In this document: one piece after another, positions 1 to 64,000 of the stretch
Position numbering within the stretch: the first letter of the stretch is position 1
How the letters are laid out: the number at the start of each line of letters is the position of its first letter
Assembly: GCF_004010195.1 (NCBI RefSeq)
Contig: NC_057753.1
Coordinates: 1,166,890-1,230,889 of the forward strand
Length of the DNA: 64,000 bases
Direction of reading: 5' to 3'
Source of the DNA: Chiloscyllium plagiosum
Lineage: Eukaryota
Made by a program: the position numbers and the translations under genes
Notes under the pieces: generated by a model
Told to the model about the DNA's origin: nothing
Database searches by the model: none
Seen by the model: the letters and a program-made list of their open reading frames with translations, nothing else

Positions 1-3000
1 GCACAGTATGCAAGAATATTAAATAGTTTCTTCCCATGCCCGTCTAAAGATAGTAAATTCGGTAGTCCTAAGAGGAGAGATATCAGGTCTACTTTGACTT
101 CAATCCTCAATACCCTCCCTATCCCGCCACTGCGCTCCAATAAACACAGAGCCTGTGGCATGTCCAGAAACAATGGGTAAGAGTACCTACACTTATTTTA
201 CATTTGGGGCGTCTACTTTGACTTCAATCCTCAATACCCTCCCTATCCCGCCACTGCGCTCCAATAAACACAGAGCCTGTGGCATGTCCAGAAACAATGG
301 GTAAGAGTACCTACACTTATTTTACATTTGGGGCACACTGAAGATGCCCCTTTTGAAAACTTCGCCAGATGGTCTGGTTCCAAATGAGCCCTGTGCAGAA
401 CTTTTAACCGGGTAGCGCATGTCCTGTTACAGATTGAGATCTTTCGAATATTCTCCCATATGTTCTCCCATGTTTCAGAAGAGATCTCCACTCCCAGCTC
501 TTGCTCCCAGACCTCACATAATCGGTTAATATCCTGCCAGGCCCTGCCGCCCAGCAGGCGATAGAGGGCACTAACCGAAAGGGTGCTTGTGGAGCGGAGG
601 AACAACCTCTCTGTATCGGGCTTACAGGGCTTCGTGAGAAGCGTAGTCTTCTTCTGGATGAAATCCCTAACCTGAAAAAACGGAAAAGGTTTCTGCTGGG
701 CAACCCGTATTTGCTGCTCAGTTGCTCAAAAGACATCATAACCTCCCTCTCAAACAAGTCTCCCAAACTAGAAACTCCTCTCGCTGCCCATAGTTTGAAC
801 CCTGATTCCATTATCCCTGGTCGGAACCCTGGCATGCCAACTATAGGTGTAAATGGTGAAGTCTTGGATAAACAACCCTCACTCTGACGCATCGCCCTCC
901 ATGCCTTGACTGTACTAATGCCAATGGGGTTCCGGCAGTAGTCCATAACTGTCCTCATCTTATCCATGAACAATAGATTAATAAGAGGGCAATTTGCTTG
1001 GGAGGCCTCGATATCCAGCCATATTGAGTTTGGATCGTTACCTACCCAATCGCAGACAAAGGACAGCAGGGAACTCAATTGATAACTTATGAGGACTGGG
1101 GAATCAACTCCTCCCCTCCTTGAGGCAACTGCAATTTAAGACGTTTGATGAGGGGCGCCCACGATGCTAGACAAATGAACCAAACCACTCCATAAGCTTC
1201 TGCAGCGTTGACCTGGGAAACATTATAGGGCGCATACGCATGGGATAAAGCAAACGAGGATGAACATTCATCTTGATGAGAGATATTTGGCCCAGCGATG
1301 AAATTGGAAGAGCCTCCCATCTCTGGANNNNNNNNNNNNNNNNNNNNNNNNNNNNNNNNNNNNNNNNNNNNNNNNNNNNNNNNNNNNNNNNNNNNNNNNN
1401 NNNNNNNNNNNNNNNNNNNNNNNNNNNNNNNNNNNNNNNNNNNNNNNNNNNNNNNNNNNNNNNNNNNNNNNNNNNNNNNNNNNNNNNNNNNNNNNNNNNN
1501 NNNNNNNNNNNNNNNNNNNNNNNNNNNNNNNNNNNNNNNNNNNNNNNNNNNNNNNNNNNNNNNNNNNNNNNNNNNNNNNNNNNNNNNNNNNNNNNNNNNN
1601 NNNNNNNNNNNNNNNNNNNNNNNNNNNNNNNNNNNNNNNNNNNNNNNNNNNNNNNNNNNNNNNNNNNNNNNNNNNNNNNNNNNNNNNNNNNNNNNNNNNN
1701 NNNNNNNNNNNNNNNNNNNNNNNNNNNNNNNNNNNNNNNNNNNNNNNNNNNNNNNNNNNNNNNNNNNNNNNNNNNNNNNNNNNNNNNNNNNNNNNNNNNN
1801 NNNNNNNNNNNNNNNNNNNNNNNCAACACCCTTTCCAATCTCAGCGCCAGGATCTTGGGCAGAATCTTGAAGTCTGAATTTAATAGAGAGATGGGCCTGT
1901 ATGAGGGACAATCCTCAGGAACCTTCCCCTCCTTAAGAATTAAGGAAATATTAGCTTATCTCAAAGATGGTGGTAGGTGTTCATGCATATAGGAGTGATT
2001 GCACGTCTCCAACACTGGTCCTGACAGAATCCCTATAAACCCCTTATAAAACTCACCTGGAAGACCATCACCAGGCGCTTTCCCACTCTGGAGTTGCCTA
2101 GCTGCCGCCTGTATTTCCTGAACTGTCAAGGGGGGCATTAAGGAGCGAGGCCTGTTCCAAGGTTACCCCGGGAGGTCCAGGTTCTTAAAAAAAGGTCTCA
2201 ATTTTAGCCCTCCTGTCTTCGCAACCTTCAGACCAATACAATTCAGAGTAAAAGCTCCGAAGAGCCTCATTAATCTTTTTAGCATCATATGCAACGACCC
2301 CGGCGATGTCTCTGATTGCAGTAATGGATTGGGGAGCACGCTTTTTCCTAGTCAGGTATGCTAAATACTTTCCTGGCCTATCCCCATATTCGAACAGCTA
2401 CTATTTAGCAAAAGCAAGTTCTTTCTTTGCGTTTTGTGTCAGTATTGAATTCAAGTCAGCCTGAAGGACCGTGATCCCCTGTAGCTTAGTCACCAAAGCC
2501 CGCGCAAAATGTGCCGCCTCCTCGGCTTTCAACCGAGTCTCAAGTAGACGCTGCTGTTCCTCCTTCTGTCGTTTCCAGTTAGCCGAATAGGAAATAGCTA
2601 ATCCCCAAGCAAAGGCCTTAGTAGTCTACAAGCCGTGCCTGATTTGATAGTCAAGAATTTCTGAAACTTCTTCAAACAGTATTCCACAAATTTGGAATCG
2701 TTAAGGAGAAAAGGGTGCAAACGCCAGTGCCGCAAACCTAGCCTTTCACTCTTGGCCTTAACCTCCAAATATACTGCCGCATGATCAGAGATAGCTATAT
2801 TCCCAATTTTACAACTCATAATCGATTTCAAAAGGGCCGAGGGAGCCAGAAATAGGTCAATCCTCGTGTGACATTTATGTGGGTTTGAAAAAAAAGTTAA
2901 AGTTACTGCCGGCAGGGTGAAGACATCTCCAAATATCCTCCATATCCAACTCCTCACATAAGTCAACCAACTGCTTGGCCTGCGAAAAAATCGTTGGGGG

Positions 3001-5262
3001 TCCACAAGGCATCCTGTCCACTGTCGGATCCAAAAGACAATTAAATTCCCCCCCCCCATATTAACGTGCCGTATTCCAAAAGCACTCAACTTAGAGAAAG
3101 CACTAATCAAAAATTTGAGGGGATGTGCCATAGTTCAGTAGACGTTTAAAATGTCGTATTCCTCCCATGTATCAGGGCTTTAAGTATCACAAACCGTCCC
3201 TGCTCATCTTTCACCTGTTCTAATAATATGAATGGAAGATTTTTCTGAATAAGTCCTGCCTCTCCCCTACTTTTAGTAGTAAAGGATGAAAAGAATACCC
3301 GGTCATAACCCCCCTGTTGTAAACTCAGGTGTTCCTCATCATCAAGATGGGTTTCTGGCAACAAAGCGACATCAACCCTTTCCCTCTAAGGCTGGAAAGC
3401 ACTTTTTTCCTTTTAATAGGCGAATGCCTTCTCTTAATGTTCCAGGTGTACCATTTAATAAGACACTTAGCCATATCAATGTTCCAGGTGTACCATTTAA
3501 TAAGACACTTAGCCATATCCCCTTTCAGGCACCCTTGAACTCATCGGATGGAGAACCCTGCTTACAAAGCGCCAAACATAAATAAATAAAGACTCATAGA
3601 ATCGAAGAACAATATATACAAAAACTGCTCCATCATAACTATAAACAACTATTGCTATAAAAAAAAACTACAAAGAAAACCAACTATCGAACCTTGAATG
3701 GAAGACTCTTCCCCCTGCCCATAGTGGGCACTCACCCTATCTATCCCCTCCTGCACAGCTCCTTCAAACATGGACTGTGCCCCAGCCTTCGGCCAGAAAA
3801 AAACAAGGAGATGATCCTTTAATCAAAAGACAAAGTCAGGATGAGCACTCCACCCACCCCTGGCTTCATGTCATCCCTAATTGTGACTAAAAGAGAAGCA
3901 GAACAAACCAAAAAAAAAGAGACAACAAAGAACCTCCACAAAATTTCCCATCAGAAAATCCAGTTATTAAAAAAAGGAACAACTTACTCGAAAATCTTTT
4001 CCCCTCTTTCCAAAAAGGAAATTAGTATGGAGAAAGAAAGGAATAAAAAAATGAAGGGAAAACATGGGGAAAAATAGAAAAGAGAACAAACATCAACACA
4101 ACTTACTCGAAAATCTTTTCCCCTCTTTCCAAAAAGGAAATTATTATGGAGAAAGAAAGGAATTAAAAAATGAAGGAAAAACATGGGGAAAAATAGAAAA
4201 GAGAACAAACATCAACCATATTCTTCATGCCAATCCGTCTATTTTAAAGCGTCCACAAAGTTTTTAGCCTTATCCACTGAATCAAATGTATAAACTGAGT
4301 TCTTATGGCTGAAACGAAGTACTGCGGGGAATCTCATGGAGTACTGGATACCATGGTTCCTCAGCCTCTTTTTAACTTAATCGAAGGACTTCCTCATTCG
4401 GATTACAGCTGCTGAGAAATCCTGGGAAAAACATGATTTTTGACCCCTTGTACAGCAGCGCCTGCGGATCTTTTCCCAGGGATCTGGAAGCTTCTATGAC
4501 TTTTTGCTTGAACTTGTATGAGGACTGGGACTGGGCGGGGATGCTGCACCCACCCTGACCTGTGCACTGTAACCCGATACGCCCTTTCAATCTGAAGCCT
4601 TCTGGACTCGATGTGAAGGCCCAAAACATTCGGCAGCCAGTTTTCAAAGAAGCTGACTGCCTGCTCATCTTCCTCACCTTCAGAGAGCCCGACAATTCGG
4701 AGATTTATCCTCCGACCTCGATTTTCGAGGTCGTCGATATGGTTTCGCAAGGCCCAAACCTCTCGCTCCAGCACCTGGATCCAACTGGATGAGGACTCAA
4801 TCGCAGCTTCCGAGGCCTTAGTTCGACCCTCCACCTCCTCCAACCCCTCCCCGAGGCCCTTGATCTCCTATTCGTGCTTCTGCAGCATGGATGCAATAGG
4901 TAAGACCTGGGCACGAATCTCCCCACTGATTTCCTCAATCGCAGCTGCAACTTTCAAGATAAGTCTCTCCATCACCGCAGCCAATTCCCGTGAGTATGTC
5001 AGGTCCCTGGGGAGTTCAGGAGAGGCTGCTGCTGCTGCAGTCTCTGGTGTTGTAGGTGCTCCAGGGAGTGTCCTCCCTGCTGCTATTTGCTTGCTCCTTT
5101 TCCCTTTGGCATCTTTCCCACTCCCAAATATTAACAAATATGTGTTCTGTAAGATTTTAAACTAATATTTCCTCCATGTAAGTTGGCCAGGGATGGCAAA
5201 AAACACCGGGTCAGGCGGAGCTGTCCACAACAGTTCGACAGAATCGCCGCCAACTTGCCGAG
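1..5262 (-). mobile_element. Decayed L1-clade LINE (ORF1, spacer, ORF2); 3' end runs off the window
   Basis: ORF1 pieces 4372-5137 with the L1 ORF1 motif DDLENRGRRINLRIVGLSEGEE. ORF2 endonuclease pieces (TWNI at about 3500; LPETHL; HTRIDLFL; ISDHAAV). RT-proximal SGKAPGDGLPGEFYK (1956-2138). C-terminal zinc knuckle CPKCKISVGTLTHCFWTC (243-605). Many frameshifts. Confidence 0.9.
1328..1823. other. Assembly gap (run of N)
   Basis: 496 consecutive N inside the L1 RT region. Confidence 1.
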
Positions 5263-5885
5263 TCGTCTAAGTCATTTCTAAAAGTGACAAACAGCAGTGG
5301 TCCCAAAACAGATCCCTGTGGTACACCACTAGTAACTGGGCACCAGGCTGAATATTTTCCATCAATTACCACTCGCTGCCTTCTTTCAAAAAGCCAGTTT
5401 CTAATCCAAACTGCTAAATCACCCTCAATCCCGTGCCTCTGCATTTTGTCCAACAGCCTAATATGTGGAACCTTATCAAAGGATTTACTGAAGTCCATGT
5501 ACACCTCGTCAACTGCCCTACCCTCATCTACATGCTTGGTAATCTTTTCAAAAAACTCTATGACGTTTGTGAGACACGATCTGCTCTTGACGAAACCATG
5601 TTGACTATCTGAAATGAAATGGTTGTTTGCTAGATGATTATAAATCCTATCTCTTATAATTCTTTTTAAAATCTTTCCTACAACAGAAGTAAGGCTCACT
5701 GGTCGAAAATTACCTGGGTCGTCGCTACTGCCCTTCTTGAACAAGGACACAGCATTTTCAATCCTCCAGTCCTCTGATACTAAACGTGAAGAAAATGACT
5801 GCTGAAGTTTCAAAGCCAAAGGCTCCGTTATCTCATCCATAGCTTCCCAGAGAATCCTTGGATATATCTCATTCGGCCCAGGGAA
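5263..5885 (-). mobile_element. CR1-type LINE RT fragment, abutted by the L1 5' end
   Basis: ORF 5211-5840: NFRPVSLTSVVGK, QHGFVKSRSCLTN, YMDFSKSFDKVPH, SGVPQGSVLGPLLF. Confidence 0.9.
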
Positions 5886-8099
5886 TGTTGACGGATTTTA
5901 ACATTGCAATGACAATGAAAGAACATTGATTATATGATAAAAAAGCAGCAATGTTCAAAGCCAGTTTGCATATTAAATATATTGTTGGCTGCCCTTCTTT
6001 TCCACAGACTGAACAATTGAGCAGAAGTCCTTATTGATTGTGACAGTTCATTTAAATAAATCAGTCCAAATATAGACTTGTCTGCAAATCTGATTAAAGT
6101 ATATTTAAAAGAAGATAAGTTCAAGCTTGTGCTACATTATAGGTCGAGACAGCACAAGGTCTTAATAGTGTCCTGAAAGTGCATCTGTCCCTTTTAAAGC
6201 AAATTTCATTTTGATATACCAGTATACAGCAAGTTACATGGTAATTCTGATCGATACCAAATTTGAAAGTTCGCATTATATTGGCAGAAAGGGTAAAATT
6301 CATATTTAAAGTATAAGTAAACCTATGTTGTTTTTTGTCCAGCATTTTTTGGCTTCTAGTCAATGGAGCATTTAAAAATGTTTTTACAAGAGCCCAAGAA
6401 TTTTCCTTTTATTTTGATGCCCCTGAAAAACCTATGAGTAAATTCCCTGAATAATGCTTACTGATTGTTTGAAGAATTAAGTCAGTATTGGCGGTTTCAC
6501 TCCCGGGCAGGTATGACAGTCTTCAGTTCCTGTTTCGTTTCTGCAATGATACTAGATCTTGAGATTGGAAGAATTTAAGTGGATGTTTCTCCATTTACAT
6601 TTGTAACGAAAAATATGCAAAGTTGGATTTATGAACGTAAGGCTTTCTTGAAGATTCCCTGTTCTGAATCACTGATGTAATTGTCATCAACATTTAGCTT
6701 CGAACATCTCTTTTTTCTACAGAATAACGAGTAGAGGGAATCCTTGGTAATGCCACCTAATGGCCACAAGAATGTTTACTTCCTGGTGTAAATTTTGTTT
6801 TGGACTGTTCTGTAAAGTCATTTTGAAATTAGTTCCATGCATTTTTGCACTAATCGTAATACCTGCACCTGGTGTATTTGAGGAATTCGAGATTACTATT
6901 CTGGAATTCTATCTATGAGTTCAAGGGTGAGATAGGATAGACTTTTCTGTTACATTTCGTTTAAATGCCATGATCATTAACTAAGGCCGGGATCAGAAAC
7001 TCTGCCACTCTAGCAATATCCTACCTGATCATATGAGCAGTCAGTGATTTAACGTCAATTATGTTTTGATTTATGCTATTCAATTGCTGCAGTTCGTTGG
7101 TTTGTTGCATTTACATAAAATTCTATTTAACACTAATGCATAAAGAAGTAGAATTTAACGTGCAATTTTACAGCAGAAGTTAAGCAAACAGTTCCATTGC
7201 TTAACTCAGGCTGTATCGGGATGCAAGGAGAAGTGCAGTCACTGGCAATCGTGCCACTAATCTATGGTCTTCACTAACGAAGGTACATGTACAAACCGGA
7301 AGTAAACTTCTGGATGAGCAATGTTGAGTTCAGCTACAGAAACAAATGCAGAATGAGAACTGAGTCAAAAATAGGGCAAGACTGATTATAATCATGCTGA
7401 CCAGTCGAAAAGCATACAGTATAAATCGATCCTTGTCAAGAAACGCGAGGACATGTTTTCAGGTGAACTGTTTTTGACTCACAGTAAATTTTTATCTTAA
7501 CATGATTTCATTTTCTTCATAAAAATTTACAGGAGCATTTGCACAAAGTGAATAACTTCATAATTCAGTTGCGTACACCATTTCCCCGGATTGATTCATT
7601 CTGAAAAGAAATCTCTGTGCAACAGCATTGAACAGAACAGTTTAAATCCAAATATAATTTACATTTATGTTCAATGTTTCCAGTCTTTATATGAAAATGA
7701 AAACTTTTGTTTTCAATGAAGATAGTTTAACATTAGCAGTACGTTAAGATATTTAAAGCAATCTCCTGGCTTTATGTCACTTTAAGCCTTCGTGATTTAA
7801 ATAGTTGTCGATGATTTTTGATATATTTTGCTTTGAAGCAAGAGCAGACATTGCTTTAATTATCTTACGTTGCTTTTCTCCTCGATGATCATTGGCGAGC
7901 TATAAATTTGGCGCAGAAATGAGCAACACTAGGATGAGTGACAAGAACTGTTCGTTTTTTTATATTAGGCAATGTTGTCACTTGGAAAGGGTATGTTATT
8001 TTTCCATCTCGAATAGTCCTAAAACGTGTTAGTGACTTTTAATGTCGCTTTGAAATGGTGTCACAGACCATTCAGTTGCGTCAATGTCGAGAAAGTTGC

Positions 8100-8885
8100 C
8101 AACTGATTCCAGGCAGGCAAAGGGCACCAAATAAGACATATGAAATGACAAAGAAAACCCAGCCATGTCGAACCTGCATGTCCTAATCTCTTTTATCTGG
8201 GGATTAATGAGTTAAAAATTAGCCCGACATTGTCATATGCACAGAATCAATATCCCAACACCTCCATCACCAACTCTAAGTTATTAATTTCCAACTGCTA
8301 GGTATACCCAGCAGAGTTGGTGGCAGAGTGGAAATACAGTCGGGAGCCAGTTGCTCTTATGGTCTAAAACATTGACTCTGGATTTCATAAAGTCTACTAA
8401 GACCAGGTTAAAAAAATGTAAACCAACATCCTCAGTAGTCGAACCTGTGCTCACCGAAGTTGAACACTAACTGAAAGAAACACTGGAGATCGCAAGATCT
8501 ATCAGCATGTGGTGAGGTAACCAACAACAAGGGAAAACATTTTTGATCTCATCCTCATAAATCTGTCTGCTGCAAATGCACCTGGTCATGTTGGTATCAG
8601 TAAGAGTGCCTGGTGCACAGTCATGCCATCATAACACAATCTATTGTCAAAGTGAGTATACCAGTATTGTGATACATATGACTATCACCGTGACATATAG
8701 GATGACTAAGAACAGATCCAGCAATTCAGACAAGAGATCGATGAAGCGCCATTGACCATCATTACCAGAGAACTTACTCCAACAAAAGTGCAGCCTTGTC
8801 ATTCGGCAGAGCCAAACTGCGATAACCATCAAGTAAAGGGATAGACACTGATTCAATGTTGTGTGCACGAAGGAATGCTGGGAGA
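8100..8885 (+). mobile_element. Degraded non-LTR retrotransposon, endonuclease-region fragment
   Basis: Near 8520-8610 the sequence reads as a decayed PTxGKxxxDLILxNL-type AP-endonuclease end. Family not resolved. Confidence 0.45.
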
Positions 8886-8904
8886 AGCAACGGGGATACT
8901 TGAC

Positions 8905-9070
8905 TGGGTTCGATTTCAGCCTTCGGCGACTACCTGTGTGGAGTTTTCATGTTGTCTCCATGTCTGCATGGGTTCCCTCCCACAGACCAAACGTGTGCAG
9001 ATTAAGGTGCTTGGCCAGGCCAAGATTTGCCCGTACAGGTGTGCAGGGTTGGTGGATTAGCCATGGTTAA
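8905..9070 (+). mobile_element. HE1/V-SINE-like SINE fragment
   Basis: gggttcgatt...tgtgtggagtttt...gtgtgcag...gtggattagccatg matches the other SINE copies in the window. Confidence 0.7.
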
Positions 9071-9619
9071 AAACCCCATGACGGCTTATGGAATGGCGCT
9101 GCGGGTGGGGTGTGTTTCAGGAATGTAAAGGAGGCATTTCAAGGAATGTGACATTAAGAAGCCCTCACAAAACATGAGCCAATGGGAACTACGATTAAAT
9201 ATGAAAATCAAAAATACAAGAATTGAAGCACAAAATCTGATTCGATGTATTGAATGACTTAATTCTGCTCATATATCTGTTGGTCTTGCAGTCTTATGGC
9301 CTAATGACGTTTCAAATGCTTATGCTAGTATGCTTTAAAGATTTTTCACGTATAGACATTGTATTCTGGCCAACCACAACTTTTTGATGAAATTTTCTTT
9401 TCTGAAATCCCTCGTAAAAATCAATCCCTTAACCTGAAAGCTTTGCCTACTCGTTACTGACCCTTCAACTGAAGAAAAACACCTCTTCATATCCACTCTG
9501 TACATGGCCCTCATAGTCTTCGGAATCTCACGAAGGCTCCCCCAGCCTTTCTTCACATCTAAAATATCCCAATCAGGAAACATCCTGGCACGTGTCCTTT
9601 GCACCACTCCAATGAAGGT

Positions 9620-9800
9620 CCGAGCAAAAGCCGAAATTGTGGAAAATATCACCAGGTATAGTTCTGAAGAAAGGTCACTGGACTCGAAACGTTAATTATG
9701 ATTTCTGTCCACAGATGCGGCCAGATCTGCTGAGATTCTTCAGAAAATCTGCCTTTGATTCATATTTCCAGCATTCACAGTTATTTCGTTGCTTTTTGTC
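9620..9800 (+). mobile_element. Short Penelope-derived element with a minimal hammerhead motif
   Basis: CTGAAGA (9664-9670), stem AGGTC/GACTC, GAAACGTT (9686-9693), followed by the cagatgcggccagatctgctgag...ccagca tail shared with other copies. Confidence 0.65.
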
Positions 9801-10099
9801 GACTGCACGTTCATCTTTCTGATAATGTGGGGACCAGAACTGCAAGCAGTATTCTAGCTGTGCTCTAAACAACGTTTTACAGTTTCAGCATAATCTCCCC
9901 ACTCTTAGAATGTATGCCACGATTCAAAGAGGCATGTATCCATCTTAACTTCACCTGCCACTTTCAGGGATCTATGGTCAACCAACCCAGTTCCCTCTGT
10001 TCCTTGGAGCTTTCTAAGGACATGCTATACATTGGTACTCCCTTGTCTTATTACTCCTCCCAATGTACTCCACCTCGCACTTCAAAGAGGAAGCATGAT

Positions 10100-10520
10100 T
10101 TCTTATTAGTTAGGAAATAGTATTGGAGCAATTGATGAGATTAAAGTCCCCAAGGCCTAATGTTCTGCATCCCAGAGTACTTAAGGAAATGGCCCTAGAC
10201 ATGGTAGGTGATAATTTTCAAACATGCTGAAGAAACTGGGACCGTACCAATTGACTGGAGATTGATAATGTAACGCTACCCTTTACAAAAGGAGGGAGAG
10301 AGAAAGTGGTGAGTTATACATCAGTTACTCTGACAGTGGTGGTGGGGAAATGTTCGAGCTAATGATTATGGATGTCATAAGTGAGCATTTGGAAAGTGAT
10401 AGCAGATTCGGTCGTAGTCAGCATGGATTCACTAAAGATAAACCATGTTTGATAAATCTTTTATATTTTTTTGAGGATGAAACTAATAGAGTGAACGGGG
10501 TGAATCAGTAGGCGTTGGTT
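10100..10520 (+). mobile_element. Degraded CR1 LINE fragment
   Basis: Decayed LHPRVLKE...DWR...QHGFTK...CL coding remnants. Confidence 0.7.
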
Positions 10521-10709
10521 AGGTGTGATCGAAGAAACATTCTGTATACACTAGAATATAAACATTTAGTACGTATACAGATACATGGACTACAGTGAGT
10601 AAGTTTGCAATGGTAGAATTCTTGAAAGAAAGATGTTGTAAACTGGGCCAAAGGTTGTTGAAGGCACTTCTGATGCCAGTAGAAAACAGAAATTGAATGT
10701 CATTATTGA

Positions 10710-10892
10710 TAAGGAGAATTTGAGGACTGCAGATGCTGGAGATCAGAGTCATAAAGCGTGGTGTTGGAAAGGTATAGACAATCAGGCAGCATCCGAGGAT
10801 CAGGAGAATCGAAATTTCGAGCATAAGTTCATCATCAGGAATAGTCCTGATGAAGAGCGTACGCACAAAACGTCGGCTCTCCTGCTCCTCCT
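10710..10892. mobile_element. Inverted pair of Penelope terminal-repeat fragments
   Basis: Starts with the ggag...gaggactgcagatgctggagatcagagtc terminus. Two back-to-back CTGATGA cores lie on opposite strands (10838-10832 minus; 10847-10853 plus). Confidence 0.7.
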
Positions 10893-12119
10893 CATTACTG
10901 ATAAGACACATCTTGTACACATCGAAATAAATATTTTTTTTTGACAGGGATAAAGGAACCCACTCTACTGCAAATTGTTCTGTCGGTCTCTAAATAATGA
11001 ACGCGAAAGATGAGGCGGAAACATATAGCAAAATCAGGAAGATGCGCTAAAAATGTAGCTTATTCAGACTTGGGTAAATTTGTTGTCCAGTATTGGATGG
11101 CATAGAGTTACACAACTGGATAAAGAGGGAAATGAATACTGAACTCCTTCAGGGAATCTTCGATAATTATGGTATTTTTTAATCAATGAGAAGGGACACG
11201 GCTGGTAAAGGGGTTGGTCAAACTATAATAAGTCACATCATATTACAATTGAGTAGGAGTCATTATTCGAATTTAGAGATTCTAATGTCATTGCAGAAGA
11301 GAAAGAAACAATTTATACCGTGATGTCTCAGTTAAAAGAGGATTTTTTTTTCAATGCAGAGGAAAGGATTTAAGCAGAGCTTTGAAAAAAAATCCATAGT
11401 GGCATTAAATAGAGGTGACGAGGCTTTGGGTTACTTTTATTAAAGAGATGCTTCAGATAGTTATGGCACATTGCAGCAGCAGTGGAAATTAAGAAAGCTG
11501 AAAACAGATAATAAGGAGAATAATAAGGGAAACAATCATGGTGAGAAACAAAAAAAGTCAAAAAAAGTCCAACACCACGCTTTATGACTCTGATCTCCAG
11601 CATCTGCAGTATATCAAATCAATTATTGCAGGAAGAATGGATCAAAATGAATGTAGGTAGAATATCAGTCAACATAATAGATAACATAAAATAAAACACT
11701 AATGTTCTATTGGCATATAACGTCTACTGCGTTGAGTATAATCAGATTCTGAAAAGAATGCAGATCTTTCCAGATGCACATTTGTACATTGTACAAATAT
11801 TTACAAAGGAAGATGATGCCATAACAACGTGTAGGAAATATAAACAGTACAGGAAATGGATTGTGGTATAATTGAAAGAGTCGAGGAACTGGGAATTAGA
11901 CAAAGTACAAGAATGCAACAATCTGCCAAAAGTACAAATCAAAGAGAATATCATCAATCCTCACAACAAAATGGTTAGTAATTAAATGTCTGCAGTGGAA
12001 AATTATTCAAAACCAATAACCTGAGAAATTAAAATAAAAGGATAACAGAGTTGTTTTGAATTCACATTGCAATTCAGATTTGTAAAAAAAAAAACACAGA
12101 CAATGTTTGAGCAACTATT

Positions 12120-12460
12120 CATAGAAATCATAGATAACCTACAGTACAGAAACATTTGACCAAAGAAGTCCACATCGACCCTCCGAAGATTACCTCACCC
12201 AGACACATTCCCCCATTGCTCTGGATTTACCACTTATTAATGCGCCTACCCGAAACAACCCTGAACACTATGGGAAATTTAGTTTTGTCAGTTCACCTAA
12301 ACGGCACATCTTTGGAATGTGGGAGTAAACCAGAGCATCCACACAGTCACCAGGAGAATGCACAATCTCCCCACAGACAGTCGCCCGAGGCTGGAATCTA
12401 ACCTGGGCCCCGGCGCTGTGAGGGAACAGTGCTTGGCATTGAGCCAACGTGTCACCCGAT
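12120..12460 (-). mobile_element. HE1/V-SINE-like SINE
   Basis: Reverse complement of the tRNA-like head (12400-12458) and central domain (acagacagtcgcccgaggctggaat). Confidence 0.8.
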
Positions 12461-14488
12461 TTATTTTTGATAAAGGAATAGATAAGGCAAGTTAAGGGAG
12501 TGGACGCATGTTCTCAGAATTCATTTTACTAAATTGTTTTCTTAACACGGAAGGATGTCTTTACAACAAACACAATACAGATTCATGGAATAGGAGAAGC
12601 CATTCTCCTGGAGAAAAATGCCCTTATCAGGAAATGAATGACAAGACATGTTCAGTTTGCAGAATGGTAGATTGTTTTTCTCCTTTAGGTCTGTATAAAA
12701 GACAAATCAGTCAGCAGTAAATCAAAGCTCTGAAAAGGGAGACATGTTCAAAAGCATTTTAATAAGAACTCAGGAGGTCAAATGCAATAATGCAAAATTT
12801 CCAATAATGTCAAAGATTTGTTGTAAATGTTAAGGAGTCTGATCTTTGGGCAGGGTATTTGACTGTTGACATGAGTGAACTACAGACAAAACTCTACCAG
12901 AAACAAAAGGGGATTTCCTGCAAAAGGTCAGCAGGACTGGCAGCATTTGTAGAGAGAAGCAAGAGTTGATGTTTTGAATCGATTGTCCCTTCCTCAGAAC
13001 TTCCTGAGAAATACCAGCCCGTGCTTGTAAATCTTATAACACTTCATAAAAAAGCCTTATATTTCAAAAGTGTCTTTCAATATATGTGGATTATTTTGAC
13101 CTAATTTTCAGGGACACGTTCCCCACAACAAAGAATGATATCTTATATCTTTCATTTTGTTGGTTATCCAGGAGCTTGACAAAAACAGAGCTGCCCGTTA
13201 TTCTCTCGAGAGTAATGCACTGGCCAATCAAGTTGAATTACTAAGTAAGCATCTCTGTCACACCCACGCGTGTATCATTGTTGTGCTCAGTCCTTGCACG
13301 AAGCTATTTATTATATAGGCTTAACAAACACAGGAGAATAAGATGCGCAATTTTATATGTTTGTGTTCAGATTGTAATATTGTGTGTAATGCTGCGCAGT
13401 ATATTTCCATTCGCCTTGAACCTTTATGCTGTACGTTAGCACAAATGACAACAGTCTTTAAATACTTTAATTTTGGTAAAAGGATTCAATAACCTTTGTG
13501 TATTCTATTAAAATTAGATGAAATTGTAGTGATCTTATAAAAAAATTTAGATTGATGATGTTTTGAATACAGCGGATTTGATTAACTAATTTATCTTATT
13601 TGTAGGAAACATTAAGAAGCTATCAACATCTTAAATTTATGTAGTGGCCATTCTGAGTCAAATTGGAAACGACATTACTACACGTTATGCCATTAAAATC
13701 TGGAATACTGCCTGAATAGTCAATGGTTTAAGGGAAGTTAAGCTTTTCCTATTGATATATGTTGGGTAAAGTTCTGAAGATGCATATAATTCAGGTTAGT
13801 TAAAGTATTAGCAAGTTAGTACTTGCAATCTAGTTGAAAAGAAGAATGGTCTATGGAATCTTAAATGCTTTCTCCTATTCTCCTTTGTAATAGCAAACAC
13901 GAATCTTCAGTTGAATTGAAATGCTGAGAGAACAAGTGATTATAATTTACACAAAAGTACCAAGACAACAAAGCATCAACTAACTTATGATTATAATACA
14001 ATGTGTATCTTTCTGCCGGAAATCCATTCAATTTGGTTGATTTCCTTTTTTAAAGAAAGCGCGTGGCTGTAAATTATCTACTGCATAGCTGAATAATTCC
14101 AAATGCATTTCATTTGCATCATATTTTAATCGAATTGAAATCGCCAATTTGAATGCTATGAATGCGGGTAGAAATTAAACATGTTTAGTCAATAGTTATT
14201 GTGAAGTATTAACGGAAATCTTATTTTTTAGGTTGATATTATTCTCTGTATCTTAATGTTTCTTTTCAAGAGCTTTCGCACCATTTGTTGTTCTCAGGGA
14301 CTGCATGAAATGAAATGTTGTTGCAAATTGGTAGGACGTTGTGAGCAGCCAGCGTGAGGCCAGCCTGAAAACTGGAGAAAAGGAAGCCACGGATTACATT
14401 AATAATGAAATATTAATGACGCCAAAAAGTCTTTAGACTGCCTGCCTTATTTGTCAGCTTAAGTGATGCCAAAGAAATTGATAATATG

Positions 14489-17400
14489 TGTCATGGACTA
14501 GATCAAACACACTCAAAAGATGTTTTAAAAGTTTAGGCGAGACCCAAACTATTTCTTGTTTTAAAGACGAATGTAAAGTGCCTTTGTTGCTTTCCAACTG
14601 ATCAAACTACTCGAAGTTAAGCAAAACACAATTTATTTAAACACCGTAGTTAAACGAGAGTCATAGTGCGCTACCAAACTGGTCCCTGCCAACCAAGATG
14701 TCCATCCAAGCTAACCCCATTTCCCTGAAGGTGTCCCGTTTCCTTCTAAACCTTCGTTATCCATGAATTTGTAGAAATGCCTTTTAAATGTTGTTAATTT
14801 ACCCACCTCAACTACTTCCACTGGAAACTCATTCCACATGCGTACCACCCTCGTATCAAAACGCTGCCCCTCAAGTTCCCTTTTATTCTTTCCCCTCTAA
14901 GCTTAAGCAGATGCCCTCTAGTCGTCCATTCCTTAACCTTGGGAAAAAAGAAGACTGTTTGTATTCACCTATGCATGCCCCTCATGATCGTATACACTTG
15001 TATAAGATCCCCTCAGTCTCATACTCTCTGAAGAAAAAAGTCCAACCTCTCCAGATAACTCAGACCCTTGAGTCCTGGCAACAGCCTTGTAAATTCCTTC
15101 TGCACTCTTTCCCTTTTAATAATATCTTTCCTACAGCAAGACGGCCAAAGTTTGGACACAATACTCCAAGTGCGGCCTCACCAAAGATGTGTACAACTGC
15201 AACATACCTTCCCAACTTCTATAGTCAGTGCTCTGACAGATGAAGACCAGTGTGCTAAAAGCCTTCTTCATCGCCCTGTCTACTTGTGACTCCACTTGCA
15301 AAGAACTGTGCTCCTGAACTCCAAGGTTCCACTTCATACCATAAGGCCCTAACATTCACCATGAAACTCCTACCTTGATTTGACTTTCCAGAATGCAAAT
15401 ATGGAAAGCGAAATTTAGAATACCTGAACAGATTGGAAGCTTAAAAGAATAATAGATGTAGTTACTATTCCTACTTAACTGTTCCAATATATTAACATCC
15501 CATAAGCACACGCCTTTGCAAAATGGAAAATTCAGACACGGAATCTCACTTACAGTTCTCCAATCAAGGCGGAAAAGAAACTTCAAGAGGAGATTCATAA
15601 ATAACAACCAAGAGACATTCACTGAATCTTCCAGCTCTTTTGATACCCCAATATCTTCGGGTGTTACTGGGAAGAAAGCTAGCCCAAGGATCTGGACCTG
15701 TGAGAGCTGGTCACACCTATTCAGACTGCCAAAGAATAACCAAAGGCCTTCCAAGCTGTCTACTGAAGAGGTCTTCAGCAACCACTTTTGTATTTCTGCC
15801 TTACCATCTCTCTTCAAAACGATAAATGGACAAAATAACCTCTTAAAGTGATTGCATCATCATACCTCCTCCTTCAGAAAAACAGAATCATCAATATACA
15901 AAGATGATTTCATTTATAAAACCGTTAATCTTGCTCTATGCCATAATAACATAAATATACATGAACTCAAAGCATGCAAACATTCACCCCTACACTCTAT
16001 TTCAGTCTGTTTACTCTCACCATCACATCATCAAAGCCGCAGGAACACATCGGCAATTGCATTTTCTCATTCTGCCATGTGTATAAGTTTTAAATTGAAT
16101 ACCTGCAGTATTAAACTCAATCTAAACAGTCTGGAAGGTTTGTTCTTAAATTTCTCCAAAAACTTTAATGAGTTAAGATCAGCATATACATTTGTCTCAG
16201 ATACATTGCTGGCAATATAAATGTGGAAATGTTGTAACGCTAAAGGCAAGCTGAAGGTTTTCTTCTCAATCGTGGAAGATGTCTATCGATAAGTATTCAA
16301 CTTTGTGGAAAAATATCCAATAGGTCTTTCCATCCTCTCGCCATCTTCTTGTCAGAATACAGCACGGACACCCATCATTCACATCGAGAGCCAGCTTGAA
16401 TGGTTTTACGTAATTTGGTGTGGCTGAGACTGGGTCAGTGGTTAACACAGCTTTCAGGCTGTGAAATGCCTTCTCAAAGTCTGCCGTCCAGTGCAAATTT
16501 CTGCACTTCTTCAGTAAGTCAATCAATGGAACAACCACACTACTAATTTTGGTATGAATTTTCAATGAACCACATTCAATCCCAGGAATTTTAGTACTGC
16601 CCTCTTCATTGATAGTATGGGAAACTCCCCAATAATCTTTTATTTTCCACATTCCATGCGGCCGACTGTCCATGTACAACAACATGGCCCAAGGAAATGA
16701 CATAGTCGTTTGTGAAGACAAGCTAAGTTTGGTTTGTCATTAAGCCTGCCTCCTGAAGTCAACCGAAAATTGCTGATAGATGCTGAAAATACTACTTTCA
16801 TGTGCGATTAAAAGTCACCCTGTCGTCGATGTACTCCATATAATTGAGTAAACCACAAGTGACCCGTCTTGATTAGCCTTTGAAATGTGATTGACGCACT
16901 TAAATACCAGTTTGACAGGGGAAATTCGATGTCAGGAAAGCCGAAATTCTATTCATTCTTTCGAATAAAAGTACCTGTCAGCATCATCCTAGTAAATCCA
17001 ACTTAAAAATAATATATGTTGCTCGTCCCACCTTCTCAAAACTGTCTTTCAAACGCGGAATAGGATATTGATCAGACTTTGTAACTGCATTGACTTTACT
17101 ATCGTCCAAAATCTTTGGAGGCCATCGGATTTTGCCACCATTTCTATTGGTGATCTCCATTCGCTGCAACTCACTTCGCTTATGTGTCTTTGAGCATGAG
17201 TTCAAACATTTTTGAACCTGTGCCACCTTTAGATGATAAAGTATATAATGATGTTCCTTAATTGGAACATCATTTCCGAAAATTAGATCATACATAGTAC
17301 TTTCCAGCTTATTCCTACGTATCTCCTGTTCTGATATATTAACTCTTTTAGGTCCTGTCAACTTTTCTCTGGGAGGTAACTCAATAAATTATTCCAAAGT

Positions 17401-19075
17401 TGAAACCTTCATGAGCTATCAGCACCACATCCTTTTTAAAGCCATCCGGTAATACAGCTTGGTGAACTTGTGCCCGTTTCTCATCAGCCTGAAGATATGA
17501 TAATCTCCATTTACTCATAACGACGTCATTTTTAGGATAGCAACATTTCTGGGATACACTCAGACACTCCATCTTTATATGTTTTTTGATGGAACTGCTT
17601 CAGTTTTTCATTTTTCTATTACAAGTCAGTTATTTTTCCTGAACTAAAAATATCCATTTTGTCCTCCAACTATTCTCGCTTTTTCCTCAACCATTCGATA
17701 GATATGGTTTCTGATAATTGTACTTGCACTTCCTTATCATTATTCTTTGATTTCGCTCCTGCTCAACAAACAGCTTTGTGCCCTTGTTATAAAATGGTCA
17801 GAAAAAATCCCAGGATATACTTTCTGTCAAATCTCAGTTGCCGGATTTTCAATTGGCTTTTCCACCACAATAGGCAGCAGTCTCACCTGTGATTCAGCAA
17901 TATCAACACCAAAGATAAATTGTGCTCCTAGACCCGAGAATTCTTACAGCAATTCTTTCTTCACATTTCACCGGATGCTCCAACCTTATTATATATTGGA
18001 GCAATTCTCGTCTCACTTTGAATTTCACACATTACCACTTTTTCTATGTAAGTCTTTCTGAATTACATATCTCGATCATCTCTCAATATCAAAGATTGAT
18101 GTTCTCCCGTATCTCTTTAAAGTTCAATTTCTTTCGCTGCTCAACCTGGCTTATGGATGTAAGCCTCACCCTTGCAATTAACTGTTTTGAGAAGACCTCG
18201 CATTTTCTTCTCAATCTATCCCAGACATGTTTTACATTCTGGTTAAGCTTTTTAGCTTCAGCTGTGGTTCCCTTCACCACTTCAAAAATAAAATCCCTGG
18301 GTTATCCAATTTCCCCACATTCGTCCTCCAAGTGCTTTTTCTAAACCATCAAAACTGTGACTTCACGTGCCTTACTTTATTGCAATAATAACACCTGAGT
18401 TACATTAACTTCTCTTTTCCCCACACGGGCTTCCATTTTACCCTGTGATAACTTATCTTTATTACCTTCAAAGAAATGTCCTGATACCTTACCAAGTGAG
18501 GGTTTCCCTTTTCTGCTTCTCATAGATTGAAATTGATGTCAGAGTCAAACTTTGATTTATAAGCCAACTTATAATCATTTGCAATTTCAGCTGTGAATGT
18601 TGCAAAATTAACATTGTGCTCCTCCACATGAGTTATTACTGCTTCAGGAAGTGCATTTTTGAACTCCTCAAAGTTAATCAACACCTCAAAGATAATCTAA
18701 AAGCGTTAAACTTTGTGAACTATTATCAATGCCCCGATGCACCTATCTACATTTTTGTTTGATTCTTTCGAGCACAATGTCCATTAGATCAGGACCCATA
18801 CTTAGATTCCTGAAACTTTATCTGTAGACTTCTGGCTCTAGCCAATATGCACTGAAGGCTGATTTCTTCACATCTTCATTGTCTCCAGATACATCCTCTG
18901 GCAGTGATGCAAATACCTCACTAGCTCTACCTCTCAATGTTGTTTAGTTCAACAAAACTCACATGATGACTGACCACTTCATTTGTTCAATCAATTTACT
19001 AAATGAAATGAAAAAAAAATCTACGTACTGCTCTTCGAATTCAGGCAATTCTTGTGCATGTTTAAACCCCACCAG
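14489..19075 (-). mobile_element. Gmr1-like Ty3/Gypsy LTR retrotransposon remnant, interrupted by a CR1 3' fragment at about 14655-15397
   Basis: Gag-like FFISFSKLIEQMKW (about 18960-19030). Integrase N-terminal region ...HQAVLPDGFKKDVVLIAHE (17381-17572). RT start KVNAVTKSDQYPIPR (16984-17361). RT/RNaseH linker PLIDLLKK...KAFHSLK...KPFKLALD (16266-16721). Putative LTR-like sequence about 14489-16240 (boundaries uncertain). Confidence 0.75.
14655..15397 (-). mobile_element. CR1 LINE 3' fragment
   Basis: ORF 15131-15355 [15 protein letters not shown], the CR1 ORF2 C-terminal motif. Confidence 0.8.
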
Positions 19076-19870
19076 GCAAAAGTGTGGACTGCAGATGCTG
19101 GAGAGCAGAGTCGAGAGTGTGTTGCTGGGAAAGCACAGCAGGTCAGGCAGCATCTGAAGAGCAGGTTCCAGGCATAAGCCCATCTTCAGGAATGAGGCTT
19201 GTGGGCCTTGTGCTGAGAGATAAAAGGGAGTGGGGTGGGGTTGGAGGGAAGGTAGCTGAGAAACAGATAGGAATTCCTAGAGGCATGGCATTCATCCACA
19301 AACTCCATCAACAAACACATCGACCTGGACCCAATATACCAACCACTGCAGCGGACAGCTGAAACTGACAACCGGAAGCGGCAGGGACAGACCACTATAA
19401 ACACCGGAGGAAACATCAAAGAAGCGCTTCGCAGGAGGCTCCCAAGCACTGATGCTGTCGCCTAGCCAAGGGACGAAACGTTTGCAACAAAGACTTCCAG
19501 CTCGGCGAACAGAACCACACCAGGGATAATGTGGGGGAGGGAAATGAGGAAGCTGTTGAAATCCACACTTATCCAGTGTATTTGCAGTGTCCAAAGGCGA
19601 AATATGAGGCGCTCTTCCTCCTGGCGTCGGGTGGTAATGGTTTGGTGGTGGAGGAGGCCCAGAATCCGCATGTTCTTGACGGACTGAGGGAGGAAATGAA
19701 GTGTTCAGCCATGGGGTGTTAGAGTTGGTGGGTGCGGGTGTCCCAGAGATGTTCTCTGAAACGACCCACAATAAGGCAACCTGTCTCCCCGATGTAGAGG
19801 AAACCACATCGGGTGCAATAGATGCAGTAGAAGACATTGGTTGAGGTACATATTGACACATGCGTCTGAT
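19076..19870 (-). mobile_element. Penelope-like element 3' part (GIY-YIG remnant plus terminal repeat)
   Basis: Minus-strand remnant YCIYCTRCGFLYIGETG at about 19780-19835, same family as 52243-53415. Terminal repeat at 19076-19190. Confidence 0.8.
19268..19522 (+). mobile_element. Second Penelope-family 3' fragment nested in the first, opposite strand
   Basis: Plus frame EFLEAWHSSTNSINKHIDLDPIYQPLQ resembles a PLE endonuclease C-terminus. It is followed by hammerhead-like GCA-CTGATGC...GTC..GAC-GAAACGTT-TGC (19446-19485). Confidence 0.7.
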
Positions 19871-22503
19871 TGCAGTAATATCTTTTGGTGATATCGTATC
19901 GATTGTTTCAATTACATTTCAAAAAAAGTAAAGCATATTACCTGGGATCACAGTATCTTAGTGATGGTCAATTTTATTGACCCGGCCCTTGGTGTGTCAG
20001 GAATTACACTCTACAGAATTTCAACCCTCAGCCTTGTCTCAACAATAAATGCAAATGCACTCATAAAATGTTTAACAATTAATTCAACACGATCCATAAT
20101 ATCCACTATCAAGGTTTGAAGATGAGATAATTATTTGGAATAATTGATTCATTCATTTCTGAATGGATGCTTCCATTTCAATACCGCCTGATATAATGAT
20201 ATATTTCTTCATAAAGAATGAAGAACGGAAGAAAGGAAACCGTTGGCTTTTAAAATCCATGACACCAATTCAATCGTTTTCGTTTCATCTTCTATGTTCT
20301 TGGATGATTTCCGAACCACATTGCTCGACTATGTGGAAGTGCAAGGTAGTTGGATGCATGGATTACCAGTGATTGCCAATTCCCCTCAATCCACTGACAA
20401 ACCTGACGTCCAAGTATACAGCTTTTCATGGTCCCCTAAACACATAGATTTACTGTACACAAAAATCTGACCATTATCATATATCACGAGGTAAGTGGAG
20501 TTGGGCAGTAAAAACTGTTGCCCACCTCGAAGGAATGAATTTGGACGCACTCTGGTAGTTATTATGGTCAATAAGCATCGAAAGTAAATTAACGGGACTC
20601 TGAACACATGGTGTTTGATTAAAATTAATTTATTTGAATTTAGTTGCTCAAGGAACATCATTTCTGCAGCGAATACAAGTATGCCATTGGCGCACTCATT
20701 AGAATGAACTGAATTAAACTGCATTCGGATAATACAGGCAAAACATAAATGGATGACATGAAACAGATAAGAATAATTACATTTGGCACCTCCGTGTTTT
20801 CTGAGAATAAAGGCAATAACGAAATAAGAATGCAACACTAAAAATGAAGATAAAGAGATGTTTAAAGGCTGTCGATGACAGTATTATATTTCTACAAGTT
20901 GGGGAACAGAGAGCAAGTTTTTACTGGTTTGGACATTTCATTGTCTGGGTAAATCACAGGAGTTACAGTCTTGCCAATAACGTTAATTGAACGACTCAGA
21001 AATAGACATGGAAATAGAGCGAGGGTACTGAGCAAACAGGTGCTTTGTAATGTCAAAGATGGCACAAGTGGTTGAATAGTCCATTCATGTAAAAAGGAAA
21101 TACCTGACCCATTCAAAATCAAAATTATTGTCTCGGAAGATTGCAGTTAAATAAGCAAAAGAAAAAATTATAATTTAAATGTTGGCTGTGATGTCATACA
21201 GTATCTGGTGTAGGTTTGCCTTTGATAATAGAGATACAATGAACGATTTTATAATATGTTGAAAAACGTTCATCATATAACTTGCTTTGGTGCAACCATG
21301 ACCTCACAACAAGATTCGGAGGAATTCATAACCATGGTTTGAAACAAGAAATATTATTTGAAACACTTTTTCACATATAAGTTTGGTTACTTGGAGCAAT
21401 AGCAGTATACAGTTTCCATTGCATTTCTCTAAGAACGTCAAATCCTGAGATTGTGTCAAGATGGAATCAAAATGATTGTTAATCATATATCGTCATAGAG
21501 TCATGCAACATGGAAACATACCTATTAGGTCGAACCAGCCTATGCTGGTCATTGCCTCAAACTAACCTATTAACACCTGTATGCGCTTGGACCCTATCCC
21601 TACAACTTTTAAGTAAATTCATGTACATATCCGAATATCTTTTAAACGTTGTAACTGTACCCACATCTAGACTTCCTCTAGAATTCAATTCCACACGCGA
21701 GCAACTCTCTGTTTAGAAAACTTGCTCTCAAGCCTTTATTAATCTCTCGCCTCTCATCTTAATGAATATTACACCTAGCCATCTAATACCCCATCCTAGG
21801 GAACAGACACCTGCCATTCACATGATCTATACCAATCATAATTTTGTAAAACTCTATAAAGTCACCCCTCAAACTCTTACAGTCCAGTAGACAAACAAAT
21901 CCCAAAGCACAGAGATTAAGAGCAGGGAGATTATGCTGATATCGTATAAAATGTTGCCTGGGCCACAGCCGCAGCACTGTGTGGAGTTATGAAATTCACG
22001 TTACAGGAGGCATGTTCAGTGTTCTTTGGGTTCTGCGTATAGCACTATTCTCAAACATTTCCTTTGTTAGGTCTAACAAACATAGCTATTAATCACGTTC
22101 AGCAATAATCATCTCCATGTTCAGCAAATGAAAGTCCTGAACAGAAGAAATCATGTGCTCACGCAATAAGGTTATGAATAACAACAGCGACAAAATGAAT
22201 GTTTATAGGTTTAGAATTGTTTCCAAACATTTCCATTGCAATTATTTGGATAATGCATAGCACTTTTCTTTCTATAGTAGTTACTGGACCTCCTACGAAA
22301 TAAATGGGCTGTTATCTTTCCAATGTTATTGGGAATCAGTTGTATCTCTGGCCTCAAGTCCACTAGATCTGGTGGGAAATTTTTAATGTTTACTAATCTC
22401 AAAGACACCGTGAACATATCTCCAGAAAGTGAGTGACATAAGATGTGCTTACACTTTTTCAAGATATTGCTGACAGTCCACAACTTTAAAAAATTGTCTT
22501 CAG

Positions 22504-22509
22504 TTTATT
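22504..22509 (-). terminator. Candidate polyadenylation signal, membrane form
   Basis: AATAAA on the minus strand about 290 nt downstream of the TM2 stop. Confidence 0.55.
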
Positions 22510-22797
22510 TTAATTGATGAAGTGTGATTTCCTCAGTTTGTAGAACTTATGTGGAATTTCATTAAAATCAAGATGTAACAAAGAAAAAGCGAATGCAAGC
22601 GCTAAAGTTTGAAAACGTCCAAATAGTTTTCATAGCTTAGTTGTGACGACAGAGAAACACAAGCTGAAGTGATGGCATGGAGCAGCCGAGACGGTTGAGA
22701 CGGAAAGTTAATTCAACCCCATTTGCGATCAGCATCTGACGGAGTTTCATTCACAATTTGCGACAAAACAAGAAGTAACTGCCTTCAGTAGTTTTTG

Positions 22798-22806
22798 TCA
22801 GTTAAC
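22798..22806 (-). CDS. IgNAR: IgNAR TM2 exon coding part (Val-Asn-stop)
   Basis: Strong acceptor ttttctccatgcag|GTT AAC TGA, phase 0 matching the TM1 donor. Gives a KVN* tail analogous to the Ig KVK tail. AATAAA follows. Confidence 0.7.
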   Translation of the reverse strand, partial: VN

Positions 22807-25800
22807 CTGCATGGAGAAAACCCAACAATTACCAAAATAAGATGGAGAAAAACATCGCATATGCTAAATGACAACCGCAAAAACGTTTCTTATAGTTACG
22901 AAATCCGGAGATCTGATCTATGCTCTGGAAATGACTGACAACAGCCCATGCTGGGTTAAGTTCCCACTGGTTAGGTATTTCTTCAAACATGCAAAGTAAA
23001 ATGAATCATTTGGATTTGGCAGAAAGATGAATGGACCCTTGAATCAAGTTTTACGAAAATATTATGTTAAAAATTGCAATATGTAATGTTCATGATGCAC
23101 AGAACCTCTCTGGTAAGTTAACAGGCTAAGGGAGTAGAAATAAAATAAAAGTAGATGAAGACAAGAATGAGCAAATGTAAAGTCGTTTACAGTTGATGAA
23201 AACAGATCAGATTTGACTTCTAAACGTCCAGCAAAGTATAAATTATCTGTGTTAAATGAATTGAACTAATTTTCACTCTGCATCGTCATCCTGCAATTGA
23301 ACTGTCAGTTAAAATTGCTTCAGTGAAAACTTTGGTTTCAATTGACAGAGTGATTGCTGGTTTCAGCGGTGGCCGTGGATAGCATGCTTCACTGGTTAAT
23401 TTAAGCAAAGAAATTCAGCAGCATACTCGGCACCATATAACGCAGTCATGTTAATGCAGACGTTACTCTACGAAACGTTAGGCCCAGCAATGTATAAAAT
23501 ATGCAATAAAGTCGTTACATATCAAATTTCCAAAGTTAGAGCTGGAAATACTCGCAGAACCTATTTTAAATATTCTACGAAAGCTGACAGAATGAACTGA
23601 AGACTACTTATGGCTATGTGAGACGACTTAACACAAAGGAGATTGAAATTAATATTACAATAAGGCTCTTCTATGCTCCTTGATCATTTGAACAAAAAAA
23701 TCTGTGAAGCATCTGCTCCACTGTATTCAAAATCTGGTTTTGATCTATTTGCCGAGAGTACAGCTGGAATGCAGGAATGTCTTATTCCTCAGACAAAACA
23801 TTTACATCACCCAAAGAAACAAATGAACGGTATATGCTGTAAGTCAGATGCAATCAACAGAAATGCCTGGAAAAACTCAGCAGTTCTGGCAGCATATGTG
23901 GAGAGAAAGCAGACTTAACGTTTTCAATGCAGTGACCCTTCCTCAGAACTTCTGATTTTGTTTGTTCTTGACGACTGGCATATTGGTTTCTGATTCATAA
24001 CTGAGCGTGAATACAAATAGGGAGACATTCTGTAATAGTTGCTCGAATCTCCTAATTTTGTGTTTGTTTGAGAGACCACACAGCTAGAAAGACATTTTGG
24101 TTTGTAAATTGTGCATCACGCAGAAACACCTGAATGATGCTGTGCCTGAAAGGCTGAAATGTATGAAATCTGTGCGCAGTGATGACGCTAAAGTTCTACC
24201 AAAGATGAATTAGTCAGCGTGGCTTAAATTAGTTGGTCGAGAAATGCAGCGAAATAGATAACCGATGAGTTGCAGGAAACTGATATTTTTAGATGGTATC
24301 TTCATCTTCAATATCTGATGATAATGATGACGATGATCGCAGATTATAAGGGAAAGCATAATTAGCGCTAACCCATCAGGAAGCAATGTGGTGAAGAATT
24401 TCCTCATGTAATGAAATTGTAGTCATTGCACTCACCTTCTCAAAATTTTGTGGATATTGTGGGCCAATTTATTTTATATTGTATTCTGGCAAATGTACAA
24501 CCCTGGCAAAATTGACATGGATATATTGTTCCTCAGATGAGATGATTATTGGATAGCCATTTTCTATCCCAATGATGAAAGTGATTAGTGTCTCTAAATT
24601 ATCTTCTTCTAAGTGATGTGTGTTGTAAATTCACAAGGAGCTCTTATAATCCACTTTACTTGTTTTGTGCAGGTGTAAAACTATTGAAATCGTATTTAAG
24701 ATTCTTTGAAACAATTTCCTCCTACCAATTGAGTTTTATGGTTTCATGATTTCTCTTTGCTTTCTTCTGCTTAAAATAACGCTCAAGCACATTTATCAAA
24801 CTAAGCGTGGGTTTCCTATGGGTGCGCCATTTTCTTCCCACAACTCAAAGATGTGCAGGTCAGGTTAATTGGCCATGCGAAATTGTCCATAGTGTTAGGT
24901 GCGTTAGTCAGGGGTAGTTAAAGGGTAGGAGAATGGGTCTGAGTGGATTTCTCTTTGGAGGGTCAGTGTGGACTTGTTAGGCCAAATGGCATGTTTCCAT
25001 ACTGTGGGGAATCTAATCTTGCATTCACTGCGCCAAAGTTTTTAACATTCGCCACTCAGGTAGAAAATATGTATTCTTAGTTATTAATCATTTTTACTGA
25101 AACTAACTGTCCTCTTTCACTATGGTGCAGTGCCCTATTTGCATCTTTTTCACGGAATCTGCAATTTATGACCACGTTTACATCTATGTTAATGATAAAT
25201 TCGCTCCGTAAGTTCACTGAGTTATAGACTGAGGTTTTGTCCAATTGTTCTTTCTTCAATGTTATGTTCATCATTTTGCATGTTTGCCATAAAGCAACCA
25301 ATCAGAAGTGGACCAGTCAATTCATTGAGTTGTACTGCACCAGAGGTTATGCAGACCTAATAATCGTCAAATCCAAGGTGTTAACCTTGGAAGGAATAGC
25401 AAGACAACGGATAACCCAATGAATGACAGGATGCCAGAAAGCTGAGAACACTAGAAGAGCTGTTGGGGTGCTTATCTGCAGATCCCTGAAGGTGGCAGAA
25501 GAGTTTAATACATTAATAAGGCACTCTGGACACTTTCCTTTATCAGGATAGATTTAACAGATTGTAAGAGTAGGGCGGTAATGCAAGAGCTATAGAAATC
25601 TTTGGTTAGGCCACAGCTAGAGTACTGTGTGCAGTTCTGAAAGCCACACTATAGGAAGGATATGGTTGCACTGCAGGGACTACTGAGAAGCTTTGCCAGA
25701 GCTGAAGCATTCTAGATATGAATAGAGGCTGTATGGTCCTTGGTTGTTTTCTTTATGACAGAGAAAAAAAATTAGGAGACCTGATTACAGTGCATTTGAA

Positions 25801-28800
25801 TATGAGCGGCATGGATAGAGTAGATAGGAAGCTTCTGTTTCCCTTAATGAAGTGTCCATACCGAAATAACGCCATAATTGGAAAATGAGGTACATGCAGG
25901 TTGAAGTGAATTTGAGGAAATGTGTGTTCAGCCAGGCGATGGTGAGAATGCACTGCCTTGAAGTGAAGTTGAAGCGTGAATCTTAATATGTAAGTGAATG
26001 AGCACTTCAAGTATCAAAGCATTCATCTCAAATGCTGGAAAGTGGGGTTATACTATATAGTTCGGCGCAGAGTCGATAGGTTGAAGTTTCTCTTCCGTGC
26101 TTAATGATTTTATGACTCTTCCTCCAGGGCAAACCATCTTTCTGGATCTACCCTACCAGGTCCTGTACGATTCTTGTATATTAGAGATAAGTTGACCTCT
26201 TATTCTTAGGTGTAAACGTGCGCATGCTTTCCATAAGTCTTCATTGTGATCCACGGCCAATCACTCCTTAATCGATGCTTTCCTCAGTCCTTCACTATGA
26301 TGCAGGATTATGTGGAAAAAAATCTTTGTGAGCATCTTTTTTTAACCTTTATATCTTTGTAGACTCAGCATATTTCACCGCTTCTGGTTTATAACCAATA
26401 TGAATGAACGAACTCTTCGTTTTTCTGTTTTCTTTCATAAGAAAATCTACAAATTGAGCATTTTATTGCTGACACAGTTTAGTTCCCAAGTGCCATGTTA
26501 TTTCACATTTTTATGCATTACTCTGCGCAATGATTATATTTAAGAAGCTTTTCAAGATAAGAATGAATTACTTATCGACAATAAAAGAAGCCCAAAGTCA
26601 TCCTTTTGCATAGAAGTAACTATTCCTTAGGAAACAATGTGCATCATTATGTGCTGCTCAGCGACACCTCAGTTATGAATGCTGTGGTCTCACACAACGT
26701 CACAATGCAATTGAAATGCGTTATTACCTTATGGACAGTTACAAATGTGCTGTACAGCATACTGAGAATAAAGAGCATAACGAAAGCCATGATGGCAAAT
26801 GAGTTGTTGGCATCTTCACCGACTTTTTCTTGATCGTCTTTTTCGATGCCATTGTCTTCTGGATGTTCCATTATTTCGGGGATGCCTGCAATCAATGGAT
26901 ACAATTTGTTATAAAATTAGTCACGTCGACAAAGAAAATCTTTAGAAAGTTTCTGTAATACCACAGAACTGGCACGTGGGATGTGACACATTTATTATTG
27001 GACTAAGTGAACTTGAAAATTGAATTGTTGCTGTATCATGGGACTTTCAAAATACTGTAGATCACGTAGTTTTGAGAACAGGCAAAAGAGGGCAGAGAAA
27101 AATCAGCACATCTAAGTCAGAGGAAGCCATGCTTATAAAATTGATTAGACGTTTTTGAATCTGCGATCATATGTGTGGATGAGGACAGTTTAGTTGACTA
27201 AGTTTACGTGTATTTTAGCAATGCTTCTAATACGGTCCCATATGGGAGACTGATTTATAATGTTAAGAAACAAGTAATTCAGGGAAACTTGGTGAGATTG
27301 ATCAGAAACTGACTTCGAAATGGGACACAGAGGGTAGTGGTAGACGGCTGTTTGAGGTGACTGGAATCTGAAGTCCTATGGTGTGCCACAAAAGAAAAAA
27401 CTGTAATAGGACCTTATTGTTTGTTATTTACGTAAATGTATAAGTGAAAATGTGGAGCGAATGTTAAGCATTTGCAGATGACACCAGGACTGGTACAGCA
27501 GTTAATAGTTACAAAAGTGGTTGTAGGATACAGGAAAATATGTATGGGTTGGTCAGACGTGCAGACTAGTAGCAGACGGTATTTAACCATGATAAATTTC
27601 TTCTTTAGAAGAAGAAACAAGATAATGGGGCATTTAATGAATGGCAGGGCGTTGAACTGCTATTTACCTCTGTTAAATTATGGCATCATTTCTGTAATTA
27701 ATGCACATTTCTCCACTTGAGCGTTAATTGTATCCAAGGTGATTCATATTATTTCCAAAACAGTTTCACTAACGAACATGCATTGACATTTTTGAAGTGA
27801 CCTAGATTATTGATCAATCATATAGTGCTCAAGTATATGAATGAAGTCTTGCAGAACCAGCGCACTATGAACACCATTCAGTCCATTAGCCTGTGTCAAG
27901 TCTAATGCTGGTTGCCAGTTCTTGATGAGTAACCTTGCAGGTTACGGCAACTCAGGTGCCCATACAGAATGAATATCTGTAACTTGATGCTTTCTGTCTG
28001 AACCATCAAACCAGGAAGCAAACCCCAGACAGCCGAAGACCGTTTTATTTACCTCATGTCCCGTGTAGTCTTCAAAGATTACCCTCCTGTTAATGACGGT
28101 CAGATATCCGTTTTCTAATGGGAGAATGCGACTATGGCAGCATTACTTCACTTAACGTCGTATTGTCTACATTAATGCAATTCCCCCTGACTTCACCACA
28201 GTAGCAACACGTCTTCGCTGCACATGCTACATAAGAACGATATTATTTTTCACAACTCGATTTAATCAGTTATCAGGTCCCTCTATCGTAAGGAAAACAA
28301 TAATGCTACATATAATCTTTCCTTACTGTAACAACGTAAAAGCCCTGACAATATTCCTTTGAACACTGTTGTGCGCTGTCCCGAACATTTGTGTTCTTCC
28401 AGTAATACAGTGAACTCTACACAAAACTGCATCAGTGATCTAACAAAGATCTTCCACAGTTCAAGCATTACGCCACTGTTTTTCTATTCAATATTTCATC
28501 AAAACAATGAATACACCTCGCACATTCCTTCTTTTTCGCAGTTTTTCTCCTGTCATGTAGTAATAATGGACCTGTGGACATAAAATTTAGTTTCTCTAAT
28601 ATCCTGTAGTCTTATTGATATCTTCCTGGTAACTGCATGTTTACATGTAATGTTCCTCTCAGCATATGCATAAATTTCCACTTTCATACTGAATGCAATG
28701 ATCTCATTCCAAATACGGAATTAAACCATTGATCTCAATCTGCATTCAACAGCCATGATCTTCAGGATCAACAATTACACCAGCTTTGTGTTATCAGTGA

Positions 28801-31800
28801 AATCCATACCATACCTCATGCACTAAAGTGTAAATCATTGATGTTCGCCACAGATAGTGAATAATTCAACACTAAGATAATTCTTCCATTCACAAAAATA
28901 CCTTTGCTTCCGATCACTGACATACTAAAATTCGCCACATTCCCATATATCCCATTGGCTTTAATTTTCTGAACAGTCTTCCAAGCTGGATGTAAACAAA
29001 TGCGTTTTTAAACCTTGTAAATATCATTCACGTACTGTCCACATGAATCACTTTGTTGCTATCACACCGAAACACATTAATTAACTTTGTAGGACACGAT
29101 ATTCGTGTCACACATTCATGCTAATCTTCCTTGATTGATCCAAGCTTTTCCCAGTGGGCTTCCATTTGATCTCTAATTATCTGTTACAATTCTCGTCACT
29201 TGTCCTGCTATGAGTTCAGGCTGACTGGCCAATCACTACATCACCTACCATCAAATCATTTTCGACACTAGAACAACATTCGCAGACTTGCAATTCTCTG
29301 GTACCCCACATGCATCGCGTGAAGATTGGAAAGTTACCCTCTGCTTATCTTTTTTTTCACTCGCACCCTTTGATCTTTATATACCTTTGAGGAGGTCTGC
29401 CTGTCCATTAACCCCTTTTTCATTGTTAGTTTATCGAATACTTCACTGTACTACTATTTACCTACATGTCTGTATCAGCTGTCTCCTTTTCGAAGACAAA
29501 GATAAAATATTCTGTAAAAAATAAATTACGGCGCTCATTTATGTTTGGGACAATCCTTTCATCAATCTTGAACCCGGGTCTCAGGCGCTGTGAGGCAGCA
29601 GTGCTAACCACTGTGCCACCGTGCCGCCCAGCTGTATCAGCTGTCTCCTTTTCGAAGACAAAGACAAAATATTCTGTAAAAAATAAATTACGGCGCTCAT
29701 TTATGTTTGGGACAATCCTTTCATCAATCACTATCTTGACCTTAAGCAAAAAAAATCCTTAATTTCTTCAGCATTGTTTGCATCCTTTCTTTGCTTTCCT
29801 AATTTCCTTTCTTCTTAGATTATCTTGGATTCTGTAGCTTCCAGCTGTTGTGACCATAGGAACAGAAATTTAGTAGATGGAGTGAAACATTCAGCTCCTT
29901 GAGCCTGGTTCATCATTCATGTTGGTGGCTGATAATCTACTTCGTGATATTTTACCACGCATCCATATTTCTGCTAATGGCATTAGCATCTAGAAATCAA
30001 TCGCTTTCTATATTGCGCATGTTGGATGAATCACATCATCTCTCATTCTTCCATTGGCTTAGGCTATAGGTCCAGTTTCTTCAGTCCCTTTTCACAGGAC
30101 AATCTGACCATTTCACAAATTTGTTATTTGAATATCCATTGGAAGGAAAGTACATCCTTACAGAAGTGAGGGGAACAAACTAAGTATTGTAACTATATAC
30201 AACCTTATCAAAACTACAAAGTTGAAGCAAGACATAGTTTCATATTTACTCAAATTTACTTACGATGAAATCTTTACACATCAACCTTCTTCAATACTTC
30301 CTTAGCAATTTGTCAAGTTTCAATCTATTCGGAACTACGAGTCCCTTTTTAGCATCAACAATTACCAATCTCTTGACCTTCATGAAATACTTCACATTCC
30401 AAATAATCCTGCCAAAGTGGATAACCTCACACTTAATCCGCAAGATAATCAATCTGCACTATTCTTGCCAGACATCCAGGCTGACCATGACAGTTTATAG
30501 CCTCTTCGTAATCTTATCACAACTCATATGTGACATTCACAATTATGGTGAAATTACATTCCTTATAATCATTGATAAAGATTATTAATAACAGCTTGCA
30601 AGCGGTATTCCTTGTGAAATCTCACTCGCAACAATATTGTAACAATCGAATGATAGTTTATTTGTTCCATTAATACCAACTCTGCGTTTTCTACAACTTA
30701 ATTAAATCTTAATTAATGATAGTGTAATATCCATGATCAAGAAATCCTGAATTCACACCAGTAAATTTCATTCGGAACAATTAATGCTCTTTATCTATTC
30801 AGGCAGCTGGATTATTCATCCGATTGAATCGTGATTACATAAGTGCTGCACATGTCACAAACTGAGCTCATTCCCATAATGAATTCGCACCTCTGCTCAC
30901 ATCCAGGGCACATTGATCTGCCTGGCTCTGAATTCTCAGCAACAGTTGAACCGGGCGGCCATCTCAACTCAACTCAAAAGCAAAACATTTCAATTTCCTC
31001 ATGTGCGTGCAATATTAGAACATCAGTGAGGTGTGTGAGTTGGCATCGATTTACCTCGGAACGGATGATGAGATTTGAAGGGATAGCAAGAGGTCAATAT
31101 TTCTCCTGTTTGCAATTTGAGACATGGGGAAAAGGAAATTCCCGATCTCATTTGCAGTTCTGCCTTCATCCAAAAGTAATGCTTCAAATAGCTGACATGG
31201 CATGGTGACTTATGCAGGTCACCAAAGAACCGAATGACGTCTAAGTGGTAAAGCCAGAATCCCTCAAATGATATAACTTTGCATACGACAAAAAAGACAT
31301 ACGATAACAGAAGAGTTTTCTTTTTATAAATCGCACAAGACTGCATTCAAAGATCCCAATTACAGTAGCAGCATCATTCTGCGATTGACAGGCTGTGTCA
31401 AATATGATCAACATCCCGTAACATGACCTCAAACATGCAACTGAAGTCACTGTACTTACTGACACTGACCTCAGCATAGACTTGAGGAAACGTCGACAGC
31501 ACAGTGTTTCTTCCATTCACGGAAGGAGCCATTGCATGGTAAGATACCACTGACCACTTTATAAATACTTTCCAACACAAAGGTAGCCTCACATACGGAT
31601 ATACAGAACAGCCAAAAGAAAGTTAGCTCTCAATCATCAATCCAGCATGAACAGAGATCACATCGTACTGAACTGACAATTGTCTACGTCCAGAGGCGCC
31701 ATATAAATGGAAATACGCCACATCCAAAAAACAAAGCAGAGTGTCTCACTCAGAGACACAATCCATTGACAGTAAATATCGCATGTCACGAACAGCAAAA

Positions 31801-34800
31801 CTGCTGGATATGTAATATTTCATCGCCTTTACGAAGAGGGAGTCATAAATGCAATCTCATCAAATCAATTGACTTGAGCATGTTATTTTACACCTGACCA
31901 CAGCTTTAAACTTCTGTGACCATTCTGGAATTTCAGAACAGCAGAGGATTTCCTTTCCTTCATCGAATCATATTCAGAACACCATTCTGTAATAAACTTA
32001 GGTCAGGAGACCCAATGTGAGATTTGTGCCTTTTAGCTCTTGGATGTTGCAGAAACTTTGCCAAAGATGCTCTTCACTCATTTTAGGATGCAAGTCTTAT
32101 TGGGGGTGGGAGGGATGTGTGCGGCGTGTGTAGGTGGAGCACGTACCTGAGAACATGGACACCACCCTGCCAAACAATTCCCCACATTGCCCCATTAGTT
32201 CCAGCTTATTGTGCATGACAATTCAGCATGAATCTTAAAAGACAGTCTGCTTTGTACACAGGTTGCAATTATTACAACGTCATTATAGCAACGAACTGGA
32301 CAACTAATTCAGATTGTATTTAAATCAACTTAAAATACTTTAGGTGTATGTTTTCAATGCCCAAGTGAGATACGAATTTGCATGATAGCAGTCAAGGAAA
32401 ACGTGCAGGTTGTACATGGATGAGATTCAAAGCGTAGAGTTTTGAAGGAATGTGGTCTGTGATGCTGCGTGAGTGGATTTGGACACCACCGTATTTGAAT
32501 ATTTGGTATGACTGTTAAGTGAAGATGAGGATAACCAATTATGAATTTGGATGACAGAATGTCATTGGGTGGACATGATGGTAGCAATAACAATTTGGAT
32601 ATGTAAGAGGCCAGAATTCCATGGATGCTAAAGAACTGGTGAAAATAAAGTCGGAGCGAGTCACATCAATAATGGCACAAGACGATGTAGACAAATTTGG
32701 ATTAGTGAGGAATAGTAAGTAAGGGAAGAATTAATGGGCATTATTGAGTAGCGTTCAATCAGCTTGTTGATGATGAATGATTGGGAACTGCTGCAAATCG
32801 TTATGCTATGTTTATAGGTTTTTAGTCATTTTAAGATGATGGACAGTGGAAGATACATAGCAGACTGAGAGCTGAACGGTGGCACAGTGGTTAGCACTGC
32901 TGCCTCACAGCGCCAGAGACCCGGCTTCAATTCCTGCCTCAGGCGACTGACTGTGTGGAGTTTGCACATTCTCCCCGTGTCTCCTCGTCTCTGGGTGCCC
33001 CGGTTTCCTTCCACAGTCCAAAAATGTGCAGGTTAGGTGAATTGGCCTTGCTAAATTGCTCGTAGTATTAGGTGAAGGGGTAAATGTAGGGGAATGGGAA
33101 TGGGACTGGGTGGGTTGCGCTTCGGCGGGCGGTGTGGACTTGTTGGGCCAAAGGGCCTGTTTCCACATTGTAAATAGTCTAATCTAATACAAAAAAGTAA
33201 TGTCAAGAGGCACAGAAGGACTGGTTGAGCTTGTTGAAAGCAGATGTACCAGAAGACATGACAAGCATCTGTTGGAGTGAGTGAGACGTTTGGGCATTGA
33301 CTTACAGTTTAAGGAGGATGTAGACTCAGAAAACAAGTCAAATATCGCCAGAGGAAATGACCAATAGATAAATGGGACGAATAAGAGACGGACTGGGGTG
33401 GCACACAGAATATAGGACAATACATTGTGTGATTGGTGTTCACACATTAGATAGGTATGGAATATACACAGTTAACAAATAGGGAACTGTGTGTGAGAGA
33501 GTTATGTAGGACTAGTGTCGAAGTGGAATAAATCAGGGATAGTATGTAGTTTATACGTAGATGAGAGTCCAAGTACTGATCTTTGTGGAAACCAAAACTG
33601 AGGACTAGGATTAGACGTCACTTCAGGAGAATACTTGACAAAATTTATCAAACGAAGGTAAGAGCAATTTGGATGACAGATTGTCATGCTAACTATGTTG
33701 GCATCACGTCGGTTTTAGTAATTCTATTACAATGTGGATGCCCCACAAGCCAGGCCGAACAGAGGAGTGCTGCAAAGAAACATTTAGGATGAGTGTGATC
33801 TAATTAGAAGCAACCCCAGTGGATCTAAAATTCTGCACATGTCAGCAGGCTGCTGGCTGCCATATCAGAAGAGGATATCACATGCATTTTAATCAAAGGC
33901 TGCATCATCCTTGTTAAAACGCTATGCATAGAAACCAAGAATAAGTAAGTCAAAAAGTTTTCATTCTGCGTTTATTGTAATTATCAGAGCCACATACAGA
34001 CGCAAGCATAATTTCTATTCCTTCTAATAACGATGTGAAATGCTTCAAGCAATCTTCAGAACAATTACACTGACAAGACAAAGTTGTCCTTGCATTTCAG
34101 ATTCTAAACACAATTATCCTTAATTGACAGATAAAATTTGAAATAATGACTAATCTCTTATGTCCAAAAGTTTTTAGTATCAAGAATGTGACTGCACCAT
34201 ACAGTGAATTGAAAATGCATTGGATTGGTTCCTTCAACAGTTATTGACATCATGACATTTAGCTGTTTATGGAAAGCAAATAGTATACCACGGCAGTCTA
34301 AATGCAGGATTTAATAGTGTCACTTAGTATGACTGAAACATTAACAAATGTCGGTTTACCGTGAGATTTATTTGTACTTCTGATTAAATCCCGGCTGAGG
34401 GATGGGTGGCCCACTAAGCAGGAGTAAGTGGTGTCACTGTTCCATTCCGCTGCTGTGAGTCTCAATCCGCTGGTGATGAAACTGGAACCATTCCTCTTCT
34501 CGCTTTCTGATTGGGTCCGGTAGCTGGAATCCAGAAGGGTGTCATTAGCCATCCAACCAATGTAAATCTCATCTGGGTAAAAGCCGGTGGCTAAACACAC
34601 CAGAGTAGCCGAATTCTCAGTATCAATCTCCTCCATCGACGGATGCAGGAGATAAACCTTAGGAGGATGGAATTCACTGACTGTAAAGAGAACAATATTC
34701 ATTTAACTGAGCTCATCTTATAACTACATCGCAAGTTCTTTGTTAGTAATGCAAGTGGTTTATAAAATATTTCCTGTCTGCAAGACTGCGCAAATATCTC

Positions 34801-37800
34801 TGAATGCTAGAACATTTCCTGTCCCTTAAAAAAAACTTGGAGACAGTCACAGATTTTGAAATGTCTGCCACTCTCGGAGTGCAAATGATTGATCTACATA
34901 TCGGTCTTTACATTCATCATTATACTTTTGCAGAACAGTAGGATTCCAGACTACCAGCCAACTGACCAGTTAATGTAGAAATTTAATGAATCGATAATTT
35001 ATTTAATCATTCAATCACTCAATATCCAGTCTTTTCTCGTTAGTAACAAAAATAGGTCTTTTGGAAGGAGACCATGCTGGACTGGAAATGTTCACCCTCT
35101 TTGTCTTTCCACTGATTGTCCCAGTCCTGCTCAGTTACTCCAGCACCTTTTTTTCACTTCTGACTTCTGACTTTCGTCGGTATTTTGCTCATATTGCAGT
35201 ATGATCTCCACTTACCAATTGTCTTCTTGATAGTGGCTTTCACTGGTGTTGGTAATTCACTGTCTTCTACCAAGCAAACATATTCGGCACCACTGTCCCA
35301 CTCTGATGCCATTATTTTAAGTATGCTCACAATGGTGGATTTACTTCCAATCCGCTCGGGATTCTGCGTCTCGACCCCTTCCACTCTCTCAGTCCCGTTC
35401 ACTTGCCAGAAAACGTTGATATTTTCTAAGTCACTATAAACTATTTTGCATGCAATGGTCGCTGTCATTTCTTTCCAAATCTCTTCAAATGAAGGCTTCA
35501 GTAGATTGACAGAAATGTCTGGAAATCTGCATTCATCTGAAAAGAATAAGGAATTCACTATTTTCAGTCTGCATTGTTGAAATCAGTTCAAAAATATGAC
35601 ATGAGTTGGGGAATGTTTTATTTATGGCAATCTGTTAACTGCCTACTTAGTTTGTTTCAGCTTAGATAATTAGATGTTTGGTTCGCTTGAACTTGACGTT
35701 TCTATTCGCCCTCACTGCAAGGAATGTACCTTCATTAATATTTGTAATCTATTACTGTATATTTCGAAATTGCTGTGTCTTGCATATAATGGGACCTGAT
35801 TGCTTCCGTTCTGGTGCTGCACATTTACCTATTGCAATTTCTGATGCTGGAAGCTAGTTTATACTGCATGTCTTGCATTTGACAGATTATAATATCAGAT
35901 TAGGAAAAGGTCTTATAAATGTCCCATATTCCAGTGCTCTATTTATTTTTACTGTGTATGGAGATGTTGTCCTAGTGTCAACCGACACCTTGATTTTTTG
36001 TTGCGTTCTTTGACCCGACGTTTGATGTCCTATTTATTCAGGAAAATCTATTACCGACAAAAATGTGATACTTGCTACACAATGCACGCCTTGTAAAGAA
36101 CAGTCTGAAGATTGTGACACATGAACTATTCTTTGAAGAGTGTGAAGTTAAGAAATCTGGAATATTCTACATACAAAACTTTGACAGCTCAACGTTGATA
36201 CTGGGAACAGCTAAAACTAATAGTTGTCAGTATTGTGATAACTTTAAAGGGACATAAAAGACATCGGAAAACATGCTTTTAGGTTTCTTAACGCAAGATG
36301 GTCGCTCTTAATACAAATATAGTTAATTCCTTTATGGATGACAGAAAATATAAATGTAAAGAAGATCCTTAGATGTTTTTCTTGTCTTGTTAACTTAAAA
36401 CTTACAATTTTAATTCTATTAGCCTAACTGGTTAACTCTGAAAATTCCAAAATCTCTTGAGAGGACAAATGTTCTCTTCTGCAATCTCAATCGCAGTGTT
36501 TTAGGTTGTATGCATACAGTAAAACGTATGCATTTTTGGAATGATGCCAGTGCCGCAGTAATGTTGAATAGGTGGGGAGAAAATTGCTGAAACTATTTCC
36601 ATATTGATTAGTATTTCTGTTTTGCATTCGAAACTCGAAGACTGAATATTTGCTTGTCTGCGGGCAGTCCTGAGTTAATCACGTCCATTTCCTCAGTATG
36701 TAATCAGGGAGACAATTAACGTGAATTTGTGGATTGGCAACATGAACATAGGCTATATTATCATGTTTTCATTAAATAAGTGGGCAGTATTGCATGTTCC
36801 AAGATCAGTTCCATCTGAAGTGTCCGAGTGATAGTTTCTTCTTTAAAACTTTCTATCCTTTCAGTCGTAAAACTAAGTGTTAGGAGGAGAATGGGATTGT
36901 GAGAAAACTGATTGCAATAAAATTAATCATGTCCTCTTGCTAAAAGAGAAATCGAAGGTTTTAATGACTTTTTAAAGCAAACAATGTCAGTATGTTTCGT
37001 GTTAGTGTGATAGTTTTAAGCCTCAGCGTTCTAAACTTAAAACAACTCCCACATGTATCACGTTTCATGTGACATTCTTGCATCATCGTGGAAAGAAATG
37101 CGAGATTTAACCGTGATACACAAACGTGGGTGGTTTATAAACTTCATTGAGGAATTTTATCTTAACTGCTCAGTATTAACAATCCACAGGAAAATTGAAA
37201 TGTACGTATGCAGCCTATTCTACAGCAAATTCATATGACTTCCACTCAGTCATGCCCTTCGCAGGAGCATAATTACTTTCAGTTCCATCAAACCACCTCG
37301 GATGGAAAATGAAACAAAGGGACTGTATGTAACTCACGTGCATCTATTCTAATATAGCTTGCTAAGAATAATCTGCGGAGCTAAGTCAACGCTTGGACTT
37401 TCAGCAGTTTGCTATTTCTGTGCATGGATGCTCACCAAACGGAATTCCTCATGCGAAACATTTTTGACTGAGTCCATCAACAATATTTGCTCGGTTGCTT
37501 CTTTGCTGTTTCCCGTTGTTGATGAGATTTGTTTGCACCCTTCAGTCACGTCAGCTAGTGTTCCATCCAAATTTACACAGTAATTGTCGGCAGATGAATG
37601 ACCAGAGAGATATTTCAGCCCATTAATCTACTCCCTTAATCACAAACCCATGTACCATAGATCAGTGTTCAAAGTTTTGGGCGTTACTATTCACTGCTTT
37701 AAGGCCACTAATGGTTGGCACAGTTATCTGTCTATTCTGGCGACGTCTAATGAGAACGGTACTGAAGAATAGAGTCCTTGAAATATACAAGATAATTCAC

Positions 37801-40800
37801 ATACTTGAGCTCCACACTTGGGCAACTGATCAGGTTGTATTTATTCGTACCTCTCAGTTGAAGTCAGCAATCACTCATGCTGGACCGAAAGCAGGATTAT
37901 GAAACATTAGTTGGCAGCATTCTTCCATTTGTCATCATTAACTGTTGTCTGAAGGTATCATACCTTCAAGAGTTAATTGTGCAATGAAGAATTTAAAAAA
38001 AATCCTAACTTTTCTCATCAACCTATTTAGAAAAGTTATTACACAACTCTGGAGCCGATGACACTCGAACTCAAACCTGCCAGGTCGTTACCAATGCTGT
38101 AGGAAATGGATCCTTGTATCTGTTATATCAACGGTTCTCACACTGGTTGAAGTGGAGCACTTGGATATCATTTATTCCACGGTCTACCAACTGCCTGCCT
38201 GGTCTGTGTTAAACTTTTTTTTTCAAGGAGTTGTCGTGCATTTTAAAGTTTTCTGAATCTTTGAACATTCGATCACAGTTTCATCTAGTGTCGACATTTG
38301 ACACAAAGCATTATTTGTGAGAATAATTACTGAGGAACAGTTCTTACCATTATGGTTTCTGATAACCCTTTTCACAATGGATTGGGAAGGTGGATGCGAG
38401 ACAGTGCAGGTGTATTTTGCTCCACTGTTCCATTCTACTGCAGATAAAATGAGGAGGCTCCTTGCACTGAAAGTCAGATCCTGTTCCAGAGCAGTGGGAA
38501 AATTGGTGATGTTTGCGCTCACAGAAGCCCCGTCTTTCTCCCAAGAAATACTTATACTATCAGGATAGAATCCTCTTATCAAACATGTTAGAGTGGCAGA
38601 GCTGGTGTTTTGAATCTCTTCTGGTGACGGGGGAAATACGTGGAGATTTGGCTTAATTGGTACAACTGTAATAGAATTATAGAGAATATTAATTTTTCGT
38701 TTATGGCCATTCGTTAATAAAACGACATATAAAAACATTTCCTTTTCGTAACCAACCTCTTTGTTTTCCTGTTCGTTTTGATACTGGGGTCGATGACTGA
38801 TTCTGTTTTGCGGAGCATATGTATTCCGTCCCACTCTGCCACTCTTCCATGCTGCTGGTCAAGCGGCTGATGGTCAGATATTGGTTTCCTTCCATTTTAG
38901 CTGCTTCGATTTTAACACCATAATTCCTTACCTTCCCATCCACCATCCAAGAGATGACTACCCCAGCAGAAAGTGTAGAGAGCACTTCACAAACCAGAGT
39001 GGCAGTTTTATTGATCCAGATTTCTTCAACCAATGGATTCCTTAGCAGCACAGCAATCTCTGTTAGTGATGAATCAGAAATTCAGATTTTGGATCATGTT
39101 CCAATAATGTAACTGCGAAAGTTACAAGAGATTCGAAAATATACCTATTTCTCTCACTGATATGTATTGAACTTGAAACACGACTGTTTTCTCCATGGTT
39201 ATTGACTTGCATCACATATGAAGTGAGTGATAATTAGGGAGAGAGCGAGGTAAAGACAGACAGACTGAGAAAGTGAGATGTACGCAGAAAGATTGTCATT
39301 GAGAGAATGAGAGTGACATACCGAAGAAAATAACCAGAGAGAGGGTGAGTGTCAGACAGTATCAAAAAGACTAGAGAAGGAGGCATGGAGAGCGACCGAT
39401 GCAAGCAGAAAGACAAGCACATGGAGTAACAATGAATGATGCACAACAATGATTAATATCTACAGTGACGGGAAGGTAAAGGAAGAATTATTTTCGATAT
39501 GGACAATGGAAAACACAGAAAACGAAGAACAAGAGAAATCGGTGGAAACATACAGACGGATGGATAAACAGAGACAGAGCAAGACTGACAGTAACAAAGA
39601 GATTGATAAAAAGGAAGATTGACATTGAGAGACAGAAAATTTACCACACTGCGATGCTCAATGAATTTAAGTGCAGACGACAATTGAGATCATTATCGCT
39701 GACAAGTCACTAAAATTCTGTCCAAGAAATCCCTGCACTATAAATTGTTATTGATATCACTCACTGCCACTAGTTCAAGAATGCTTCACTCTCATATACA
39801 GACTACCAGTATAATATTCCATCTGATTATGAATATGACTATCTTTTATGATTGTGAGCTTGTGAGTACATTTAATTTTCTTACCGGATGTTGATCTAAC
39901 TTCTTTTCTCTGATTACTGTTAGTTGCAGAATGAAAAACATGACAGCTGTACATAGAGCCGCTGTTCCATTCCTGCTGGGATACTTTAAGTAAACTTGTA
40001 GAGCTGAAGTCATCGGTCGATGTTTTCATTGGGGATGTAGTTGTAAAACCAGAACTGATGACATTTTTGTTCTTCTGCCAACTGACCACAATGTTTTTAG
40101 GATAGTATCTGCTGATTATACAAATCAAATGTACAAATCCGTTTGCTCTCTTTTCTTCAGTTGCAGAATAAAATAGACTGATGACTGGTGCAGTAGGCTG
40201 TAGTCCTAAAATTACAAAAAAAATGAGACTTACTCTCTTTTGTACTTTCGATTGGACTGTTTCTGTAATGTCCCATTCAATCGATAACTCTCAGATATTA
40301 CATAAAACATATGATTTTATCATGTTGTTGTGTCATTATGTCATGTTGCTGAAAGATATGGTTCACAGCGTTTGCCTCATCTTTAACTGTGAGCTGAGCT
40401 CCAAACTGCAGAGAGTCACATAACATGGATATAGACCGTGTGGTCTAAGTCATCCATGCCAAACGGATTTCTTAAACTTGACCAGTTCAATATGCCGATG
40501 TTTGGCCTATAACTCTTCAAACCTTTCAATTTATTGTACCCTTCCAAACGCCTTTTAAATTTTATAACTGTCTATACAATTTCTTCGGCAGTAGATTCCA
40601 GAAACCAACCACATTCTGTGCAAAAAAACAAAGGTGTGGCTTCGGTCCCTTTTAAACCTTTTCAATGTCACCTTAAACCTATTCCCTCTAGGTTTGAACT
40701 CCATTATCCTAGGGGAAAAGGCCTTCGCCATTTACCTTATCTGTGTTTTTCATGATTTTATAAACAGCTGTAAGGTCACACCTTTATCTCCACTATTTGG

Positions 40801-43800
40801 ACACTCCCTGTTTGCATATCTATAAATTCACTGTTTTCTGTTACTCAGCTCATCTGCTATTTAAACAATAACTCATGAATTTGTGCAAACTGGAAAATGC
40901 ATTCCTGGCCAACCTCCTACTTTCCGAATTTGGCGTTTCAAAACCTCTGCTCCCAGTGTCTTAATCGCATACGAAGTATTCATTCTGTATCACCTCTGTC
41001 CTTTGTGACCTAACTTTTGCCGTGTCAAACCATGCCTCACTTTCAAAATTGCTTTTCAGTCCTCAATTTCTCAATGGATTCACTCAACTTTATCTCTAAA
41101 ATTTCCTCCAGCTCAAGTCATCTGAGAAATATGTATTCATCTAATACTAGCCTCTGGAGAATTCCGAATTATAACTGGCCCAAAATCGACAACTTTGCTT
41201 CTTGCCCCTAAACCTGAGGTTCAGTAATACTCCCTCATAAACCTCTTCTCCTTTCTTTAATTTATTTGTGCACTTATTAAAGAATGTCTTTTTGTTGAAG
41301 ACTTTATCCATCTTCAAGATGTTGATGATATTTGGCGATAATCGGTTTTACATTTCCAGTTTATGGAGAAATTTGATCGCATAGAGTTATCTGGAAATAG
41401 TTTTGGGCAGGCATTTCTGAAAAAGAACGTGTAACTTGAGTTATGATAAATCAACAGAAACGTATGTGCACATCGAATAACGAAATCTTGAGTTTTTGTT
41501 CACGTAGCTGAGAGGGAGCAAAATGTCTCTTGTTGAAGTAAACATCTCTACTACGCCAACTATTGGTTAAATTGGCAAAACACATAGGTTAATTCCCCAT
41601 CCTCGAACCGTCTCACTGTTGATAGATGATCACTGAGGATTGGAAATGCACATTTCACGACCGGTACACAGCGGAAATATTCTAATGCTTTTCACATAGA
41701 TCGTTTTCAAAATGGTTCTCGTTTAGCTTCTCTAAAATGAACACAGAGTGGTACTGTGAGCGACGCTGCCCTTGGAATGAAGTTCGTTGTCTGAAACATG
41801 CAACTCCAACATAATGTAGATCACTTAATACCACCCTTCATGCAGATGGAAATTTTAAAAAATGCATTGGTTTCCCAATACACAAATGAGTTTCTTCCCA
41901 TTCTGTTTTTGATTTGCTCTCATAAATTTAAAACATTCTTGTTAAGGAACCAGACCACATTTTCTTGTTCCCTCAACGAAACGAAAATCTGGGCCGAACG
42001 GTTAACAGTCTGGGATTCAATTTTCAGACTGTACTGTGCACCAGACGTCTTATAGGAGCCATCAGCAAGATCATGGTGCTTGTTCCTGCAAAGCAACCCC
42101 TGTCTCACAAGTGCCTTAGCTGAGCGGCTACAATTTCCCCCCAAGTATATCCTCAACTACTCCATCATTTTCTACACTGGTATCCAATCTTCAACTTCAA
42201 CTAGTTCAATTAGTCCGAACTGTATTTCCCAGAACCAAGGTAGCACCATTTCTTATTCACCAATCAATCCAGTACCTCTAAGACAGGCGATATTTTATAG
42301 CTAATTTCCTCATCCGTGTGTTCAAATCAAGCCAGCCATACTGGTACTTCGACAATGCCGTGAGATGAACACCGTCCTGGTTTCTGTACTGATCCAATCT
42401 GTTTTTTTGTTAATCCCCAAACTCCATCGCTGCAGCAGCAGTCACGTCATACATCACATGAGAAAATATCAAATGTGATATTCTATCAATCATACAACAC
42501 AATGGCAGCCTATCAAACCACTTCTTGAACGTCGGTTAACATGTTGATCGGTACTTTCACAGCTGAACACTGTTCATGATCTCCCGCAAAGACAACTTCA
42601 ACAGGTTCTGCATTATTTTCGTACCAAAGTCTCATATCAACATTTTATAGTACCTTCCATGGTGATGGCTGCCTTCATCAGTCTGTCTAACACCGTACAC
42701 CTGCATAGCAATTTAATCCAGCCGCAAATCTCATGCAAATGTTTATGTCCTCTCCTTCCTGCAGTGTGAAAACAATGATTTTCTGACATTTTGCTGCAAG
42801 TATCGCAGCTGCAACAGTTCGAATTGAAATTAATTCCGGTTGCGTTGATACTCAGTATATGACAAGGCTAAGAGTTTACAAAACTACTCTTGGCCTTCAC
42901 CACTAAACTTCCTGCAGGGTGACAAGAATTGGTTGGATACAGGTGACATCGGAATGACAGGAAACTAGGTTGTAGTTAATTCACAATGAGATTTGCACGA
43001 GAGAAAGATGTTTCACAGAGACATATCGGACTGGAAACATAAATTATGTTTCTTTCTCCACATTTGTTGCTGGAACTGTTGGGTTTCCTAGAATTTGCTG
43101 TTCTTATTTTATGGAAGTGTGACCTCATTTCGGGGATGCAGCATGTGAAATGAATTTGAGTAAAGTTTAGAATTGCTCAAGTTGAGTAGTTATTTATGGG
43201 AGTGATGTTCAAGTCACCTATCAATAACTAAACGTTCAGGGGAGACAAAAGGAAAAGAAAAGAGAGTTTGCAGAACATCGCACCAAACATTATGGGAGAT
43301 TTTATCTATATAGTAACTGGAAAAGACAGATATGCAATGTTATGCCTTAATATGGAGCTGGCACAATGTTTTTGAGACAGTTTCTTCGAACTGCATATTC
43401 TGGACTTACAGTGAGCCTGAATGATGGAATGGGATAGGATTAACACATGACCACGTACTGTAGACTGGCCGCCCCCAACCACCCCAGCCACTCACACATG
43501 CACATACCCCTTTACATAAGTAACAATGACGGTGTATCTTGCATTCAATTTCAGGGAGACAGAGCCGACTGTGAAACAGCTGTTAAAACAAAACGATGAA
43601 AAATATTATCACAGAATGGAAGAGAATAGGCTGATGTGCATTGACAGTCAAAAAATTGAACATCAGATCTTTGGGACACATTTAAGTTTGCATAAATTTG
43701 ATCCATCCCAAAAAGTAAGAAAATTCCAAGGTGAGTGCAGTGATTGGAATGTTGCCAGAAAAGTCGATGCTATTGAATGTGAGTTTCCTGTTTAGGATTA

Positions 43801-46800
43801 TTAACCTTGCACAACCAGGGAGACCCAGATGACAGATATAAATACGAGTGTTCAGGATTCTGCTCACTCTAGCAGCTGGCTGTAAGCTAGCTGAGTCAGT
43901 GTCATATTGTATGAACGTGTAAATAAGGGTTGACTTCGTGATGAGATATCAGCCTTCATGGACCAATTTCAGGATGAACCCGCCATTTATGCGTAACTAG
44001 AGAGGTTAAAGACAATTTAATGAATCAAAATTGACATGATTATGCAAAGACAGATGGCAAGTCAGAAAAATACGCAAACTATCTAAATTTGCTCAAGTGA
44101 ATGATCAGAAAATTACCAAGAAGCAATATATTAGAGTTTGATAGGAAATAATCAGATAAAGATTTCCTCTAGGTATTTTGAAAAGCAAAGAGATTAACAA
44201 AGCGAGCACTATCCACATAGAAAATGAGACATAAATAGAAATTATTATTTTAAAATAAGGGAGAAGGAAAACGAACAGAACAGTTATTTCACTGGTTTTC
44301 AAGAAGCAGAATGCAAATAAAAATCTGAGAGACAGCTATAAATCAGCAAATCAGCGGAGAACAGAAGCAGGGAAGTGACATGCACAAGAGAAATTGTCCT
44401 GAGTAAATAGATGCAGCTGCGACTGACACCTGCCAGTATCCTCATGGCATCATCCCAGTGTCTGAACAGAAAATGCTCGTGAAATAACTGACTTTTTGAC
44501 TTTACTGTTACATGATATTCTTGATTCTGAAAGACCTTTAGATTGCAAGATTGATCATTTTTCAACTTTATTGGAAAATGGAGTAGACAGCGAGTAAGAA
44601 ATGACAGACAAGTCAGTTCAAAAGCTGTCATACCAAAATGTTGCAAACTATTGTTGACCAAAATGATGCATTATACTCCAGATGCATTGGATAATTTCAA
44701 GCAAATCAGTGTGAATATAATACACATGATTTTGAGAAAGGGAAATCAGATTTGAAAAGTCTCCTGGGTGATCAGGTTAACCTTACAATTGATGGTTGCT
44801 GTGTATGTTGATTTTCAGAAGACATTCAATAAAATACTTCATCTAAGTTGATGAAGACCGAAGAGGTATAATAGTAAAACAGACAGAAGAGTAACAGGTG
44901 TGAATGAGTCATTTTAAGATTGGAAATGGAGTGCAACTATTTTGCCACTTGCGTCTTAGAGGAAGACGTCTACGGTCCACTTGCCAAAGTTACTGAACTC
45001 ACAAAAATAGAAGGATCATTAAGTCATCAGCGGGCACAAAAATATGACAAAAATATTATAACGGATATGGGGAATACAATGGAAACTTCAGCACATTGTG
45101 GGAAATTGATAAAGAAAACCCATTTGACCTGAGGAATAGAGAAAAAAAATCGAAATTGTGTCAGATTTCAGAATGCTCAGGTGCAGCGGCATCATGGCAT
45201 CATAATGGATGAATCGTTTGAGATTAGTATATCTGGACTGCACGTAATTACGGGAAAAATGATGTCATTTATCACAAGAGAAAATGAACACAAATATTTG
45301 GCTGTTATTTTTCAGATAGACGAAGGTCATGCGAGATTTACATCCCTCTTCGCTGAATTGAAACCTGAATGATGCATGCATGTTGGATGTTCCATAATCG
45401 GATCTATTAAAAATATGTTTATGAAACATCAGAGGCGACGCTTAGACCATTTCTCAGTAATATGAGAAACATCAAAGGTATCATAGAGTTAATGAGTAGC
45501 AGGAGGTTGTAATTGATTTTGTTTTTAAATTACATGCCAAAATAGAGAACGTGCTTGGTCTAATTTGCAAATAACTAAAATACGTATTGCTAAATAATTC
45601 TGAAGTACGTTGGCAAATTTGTGCCAGAGTACCTTTGCGTCGTAAATTTGTTGGACTGGAAATAAATTGTACCCTACTTATGACGCCCTCATCCCATGGG
45701 AAAGTTTTACTTCAAAACCAGCGAAACAGATATATTTCAGACACAGAATGTTTATAATATCAGCAGCATACTCTGGCATTGGTGAAAAGGAAAGGAATTG
45801 CCACTAAAGAATGCCAAATTCAAAGAAAAAGTGATGTATTACAGTAAAAAAAGCTAAGACGACTGGTAAAAATGATAGAGCTCTTTAAATACTGACAGAA
45901 ATAGTAATGAAATAACAATTTGGAAACAGTGAAAGTAATTAGCTGCAAGATCATTGATGTAGGTATTAAATTCACATTTCTGGGCAATTTCGAAAATTAA
46001 ATATATATATAATTTCACTTTGAATGCAACTGACATAGACAGTAACACCCTGGTGGTATGCACTGTTTTCTGTGAGAGAAAGCAAGTATAAAATTATCCA
46101 TGAAAACCGCTGTTGGCCATTTCAGGGAAATACGGTTAGACCATAAGACCATAAGACATAGGAGTGGAAGTTAGGCCATTCGGCCCATCAAGTCCACTCT
46201 GCCGTTCAATCATGGCTGATGCGCATTTCAGCTCCACTTACCAGCGTTCTCCCCGTAGCCCTTAATTCCTCTAGACAACAAGAATCTATCAATCTCGGCC
46301 TTGAAGACATTTAGCGTCCCGGCTTCCACTGCACTCTGTGGCAATGAATTCCACAGGCCCACCACTCTCTGGCTGAAGAAATGCCTCCACATTTCTGTTC
46401 TGAAATGACCCCCTATAATTCTAAGGCTGTGTCCACGGGTCCTAGTCTCCTCGTCTAACGGAAACAATTTCCTAGCATCCACCTTTTCCAAGCCATGTAT
46501 TATTTTGTACGTCTCTATTAAGTCTCCCCTTAATCTTCTAAACTCCAACGAATACAATCCCAGTATCCTCAGCCGTTCCTCATATGTTAGACCTGTCATT
46601 CCAGGGATCATCCGTGTAAATCTCCGCTGGACACGTTCCAGTGCCAGTATGTCCTTCCTGAGGTGTGGGGACCAAAACTGGACACAGTACTCCAAATGGG
46701 GCCTAACCAGAGCTTTATAAAGTCTTAGTAGTACATCTCTGCTTTTATATTCCAACCCTCTTGAGATAAGAGACAACATTGCATTCGCTTTCTTAATCAC

Positions 46801-49800
46801 GGACTCAACCTGCATGTTTACCTTTAGAGAATCCTCGACTAGCACTCCCAGATCCCTTTGTGCTTTGGCTTTATTAATGTTCTCACCATTTAGAAAGTAG
46901 TCTATGCTTTTATTATTTTTGCCAAAGTGCAAGACCTCGCACTTGCTCACGTTAAAGTTAAACATCTTGCATGTTTACTCTAGATTTCAGCATCTGCAGT
47001 TTTTTTTTGTCTATTCCTCCCTTGCTAACCAGGGGTGTTAAATTAGCCATGTTCCAGTCCTCTGGGACTCTCCCTAATTCCAGTGATTCCTGAAAGATCA
47101 CCCTCAATGCCTCCACAATATCCTGAGCTATTTTCTTCAGAACTCTGGGGTGCAGTCCTTTCAATCGGGTGATTTATTCACTTTCAGATCTTTAAGTTTC
47201 CCTAGCACCTTTTCCTTAGTGACCAGTCAAGTGGGGAATATTCTATCACATTCCTAACTTGTGCCTTCTAGATAGTAGGCAGTTTTTGGGGAGTCAGGTG
47301 TTGAGTTATCTGCTGCAATATTCCTAGTCTCTGACCTGCTCACTGTAGTCACTGTATTTATATGATGAGTGCAGTTGAATTTCTTGTCAATGGTAAATCC
47401 CCATGATGATGATAGTGGGGGATTCAGTGATGGTAACACCTTTGAATATTAAGACGCAGTGGTTAGATTTTCTCTTATTGGAGATGCTCATTGCCAGACA
47501 TTTGTGTGGCACGAATGTCCCATGGCAAAATGTGTAAAGTTTCATTTTTCAAGACAAGCATGTGAAAAGCACATTTCTGTGAATCTTGATAACACATGTC
47601 TTCATTAGCATTTACTATAGAATTGTAGAATGACAGTAAAGTTAAGCCTCTCATCCAAAGATTTCTGTGCTGGTTCTTTGGGCGAGCTATCCCATTAACT
47701 CCATTTCCCTTCTTGTTCACCATGACCCTGTAACTGTTTTGCTCATGTGTAAACTGTCACTTAGCTAGTTAATTATAATCCCCACTGCATGACAAGAGCA
47801 TACGAATCTCGGCTGAAACTTTGGTGAATTTCTGAAGGAATGTTGCATTGTTGGAGGAGCTGTCTATCAGCTGCGATGGAGGACCGCTCTGCCCTCTTAA
47901 ATGGATATGAAAGATTCCATGATGCTGCTTCAATCAATGCCTCTGCTATTTCCTCAGCCACCTCTCTCAGAACTCTAGGGTGTATCCCATCGGGGCCAGG
48001 AGATTTATCAATTTTAAGACTTTTTAACTTTTCTAGCACTATCTCTTTCGTAATGGCAACCCTCAACTCAGCCCCGTGACACCCTTTAATTTTTGGGATA
48101 TTACTCATGTCTTCCACTGTGAAAATTGACGCAAAGTACTTGTTAAGTTCTCCTGCTATTTCCTTATCTCCCATCACTAGGCTTCCTGCATCAGTTTGGA
48201 GTGGCCCAATGTCTACTTTTGCCTGTCGTTTGTTTCTTATGTCCTGAAAGAAACTTTTACTATTATTTCTAATATTACTGGCTAGCCTATCTTCATATTT
48301 GATCCTCTCCTTTCTTATTACACTCTTTGTTATCCTCTGTTTGCTTTTGTATCCTTCCCAATCTTCTGATTTCCCACTGTTCTTAGCCACTTTATAGGAT
48401 CTCTCTTTTTCTTTAATACATTTCCTGACTTCCTTTGTCAGCCAAGGTTGTCTAATCCCTCCCCGGTTAATCTTTCTTTTCTTGGGAATGAACCTCTGTA
48501 CGTGTCCTCAATTTTACCTACAAACTCCTGCCATTTTTGCTCTACTGTCTTCCCGGTTAGCCTCTGCTTCCAGTCTATTTTAGTCAGTTCCTCTCTCATG
48601 CCCTCATAATTACCTTTATTCAACTGTAACACCATTACATCCGATTTTGCGTTCTCCCTTTCATACTCCAGATTGAACTCTATCATATTATGGTCGCTAC
48701 TTCCTAAGGGTTCCCTTACTTTAAGATCTTTTATAGAGTCTGGTTCATTGCAAAGCACTAGGTCCAGAATAGCCTGCTCTCTTGTGGGCTCCATGACAAG
48801 CTGTTCCAAAAAGCCATCCTGTAAGCATTCCATGAATTCCCTTTCTTTAGATCCACTAACAACATTATTTACCCAGTCCACCTGCATATTGAAGTCTCCC
48901 ATGATCAATGTAACCTTGCCTTTCTGACATGCTTGATTTTCATCAGTTCACCACTCCATCAAATGATTAATCAACTATTAACTGAATGACATAACGGTAC
49001 GTATATACAAAAGTGGAATCAGTTTTGGCATTAATACATTTCGAGGGGAAGTAACTGTTTTGGCAGACAATTTCATGAGTGGTCAAGTTGCGTGAAGCAC
49101 AGAAATGGAGAAAAACGATTGTTTCACTGCATTCTTTCCTGTATCCTAGAAATGTTCCCAACAAAAATTATTGTTCTCTCTTTGTGATGACATCTTGCAT
49201 ATCCGTTTTTTTTTCAGTACAATCTTCTTTTCACCGTTTTCCTTCAGACCTCTCTGGCAACACTGGGGACCAGACTAATTCCTGGGACAGCAGTATTACT
49301 TGTTAAGAGTGACTGACTCGGTTAGGAGCATATTCACTGGAGTTGAAAGGAATGAGGAAACGCTCACAGAAGTGTTTAAGCTCTAACAAGATAAAGAGAA
49401 TTCTTTTTTTTATCGAACAAATGATGAGCCGATGGGATTTTCTGCGAGAGAAATTAGTTTGGGCCAAGACATTATTTGTTTCGACAGGATTCAGATGTAC
49501 CTCTTCGGGCTAAATGAATAACATAGCATAGGGAGAAAGAGGGTACTGAACTGAATGATCTGCCAGAATCATATTGAATGACAGCAGGCTCGAATGGCCA
49601 AATAGTTTTCTGTCACTCACATTTTTAATATTTCCATGTATGAGATGGAGGTTTTTTTTGAGTTAATATCAGTTGTCACTCTGTTGAGCTGATTTGCTGT
49701 CCTGTAAAAATCACTGTATACTTTCCCTTACGGGAAAATGACAAACGGTTATTTGCTTAGGTGGCTCCATTCAGATTTGAAGTTGGAACACGTTTTAACA

Positions 49801-52040
49801 TTTTTTTTCCTGTATATTATAGCCTTTGCAGCCAGCATCAGAGGCTTGTTGCTCTGGCCGAGAAGAATGTTTCCCAAGTAGAACAAGTGATCACTGTGAT
49901 GGTAAAAATGGTCCTGTTAATAAATGTAAGCGGGGTTGTAAAATTCATATGGCTGTCAGTTTTTCACTGTAGGGAAACGTGATATTGCATAAATATTAAG
50001 TTTTCATGTTCACTAAAGCTTGCAGGTAAATAACTAAGCTACCTTTCATAAACACGGTCAGTTAAAATTAATTAATAATTTCAGGAAATTTGTCATCACA
50101 CTAACAACATTCTGCTGGAAGTTCTTAATATTCAGTTGCAGAGGGCATTACCCTCTGAAGTGTGAAATTATTCAGCGCACCCTAAAGATGCAGTAACGGC
50201 AGTTTCTTCGTTTTCATATTATTCTGTGAATGTTTAAATTGAAAAAGTTGATGTCAGTTTGAGTGGAGTGAATGGTTCGTGCTGTGGGACTGTTACCAAG
50301 GCAAAGCCCTACTTCTGTTTTGGCATTCACTGTCAATTGTTAACCACTTACGTGGATTTCGCCTCAGATCACCTCCACTAATAACTGATGTTTCCAAGCA
50401 TGCAAAAGGAAGGTAACTGCATCGCAAAAACAATGCCACTGTGCACACCTCAACTCATTGATGCTACTCATTTTGATGTGTTGATTAAATTCTGGCGTTA
50501 CGTGAGATCAAGACAAAACGTTTTGAACAGACAGGTTGCCTGGTTCGAATAAAAGAAAGGAAGCAAACAACACTAAGTGTAACGAGTGAGCCAATGAGCA
50601 AACTATTGCATTCTAAGCAACAAATATTGAACAAATGGGCATAACATGCACTTTAAATTTAAACTGACAGTTTACACTGAAACTACAGTTGCGTTAAAAT
50701 GATCGAATATTCGACACAACCTTGCATACAACAAGCTTCGAACTACAGATGTACTTGCGACAATGTTAATGCAATCGATATTATTTTACATAATAAGATT
50801 GTCTTTTGAAACACTTTAAAATTAGACGCAATAAAAAAAGTTTGCAGAAAATCTCCCTCAATGCCAAATTCTATTACTTGTTTGATTTAGAAGTTCTATG
50901 CATCTGTGGCGCACTGGCAAGCCTTAATTCAGGGTAACTGAGTAGGCTGTTTCGTTTGTAACGACTTAATTCCATTATCTACTCACATATGCATCTTACG
51001 TTCTCTATGCTAAGTTGGCTATCTGTTCAAATTGTTATATGCTTTTTTCCAGTTTAAGTTATATACTTAAACATATATTTATCCTTGAGAAAAATCTGAA
51101 CTGAGGTTAATCTACGACACATACATCACAGCACAAATATCTGAGTCTATGGGAAAATGCTCTGTTTCGCAAGTTATGCAATTGAGCCTGTTTAACCTGA
51201 ATAATAATCCTTTACAAGACATCAGCAAAATCATAGCGAGTTTAAGTAAGGGAGGAAACTTACCAGGGTTCACAGTCAGAACGGTGCCACTCCCTTTTTG
51301 GTAGTAGAACAGACAGCTATGTCCAGTTAGTCACAGTGACATATCCCATTGCAAAAATAATTGGTCGCACATAACTGTAAGTCGAACAGCAGCTCTGATC
51401 ATCTTAATGTCTCTTCTCTGGATTTGGCCGCTAAATATTGCTATCAGTCATTTGAAATCGTCTTCTGCTATTCTAGGCGACATTTGCTGGCCTCAAAGTG
51501 AATGTTGAGTGTTGAAAAGACAAGTCAAGCCCAATTTATTTCTCAGGAGATTTGATGGCGTTTTTGCATTAGTAGAACGTCAGGTTCATTACTGTGATCG
51601 TCACATGCTCCACATCTATACGTGCCACTGTCCTCAACTCTCAGATCACTAATTTTCAGAGAAAAGGACGATAATCCCTCGTTTACTGATTCAACATATC
51701 GTTCACCAGTTGATATGCTCTCCTCGTTTGTTGAGCCCAATTTTGTCCAATACCAGCCTGTGCTGTACAATCCGTAGTTAACATCTCTTAGGACGCAGTT
51801 GATGGTTAAAGATTCGCCCGAAGTTTTTGTTGCTGATCTCGGTTTTTGATCAATCCTTGAAGTTAATACATCTGGATGGGGAAAAGTATATTTAATGCAT
51901 GAAATTCGTCGATAAATAGGAAAGTTTTTAGACAAGGACATTTAAGTAACGTAAATGTGATTTTAGTTAAATAATCGTTATGAGAAACAGCACTGACTTG
52001 GTAACCTGGTTAAAAGGACTGAAAGCAAGAAAATATTCAT
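22798..52040 (-). CDS. IgNAR: IgNAR heavy-chain gene cluster, multi-exon: L-V-[DJ]-C1-C2-C3-C4-C5(sec)-TM1-TM2; requires V-DJ recombination
   Basis: Leader, VNAR, J, five C1-set exons closely resembling known shark IgNAR C1-C5, secretory tail and a CART-motif TM exon, all on the minus strand in the expected order. GT/AG boundaries, phase-1 introns, no internal stops seen. Confidence 0.97.
23860..23960 (-). mobile_element. Short Penelope-derived fragment with a degenerate hammerhead motif
   Basis: Minus strand CTGAGGA-AGGGTCACTGCATT-GAAAACGTT, same family as 9620-9800. Confidence 0.6.
24805..25020 (+). mobile_element. HE1/V-SINE-like SINE, 5'-truncated
   Basis: gcgtgggtttcc...aaagatgtgcaggtcaggttaattggccatgcgaaattg...aatctaatct tail. 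Confidence 0.8.
25440..26110 (+). mobile_element. Degraded CR1 3' fragment
   Basis: [12 protein letters not shown] remnant at about 25600-25640. Confidence 0.7.
26728..26885 (-). CDS. IgNAR: IgNAR TM1 exon (acidic spacer plus transmembrane helix)
   Basis: Acceptor ttgcag|GC and donor AAG|GTAATA. Translation [53 protein letters not shown] carries the antigen-receptor CART motif (FxxLFxLSxxYSxxVT). Confidence 0.92.
29470..29729. repeat. 98-bp direct duplication flanking an isolated SINE head
   Basis: 29470-29567 is repeated at 29632-29729 with one mismatch. Between the copies lies the minus-strand SINE 5' end gggcggcacggtggcacagtggttagcactgctgcctcacagcgcctgagacccgggttcaa (29629-29568). Confidence 0.95.
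32877..33190 (+). mobile_element. HE1/V-SINE-like SINE, near full length
   Basis: tRNA-like head ggtggcacagtggttagcactgctgcctcacagcgccagagacccggcttcaattcc, central domain, and tctaa-type tail. Confidence 0.9.
33971..33976 (-). terminator. Candidate polyadenylation signal, secreted form
   Basis: AATAAA on the minus strand about 320 nt after the secretory stop codon. Confidence 0.65.
34298..34680 (-). CDS. IgNAR: IgNAR C5 exon plus secretory tailpiece
   Basis: Acceptor tttacag|TC. Translation [36 protein letters not shown]...[42 protein letters not shown]. Internal donor G|GTAAAC after 34360 serves TM splicing. Tail has an NVS sequon and a penultimate Cys. Confidence 0.97.
35216..35536 (-). 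CDS. IgNAR: IgNAR C4 exon
   Basis: Acceptor ttttcag|AT and donor G|GTAAGT; 321 nt. [48 protein letters not shown]...[22 protein letters not shown]. Confidence 0.97.
38348..38665 (-). CDS. IgNAR: IgNAR C3 exon
   Basis: Acceptor tattacag|TT and donor G|GTAAGA; 318 nt. [36 protein letters not shown]...[19 protein letters not shown]. Confidence 0.97.
38757..39059 (-). CDS. IgNAR: IgNAR C2 exon
   Basis: Acceptor ctaacag|AG and donor G|GTTGGT; 303 nt, with a 91-nt intron to C3. [28 protein letters not shown]...[22 protein letters not shown]. Confidence 0.96.
39885..40205 (-). CDS. IgNAR: IgNAR C1 exon
   Basis: Acceptor aattttag|GA and donor G|GTAAGA; 321 nt. [46 protein letters not shown]...[29 protein letters not shown]. 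Confidence 0.97.
46135..46960 (-). mobile_element. Young CR1 LINE 3' end in the J-C1 intron
   Basis: Open 245-aa frame [12 protein letters not shown]...[19 protein letters not shown]...RRLRGDLIE...WNSLP. Terminal 8-mer repeats (gaccataa on plus) at about 46139-46156. Confidence 0.95.
47935..48930 (-). mobile_element. Young CR1 LINE segment (endonuclease C-terminus to RT linker)
   Basis: IMGDFN...[15 protein letters not shown]...GSSDHN (48438-48908) and [15 protein letters not shown] (47773-48390). One frameshift. Confidence 0.92.
51264..51331 (-). CDS. IgNAR: IgNAR D-J segment, apparently germline-joined
   Basis: 68 nt: A CTA ACT GGA CAT AGC TGT CTG TTC TAC TAC CAA AAA GGG AGT GGC ACC GTT CTG ACT GTG AAC CCT G|GTAAGT = [22 protein letters not shown]. 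Has the J motif GxGTxLTV and a perfect donor. Confidence 0.93.
51332..51359 (+). promoter_or_regulatory. 12-spacer recombination signal sequence 5' of the DJ segment
   Basis: Heptamer CACAGTG (51332-51338), 12-nt spacer (51339-51350), nonamer GCAAAAATA (51351-51359). Confidence 0.93.
51559..51596 (-). promoter_or_regulatory. 22-spacer recombination signal sequence 3' of V
   Basis: Heptamer CACAGTA (51596-51590), 22-nt spacer, nonamer GCAAAAACG (51567-51559). Confidence 0.92.
51597..51871 (-). CDS. IgNAR: IgNAR variable (VNAR) exon
   Basis: Acceptor ttttccccatccag|AT. (N)[91 protein letters not shown]. Shows the short FR2/CDR2-deleted VNAR architecture. Confidence 0.97.
51998..52040 (-). CDS. 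IgNAR: IgNAR leader (signal peptide) exon
   Basis: ATG AAT ATT TTC TTG CTT TCA GTC CTT TTA ACC AGG TTA CCA A|GTCAGT = [14 protein letters not shown], matching the known IgNAR leader type [14 protein letters not shown]. 126-nt phase-1 intron to V. Confidence 0.95.
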
Positions 52041-52134
52041 ATTTTCTGCGTCAGCAGATAGAACGCTTTTACAGAGCCGAAGCCAGATTTCAATACCATC
52101 TATCCTGTGAAACATGTGTGTCAGAGCATCGACC

Positions 52135-52167
52135 TTATAAACCTTACGTGATTGTCTTTATTTGCAT
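52135..52167 (-). promoter_or_regulatory. V promoter: octamer plus TATA-like box
   Basis: ATGCAAAT (52167-52160) lies 20 nt upstream of TATAA (52139-52135), which is about 95 nt upstream of the ATG. Confidence 0.8.
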
Positions 52168-52242
52168 GGTGTGGAAGAAGAAACCAATTACGTTGATTAT
52201 AGCTCACGGGTTGTGACGGGCTGAGTTTGGTGCCCACTAAGC

Positions 52243-53415
52243 ATCTGGATTAGTGGTGCTAGAACAGCACAGCAGTTCAGGCAGCATTCGAGGAGCAGTA
52301 AAATCGACGTTTCTGGCTAAAGCCCTTCATCAGGAATAAAGGCAGAGAGCCTGAAGGGTGGAAAGATAAGCTAGAGGAGGGTGGAGGTGGGGAGAAAGTA
52401 GCATAGAGTACAATAGGTGAGTGGGGGAGGGGATGAAGGTGATAGGTCAAGGAGAAGGGTTGAGTGGATAGATGGAAAAGAAGATAGGCAGGTAGGACAA
52501 CTCATGGGGACAGTGCTGAGCTGGAAGTGAGATGTTCCCTAAGGCGCTCTGCTAGGAGGCGCCCAGTCTTCCCAATGTAGAGGAGACCGCATCGGGAGCA
52601 ACGGATACAGTAGATGATATTAGTGGATGTGCAGGTAAAATTTTGATGGATGTGGAAGGCTCCTTTAGGGCCTTGGATGGAGGTGTGGGCACAGGTTTTA
52701 CAGTTCCTGCGGTGGCAGGGGAAAGTGCCAGGATGGGGGGGTGGGTCGTAGGGGGGCGTGGACCTGACCAGGTAGTCACGGAGGGAACGGTCTTTGCGGA
52801 AGGCGGAGAGGGGTGGGGAGGGGAATATATCCCTGGTGGTGGGGTCTGTTTGGAGGTGGCGGAAATGTCGGCGGATGATTTGGTTTATGCGAAGGTTGGT
52901 AGGGTGGAAGGTGTGCACCAGGGGCGTTCTGTCCTTGTTGCGGTTGGAGGGGTTGGGTCTGGGGGCGGAGGTGCGGGATGTGGATGAGATGCATTGGAGG
53001 GCATCTTTAACCACGAGGGAAGAGAAATTGCGGTCTCTAATGAAGGTGGCCATCTGGTGTGTTCTGTGGTGGAACTGCTCCTCCTGGGAGCAGATACGGC
53101 GGAGGCGGAGGAATTGGGAATACGGGATGGCATTTTTGCAAGAGGTAGGGTGGGAAGAGGTGTAATCCAGGTAGCTGTGGGAGTCGGTGGGTTTGTAAAA
53201 AATGTCAGTGTCAAGTCGGTCGTCATTAATGGAGATGGAGAGGTCCAGGAAGGGGAGGAAGGTGTTAGAGATGGTCCTGGTAAATGTAAGGTCAGGGTGG
53301 AATGTGTTGGTGAAGTTGATGAATTGATCATCCTCCTCGCGGGAGCACGAGGTGCGGCCAATGGAGTCATCAATGTGGCAGAGGAAGAGGTGGGGAGTGG
53401 TGCCAGTGTATGTGA
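52243..53415 (-). mobile_element. Penelope-like element, 5'-truncated (RT C-terminus, GIY-YIG endonuclease, terminal repeat with hammerhead motif)
   Basis: ORF 52502-53449: HIDD..., LPFLDL, YKPTDSHSYLDYTSSHP, Cys motif PCHRRNCKTC, NIIYCIRCSRCGLLYIGKTGRLLAERLREH. Hammerhead core CTGATGA...GAAACGTC at 52333-52306. Confidence 0.93.
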
Positions 53416-54461
53416 ACATATTAGTAAAGTAATGAAGTAAACAATTCATTGTAGATTGAGTAAATTTCCACGCATCAGGCTAGATGACATGTGCTAAATT
53501 TCCTTCTTTATTAACTTGATAATTTTTGAATTTCTTATCCGGGAACACCTGCAATGATAAGACAGCGAACTCATGCTCAAAGGCCACAGTTGAATAATTC
53601 CGATTGAAATCACACACACAGTGCTCTCTGACAATGGAGTGGCCACCCAGCCGTGTCTATGAATGCCAAACTGGTCTGAGACGTGACAATAGAAACATGT
53701 TTGGTGTCTCCCTTCCCTTCATAATCTGGTCTGAAATATATATTGAAATTAAGAATGTCTTTGAACATTTAAATAGTACTGAAAATAAATGTTGATCTTT
53801 AAGAATTCAAAATTCAGAAGTGAAGAGTAAAGATTCAAAAAGAACAGAACACTGTAAAGGCAAAAACAAGAGACGATAGTCAGCAGGTTTACAAATGGAT
53901 AGAAACATCACGCAGGATTTGCTTCTGTGGAAACCTCTGTTGACCTCTGTTTCAGCGATTTGGATGTCAACCTCAAGTGAGTGCTCCTGAAATTTGAATA
54001 ATGTATTCAAGTACACATTTTGATTAACAATTTAGGAAAAAACAATCAAAGAGAAAACGATAAAATGGAGCAATAATCTTTAAGTCACGATTACTTGTGG
54101 AAATTTTGCCGTCTTTAAACAAAAGAGCAATGTTATTCCTTTGAATTAGCAGACGTTTGATGCTTTGAAATGGAAGGATTTTTTGAGAATACCTTTAAAG
54201 CATGATAGAACTCTAAAATAAACACATGAAATTCCAGTTAATTTTTAAAAATTATGAAATCAGCACAAATTAGGACAAATGATTAATCAAAGATAATATA
54301 CCATATTTCGACAGTTCAGAATTCGAATCCACCCAAGAGTTTGAAGATTATGAGTTCAAAGCCGATATCAGAGATTCTGTATAATGAGGACTGGCATGTG
54401 GATGTACCGGTATGGGGAATGCATGAAATTTGCTATTTTCATTGCTCAAAGACCAAAGAAT

Positions 54462-54750
54462 GGCATGGTGGCCCAGTGGTTAGCACTGTTGCCTCACAAT
54501 GTCAGGGTCCTGCGTTTGATTCCCATCTCACGCGAATGTCTCTGTGGAGTTTGCACATTTGCCCCGTGTCTGCGTGAGTTTCCTTCACATTCCCAAAATG
54601 TGCAGGCCAGGTGAATTGGCCAAGTTAAATTGCCCATAATGTTAGGTACATTATTCAGCGGGAGGTTGGGTGGGTTATTCTTCAGAGGGTTGGTGTGGAC
54701 TTGATGGACGAAAGGACCTGTTTCCACACTGTGATCTCATCTAAACTAAA
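54462..54750 (+). mobile_element. HE1/V-SINE-like SINE
   Basis: ggcatggtggcccagtggttagcactgttgcctcac head plus central domain. Confidence 0.85.
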
Positions 54751-56499
54751 AGAAAATCTGTATTTCCAATAACACGTATGAAATTCTGGACAGGGGGTCC
54801 TTTTATACGTAGAGGAAAAATACCTTCGTGAAGTTGCTGAGTATAGAAACACATGCCATGCATACACTTTGGCAGATGGGCAGAAGACATATTAGCGTAG
54901 ACAGGGTAGTGTCCCTGTGGAATTATTTTCCAGTCTTGTAATTTTCATGTGATATTTCCTCAGATGGACTCCCACTAAAACTAATGTTAATAGTACTGTT
55001 CTACTAGTATGCTGCTGAGGGTGCTGTTGAACATCTCAAGTGTATTACATTTGCTCTTTCTTCAGTGCAGAATATCCAGTATTATTGCATGTGGCGATCA
55101 TGCAGAGAACATCATAGACTTATACAACATGGAAATAGACCCTTCAGTCCACTTGTGCATGTATCCTAAACAGAACTGCACCAATTTTCCAGTTTGTTTC
55201 TCATATTCCTCTGAAAGTTTACTATTCATGCACCTGCCCAACTGTGTTTTAAATGTTAGATTTCCACCTACCTCTACCACTTCGTTATGGACGAGAAAAT
55301 CCCCCCCTTGAAATACGTTAAGAAGCTAGTCAAGACCTTAACATCTGGATGTTTTGAAGGCAAGTACTAAGCGTTGCATTCTGGAAGTAATGTGATTGTG
55401 AAAACCACCAGTTTTGTACTATGGAAAAATACAACAGGGAAAAGATGAAATTGATTAACTTAATTCTAAGGAAGACTTAATGGCATAATAGATGATGATG
55501 AACGGTAACAGTTCCAATACAGTATTATTTCATAAACTCACCCCTGGCAAAATGAAAATTCAGAAAAATCGTTTCTTTGAAAGAAGCATCCGGAGAAAAT
55601 AATGAGGAAAGGTATACTTCAGCTTGCATCCAGCTTCAAGATCTGGCAAATGCTTGCACTGAAAACCTTAAACTAAATATCTTGGTTTACGGGGATACAG
55701 CCCCAACCATTTGGGCTACTTCGATTGTTCATGTTTTTTTTTTAAAGAATTACCTAAGACCTCATAAGCTGTTTACTTTCTTGGCTTTCAATAGGTAGAA
55801 CCACCCCTCGGTCTTAAAACCTCTCTTCAAAATAAAAGAGGAAAATACACGTATAAAGCCAAAACATCGTCACAAATTCCTCTGGCATTACATTCCATCC
55901 ATGCACCACCCTGCCTTTGTGAAGTTTATTCCTCGGGTCCCTTTCAATTCTTTCTCCTCTCATTTTCAAACCTCTAGTTTTGGAACTCCCTTACCCTCGG
56001 GAAAAGATCTTGGCTATTCACGTTATCTGCGCCCCTCATGATTTTATGTACCCTTAAAAGGTGACCCTACAGCCTCTCACAAACTTTCAGCCCAAATAAA
56101 AACCCTCGAACACGACCGTCTGCCTTGCAACAAAGAGCCAATTTTGTATCCGGGGGTGCCAGTACAGAATGTTATTATAACTGGAGGTGTGTGATCCAAT
56201 GAATTACTGAAAGAAAGAACATGGTGGCAGAGGAATAGCAGCACAGCATGTGGGCTCCTCAGCCCTGAAGCAGGTTGCTTTTCTACTCCATTCTTCTTTA
56301 TATTTCTCTTTTTCTGTTTTTAATCTTTTTCAATAAGCATACATAGTATAGATGATAATAACTTAATTATGTCTTCATTTAAACGATTCATCTGTGAGCT
56401 TTTTCGAAGTGGCCGGTTTCTTCTGGTCTTTCCCTGCATGTTGCACTTGGCCTGCAGCGTGGTCTCTGATGGAGCGCCATGTTGTGAAGGTGCTGGTGT

Positions 56500-57085
56500 T
56501 TGACGGAGGTGGACAAAGTGAAAAATCGTTTTACACCAGATTATAGTCCAACATGTTTATTTGGAAGTATTAGGTTTTGAAGCACTGCTTCTTCGTCAGG
56601 TAGATGTGGAGCAGGATCATAACACACAGAATTTATAGCAAAGGATTAAAGTATCATGCAACTGAAACGACATATTGATCATCCAGATTGCTGTTAAGTC
56701 TTTCATCCTTTAGCATGGGTTGCAGATTTTCATTCATTAATATGTAAATATCAGAACTTCTTTTAAGTCACATTCTCGAGATTACTTAAGATTTTACAAA
56801 AAAAATGTGACATCTCAACTCAGACACTGCATTAAAGTTATGAGGTTAGAGTCGGTCTGTATCACACGCACATATTCACACAGTCACACACACTGTCTCT
56901 CTCATGCACTCACACACATATGTAAGTCTAAGGGGTGAATTTGCATTTGCAGAATTGTATTTGCAGACACAATTTATTTTGCTCAAAAAGCATACATTTT
57001 GCAGGCAGTTAATGCAGGCAGTCACTCCATTTTATAAATTCCTACTTTGGAAATAGAACCACTCAGACACAAGATTGGGATAAAG
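56500..57085 (-). mobile_element. Penelope-derived terminal-repeat region (third family) with a degenerate hammerhead motif
   Basis: Minus strand CTGACGA-AGAAGCAGTGCTTC-AAAAC at about 56599-56574, plus CA-rich internal sequence. Confidence 0.55.
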
Positions 57086-58469
57086 AGAATGTGTGATGCT
57101 TAGCTTTCATGGAACGGATTGTCCCGGTTTGAATTCTCGACGGCGGTCTGACTCAATTATAATCTTCAGCAAATGCTTCCGGCTTTGATATTTCAATATC
57201 TCGGCGTACCATTTTATCCATGGGTGGCAGACTTACCTAGTCCAGTGATTTGAGAGTCCGCATAATTTTACGTGAGGTTCTTGGCAGTTTTTCTTTGGAG
57301 GCTTTCAGCCCAGTGGAGCAGCGCCCCGACGTTTCAGTTTTCGTCCCATCGTGTCATTCTCGTCGTGGATTTTGTTCTCATTTCGATTAGATCTGTTGTC
57401 TCTTGATAGGATTCCTTCAAGACCAGGAGCCCTTGAATGGACTTTGACGAACTTTGTCTTTTATTTACTTCTTGTAACTTATTACTTTATCACGATTTCT
57501 GTCATTAGTAAAGGCACCATGGCAGGGCTACTTAAAGTACAAATAAGAAGAAACTCTAAATTCTAAATACGACTGAATTGTGCACAAGTGACATTAGTTC
57601 ATCAGATTTTTTCCAGTTCAATGATCAAAGATATAATGCTTTCTCTGGACAGACGTGATGAAAATGTGGCTAGTAGAACATTGTTAGATTTGAGAATATT
57701 TTGGGGACAGTAGTTATAATAACATTGTGACGTCCTCAGCTGTGGATTTCTGAAATTCAATCTTGACAAAAAATCTAATTGGACGGCTGACATGAATACT
57801 CCGATTAGAAGAACACATTGGTTTCTCGCAATTCAGTGATCAAGAAGACCTCCAGTTTACCAAGAAACTATCCTCTTTCTGCGAGGCAATGGTCAAGAAT
57901 GTGGTTGAATACACTCGTATTTACTGCATGAATTCAGTTCCACCCACTTGGGAGTTCGACACTATCAAAGGCAAATCTGACCAAAATCTACACAAACGCG
58001 AACAAAACTTATTGCACTGTAGCAAACGCATTTGTTATCTTCAAGTGTCACAACAGTCAGTAGCTTCACCGGTTTCCTTAATTTCAACGTTATCTGTTTT
58101 GGTTTTGCTCAGTCAGAGTCTGTTTCTGTCCCTTCAACCTTTCAGGTTCCATCTTGAAGATTTTATAGTCCCGTTTTTATTGCTGTTTGAGAACGTGGAG
58201 ATATAATTCTATATTTTTGCAAAATATCATTTGTACAGTTAACTCATCACTCATCGATAAAAAAAGTTTCCCACAAGTCTGTTTCTTGCATATTTCAAAT
58301 TCCAAGTTTTGTACAAATATTCACTCCAAGAGTGTGCAGTCTGAAGTTTATTAACAACCTTTGTTTGGGACTTATGGTGAATTCTTCTCAAAACCTGTAT
58401 AGGAAACATTGATAAACATTTGCTTATTTAAGGAACTCTTTAAAGAATGAACTCGATTTGTCAATCATA

Positions 58470-58930
58470 ACGAATCATAGAGTCATGCAGCAAAGAAGCA
58501 GACCCTTCAATCCAACTATTCTATGTCAAGCATGATCCCAAGATGAATTCGTCCCACCGGCCTGCTCCTGGCCCATATCTGACCAAACCTTTCCTCTTTA
58601 TCTTCTTAGCCAAATATCTTTCAATCATTGTAATTTTATCCACATCCATCACACCCTCAGGAAGTTCATTCACTATGCGAATCACACACTGTGTAAACAA
58701 AATCCTCATGTTTTTTTTAACGATCTCCTCTCAACTTTAAAAATGTACGCCTTAGTCTTGAATTCCCACATCCTTGAGTAACTCAATTAACATTAACTCT
58801 ACTTTTTCCTCTCATTGCTTTGCAAACTTCCATCAGGTCGCCTCTCAACCTGCTATGCTCCACTGAAAAGAGTCCCAGCCAATCCAGCCTTTCGTTCTAA
58901 TTCACACTTGCAAAGTCAGCAGCATCCTGG
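58470..58930 (-). mobile_element. Degraded CR1 3' fragment
   Basis: ORF 58521-58709 FTQCVIRIVNELPEGVM resembles the CR1 FTQRVVRVWNELP motif. Confidence 0.7.
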
Positions 58931-59399
58931 GAAAATCAAGGCAGATGCAGTATAATTTGTTTCAATGTGGAGCTATTCAGTTTGGAAGCATAAACCAAGA
59001 AAGACCATTACTACCTGAATGACTGTTAATTGGCAGAGTAAAGTGTTCAGCGGGACCTGAGGTGGCACAGTGGCGTAGTGGTTAGCTTAGTTGCCTCATA
59101 GCCCCAGAGGTTGAAATCCAGTATTCATGACTTTGAGGTGGAATCTATTGGAAGCCAACGTAGAAGCAGGGAATTGCAGCTTTTCCCAAATGTACCTCTG
59201 GTGCCATTCGATACCAAAAACAGTCGCTGCAACTTCCATTGTGAATGCCAGTCACCAATGCTCAATTATAGGAAGGATGTTCTCAACTTGGAGACACTCA
59301 AGTCTTAGAATACCTTCACTGTAGAAACTGTCCATTTGGGCCCACAATTCTACAAAGACCAATTCTACAAAGACCTTGACTCACCCCCATGGCTTATGC

Positions 59400-59626
59400 A
59401 CTTTCCTACACATCCCTGTCCACTATGGGCAATTTAACATGACCAATCGAACAAAATTACACGTCCTTAGAATGTGAGAGGAAACCGGAACACTGAGAGG
59501 GAACTCTCGGAGTCACGAGGAGAATGTGCAAAACCCACACAACCAGTCGCCCAAGGCTGGAATTGAACGCTGTCCATTAGCGCTCTGAGGCAGCTAAGCT
59601 GACTGCTGAGCTCCCGTGCCGCCCCA
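59400..59626 (-). mobile_element. HE1/V-SINE-like SINE
   Basis: Reverse complement of the head (cgtgccgcccc at about 59615-59625) and central domain. Confidence 0.75.
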
Positions 59627-59833
59627 GATCCCACTCAGTGTTCTCCTCTCTCAATTTACAGTCATTCGAGTAGTAATGCTCCTTCTTGTTTTGCACGTCC
59701 AAAGTGAATAACCTCTCATTTATCCAAATTATGCTGTGTCTGCCATTAATTTACACACTCACCCAACCTTTCCAGATCATACTGGAGGATCGCTGCATAC
59801 TCGTCACAGTTCACCCTCCCACCCAAGTTGGTA

Positions 59834-60003
59834 TCATTTTCATGCTTTGTGTTGTTATATTTTGTTCCCTCATACAAATCATCTGACCTGCTGTGCTGTT
59901 CCAGCAATAAAGTTTCAACTTTGATCTCCAGCATCTGCAGACCTCACTTTCTCCTCATTTTCATGCTTTGTGTTGTTATATTTTGTTCCCTCATACAAAT
60001 CAT
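59834..60003. repeat. 49-bp direct duplication flanking a 72-bp Penelope terminus
   Basis: 59834-59882 equals 59955-60003. The insert 59883-59954 ends in gatctccagcatctgcagacctcactttctcc, the Penelope terminus also seen at 10710 and 19076. Confidence 0.92.
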
Positions 60004-61939
60004 TAATATTTATTGTGAATAGTTGAGGTCATAGTACCGATCGCGGTGGCAACCTATTAGTTGCTGCCTGACAGTTTGAAAATGACCTATTAATTCCAAC
60101 TCTTTGCTTCCTCTCTGCCAACTAGTTTTCTCTGCATCTCGCTCAATCTCATACGCTTAAAAAAGACAAATAAATGTTTTCAAGCCACAGCGTTCTTAGA
60201 GAGTGTATCACTGATAGGTCGGTTCTTGATTCGTAAGGGGGTCCAGAGTTACAACAAAAGAATAGTGTTAAGACATGTATCAGCCATGATCAAATGGTGG
60301 AGCAAACTCAAATAGGCTGACGGCCTTACTTAAGTCTTACATGTTATGGTCTTAAGGCTGAAGATTGATTTGTTTTGCACGCTCCTTCCCAGTATTGTGA
60401 TTACGCTCAGTTTGGGTTGTTAATTCTGCTGTAATGTTTCAAAACCTCTTTTTACTACTTATTCCTCCACTTGACGGGCGCACACAGAACCTAACATTAA
60501 GTCAGCTCACAAAAAAAAAACAATTCACAGAACGTTCACATCTTCTCCAAAATGCCCTTAAATATCTCGCTTCTGAATCTACAGCCGCTCATTTTCCGTG
60601 GGTTCTTACTCCAACCACACCATTTTCATGGCTTGGTCAGGAATGCTTAGAATTCCTAATAATGTGGGGAATTTCATACAGAGGCTAATTTAAGATGCAT
60701 TATTAAATTAGGACGCTTTTGTAGAATATTAAACAAGGAAAATATATCAAATGGATCATGTAATCATAATTAAAATGAACCATCGAGACTATAACGTCGT
60801 TATTTTATATATATTTCTTACACTTCAGTGTCTACAAGAATTAGCAGTGTTTATGAAGCTCTCGATTCAGCACGTGACGGGGGAAAAGTCCTGTGTAAAT
60901 GCAAGTTATTTTGTATATTTAATGAATGTCATTACTGCACGCACTCGTCTTCACTTCTTATATTCTGTAAGAGAACATAATTAAACAATTTGAATTAAAG
61001 CAGTCCGTGAAATGCATCAATATTTAAAATGTTATTAGATGTTTCAAATTAAAGATTTCAACCGCTTAAATATTCCGAAGTTAAATATGAACTGGAGTTC
61101 AGACAATCAATATTTGTGCTGTTCTCCACAACATGCAGGCAGATTCGTTCCAATGCCACATTTAGCCAAGCATTATTGCATCACAAGGTAACTAAAAGAC
61201 GAAACTAGCTCGTTTCTGGTCACTTATTTCCATTAACTCCATGCTCCCATATAATTAATAATGAACAAGAAAGAACTTGGAATCACTAAACTCGATCAGA
61301 AAACTTTGCGAAATAAGAGATACAGTAACTTCTCCTAATTATCTGTTCCAATATAGGCAAACCACTGAACACATCCTTGGCAAAAGGCAAATTCTTCAGA
61401 AAGCAGATTTTGTCTCACATGCAATGCAGCAGCTCAGGAAGAGAACCCCCAATCCGCACCTCCCATTCCCAAGCGTTTGGCTGTAATCGAGATAGGGAGA
61501 AATAACTTTCACTTCTTCAAGACGCCAATAGCAACTGTCGAAAGCTAAACTTAATATCTTGAATCTGTGTGTGAGAACTTGACCATGCCCATTCAGGCTG
61601 CTTCCATTGCGCCAGCTTTTAAAAAAAAACCAACACATCACAACTAGTTTATCTTCTCTTAGACTGCTTAGCACCTGTCCACCAATCTTCCTCTCTGTTA
61701 AAGAAACCAGAACAAAACACATCTCTTAAAGCCACAGCAGCATCACCCTTCATAATATCAGGGGAAAAACTTGCATATTTCTGTCAGAAAAATTCTGATA
61801 TTGAAAAGAAAGAGGTATTGAGCGTTTAAAAAAAGACAGCTAAGTCCCCAGACCATAATGGGACCTATTCCAGAATATTCTGCAAAGCAGGAGAACACAT
61901 TGCTGCAACATTGACAGACATCTTGTTTCCTCTTTGGCC

Positions 61940-63670
61940 ACAGGTGATGTCCCAGAGGACTGGAGAATAGCCAACGCAATCTGAATGTTTAAGAAGGGTA
62001 GCAGGGATGATACAGGAAAGTACAGGCCTGTCTCCCACACATCAGTGGTAGGGAACGTATTGGAAAAGATTCTCAGGGACAAGATCTATGCGTATTTAGA
62101 AGTAAATAGATTTATGTACAGGGGAGGTCGTGCCTCAGTATCTTGATCAAGAGTATTTGAGAAGGTGACGAAGTTGATTGAAGAGGGAAAAGCGAATACT
62201 GATGTCTATATGGACTTCAGTAAAACCTTTAAAAATGACCCTCGTGGCAGGCTTGTACAAAAGGTGAACTCACATGGTACCAGGGAGATAGAATTGGCTC
62301 AGTAATAAGAAACAGTGTATTGGTACAAATATGCTTTTTGGAATAGAGGTTGTGTCAAGTGGTGTTCCACAATGATCAGTTCTGGGACCTCTGCTCATTT
62401 GGAGGAATACGTGGCTAGTCTAATTAGTAGGTTTGTGGATGATACAAAGACTGGGGGAGTTGTAGATATTGGCAACGATTGTCAGTGGGTACAGCTGGAA
62501 TCACATCAGTTAGAGGCATCGGCAGAAACCTGGCAGATAGTGTTTAACCTCGATAAATGTGAGGTGGTGCATTTCGAAAGGTACAGTACGGCGGAAATTA
62601 TACACAGAAAGACAGAACTCTTAGAAGTATTGATTTACGGAGCGATCTGTGTGTGCAAGTGTACAGGTCGGCGGCACGCTGGCTCAAAGGGACAGCACGG
62701 TGACTCAGCAATTAGTATTGGTGGCTGACCAGCGCCAAGGACCTTGGTTCGATTCCAGCCTCGGTCGACTGTCTGTATGGCACTCGCACATTCTCCCCGT
62801 GTCTGTGTTGGCTTCCCCGGGTGCTCCGGTTTACTCCCACAATCCAAAAATGTGAAAGGTAGGTGAATTGGCCAAACTAATTTGCCCTCTGTGTTCAGGG
62901 GTCTGTGCATTAGTCGGGGTTAACGAGGTAATAGGTAGGAGAATGTGGTCCGGTTACGTTATTTAACGGAGGCTTGGTGTGGACTTGTTGGGCTGAACGG
63001 CCTGTTTCCAGACTGTAGGGATTCTATGAGGTCACTGAAGGTGACCGCACCGGCAGATAAGACAGTACAAAAGGCCTATGGCATGCTTGCCTTCATTGAA
63101 GGGGCACTGAATATAAGGATAGGCAAGAAATGTTGCATTTTACAGAGCTTTAATTCGGCCACACGTGGAATATTGCTGACAGTTCTGGAAGAAGGATATG
63201 GTTGCTTTGGAGAGGGCACAGAAAAGGTTTCCTGGTATGAGGGATTTTAGACATGCAGAATGTCTGGATAGCTAGGTTCATTTTCGCTGGAACCCAGGAG
63301 GTTGACGGACGACCTGGTAGAAGTTTATTAGATTGTGAATAACATGGTTAAATTGGAAAGCATGAGACTTCTTCTCACTTTGGAAAGGTCAGTTGCTCGG
63401 GGACATAGTTTCAAGTTGAGAGAAAGGAATTTTTAAAGAGATGTCTGAGGCAATGTTTCCATGCAAAGGGAGGTAAATGACTGGAATGCCCTGCCTATGG
63501 AGATGGAAGCAGTCACAATAGTAGCATTCAAAACTACCTCGATGCACGCATGAATGGGAAGCGAATCGAGAGCCACAGATCCTGTAAGTGAAGATAGCAT
63601 GGAAGGGCAAAATATGTTGGCGCAGGATTGGAGGGCCGAAGGACCTGTTCTTAGGCGGTGTTATTCTTTC
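61940..63670 (+). mobile_element. Degraded CR1 LINE (RT to 3' end) containing a nested SINE at about 62669-63027
   Basis: PEDWRIAN...YRPVS remnants, FVDDTK...FNLDKCEVVHF (62315-62728), KAYGMLAFI. SINE head and central domain at 62694-62900. Confidence 0.85.
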
Positions 63671-64000
63671 GTCTTTGTTCTAAAATTCATGACAGAACGC
63701 GACCAACAATATTATTCCAGGCTTGGAAGTAAAATTGTAGCTTTTTGTCATCTTAAGCACCAGCAGTCCACTTCTGTCAAAAGCAATATCTGCAATGAAT
63801 GTGCTGTTGATTGACAACTAGGGTGTTTCTCTTGTCCAAATAATGTCAAATCATTAAGATGTGGATAACACAGTTGAGAAGGAAATTATTGACCATTACA
63901 AGTTGCCCTTGAGAAGGTAGTCAGTCAAAGAACAAAAAACAAAGAAAATTTACAGCCGAGGAACAGGCTGAGCCGATCCAAATCTATTCTCCAGACCGGT

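Follow-up and report, generated by a model that had tools for sequence, protein, structure and literature searches.

Germline joining has been described for shark IgNAR before, and partial D fusion is found in other IgNAR clusters as well. The nurse-shark type III VNAR shows partial germline joining, a restricted CDR3 length and composition, and a proposed early-life role (PMC4622739); only its D1 and D2 are fused, leaving three joins, and it carries a CDR1 cysteine, a CDR1 tryptophan and a CDR1-CDR3 bond. In bamboo sharks, the available part of PMC8692893 describes IgNAR2, 5 and 6 as pre-joined clusters, with IgNAR6 preferentially juvenile, and assigns 96% of the blood repertoire to IgNAR1, and the available part of PMC12138067 calls VNAR3 and VNAR4 'conserved' and the least expressed. 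In these portions the pre-joined clusters are known by description, without sequence, cysteine pattern or junction analysis to compare. The closest solved V domains to the one described here, those of type IV/IIb (PDB 1VER, 1VES and 2Z8V), have only canonical framework cysteines, and type IV has no extra cysteine. Two CDR3 cysteines without an FR2 or FR4 cysteine are found, according to the available parts of the two reports, in P4BH8, one 'atypical type 1' clone from a semi-synthetic dogfish library for which an intra-loop bridge was proposed (PMC2213646), and in horn-shark type V (PMC6576789), which differs from our locus in its variable, long loops and its additional CDR1 cysteine pair. In those parts, neither is presented as germline-programmed or invariant.

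The locus analysed here lies in a 64-kb stretch of Chiloscyllium plagiosum DNA (the window). It resembles the pre-joined bamboo-shark clusters, as far as these are described in the available text, in genus, pre-joined D, signals with 22-nt spacers, five C exons and low diversity, and it is probably one of these catalogued, 'conserved' clusters. With nurse-shark type III it shares partial germline joining and a restricted CDR3, but it has no CDR1 cysteine or tryptophan, all of its D and J sequence is fused so that one join remains, and both of its extra cysteines lie in CDR3.

Results

An intact IgNAR cluster with one fused D-J

On the minus strand, the window contains an intact IgNAR cluster made up of a leader, a V exon, one germline-fused D-J, five C exons, and secretory and membrane tails. 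Its exons, splice sites and recombination signals are all intact, frames are open across the whole cluster in two Chiloscyllium species, and the C exons are about 96% identical to those of C. punctatum (P0005). The features are as follows.

52160..52167, minus strand: octamer motif, likely a promoter element, upstream of the leader, with a CRE-like motif at 52151 (sequence)
51998..52040, minus strand: open leader exon of 14 codons and one further nt, 14/14 identical to P0005
51597..51871, minus strand: VNAR V exon, open, Pfam V-set, 75/83 identical to P0005
51603..51605, minus strand: V-encoded CDR3 cysteine (IMGT 107), TGT, three residues past the canonical cysteine
51559..51596, minus strand: V recombination signal with 22-nt spacer (sequence); transcript junctions start at the signal's edge
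51332..51359, plus strand: 12-spacer recombination signal before the fused D-J; junctions start at the signal's edge
51264..51331, minus strand: germline-fused D-J, 68 nt, no internal recombination signal, spliced to C1 in runs X9, X14 and X16
51313..51315, minus strand: D-J-encoded CDR3 cysteine (about IMGT 112), TGT, conserved in P0005
39885..40205, minus strand: C1 exon, open, C1-set, 102/106 identical to P0005
38757..39059, minus strand: C2 exon, open, C1-set
38348..38665, minus strand: C3 exon, open, 102/105 identical to P0005
35216..35536, minus strand: C4 exon with linker cysteine, open, 102/106 identical to P0005
34298..34680, minus strand: C5 exon and secretory tail with penultimate cysteine, open, 122/126 identical to P0005
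26728..26885, minus strand: transmembrane exon 1, open, hydrophobic, GT-AG flanks
22798..22806, minus strand: likely transmembrane exon 2 (Val-Asn-stop), inferred from a match to the P0161 C-terminus

The V domain is a short V-set of the VNAR type, its best 30 PDB matches all being VNARs, and the five C1-set exons, the secretory tail with its cysteine and the membrane tail are those of IgNAR. At the secretory end of the cluster, AATAAA or ATTAAA occurs at 33976. Because there are ten octamers in the window, the single match upstream of the leader is weak evidence; the contig of run X9 extends to 52092 and contains the splice from 51998 to 51871 that joins leader to V. An assembly artefact is an unlikely source of the locus structure, since the words of 51264-52040 are present at 0.66-0.95 in eight runs (four samples, two studies), whereas exons make up at most 0.40 of these words.

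Extra cysteines and the rules of joining

The cysteines of the leader and V are the one at the FR1 position, the canonical FR3 cysteine (TGT, 51614-51612) and the V-end cysteine (TGT, 51605-51603), with no others and thus none in CDR1 (D-V-N-Y-G-L-Y-S-T) or FR2. The original observation that the framework holds only canonical cysteines was confirmed, the two extra ones being supplied by the V end and by the D-J. The last codon of the V exon is complete at 51597; the D-J, preceded by the 12-spacer signal, follows 265 nt later. The D-J has one extra first base, its cysteine codon in the J frame, no FR4 cysteine and a GTAAGT donor. As its two other frames contain stops, a productive join needs a net change of -1 or +2 nt, as had been proposed from the V codon boundary and the extra D-J base. 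Scans for recombination signals found no further paired signals beyond the V/D-J pair, and a single joining event follows; the cluster has one signal pair and one fused D-J in place of a V-D1-D2-D3-J layout with four joins. Two cysteines in 16 codons are not rare by chance (0.12 under a crude null), so the case depends on the cysteines being retained in transcripts and conserved among other sharks.

Rearranged transcripts and their junctions

Rearranged, spliced transcripts in which the D-J is joined to C1 were present in public runs X9, X14 and X16, as expected if this V is in use. The spliced contigs are the reason for treating these runs as RNA-derived; among the runs listed as carrying the sequence, none was recorded as RNA. 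Somatic rearrangement with splicing to IgNAR C1 in all three agrees with an IgNAR, and not with a NAR-TCR, in which a NAR V is joined to TCR-delta V and C. In all three runs the base at 51757 is T instead of the window's C, changing Gly to Asp. At the start of C1, X9 differs from the window by one base and X14 and X16 are identical to it. Given these differences at 51757 and in C1, the transcripts may come from another allele or from a sister cluster.

In X9, a single contig spans the spliced leader, V, D-J and C1, with V untrimmed, one letter inserted and the D-J read from 51329; in X14, also a single contig, V is untrimmed, three letters are inserted and the D-J starts at 51327. Both joins are net -1, and the CDR3 length in these two other studies is the same as in X16. 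X16, a repertoire-like run with 3070 contigs placed, gave 14 joint rows with losses of 0-6 nt from V and 0-7 nt from the D-J. Both cysteine codons were whole in all 14, their removal requiring losses of 7 nt from V and 17 nt from the D-J, and neither codon had a substitution at a level of at least 2 in 100. Trimming of at least 7 nt from V, which would have removed the first cysteine, is therefore not routine in these rows.

Frame could be assigned to the X16 joint rows except for 4 of the 14. Among 12 inserts listed of 18, 11 were in frame, and all 11 were net -1 joins encoding Cys-X7-Cys in a 16-residue CDR3; the in-frame share of the listed junction depth was 97%, one of the 12 was out of frame, and the +2 form, which would be one residue longer, was absent from these 12. 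The narrow CDR3 and the span of about seven residues enclosing the junction, both anticipated, were thus recovered as a single length with exactly seven residues between the cysteines and with a junction residue that is either Leu or Ile. These junctions come from contigs, which lose rare variants, and the 12 inserts stand for 12 of 18, with 13 loose ends outside them; joint rows carried about 12,600 depth units, compared with several hundred thousand on V and the D-J. Variation was limited to one or two junction codons, and 51757 was the sole V site that varied at 2 in 100.

The deepest row carries an insert that exactly matches the P-nucleotide palindrome expected from the V end. Single substitutions link the in-frame junctions into one network round three hubs, so that some three primary joins, followed by point changes, are enough to produce them. 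The rows are interdependent, and the fixed length may or may not reflect selection. An independence test had favoured length selection (0.002) and was rejected because the rows are linked through single substitutions. An in-frame cryptic splice in the C. punctatum gene model was absent from the transcript joints and was treated as a prediction artefact. In single-cell RNA run X22, no reads were placed from a sample of about 6% of the run.

Comparison with VNAR types and with other sharks

The V and D-J have two CDR3 cysteines, as in type I, but the type I FR2-cysteine column holds Gly (GGC, 51758) in the window and Asp in the transcripts, and FR4 has no cysteine, the sole D-J cysteine lying in CDR3. 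The type II CDR1-cysteine column holds Tyr (TAC, 51776). Of type III, which is also marked by high neonatal expression, neither the CDR1 cysteine nor the conserved Trp is there, whereas restricted CDR3 length and composition were seen in 11/11 in-frame inserts listed, the rows not being independent. Frameworks and CDR1 with only canonical cysteines recall type IV/IIb, and 1VER shares Gly-Ala after the canonical cysteine with this V, but the locus inherits and retains two non-canonical cysteines in CDR3. The CDR1 cysteine pair that accompanies the CDR3 pair in horn-shark type V is absent. The proposal that this VNAR falls outside the standard types stands in so far as it misses defining features of types I to V, and has to be narrowed in that pre-joined clusters and, from single clones, a CDR3-only cysteine pair were already reported. 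What may be new is the germline-programmed, near-invariant form of such a pair, of which we found no description in the literature searched as text, although Jia 2023 and Dong 2022, outside the scope of that search, may describe one.

The D-J cysteine is kept in C. punctatum. The five V-end residues of the window, including the cysteine, are identical in P0158 (MetaClust UPI0000E27C85), a full-length rearranged IgNAR whose framework and C1 suggest a wobbegong-like origin. P0158 likewise has a second CDR3 cysteine, 12 positions after the V-end cysteine, and no CDR1, FR2 or FR4 cysteine. It is a single sequence, and unlike the window its CDR3 has 19 residues, with 11 between the cysteines, in a loop without His. 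A V tree of 14 rows, from which P0161, P0025, P0162, P0050 and P0069 were left out, did not group the two (support 33/23); it resolved only the pairing of the window V and P0005, and a trio of other sharks. We dropped the idea of a V-end cysteine compensating for a recent Cys-to-Tyr change in CDR1, as Tyr is also found in the germline V of P0012 and P0025, which do not have that cysteine. No natural rearranged protein of the locus was found among 4 matches of 6 candidates, 3 of 83 and 8 of 669, nor among 7 VNAR-like rows inspected of 150 representatives listed, and the exact window V was absent from the protein collection searched.

Discussion

We consider it probable that this intact IgNAR cluster, with its germline-fused D-J, undergoes one V-to-DJ join to give a near-invariant 16-residue CDR3 in which two inherited cysteines, seven residues apart, likely close a disulfide ring. 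RAG would join the 12/22 signals; little trimming, P/N additions of 1-4 nt and the J-frame requirement would then steer most joins into the net -1 form, and the two free cysteines would pair in the oxidising secretory pathway. Because there is no CDR1, FR2 or FR4 partner, the two CDR3 cysteines are likely to pair with each other, in a predicted ring round the only variable junction. In an AlphaFold model of V alone, the V-end cysteine is on strand F. From strand alternation and numbering, it presumably faces the former light-chain side, next to where type I has its FR2 cysteine. A Cys-Cys bond would thus fold the loop over the former light-chain face, much as in type I, and the product could serve as a natural antibody of low diversity that binds a fixed ligand, similar in its working to nurse-shark type III but differing in chemistry. 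The early-life or innate-like role first suggested for it may apply.

In a regular hairpin, position 107 faces about 115 and not 112. Since the register of this pair is therefore imperfect, the loop must bulge, and this, together with a loop composition of Cys, Asp, Asp, His and Cys, lends something to the idea that the cysteines are not paired within the loop and are instead free, inter-chain in the IgNAR dimer, or metal-binding with the loop Asp and His. In the AlphaFold model of the P0158 V domain, the loop with the second cysteine is predicted with little confidence (a pLDDT of 59 over residues 91-100). We regard cysteines unpaired within the loop as improbable, given that the cysteines occur as a pair both in the window and in P0158, despite the other length of the P0158 loop and its lack of His, that nearby cysteines in secreted Ig domains become oxidised, and that the available text on P4BH8, which has the same pattern, proposes an intra-loop bridge. 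An alternative of a different kind, that the cluster is a neutral relic of accidental germline fusion, weakly expressed, with a loop fixed by joining mechanics and frame rules and serving neither a particular ligand nor a particular life stage, is unlikely, though the most probable of the rivals. It would be in keeping with the few primary joins that explain the junction variants, and with the dominance of IgNAR1 and low expression of VNAR3/4 in the available texts cited above. The cluster has nonetheless stayed open in two Chiloscyllium species with the D-J cysteine kept, and the high in-frame share of junction depth suggests receptor use by B cells, although decay of out-of-frame RNA would give the same.

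The difference at 51757 in every transcript set, and the C1 base in X9, could mean that a near-identical sister cluster of the same design is transcribed, the copy in the window being a duplicate that is silent or seldom used; PMC8692893, in its available part, has three pre-joined-D clusters and omits IgNAR5 from its list of expressed ones. We hold this to be quite improbable as well. The window V differs from the transcripts at only one site in 275 nt, C1 starts in X14 and X16 exactly as in the window, and the copy is intact in exons, splice sites and signals. Asp is also the residue in the C. punctatum ortholog, which makes the window Gly look like a private allele or an assembly error, and, by word content, the best DNA runs lack 0.05 of words, about the loss expected from one substitution (0.04). 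The single CDR3 length, the variants linked by single substitutions and the 51757 difference might even be produced by a germline-joined VDJ paralog with point mutation and no somatic joining. This is very improbable indeed, for 1 of 12 inserts listed is an out-of-frame junction, the deepest insert matches the V-end palindrome exactly, and several deep hubs vary at the junction codons, whereas elsewhere in V only 51757 reaches 2 in 100.

If the reading of a single join and an inherited cysteine pair is correct, we can tentatively envisage a further VNAR type in carpet sharks, in which the V-end cysteine replaces the CDR1/FR2 cysteine tether, and which in bamboo sharks became frozen as a near-monoclonal early-life natural antibody with a seven-residue disulfide loop for one conserved microbial or self ligand. 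The unusual mature N-terminus may cause common FR1 primers to miss the cluster. The ligand of germline-joined, semi-invariant shark antibodies is an old open question, and because this repertoire consists of few near-identical single domains, ligand, disulfide and fold could all be addressed with just one or two recombinant proteins. The constrained seven-residue loop, in a framework without other free cysteines, offers a natural scaffold. Some 19% of sequences from bamboo sharks and some 30% of those from nurse sharks fall outside the current typing, to which the locus would add a germline-defined class.

Gene anatomy and germline cysteines

The cysteine positions, the ending of the V on a codon boundary and the extra D-J base set out in the original prediction all match the window. 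The leader and V exons together encode three cysteines (that of FR1, the canonical one of FR3 and another three residues after it), and cysteine is absent from CDR1, FR2 and FR4. The V terminates on a codon boundary directly at a 22-spacer recombination signal. After 265 nt comes a fused D-J of 68 nt, fronted by a 12-spacer signal; it has one extra first base, and its other two frames are both stopped.

Features of the leader, V and D-J (window coordinates)
52040-51998, minus strand: leader exon, 43 nt
51871-51597, minus strand: V exon, 275 nt
51605-51603, minus strand: V-end Cys codon, three residues past the canonical FR3 Cys
51315-51313, minus strand: D-J Cys codon, in the J frame

Signal scans of the window found no further paired recombination signals, and there is no second V within it. 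The C1-C5, secretory tail and membrane exons downstream of the D-J are all open, with proper splice sites. C1 (39885-40205) has two cysteines; nurse-shark C1 is reported with three in the available part of PMC11641339.

An octamer and a CRE-like motif lie upstream of the leader (52167-52144), where a clean TATA box is absent, and a Penelope-like retroelement fragment with a GIY-YIG domain (52505-53479, minus strand) lies ~340 nt upstream of the octamer. The leader has an Arg towards the end of its hydrophobic stretch and is the same in C. punctatum. The mature N-terminus of this V is unlike the usual VNAR start, and common FR1 primers might miss it. Elsewhere, a short SINE-like piece sits between copies of an ~85-nt duplicated stretch with repeated translation (29430-29759), a 496-base assembly gap occupies 1328-1823, and what we take to be LINE-like reading-frame fragments lie in the J-C1 intron (46231-48947) and near the window start (246-5897).

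Transcripts and V-DJ junctions

Transcript evidence came from contigs, which drop rare variants, of X9, X14 and X16, three public runs from the 24 listed. The expected transcription of this V was borne out by spliced rearranged contigs in all three, at a one-base difference from the window (51757). In X9 a single contig runs through the spliced leader, V, D-J and C1, and in X14 a single contig carries a rearranged V-DJ with its splice to C1; going by the record coordinates, the inserts are 1 and 3 letters long, respectively, and both joins are net -1 (one nucleotide lost overall). X16 resembles an amplicon repertoire (3070 contigs matched to the window). Its 14 joint rows, which hold little of the summed depth and whose frame is known for 10, show losses of 0-6 nt from the V and 0-7 nt from the D-J, where reaching the Cys codons would take 7 and 17 nt. 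Routine V trimming of at least 7 nt, one of the findings on which the original prediction was to fall, was not seen, all 14 rows losing 6 nt or less.

Twelve of the 18 X16 inserts were displayed, of which one was out of frame and 11 were in frame, all net -1. These 11 encode a 16-residue CDR3 with a junction residue that is mostly Leu or Ile, and every one places seven residues between the two cysteines, in agreement with the predicted spacing of about 7. The deepest insert is a palindrome of the untrimmed V end, as expected of P nucleotides. In the transcript contigs, substitution at the two Cys codons stays below 2 in 100 throughout. The single-cell RNA run X22 gave 0 matching reads in the ~6% of the run read, which carries no weight either way. 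The junctions are near-invariant, with one CDR3 length among the in-frame forms displayed, as anticipated for a semi-invariant product. The 11 forms and the blunt join make up one single-substitution network with three hubs, so length selection does not follow from the uniform CDR3 length; the forms may go back to a small number of primary joins, diversified by mutation or by PCR error.

By word content, 0.66-0.95 of the short sequence strings of region 51264-52040 were present in 8 of the 24 listed runs (4 samples, 2 studies), whereas exons alone could supply 0.40; the unjoined layout is thus probably not peculiar to this assembly.

Relatives and the identity of the transcribed copy

The gene is an IgNAR, and the best PDB matches of its V are VNARs with type IV/IIb frameworks. 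Its ortholog, by sequence comparison, is P0005 (GCC21074.1), a gene model from C. punctatum, with 75/83 V and 15/18 D-J residues identical and ~96% identity across the four C exons examined; this puts the window in a different Chiloscyllium, likely C. plagiosum. The D-J Cys is present in P0005 too; the model skips the V end through an apparent false intron, and the V-end Cys therefore cannot be read from it. The model uses a cryptic GT in the V and AG in the D-J (window 51621 to 51317, minus strand), an in-frame splice possible without rearrangement that would replace the canonical Cys by the D-J Cys; this splice is not among the RNA joints of X9, X14 and X16.

At 51757 all three transcript sets have T where the window has C, so that Asp replaces Gly before the FR2 Trp, at the type I FR2 Cys position; X9 is also one base off the window at the start of C1. 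A transcribed sister cluster could differ in this way, but P0005 likewise has Asp here, which makes an allele or assembly error the likelier explanation.

P0158 (MetaClust UPI0000E27C85), a rearranged secretory IgNAR of 661 residues, shares with the window the five residues that close the V, Cys included; it has a second CDR3 Cys and lacks Cys in CDR1, FR2 and FR4. The pairing of a V-end with a D-side Cys is thus found elsewhere, with 11 residues between the two rather than seven. Structure matches place its framework nearest to 1VES, 2Z8V and 1VER, which are wobbegong clones, and the V tree gives no resolved grouping of P0158 with the window V.

Discussion

The gene and its junctions show one join, little trimming, a single open frame and both inherited cysteines kept, and these two would bond to each other since any other partner is absent. 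In predicted models of the window V and the P0158 V domain, the V-end Cys sits at the upper end of strand F. From strand alternation, its side chain presumably points towards what was the light-chain surface, next to the position of the FR2 Cys in type I. The putative bond would lay the CDR3 loop across that face, presenting a rigid, nearly fixed ring, with loop geometry likely similar to type I; the loop is poorly modelled and the models, which give no distances, do not address the bond.

By their definitions, types I-V all exclude this gene, in line with the prediction of a VNAR outside the standard types. Among the available portions of published accounts, PMC8692893 describes seven IgNAR clusters with 22-nt spacers and a pre-joined D in IgNAR2, 5 and 6, of which IgNAR6 is preferentially juvenile, with 96% of the blood repertoire from IgNAR1 and 18.8% new types; PMC12138067 calls VNAR3 and VNAR4 conserved and gives them the lowest expression; and PMC6312525 reports ~30% non-classical forms in nurse shark. 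The locus is probably already catalogued. Type III, with restricted CDR3, D1-D2 fusion and neonatal use (PMC4622739, in part), is nearest in its working and shares a restricted repertoire with this cluster; a germline-joined IgM1gj is described for neonates (PMC5192425, in part). Type V carries a CDR1 pair as well (PMC6576789), and intra-CDR3 bonds in VNARs appear only as extras in type I (PMC6260137), according to the sections available.

The cysteine pattern has single-clone precedents, with a CDR3-only pair in one semi-synthetic clone (PMC2213646, in part). The accessible parts of PMC11641339, PMC12907318, PMC10532743, PMC13474390, PMC11432006, PMC7677710 and PMC12227049 hold nothing on it, and in the literature, as far as available, a CDR3-only pair programmed in the germline was not found described, although Jia 2023, Dong 2022 or published figures may show this V. 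The inherited split pair with its fixed seven-residue putative ring appears undescribed in the portions of the literature surveyed; support for the pair comes from transcripts of three studies and from P0158, a second shark sequence. By analogy with type III, the product of this gene would be a low-diversity natural antibody, perhaps used in young animals.

What the first reader, a model, noticed from the sequence alone, without database searches (positions are those of the whole stretch)
51264..51596. IgNAR cluster with no free D segments: V plus a germline-joined D-J, a one-step rearranging locus
Seen: V ends in a 22-spacer RSS (51596-51559). About 200 bp on, a single 12-spacer RSS (51359-51332) directly abuts a 68-nt segment that runs in frame into J and the splice donor. 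I found no other heptamer between 51360 and 51558. The segment has about 25 nt (ACTAACTGGACATAGCTGTCTGTTC) ahead of the J-like TACTAC start. Established: canonical IgNAR clusters are V-D-D-D-J and need four joins; in shark heavy-chain clusters V and J carry 22/23-spacer RSSs and D 5' sides carry 12-spacers; germline-joined clusters exist in sharks (joined VD/VDJ IgM clusters, D-D fusion in type III IgNAR). Inference: RAG acted in the germline and fused one or more Ds to J, leaving a heavy-chain-only antibody that rearranges like a light chain with one variable junction. I cannot tell whether this exact V/(D)nJ configuration has been reported.
Basis: partly seen in the sequence, partly recalled or inferred. 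Interest (0 to 1): 0.9.

Follow-up and report, generated by a model that had tools for sequence, protein, structure and literature searches.

The report
IgNAR gene needing one V-J join
A complete shark heavy-chain-only antibody (IgNAR) gene has no free D segments, so a single V-to-J-like join builds its binding loop, most of which, including two cysteines, is already written in the germline.

Summary
On the minus strand lie a leader, a VNAR-type V with a 22-spacer RSS, a 199-bp spacer, one 12-spacer RSS flush against a 68-nt J-like segment, then C1-C5, a secretory tail and TM1.

Contigs from two further samples carry the same V-spacer-J layout without indels, so it is not an assembly slip or a lymphocyte allele.

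One spliced transcript contig joins the untrimmed V end, one added base and the segment minus 2 nt, in frame, and runs on into C1. The one-step join therefore happens and is expressed.

A Chiloscyllium punctatum gene model (V 75/83, C1 102/106 identical) has the Cys-bearing 5' part contiguous with J, so the long segment is shared between two species.

The origin by germline D-to-J fusion remains inferred.

Wei et al. 2021 report "pre-joined D gene segments" in three bamboo-shark IgNAR clusters, so this may already be drawn in their Figure 1B.

The scan noted this same stretch once more (s1-883898), and not on other DNA.

The parts
52160..52167 (-). Ig-type octamer ATGCAAAT about 120 nt upstream of the start codon; a TATA-like TTTATAAGG follows
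   Evidence: Read directly. Promoter function not tested.
51998..52040 (-). Leader exon (ATG at 52040; 43 nt)
   Evidence: The joint 51998|51871 is present in contigs of X9 and X19.
51872..51997 (-). Leader intron, 126 nt, GT..AG
   Evidence: table 5: skipped in X9 and X19, retained in X3 and X8.
51597..51871 (-). VNAR-type V exon. It has no Cys in CDR1 or FR2, and its germline 3' end reads CGACDD, so it encodes one CDR3 cysteine.
   Evidence: translation. Pfam V-set E 5e-10. Best PDB matches are 30 VNAR chains, top 1ver_A at E 1.4e-38.
51559..51596 (-). V-side RSS: heptamer CACAGTA, 22-nt spacer, nonamer GCAAAAACG
   Evidence: The X9 joint begins exactly at 51597.
51360..51558 (-). 199-bp V-to-signal spacer with no D element. 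It is removed in the rearranged transcript.
   Evidence: 6 of the 8 differences in the X8 contig fall here.
51332..51359 (-). The only signal between V and J: nonamer, 12-nt spacer, heptamer (7/7), flush with the coding segment
   Evidence: No difference here in X3 or X8.
51307..51331 (-). 25-nt 5' extension of the J-like segment (reads LTGHSCLF; second CDR3 cysteine). Candidate D-derived part.
   Evidence: From the Cys codon on it is contiguous with J in the C. punctatum model P0163. D origin is inferred.
51264..51306 (-). J core ([14 protein letters not shown] plus 1 nt), donor GTAAGT at 51263
   Evidence: The X9 contig continues from 51264 into C1-like sequence, 29 of 30 letters equal to 40204-40175.
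39885..40205 (-). C1 exon
   Evidence: Pfam C1-set E 3e-19. Best PDB hit is IgNAR C1, 4q97_A. 102/106 identical to P0163.
38757..39059 (-). C2 exon
38348..38665 (-). C3 exon
35216..35536 (-). C4 exon
   Evidence: (best PDB hit 2mkl_C, IgNAR).
34298..34680 (-). C5 exon with secretory tail, ending at stop TAG 34300-34298
26728..26885 (-). Transmembrane exon 1
   Evidence: tblastn of P0166 (C. punctatum IgNAR constant region) and splice sites. No Pfam hit.

Best explanation
This is a working IgNAR heavy-chain cluster whose germline layout is V (22-spacer signal), a 199-bp spacer, then a 12-spacer signal flush with a long J-like segment. There is no free D.

Shown:
- In B cells RAG makes one 12/22 deletional join.
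- In the one transcript seen, the V end is untrimmed, one base is added and 2 nt of the segment are lost. The frame is kept and the exon is spliced to C1.
- The CDR3 is therefore almost wholly germline-written and carries one cysteine from the V end and one from the segment. The only variable junction lies between them.

Inferred:
- The first 22-25 nt of the segment are what is left of one or more D segments that RAG fused to J in germ cells, as in other germline-joined shark Ig clusters. The D's 5' 12-spacer signal was left in place.
- The fusion predates the split of this species from Chiloscyllium punctatum.
- The two cysteines form a small disulfide-closed loop, giving a semi-invariant, innate-like VNAR.
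For: - Anatomy and signals.
- Full set of constant exons.
- Germline status: one 1112-nt contig of X3 spans 51150-52100 with 5 base differences and no indel. One 993-nt contig of X8 spans 51150-51780 with 8 differences and no indel. Neither shows a V-J joint.
- One-step join and expression: an 809-nt contig of X9 has leader spliced to V, V to 51597, one letter, the segment from 51329, then 255+ letters that match the C1 start 29/30.
- X19 also holds leader spliced to V.
- Congener: P0163 of C. punctatum is 75/83 identical in V and 102/106 in C1, and maps to every exon. Its J exon starts CLIYYQKGSG.
- Extra length: three independent VNARs end in the shared DVYGGGTVVTVN preceded by varied residues, and another ends NEKGAGTVLTVK. 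Those J parts start 2-4 residues before G-x-G, against 12 here.
- P0162 has the same CGACD V end and a Ser-Cys-aromatic motif before its J core, with 8 further residues between.
- Literature: canonical clusters have three Ds and four joins. Partial and full germline joining by RAG is established in sharks. Pre-joined D segments are reported in bamboo-shark IgNAR2, 5 and 6.
Against: - No unjoined IgNAR cluster was aligned, so the D origin of the 25 nt is not shown.
- A 37-nt stretch 5' of the G-x-G codons may still be within the range of a natural long J (my own knowledge of J lengths in other loci, not tested).
- I could not establish whether unjoined IgNAR J segments carry 12- or 22/23-spacer signals. 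The 12-spacer signal therefore does not by itself mark a D.
- Only one junction was seen, in one assembled contig of one run. Contigs hide rare variants, so the breadth of junctional diversity is unknown.
- That contig's C1 start differs by one base (Pro to Arg) from the window. This may be an allele or a switch into a paralogue's C1.
- The X8 contig has a TAA stop at V codon 40, 31 nt from the contig end. At least one allele may be dead, or that contig end is unreliable.
- P0163 is a gene prediction. It shows the segment from the Cys codon on, not the absence of Ds in C. punctatum.
Confidence: 0.7

Rival explanations
1. Native long J. The 68-nt segment is simply this lineage's J, with its own 12-spacer signal. 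The Ds were lost by an ordinary deletion, or the lineage never had them. The gene still works in one step, but no germline RAG fusion took place.
For: The long segment is shared with C. punctatum, and a like motif sits next to the J core in P0162 from another species. This fits an old, stable J as well as an old fusion. IgNAR V(D)J is thought to have been exchanged with the TCR-delta-linked NAR-TCR. By my recollection, which I did not test, J segments at that locus carry 12-spacer signals.
Against: J-encoded ends of other VNARs start only 2-4 residues before G-x-G. P0162 has 8 more residues between the V-end Cys and the Ser-Cys motif, as expected if free Ds exist in that relative. The reviews read state that IgNAR clusters carry D segments.
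Confidence: 0.22
2. Artefact. The D-less layout is a mis-assembly, or a somatically D-J-rearranged lymphocyte allele captured in the reference.
For: None found. The tissue of the reference sample is unknown to me.
Against: Contigs from two other samples of another study carry the same layout with their own SNPs and no indel. A C. punctatum genome model has the same Cys-bearing J exon. A private lymphocyte D-J join would not recur in other animals or in another species.
Confidence: 0.02
3. Decaying relic. The cluster is on its way to being a pseudogene, and the transcript seen is a leftover without function.
For: The X8 contig carries a premature TAA in V. In white-spotted bamboo shark blood 96% of the VNAR repertoire comes from one other cluster, if that is this species.
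Against: All exons are open with good splice sites. Both signals and the segment are unchanged in X3 and X8, while the 199-bp spacer has 6 differences in X8. The transcript join is in frame. Four runs of study P3 each hold about the share of words expected from leader, V and J exons (0.36-0.37; only X9 was laid).
Confidence: 0.06

Closest known systems
Bamboo-shark IgNAR clusters with 'pre-joined D gene segments' (IgNAR2, IgNAR5, IgNAR6 of Chiloscyllium plagiosum; Wei et al. 2021, PMC8692893; I read sections 9, 26, 28, 31 and the Figure 1 legend)
   Same: Seven IgNAR clusters lie within 800 kb. Four are complete with five C exons, Sec and Tm. 12-, 22- and 23-spacer signals are listed. Pre-joined Ds are reported in three clusters. 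The window's C region is 96-97% identical to a C. punctatum model. The scan's notes place other complete and incomplete IgNAR clusters 133-478 kb away. This locus may therefore be one of those clusters.
   Different: The text says each complete cluster has one V, three D and one J. It does not say that any cluster lacks free Ds or joins in one step. Figure 1B is not held and supplements are closed, so I cannot tell whether this exact layout is drawn. The species of the window is coded and is only inferred.
Nurse-shark type III IgNAR cluster (D1-D2 fused in the germline; as described in reviews PMC4622739 and PMC3149040, passages read)
   Same: A partly germline-joined IgNAR cluster with fewer joins and restricted CDR3.
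   Different: Type III keeps two D units and needs three joins. Here there is no free D and one join. This V has no CDR1 cysteine. Early-life expression was not tested here.
Partly joined shark IgM clusters (VD-J, VD-DJ, VDJ) and germline-joined light-chain VJ genes made by RAG in germ cells (PMC5192425 passages; Lee et al. 2000, PMC2193156, abstract)
   Same: Same proposed mechanism: RAG-type joining in the germline that leaves a shorter, less diverse gene.
   Different: Those are conventional heavy or light chains. Here V stays split from a fused D-J-like unit in a heavy-chain-only isotype, so one somatic join remains.
Light-chain V-J clusters of cartilaginous fish
   Same: It works like one: one V, one J-like unit, and a single 12/22-23 join.
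   Different: It is not a member. The constant region is five IgNAR C1-set exons with Sec and TM, and V is a single-domain VNAR.

Membership tests
IgNAR heavy-chain cluster | VNAR-type single V domain | tested here: met
   Pfam V-set. 30 of the 31 PDB sequences at E<=1e-10 are VNAR or NAR chains, top E 1.4e-38. 4 of 4 database hits are VNARs.
IgNAR heavy-chain cluster | Five C1-set constant exons, secretory tail and TM exon downstream, in the same orientation | tested here: met
   C1 and C4 find IgNAR C1 and C4 structures as best PDB hits.
IgNAR heavy-chain cluster | Canonical V-D1-D2-D3-J layout needing four joins | tested here: not met
   There is no D and no further signal between 51360 and 51558. 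A transcript shows a direct V-to-segment join.
IgNAR heavy-chain cluster | Transcribed as leader-V-(D)J-C1 | tested here: met
   The X9 contig has the leader|V splice, the V-J joint and continuation into C1.
Germline-joined (partly) shark Ig cluster | Fused segments contiguous in germline DNA, not only in lymphocytes | tested here: met
   Same layout in contigs of two other samples and in a C. punctatum genome model from the Cys codon on. The tissues of the runs are unknown.
Germline-joined (partly) shark Ig cluster | Fused part is homologous to free D segments, and flanks match those of unjoined paralogues | not testable with these tools
Other clusters of this genome are outside the window. 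There is only indirect length and motif evidence.
Germline-joined (partly) shark Ig cluster | Junction footprints of RAG joining (trimming, P nucleotides) at the D-J border | not tested
   This needs the unjoined D and J for comparison.
Type III IgNAR | D1-D2 fusion with a further free D; CDR1 cysteine | tested here: not met
   No free D. The V translation has only the two canonical cysteines plus one at the V end.
NAR-TCR | NAR V-D-J followed by a leaderless supporting TCR-delta V | tested here: not met
   J is followed by IgNAR C1-C5, and the transcript splices J to C1.

The most novel reading that the evidence does not exclude
This is a conserved, innate-like IgNAR lineage of carpet sharks. 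V and a fused D-J unit each bring one germline cysteine, so a single join closes a pre-designed disulfide mini-loop in CDR3. The result is a semi-invariant heavy-chain-only antibody aimed at a fixed class of targets. It has been kept since before the Chiloscyllium species split and is echoed in a more distant relative (P0162). It is possibly polymorphic for a null allele.
Probability: 0.3. Interest if true: 0.6.

Novelty: new member of a known kind. Interest (0 to 1): 0.42.

Why it matters
IgNAR diversity is usually explained by three Ds and four joins. A cluster that keeps only one join shows that RAG-driven germline joining has also reshaped the heavy-chain-only isotype towards a nearly fixed binding loop. 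The same happened for neonatal IgM and for light chains in sharks.

For people who make VNAR binders, this scaffold has a germline-encoded CDR3 with two cysteines and a single site of variation.

For evolution, it offers a datable germline RAG event, because the layout is shared by two Chiloscyllium species.

Tried and rejected
NAR-TCR reading: rejected. IgNAR C1-C5, Sec and TM lie downstream and the transcript splices J to C1.

Somatic or assembly artefact: rejected.

A fully V-J-joined germline copy as the source of the X9 contig: unlikely. The X3 contig runs unbroken through both coding/signal borders, and no joint was seen in X3 or X8.

Type III membership: rejected.

Nurse shark as the source: rejected. 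C1 and C4 show many substitutions against nurse-shark IgNAR structures, roughly 70% and 85% identical by eye.

Searches that led nowhere:
- The V query found no database VNAR above 71% identity (4 hits of 6 candidates). I therefore did not spend a search on the J segment.
- Peptide and DNA strings of the segment found no relevant paper: one search gave 0 papers, and one search gave 3 papers that were all unrelated primer matches.
- "IgNAR" with 12-RSS/23-RSS gave nothing on IgNAR signals.
- The search of earlier findings by sequence was blank and returned only titles for other clusters.
- Four id look-ups on three papers that may give the IgNAR or NAR-TCR signal order or type-3 detail were not held: Roux 1998, Criscitiello 2006, Streltsov 2005.

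No structure was predicted. The rearranged V domain would have had to be typed as a joined sequence.

Figure 1B and the supplements of Wei et al. 2021 could not be seen. They may show this exact layout.
Full report
WHAT IS THERE

The gene lies on the minus strand. Its parts, in order:
- An Ig-type octamer (52167-52160) and a TATA-like string precede the ATG at 52040.
- Leader exon: 52040-51998.
- Intron of 126 nt.
- V exon: 51871-51597.
- V-side signal: heptamer CACAGTA, 22-nt spacer, nonamer GCAAAAACG (51596-51559).
- A 199-bp spacer.
- A single 12-spacer signal (51359-51332; heptamer 7/7, nonamer 6/9).
- Flush with that signal, a 68-nt open segment (51331-51264) that reads [22 protein letters not shown] plus one base.
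- Donor GTAAGT.

About 11 kb further on lie five C1-set exons, a secretory tail and a TM exon. A LINE endonuclease/RT remnant sits in the J-C1 intron.

Exons were searched one at a time. I built no spliced model.

V is a VNAR. It matches Pfam V-set. Of the 31 PDB sequences at E<=1e-10, 30 are NAR variable domains. C1 and C4 find IgNAR C1 and C4 structures first.

Between the two signals there is only one weak heptamer-like string without a nonamer and one 4/7 string. The number of signal-like strings in the window is not itself beyond chance: 7, against a mean of 3.2 and a maximum of 7 in 30 shuffles. Position and use are what make these two real.

IS IT GERMLINE?

One call of read laying put contigs of 4 of 4 chosen runs on 51150-52100.
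- X3 (sample S2, study P2) has one 1112-nt contig across the whole stretch, with 5 base differences and no indel.
- X8 (sample S4) has a 993-nt contig across 51150-51780, with 8 differences and no indel, plus a 277-nt contig over the leader region.
- Neither shows a V-J joint.

Both contigs keep the leader intron and the spacer, so they are genomic. Their own SNPs show that they are not the reference sample.

In X8, 6 of the 8 differences fall in the 199-bp spacer. None falls in either signal or in the 68-nt segment.

A lymphocyte-private D-J join or a mis-assembly cannot recur like this.

IS IT USED, AND IN ONE STEP?

X9 (study P3) holds one 809-nt contig. It reads as follows:
- the leader is spliced to V (51998|51871);
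- V runs to its last coding base, 51597;
- one extra letter follows (A in gene orientation);
- the segment runs from 51329 to its end;
- at least 255 more letters follow, whose first 30 equal the C1 start in 29 positions.

V is 273 nt in frame from 51869. With one added base and 66 nt of the segment, one base is left over for the split codon with C1, so the join is productive.

The added A is what a one-base P addition to the untrimmed V end would give. It could equally be an N base.

X19 (another study) holds the leader spliced to V.

The shares of words held by X9-X12 (0.36-0.37) are about what the three exons alone would give. Only X9 was laid, so expression in the other three runs is inferred.

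This is one junction in one assembled contig. It proves that the direct join occurs and is transcribed. It does not show how diverse the junction is.

RELATIVES

Database VNARs reach only 71% identity to this V (4 hits of 6 candidates).

A full scan of representatives found 247 proteins at E<=0.001. A search with the Triakis IgNAR found 16 hits among 8000 scored candidates.

The first of these gave P0009 and the second gave P0163, both from the C. punctatum genome (named). P0009 is a paralogous germline V read through its signal.

P0163 is a 663-aa gene model. Its identity to the window:
- same leader;
- V 75/83 identical;
- C1 102/106 identical;
- C3-C5 95-97% identical in tblastn pieces.

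I take P0163 as the orthologue. I take the window's coded organism as a close congener of C. punctatum, probably the white-spotted bamboo shark. This is an inference.

The model jumps from inside V to an exon that reads [18 protein letters not shown]. The Cys-bearing 5' part is therefore contiguous with J in that genome too. The model cannot show whether Ds lie between V and that exon.

P0162 (661 aa, no source name) has a V that is 59/86 identical and also ends CGACD(E). Eight residues follow, and then a Ser-Cys-aromatic motif directly before its J core.

The pair of a V-end cysteine and a J-proximal cysteine is therefore not private to this gene.

P0170 and P0172 are engineered fusions. I read only their VNAR part. 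It has the same C1 start as P0162 but ends NEKGAGTVLTVK, with varied residues before that end.

ORIGIN OF THE LONG SEGMENT

Three independent VNARs share DVYGGGTVVTVN after varied residues. Together, this shows that J-encoded parts start 2-4 residues before the G-x-G motif. Here 12 residues precede it, about 8 extra codons.

The extra part carries a cysteine at about the distance from the J core at which other VNARs carry theirs.

The literature I read says the following:
- Canonical clusters have three Ds and four joins.
- Sharks have clusters joined partly or fully in the germline, including VD-DJ.
- RAG-like activity in germ cells explains them (abstract).
- Nurse-shark type III has D1-D2 fused.

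All of this fits a germline D-to-J fusion that left the D's 5' 12-spacer signal in place. It is not proof, for two reasons:
- I could not learn which spacer unjoined IgNAR Js carry, because the papers were not held.

I put the fusion origin at about 0.6-0.65 and a native long J with loss of Ds at about 0.2-0.25.

PRIOR WORK

Wei et al. 2021 (sections 9, 26, 28, 31 and the Figure 1 legend read) report for the white-spotted bamboo shark:
- seven IgNAR clusters within 800 kb, four of them complete;
- signals with 12-, 22- and 23-bp spacers;
- "pre-joined D gene segments" in IgNAR2, IgNAR5 and IgNAR6;
- juvenile-biased IgNAR6;
- 96% of the blood repertoire coming from IgNAR1.

The scan's own notes place complete and incomplete IgNAR clusters 133-478 kb before this window. 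That pattern is compatible with this being one of those clusters.

Their text still counts three Ds per complete cluster. It does not mention a D-less, one-step cluster.

Figure 1B is not held and supplements are closed, so this layout may or may not be in print.

My searches found no text that describes an IgNAR V-DJ cluster.

HOW IT MOST LIKELY WORKS

Shown:
- a 12/22 deletional join of V to the segment;
- splicing to C1;
- an open frame.

Inferred:
- a CDR3 of nearly fixed length and sequence, with variation only at the one junction;
- two germline cysteines nine positions apart in the transcript seen, closing a small loop;
- an innate-like specificity, perhaps favoured early in life like other joined shark genes.

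AGAINST FULL FUNCTION

The X8 contig reads TAA at V codon 40 (51750), 31 nt from the contig end. This is either a null allele or a contig-end error.

VERDICT

- The one-step reading is supported by direct evidence.
- The germline-fusion origin is plausible but unproven.
- The kind of thing is known, so novelty is modest: a further, more extreme member of partly joined shark Ig clusters, possibly already figured.

Noticed in passing
51750 (window), run X8: The contig of sample S4 reads T for A on the + strand. This turns V codon 40 (Tyr in FR2) into TAA. It may be a null allele of this cluster. The site is 31 nt from the contig end, so it could be an assembly error.
   Followed up: partly
51757 (window): All four laid runs read T for C on the + strand (Gly to Asp at V codon 38). 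The reference allele is the odd one out, and the C. punctatum orthologue also has Asp there.
   Followed up: partly
52505-53479, minus strand: A 325-aa open frame just upstream of the IgNAR promoter ends in a GIY-YIG nuclease motif (Pfam E 3e-5). It looks like a Penelope-type retroelement remnant. An earlier scan note mentions a Penelope candidate in another IgNAR locus of this genome.
   Followed up: partly
46231-48947, minus strand: LINE-like open frames lie in the 11-kb J-C1 intron (endonuclease-reverse transcriptase domain, Pfam E 1e-8). A further RT remnant lies at 5214-5897.
   Followed up: partly
run X9 contig beyond 51263: The transcript's C1 start differs from the window's C1 by one base (Pro to Arg at the fourth C1 codon). 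This is either an allele or a switch of the assembler into a paralogous cluster's C1.
   Followed up: no
29465-29758, minus strand: An open frame holds a direct repeat of about 30 residues ([21 protein letters not shown]...EKETADT, twice) between C5 and the TM exon. I could not explain it.
   Followed up: no
P0162 (database protein, no source name): A full-length IgNAR of another species has the same CGACD V end and a Ser-Cys motif next to J, but 8 more CDR3 residues. This suggests a sister cluster that still has free D segments.
   Followed up: partly
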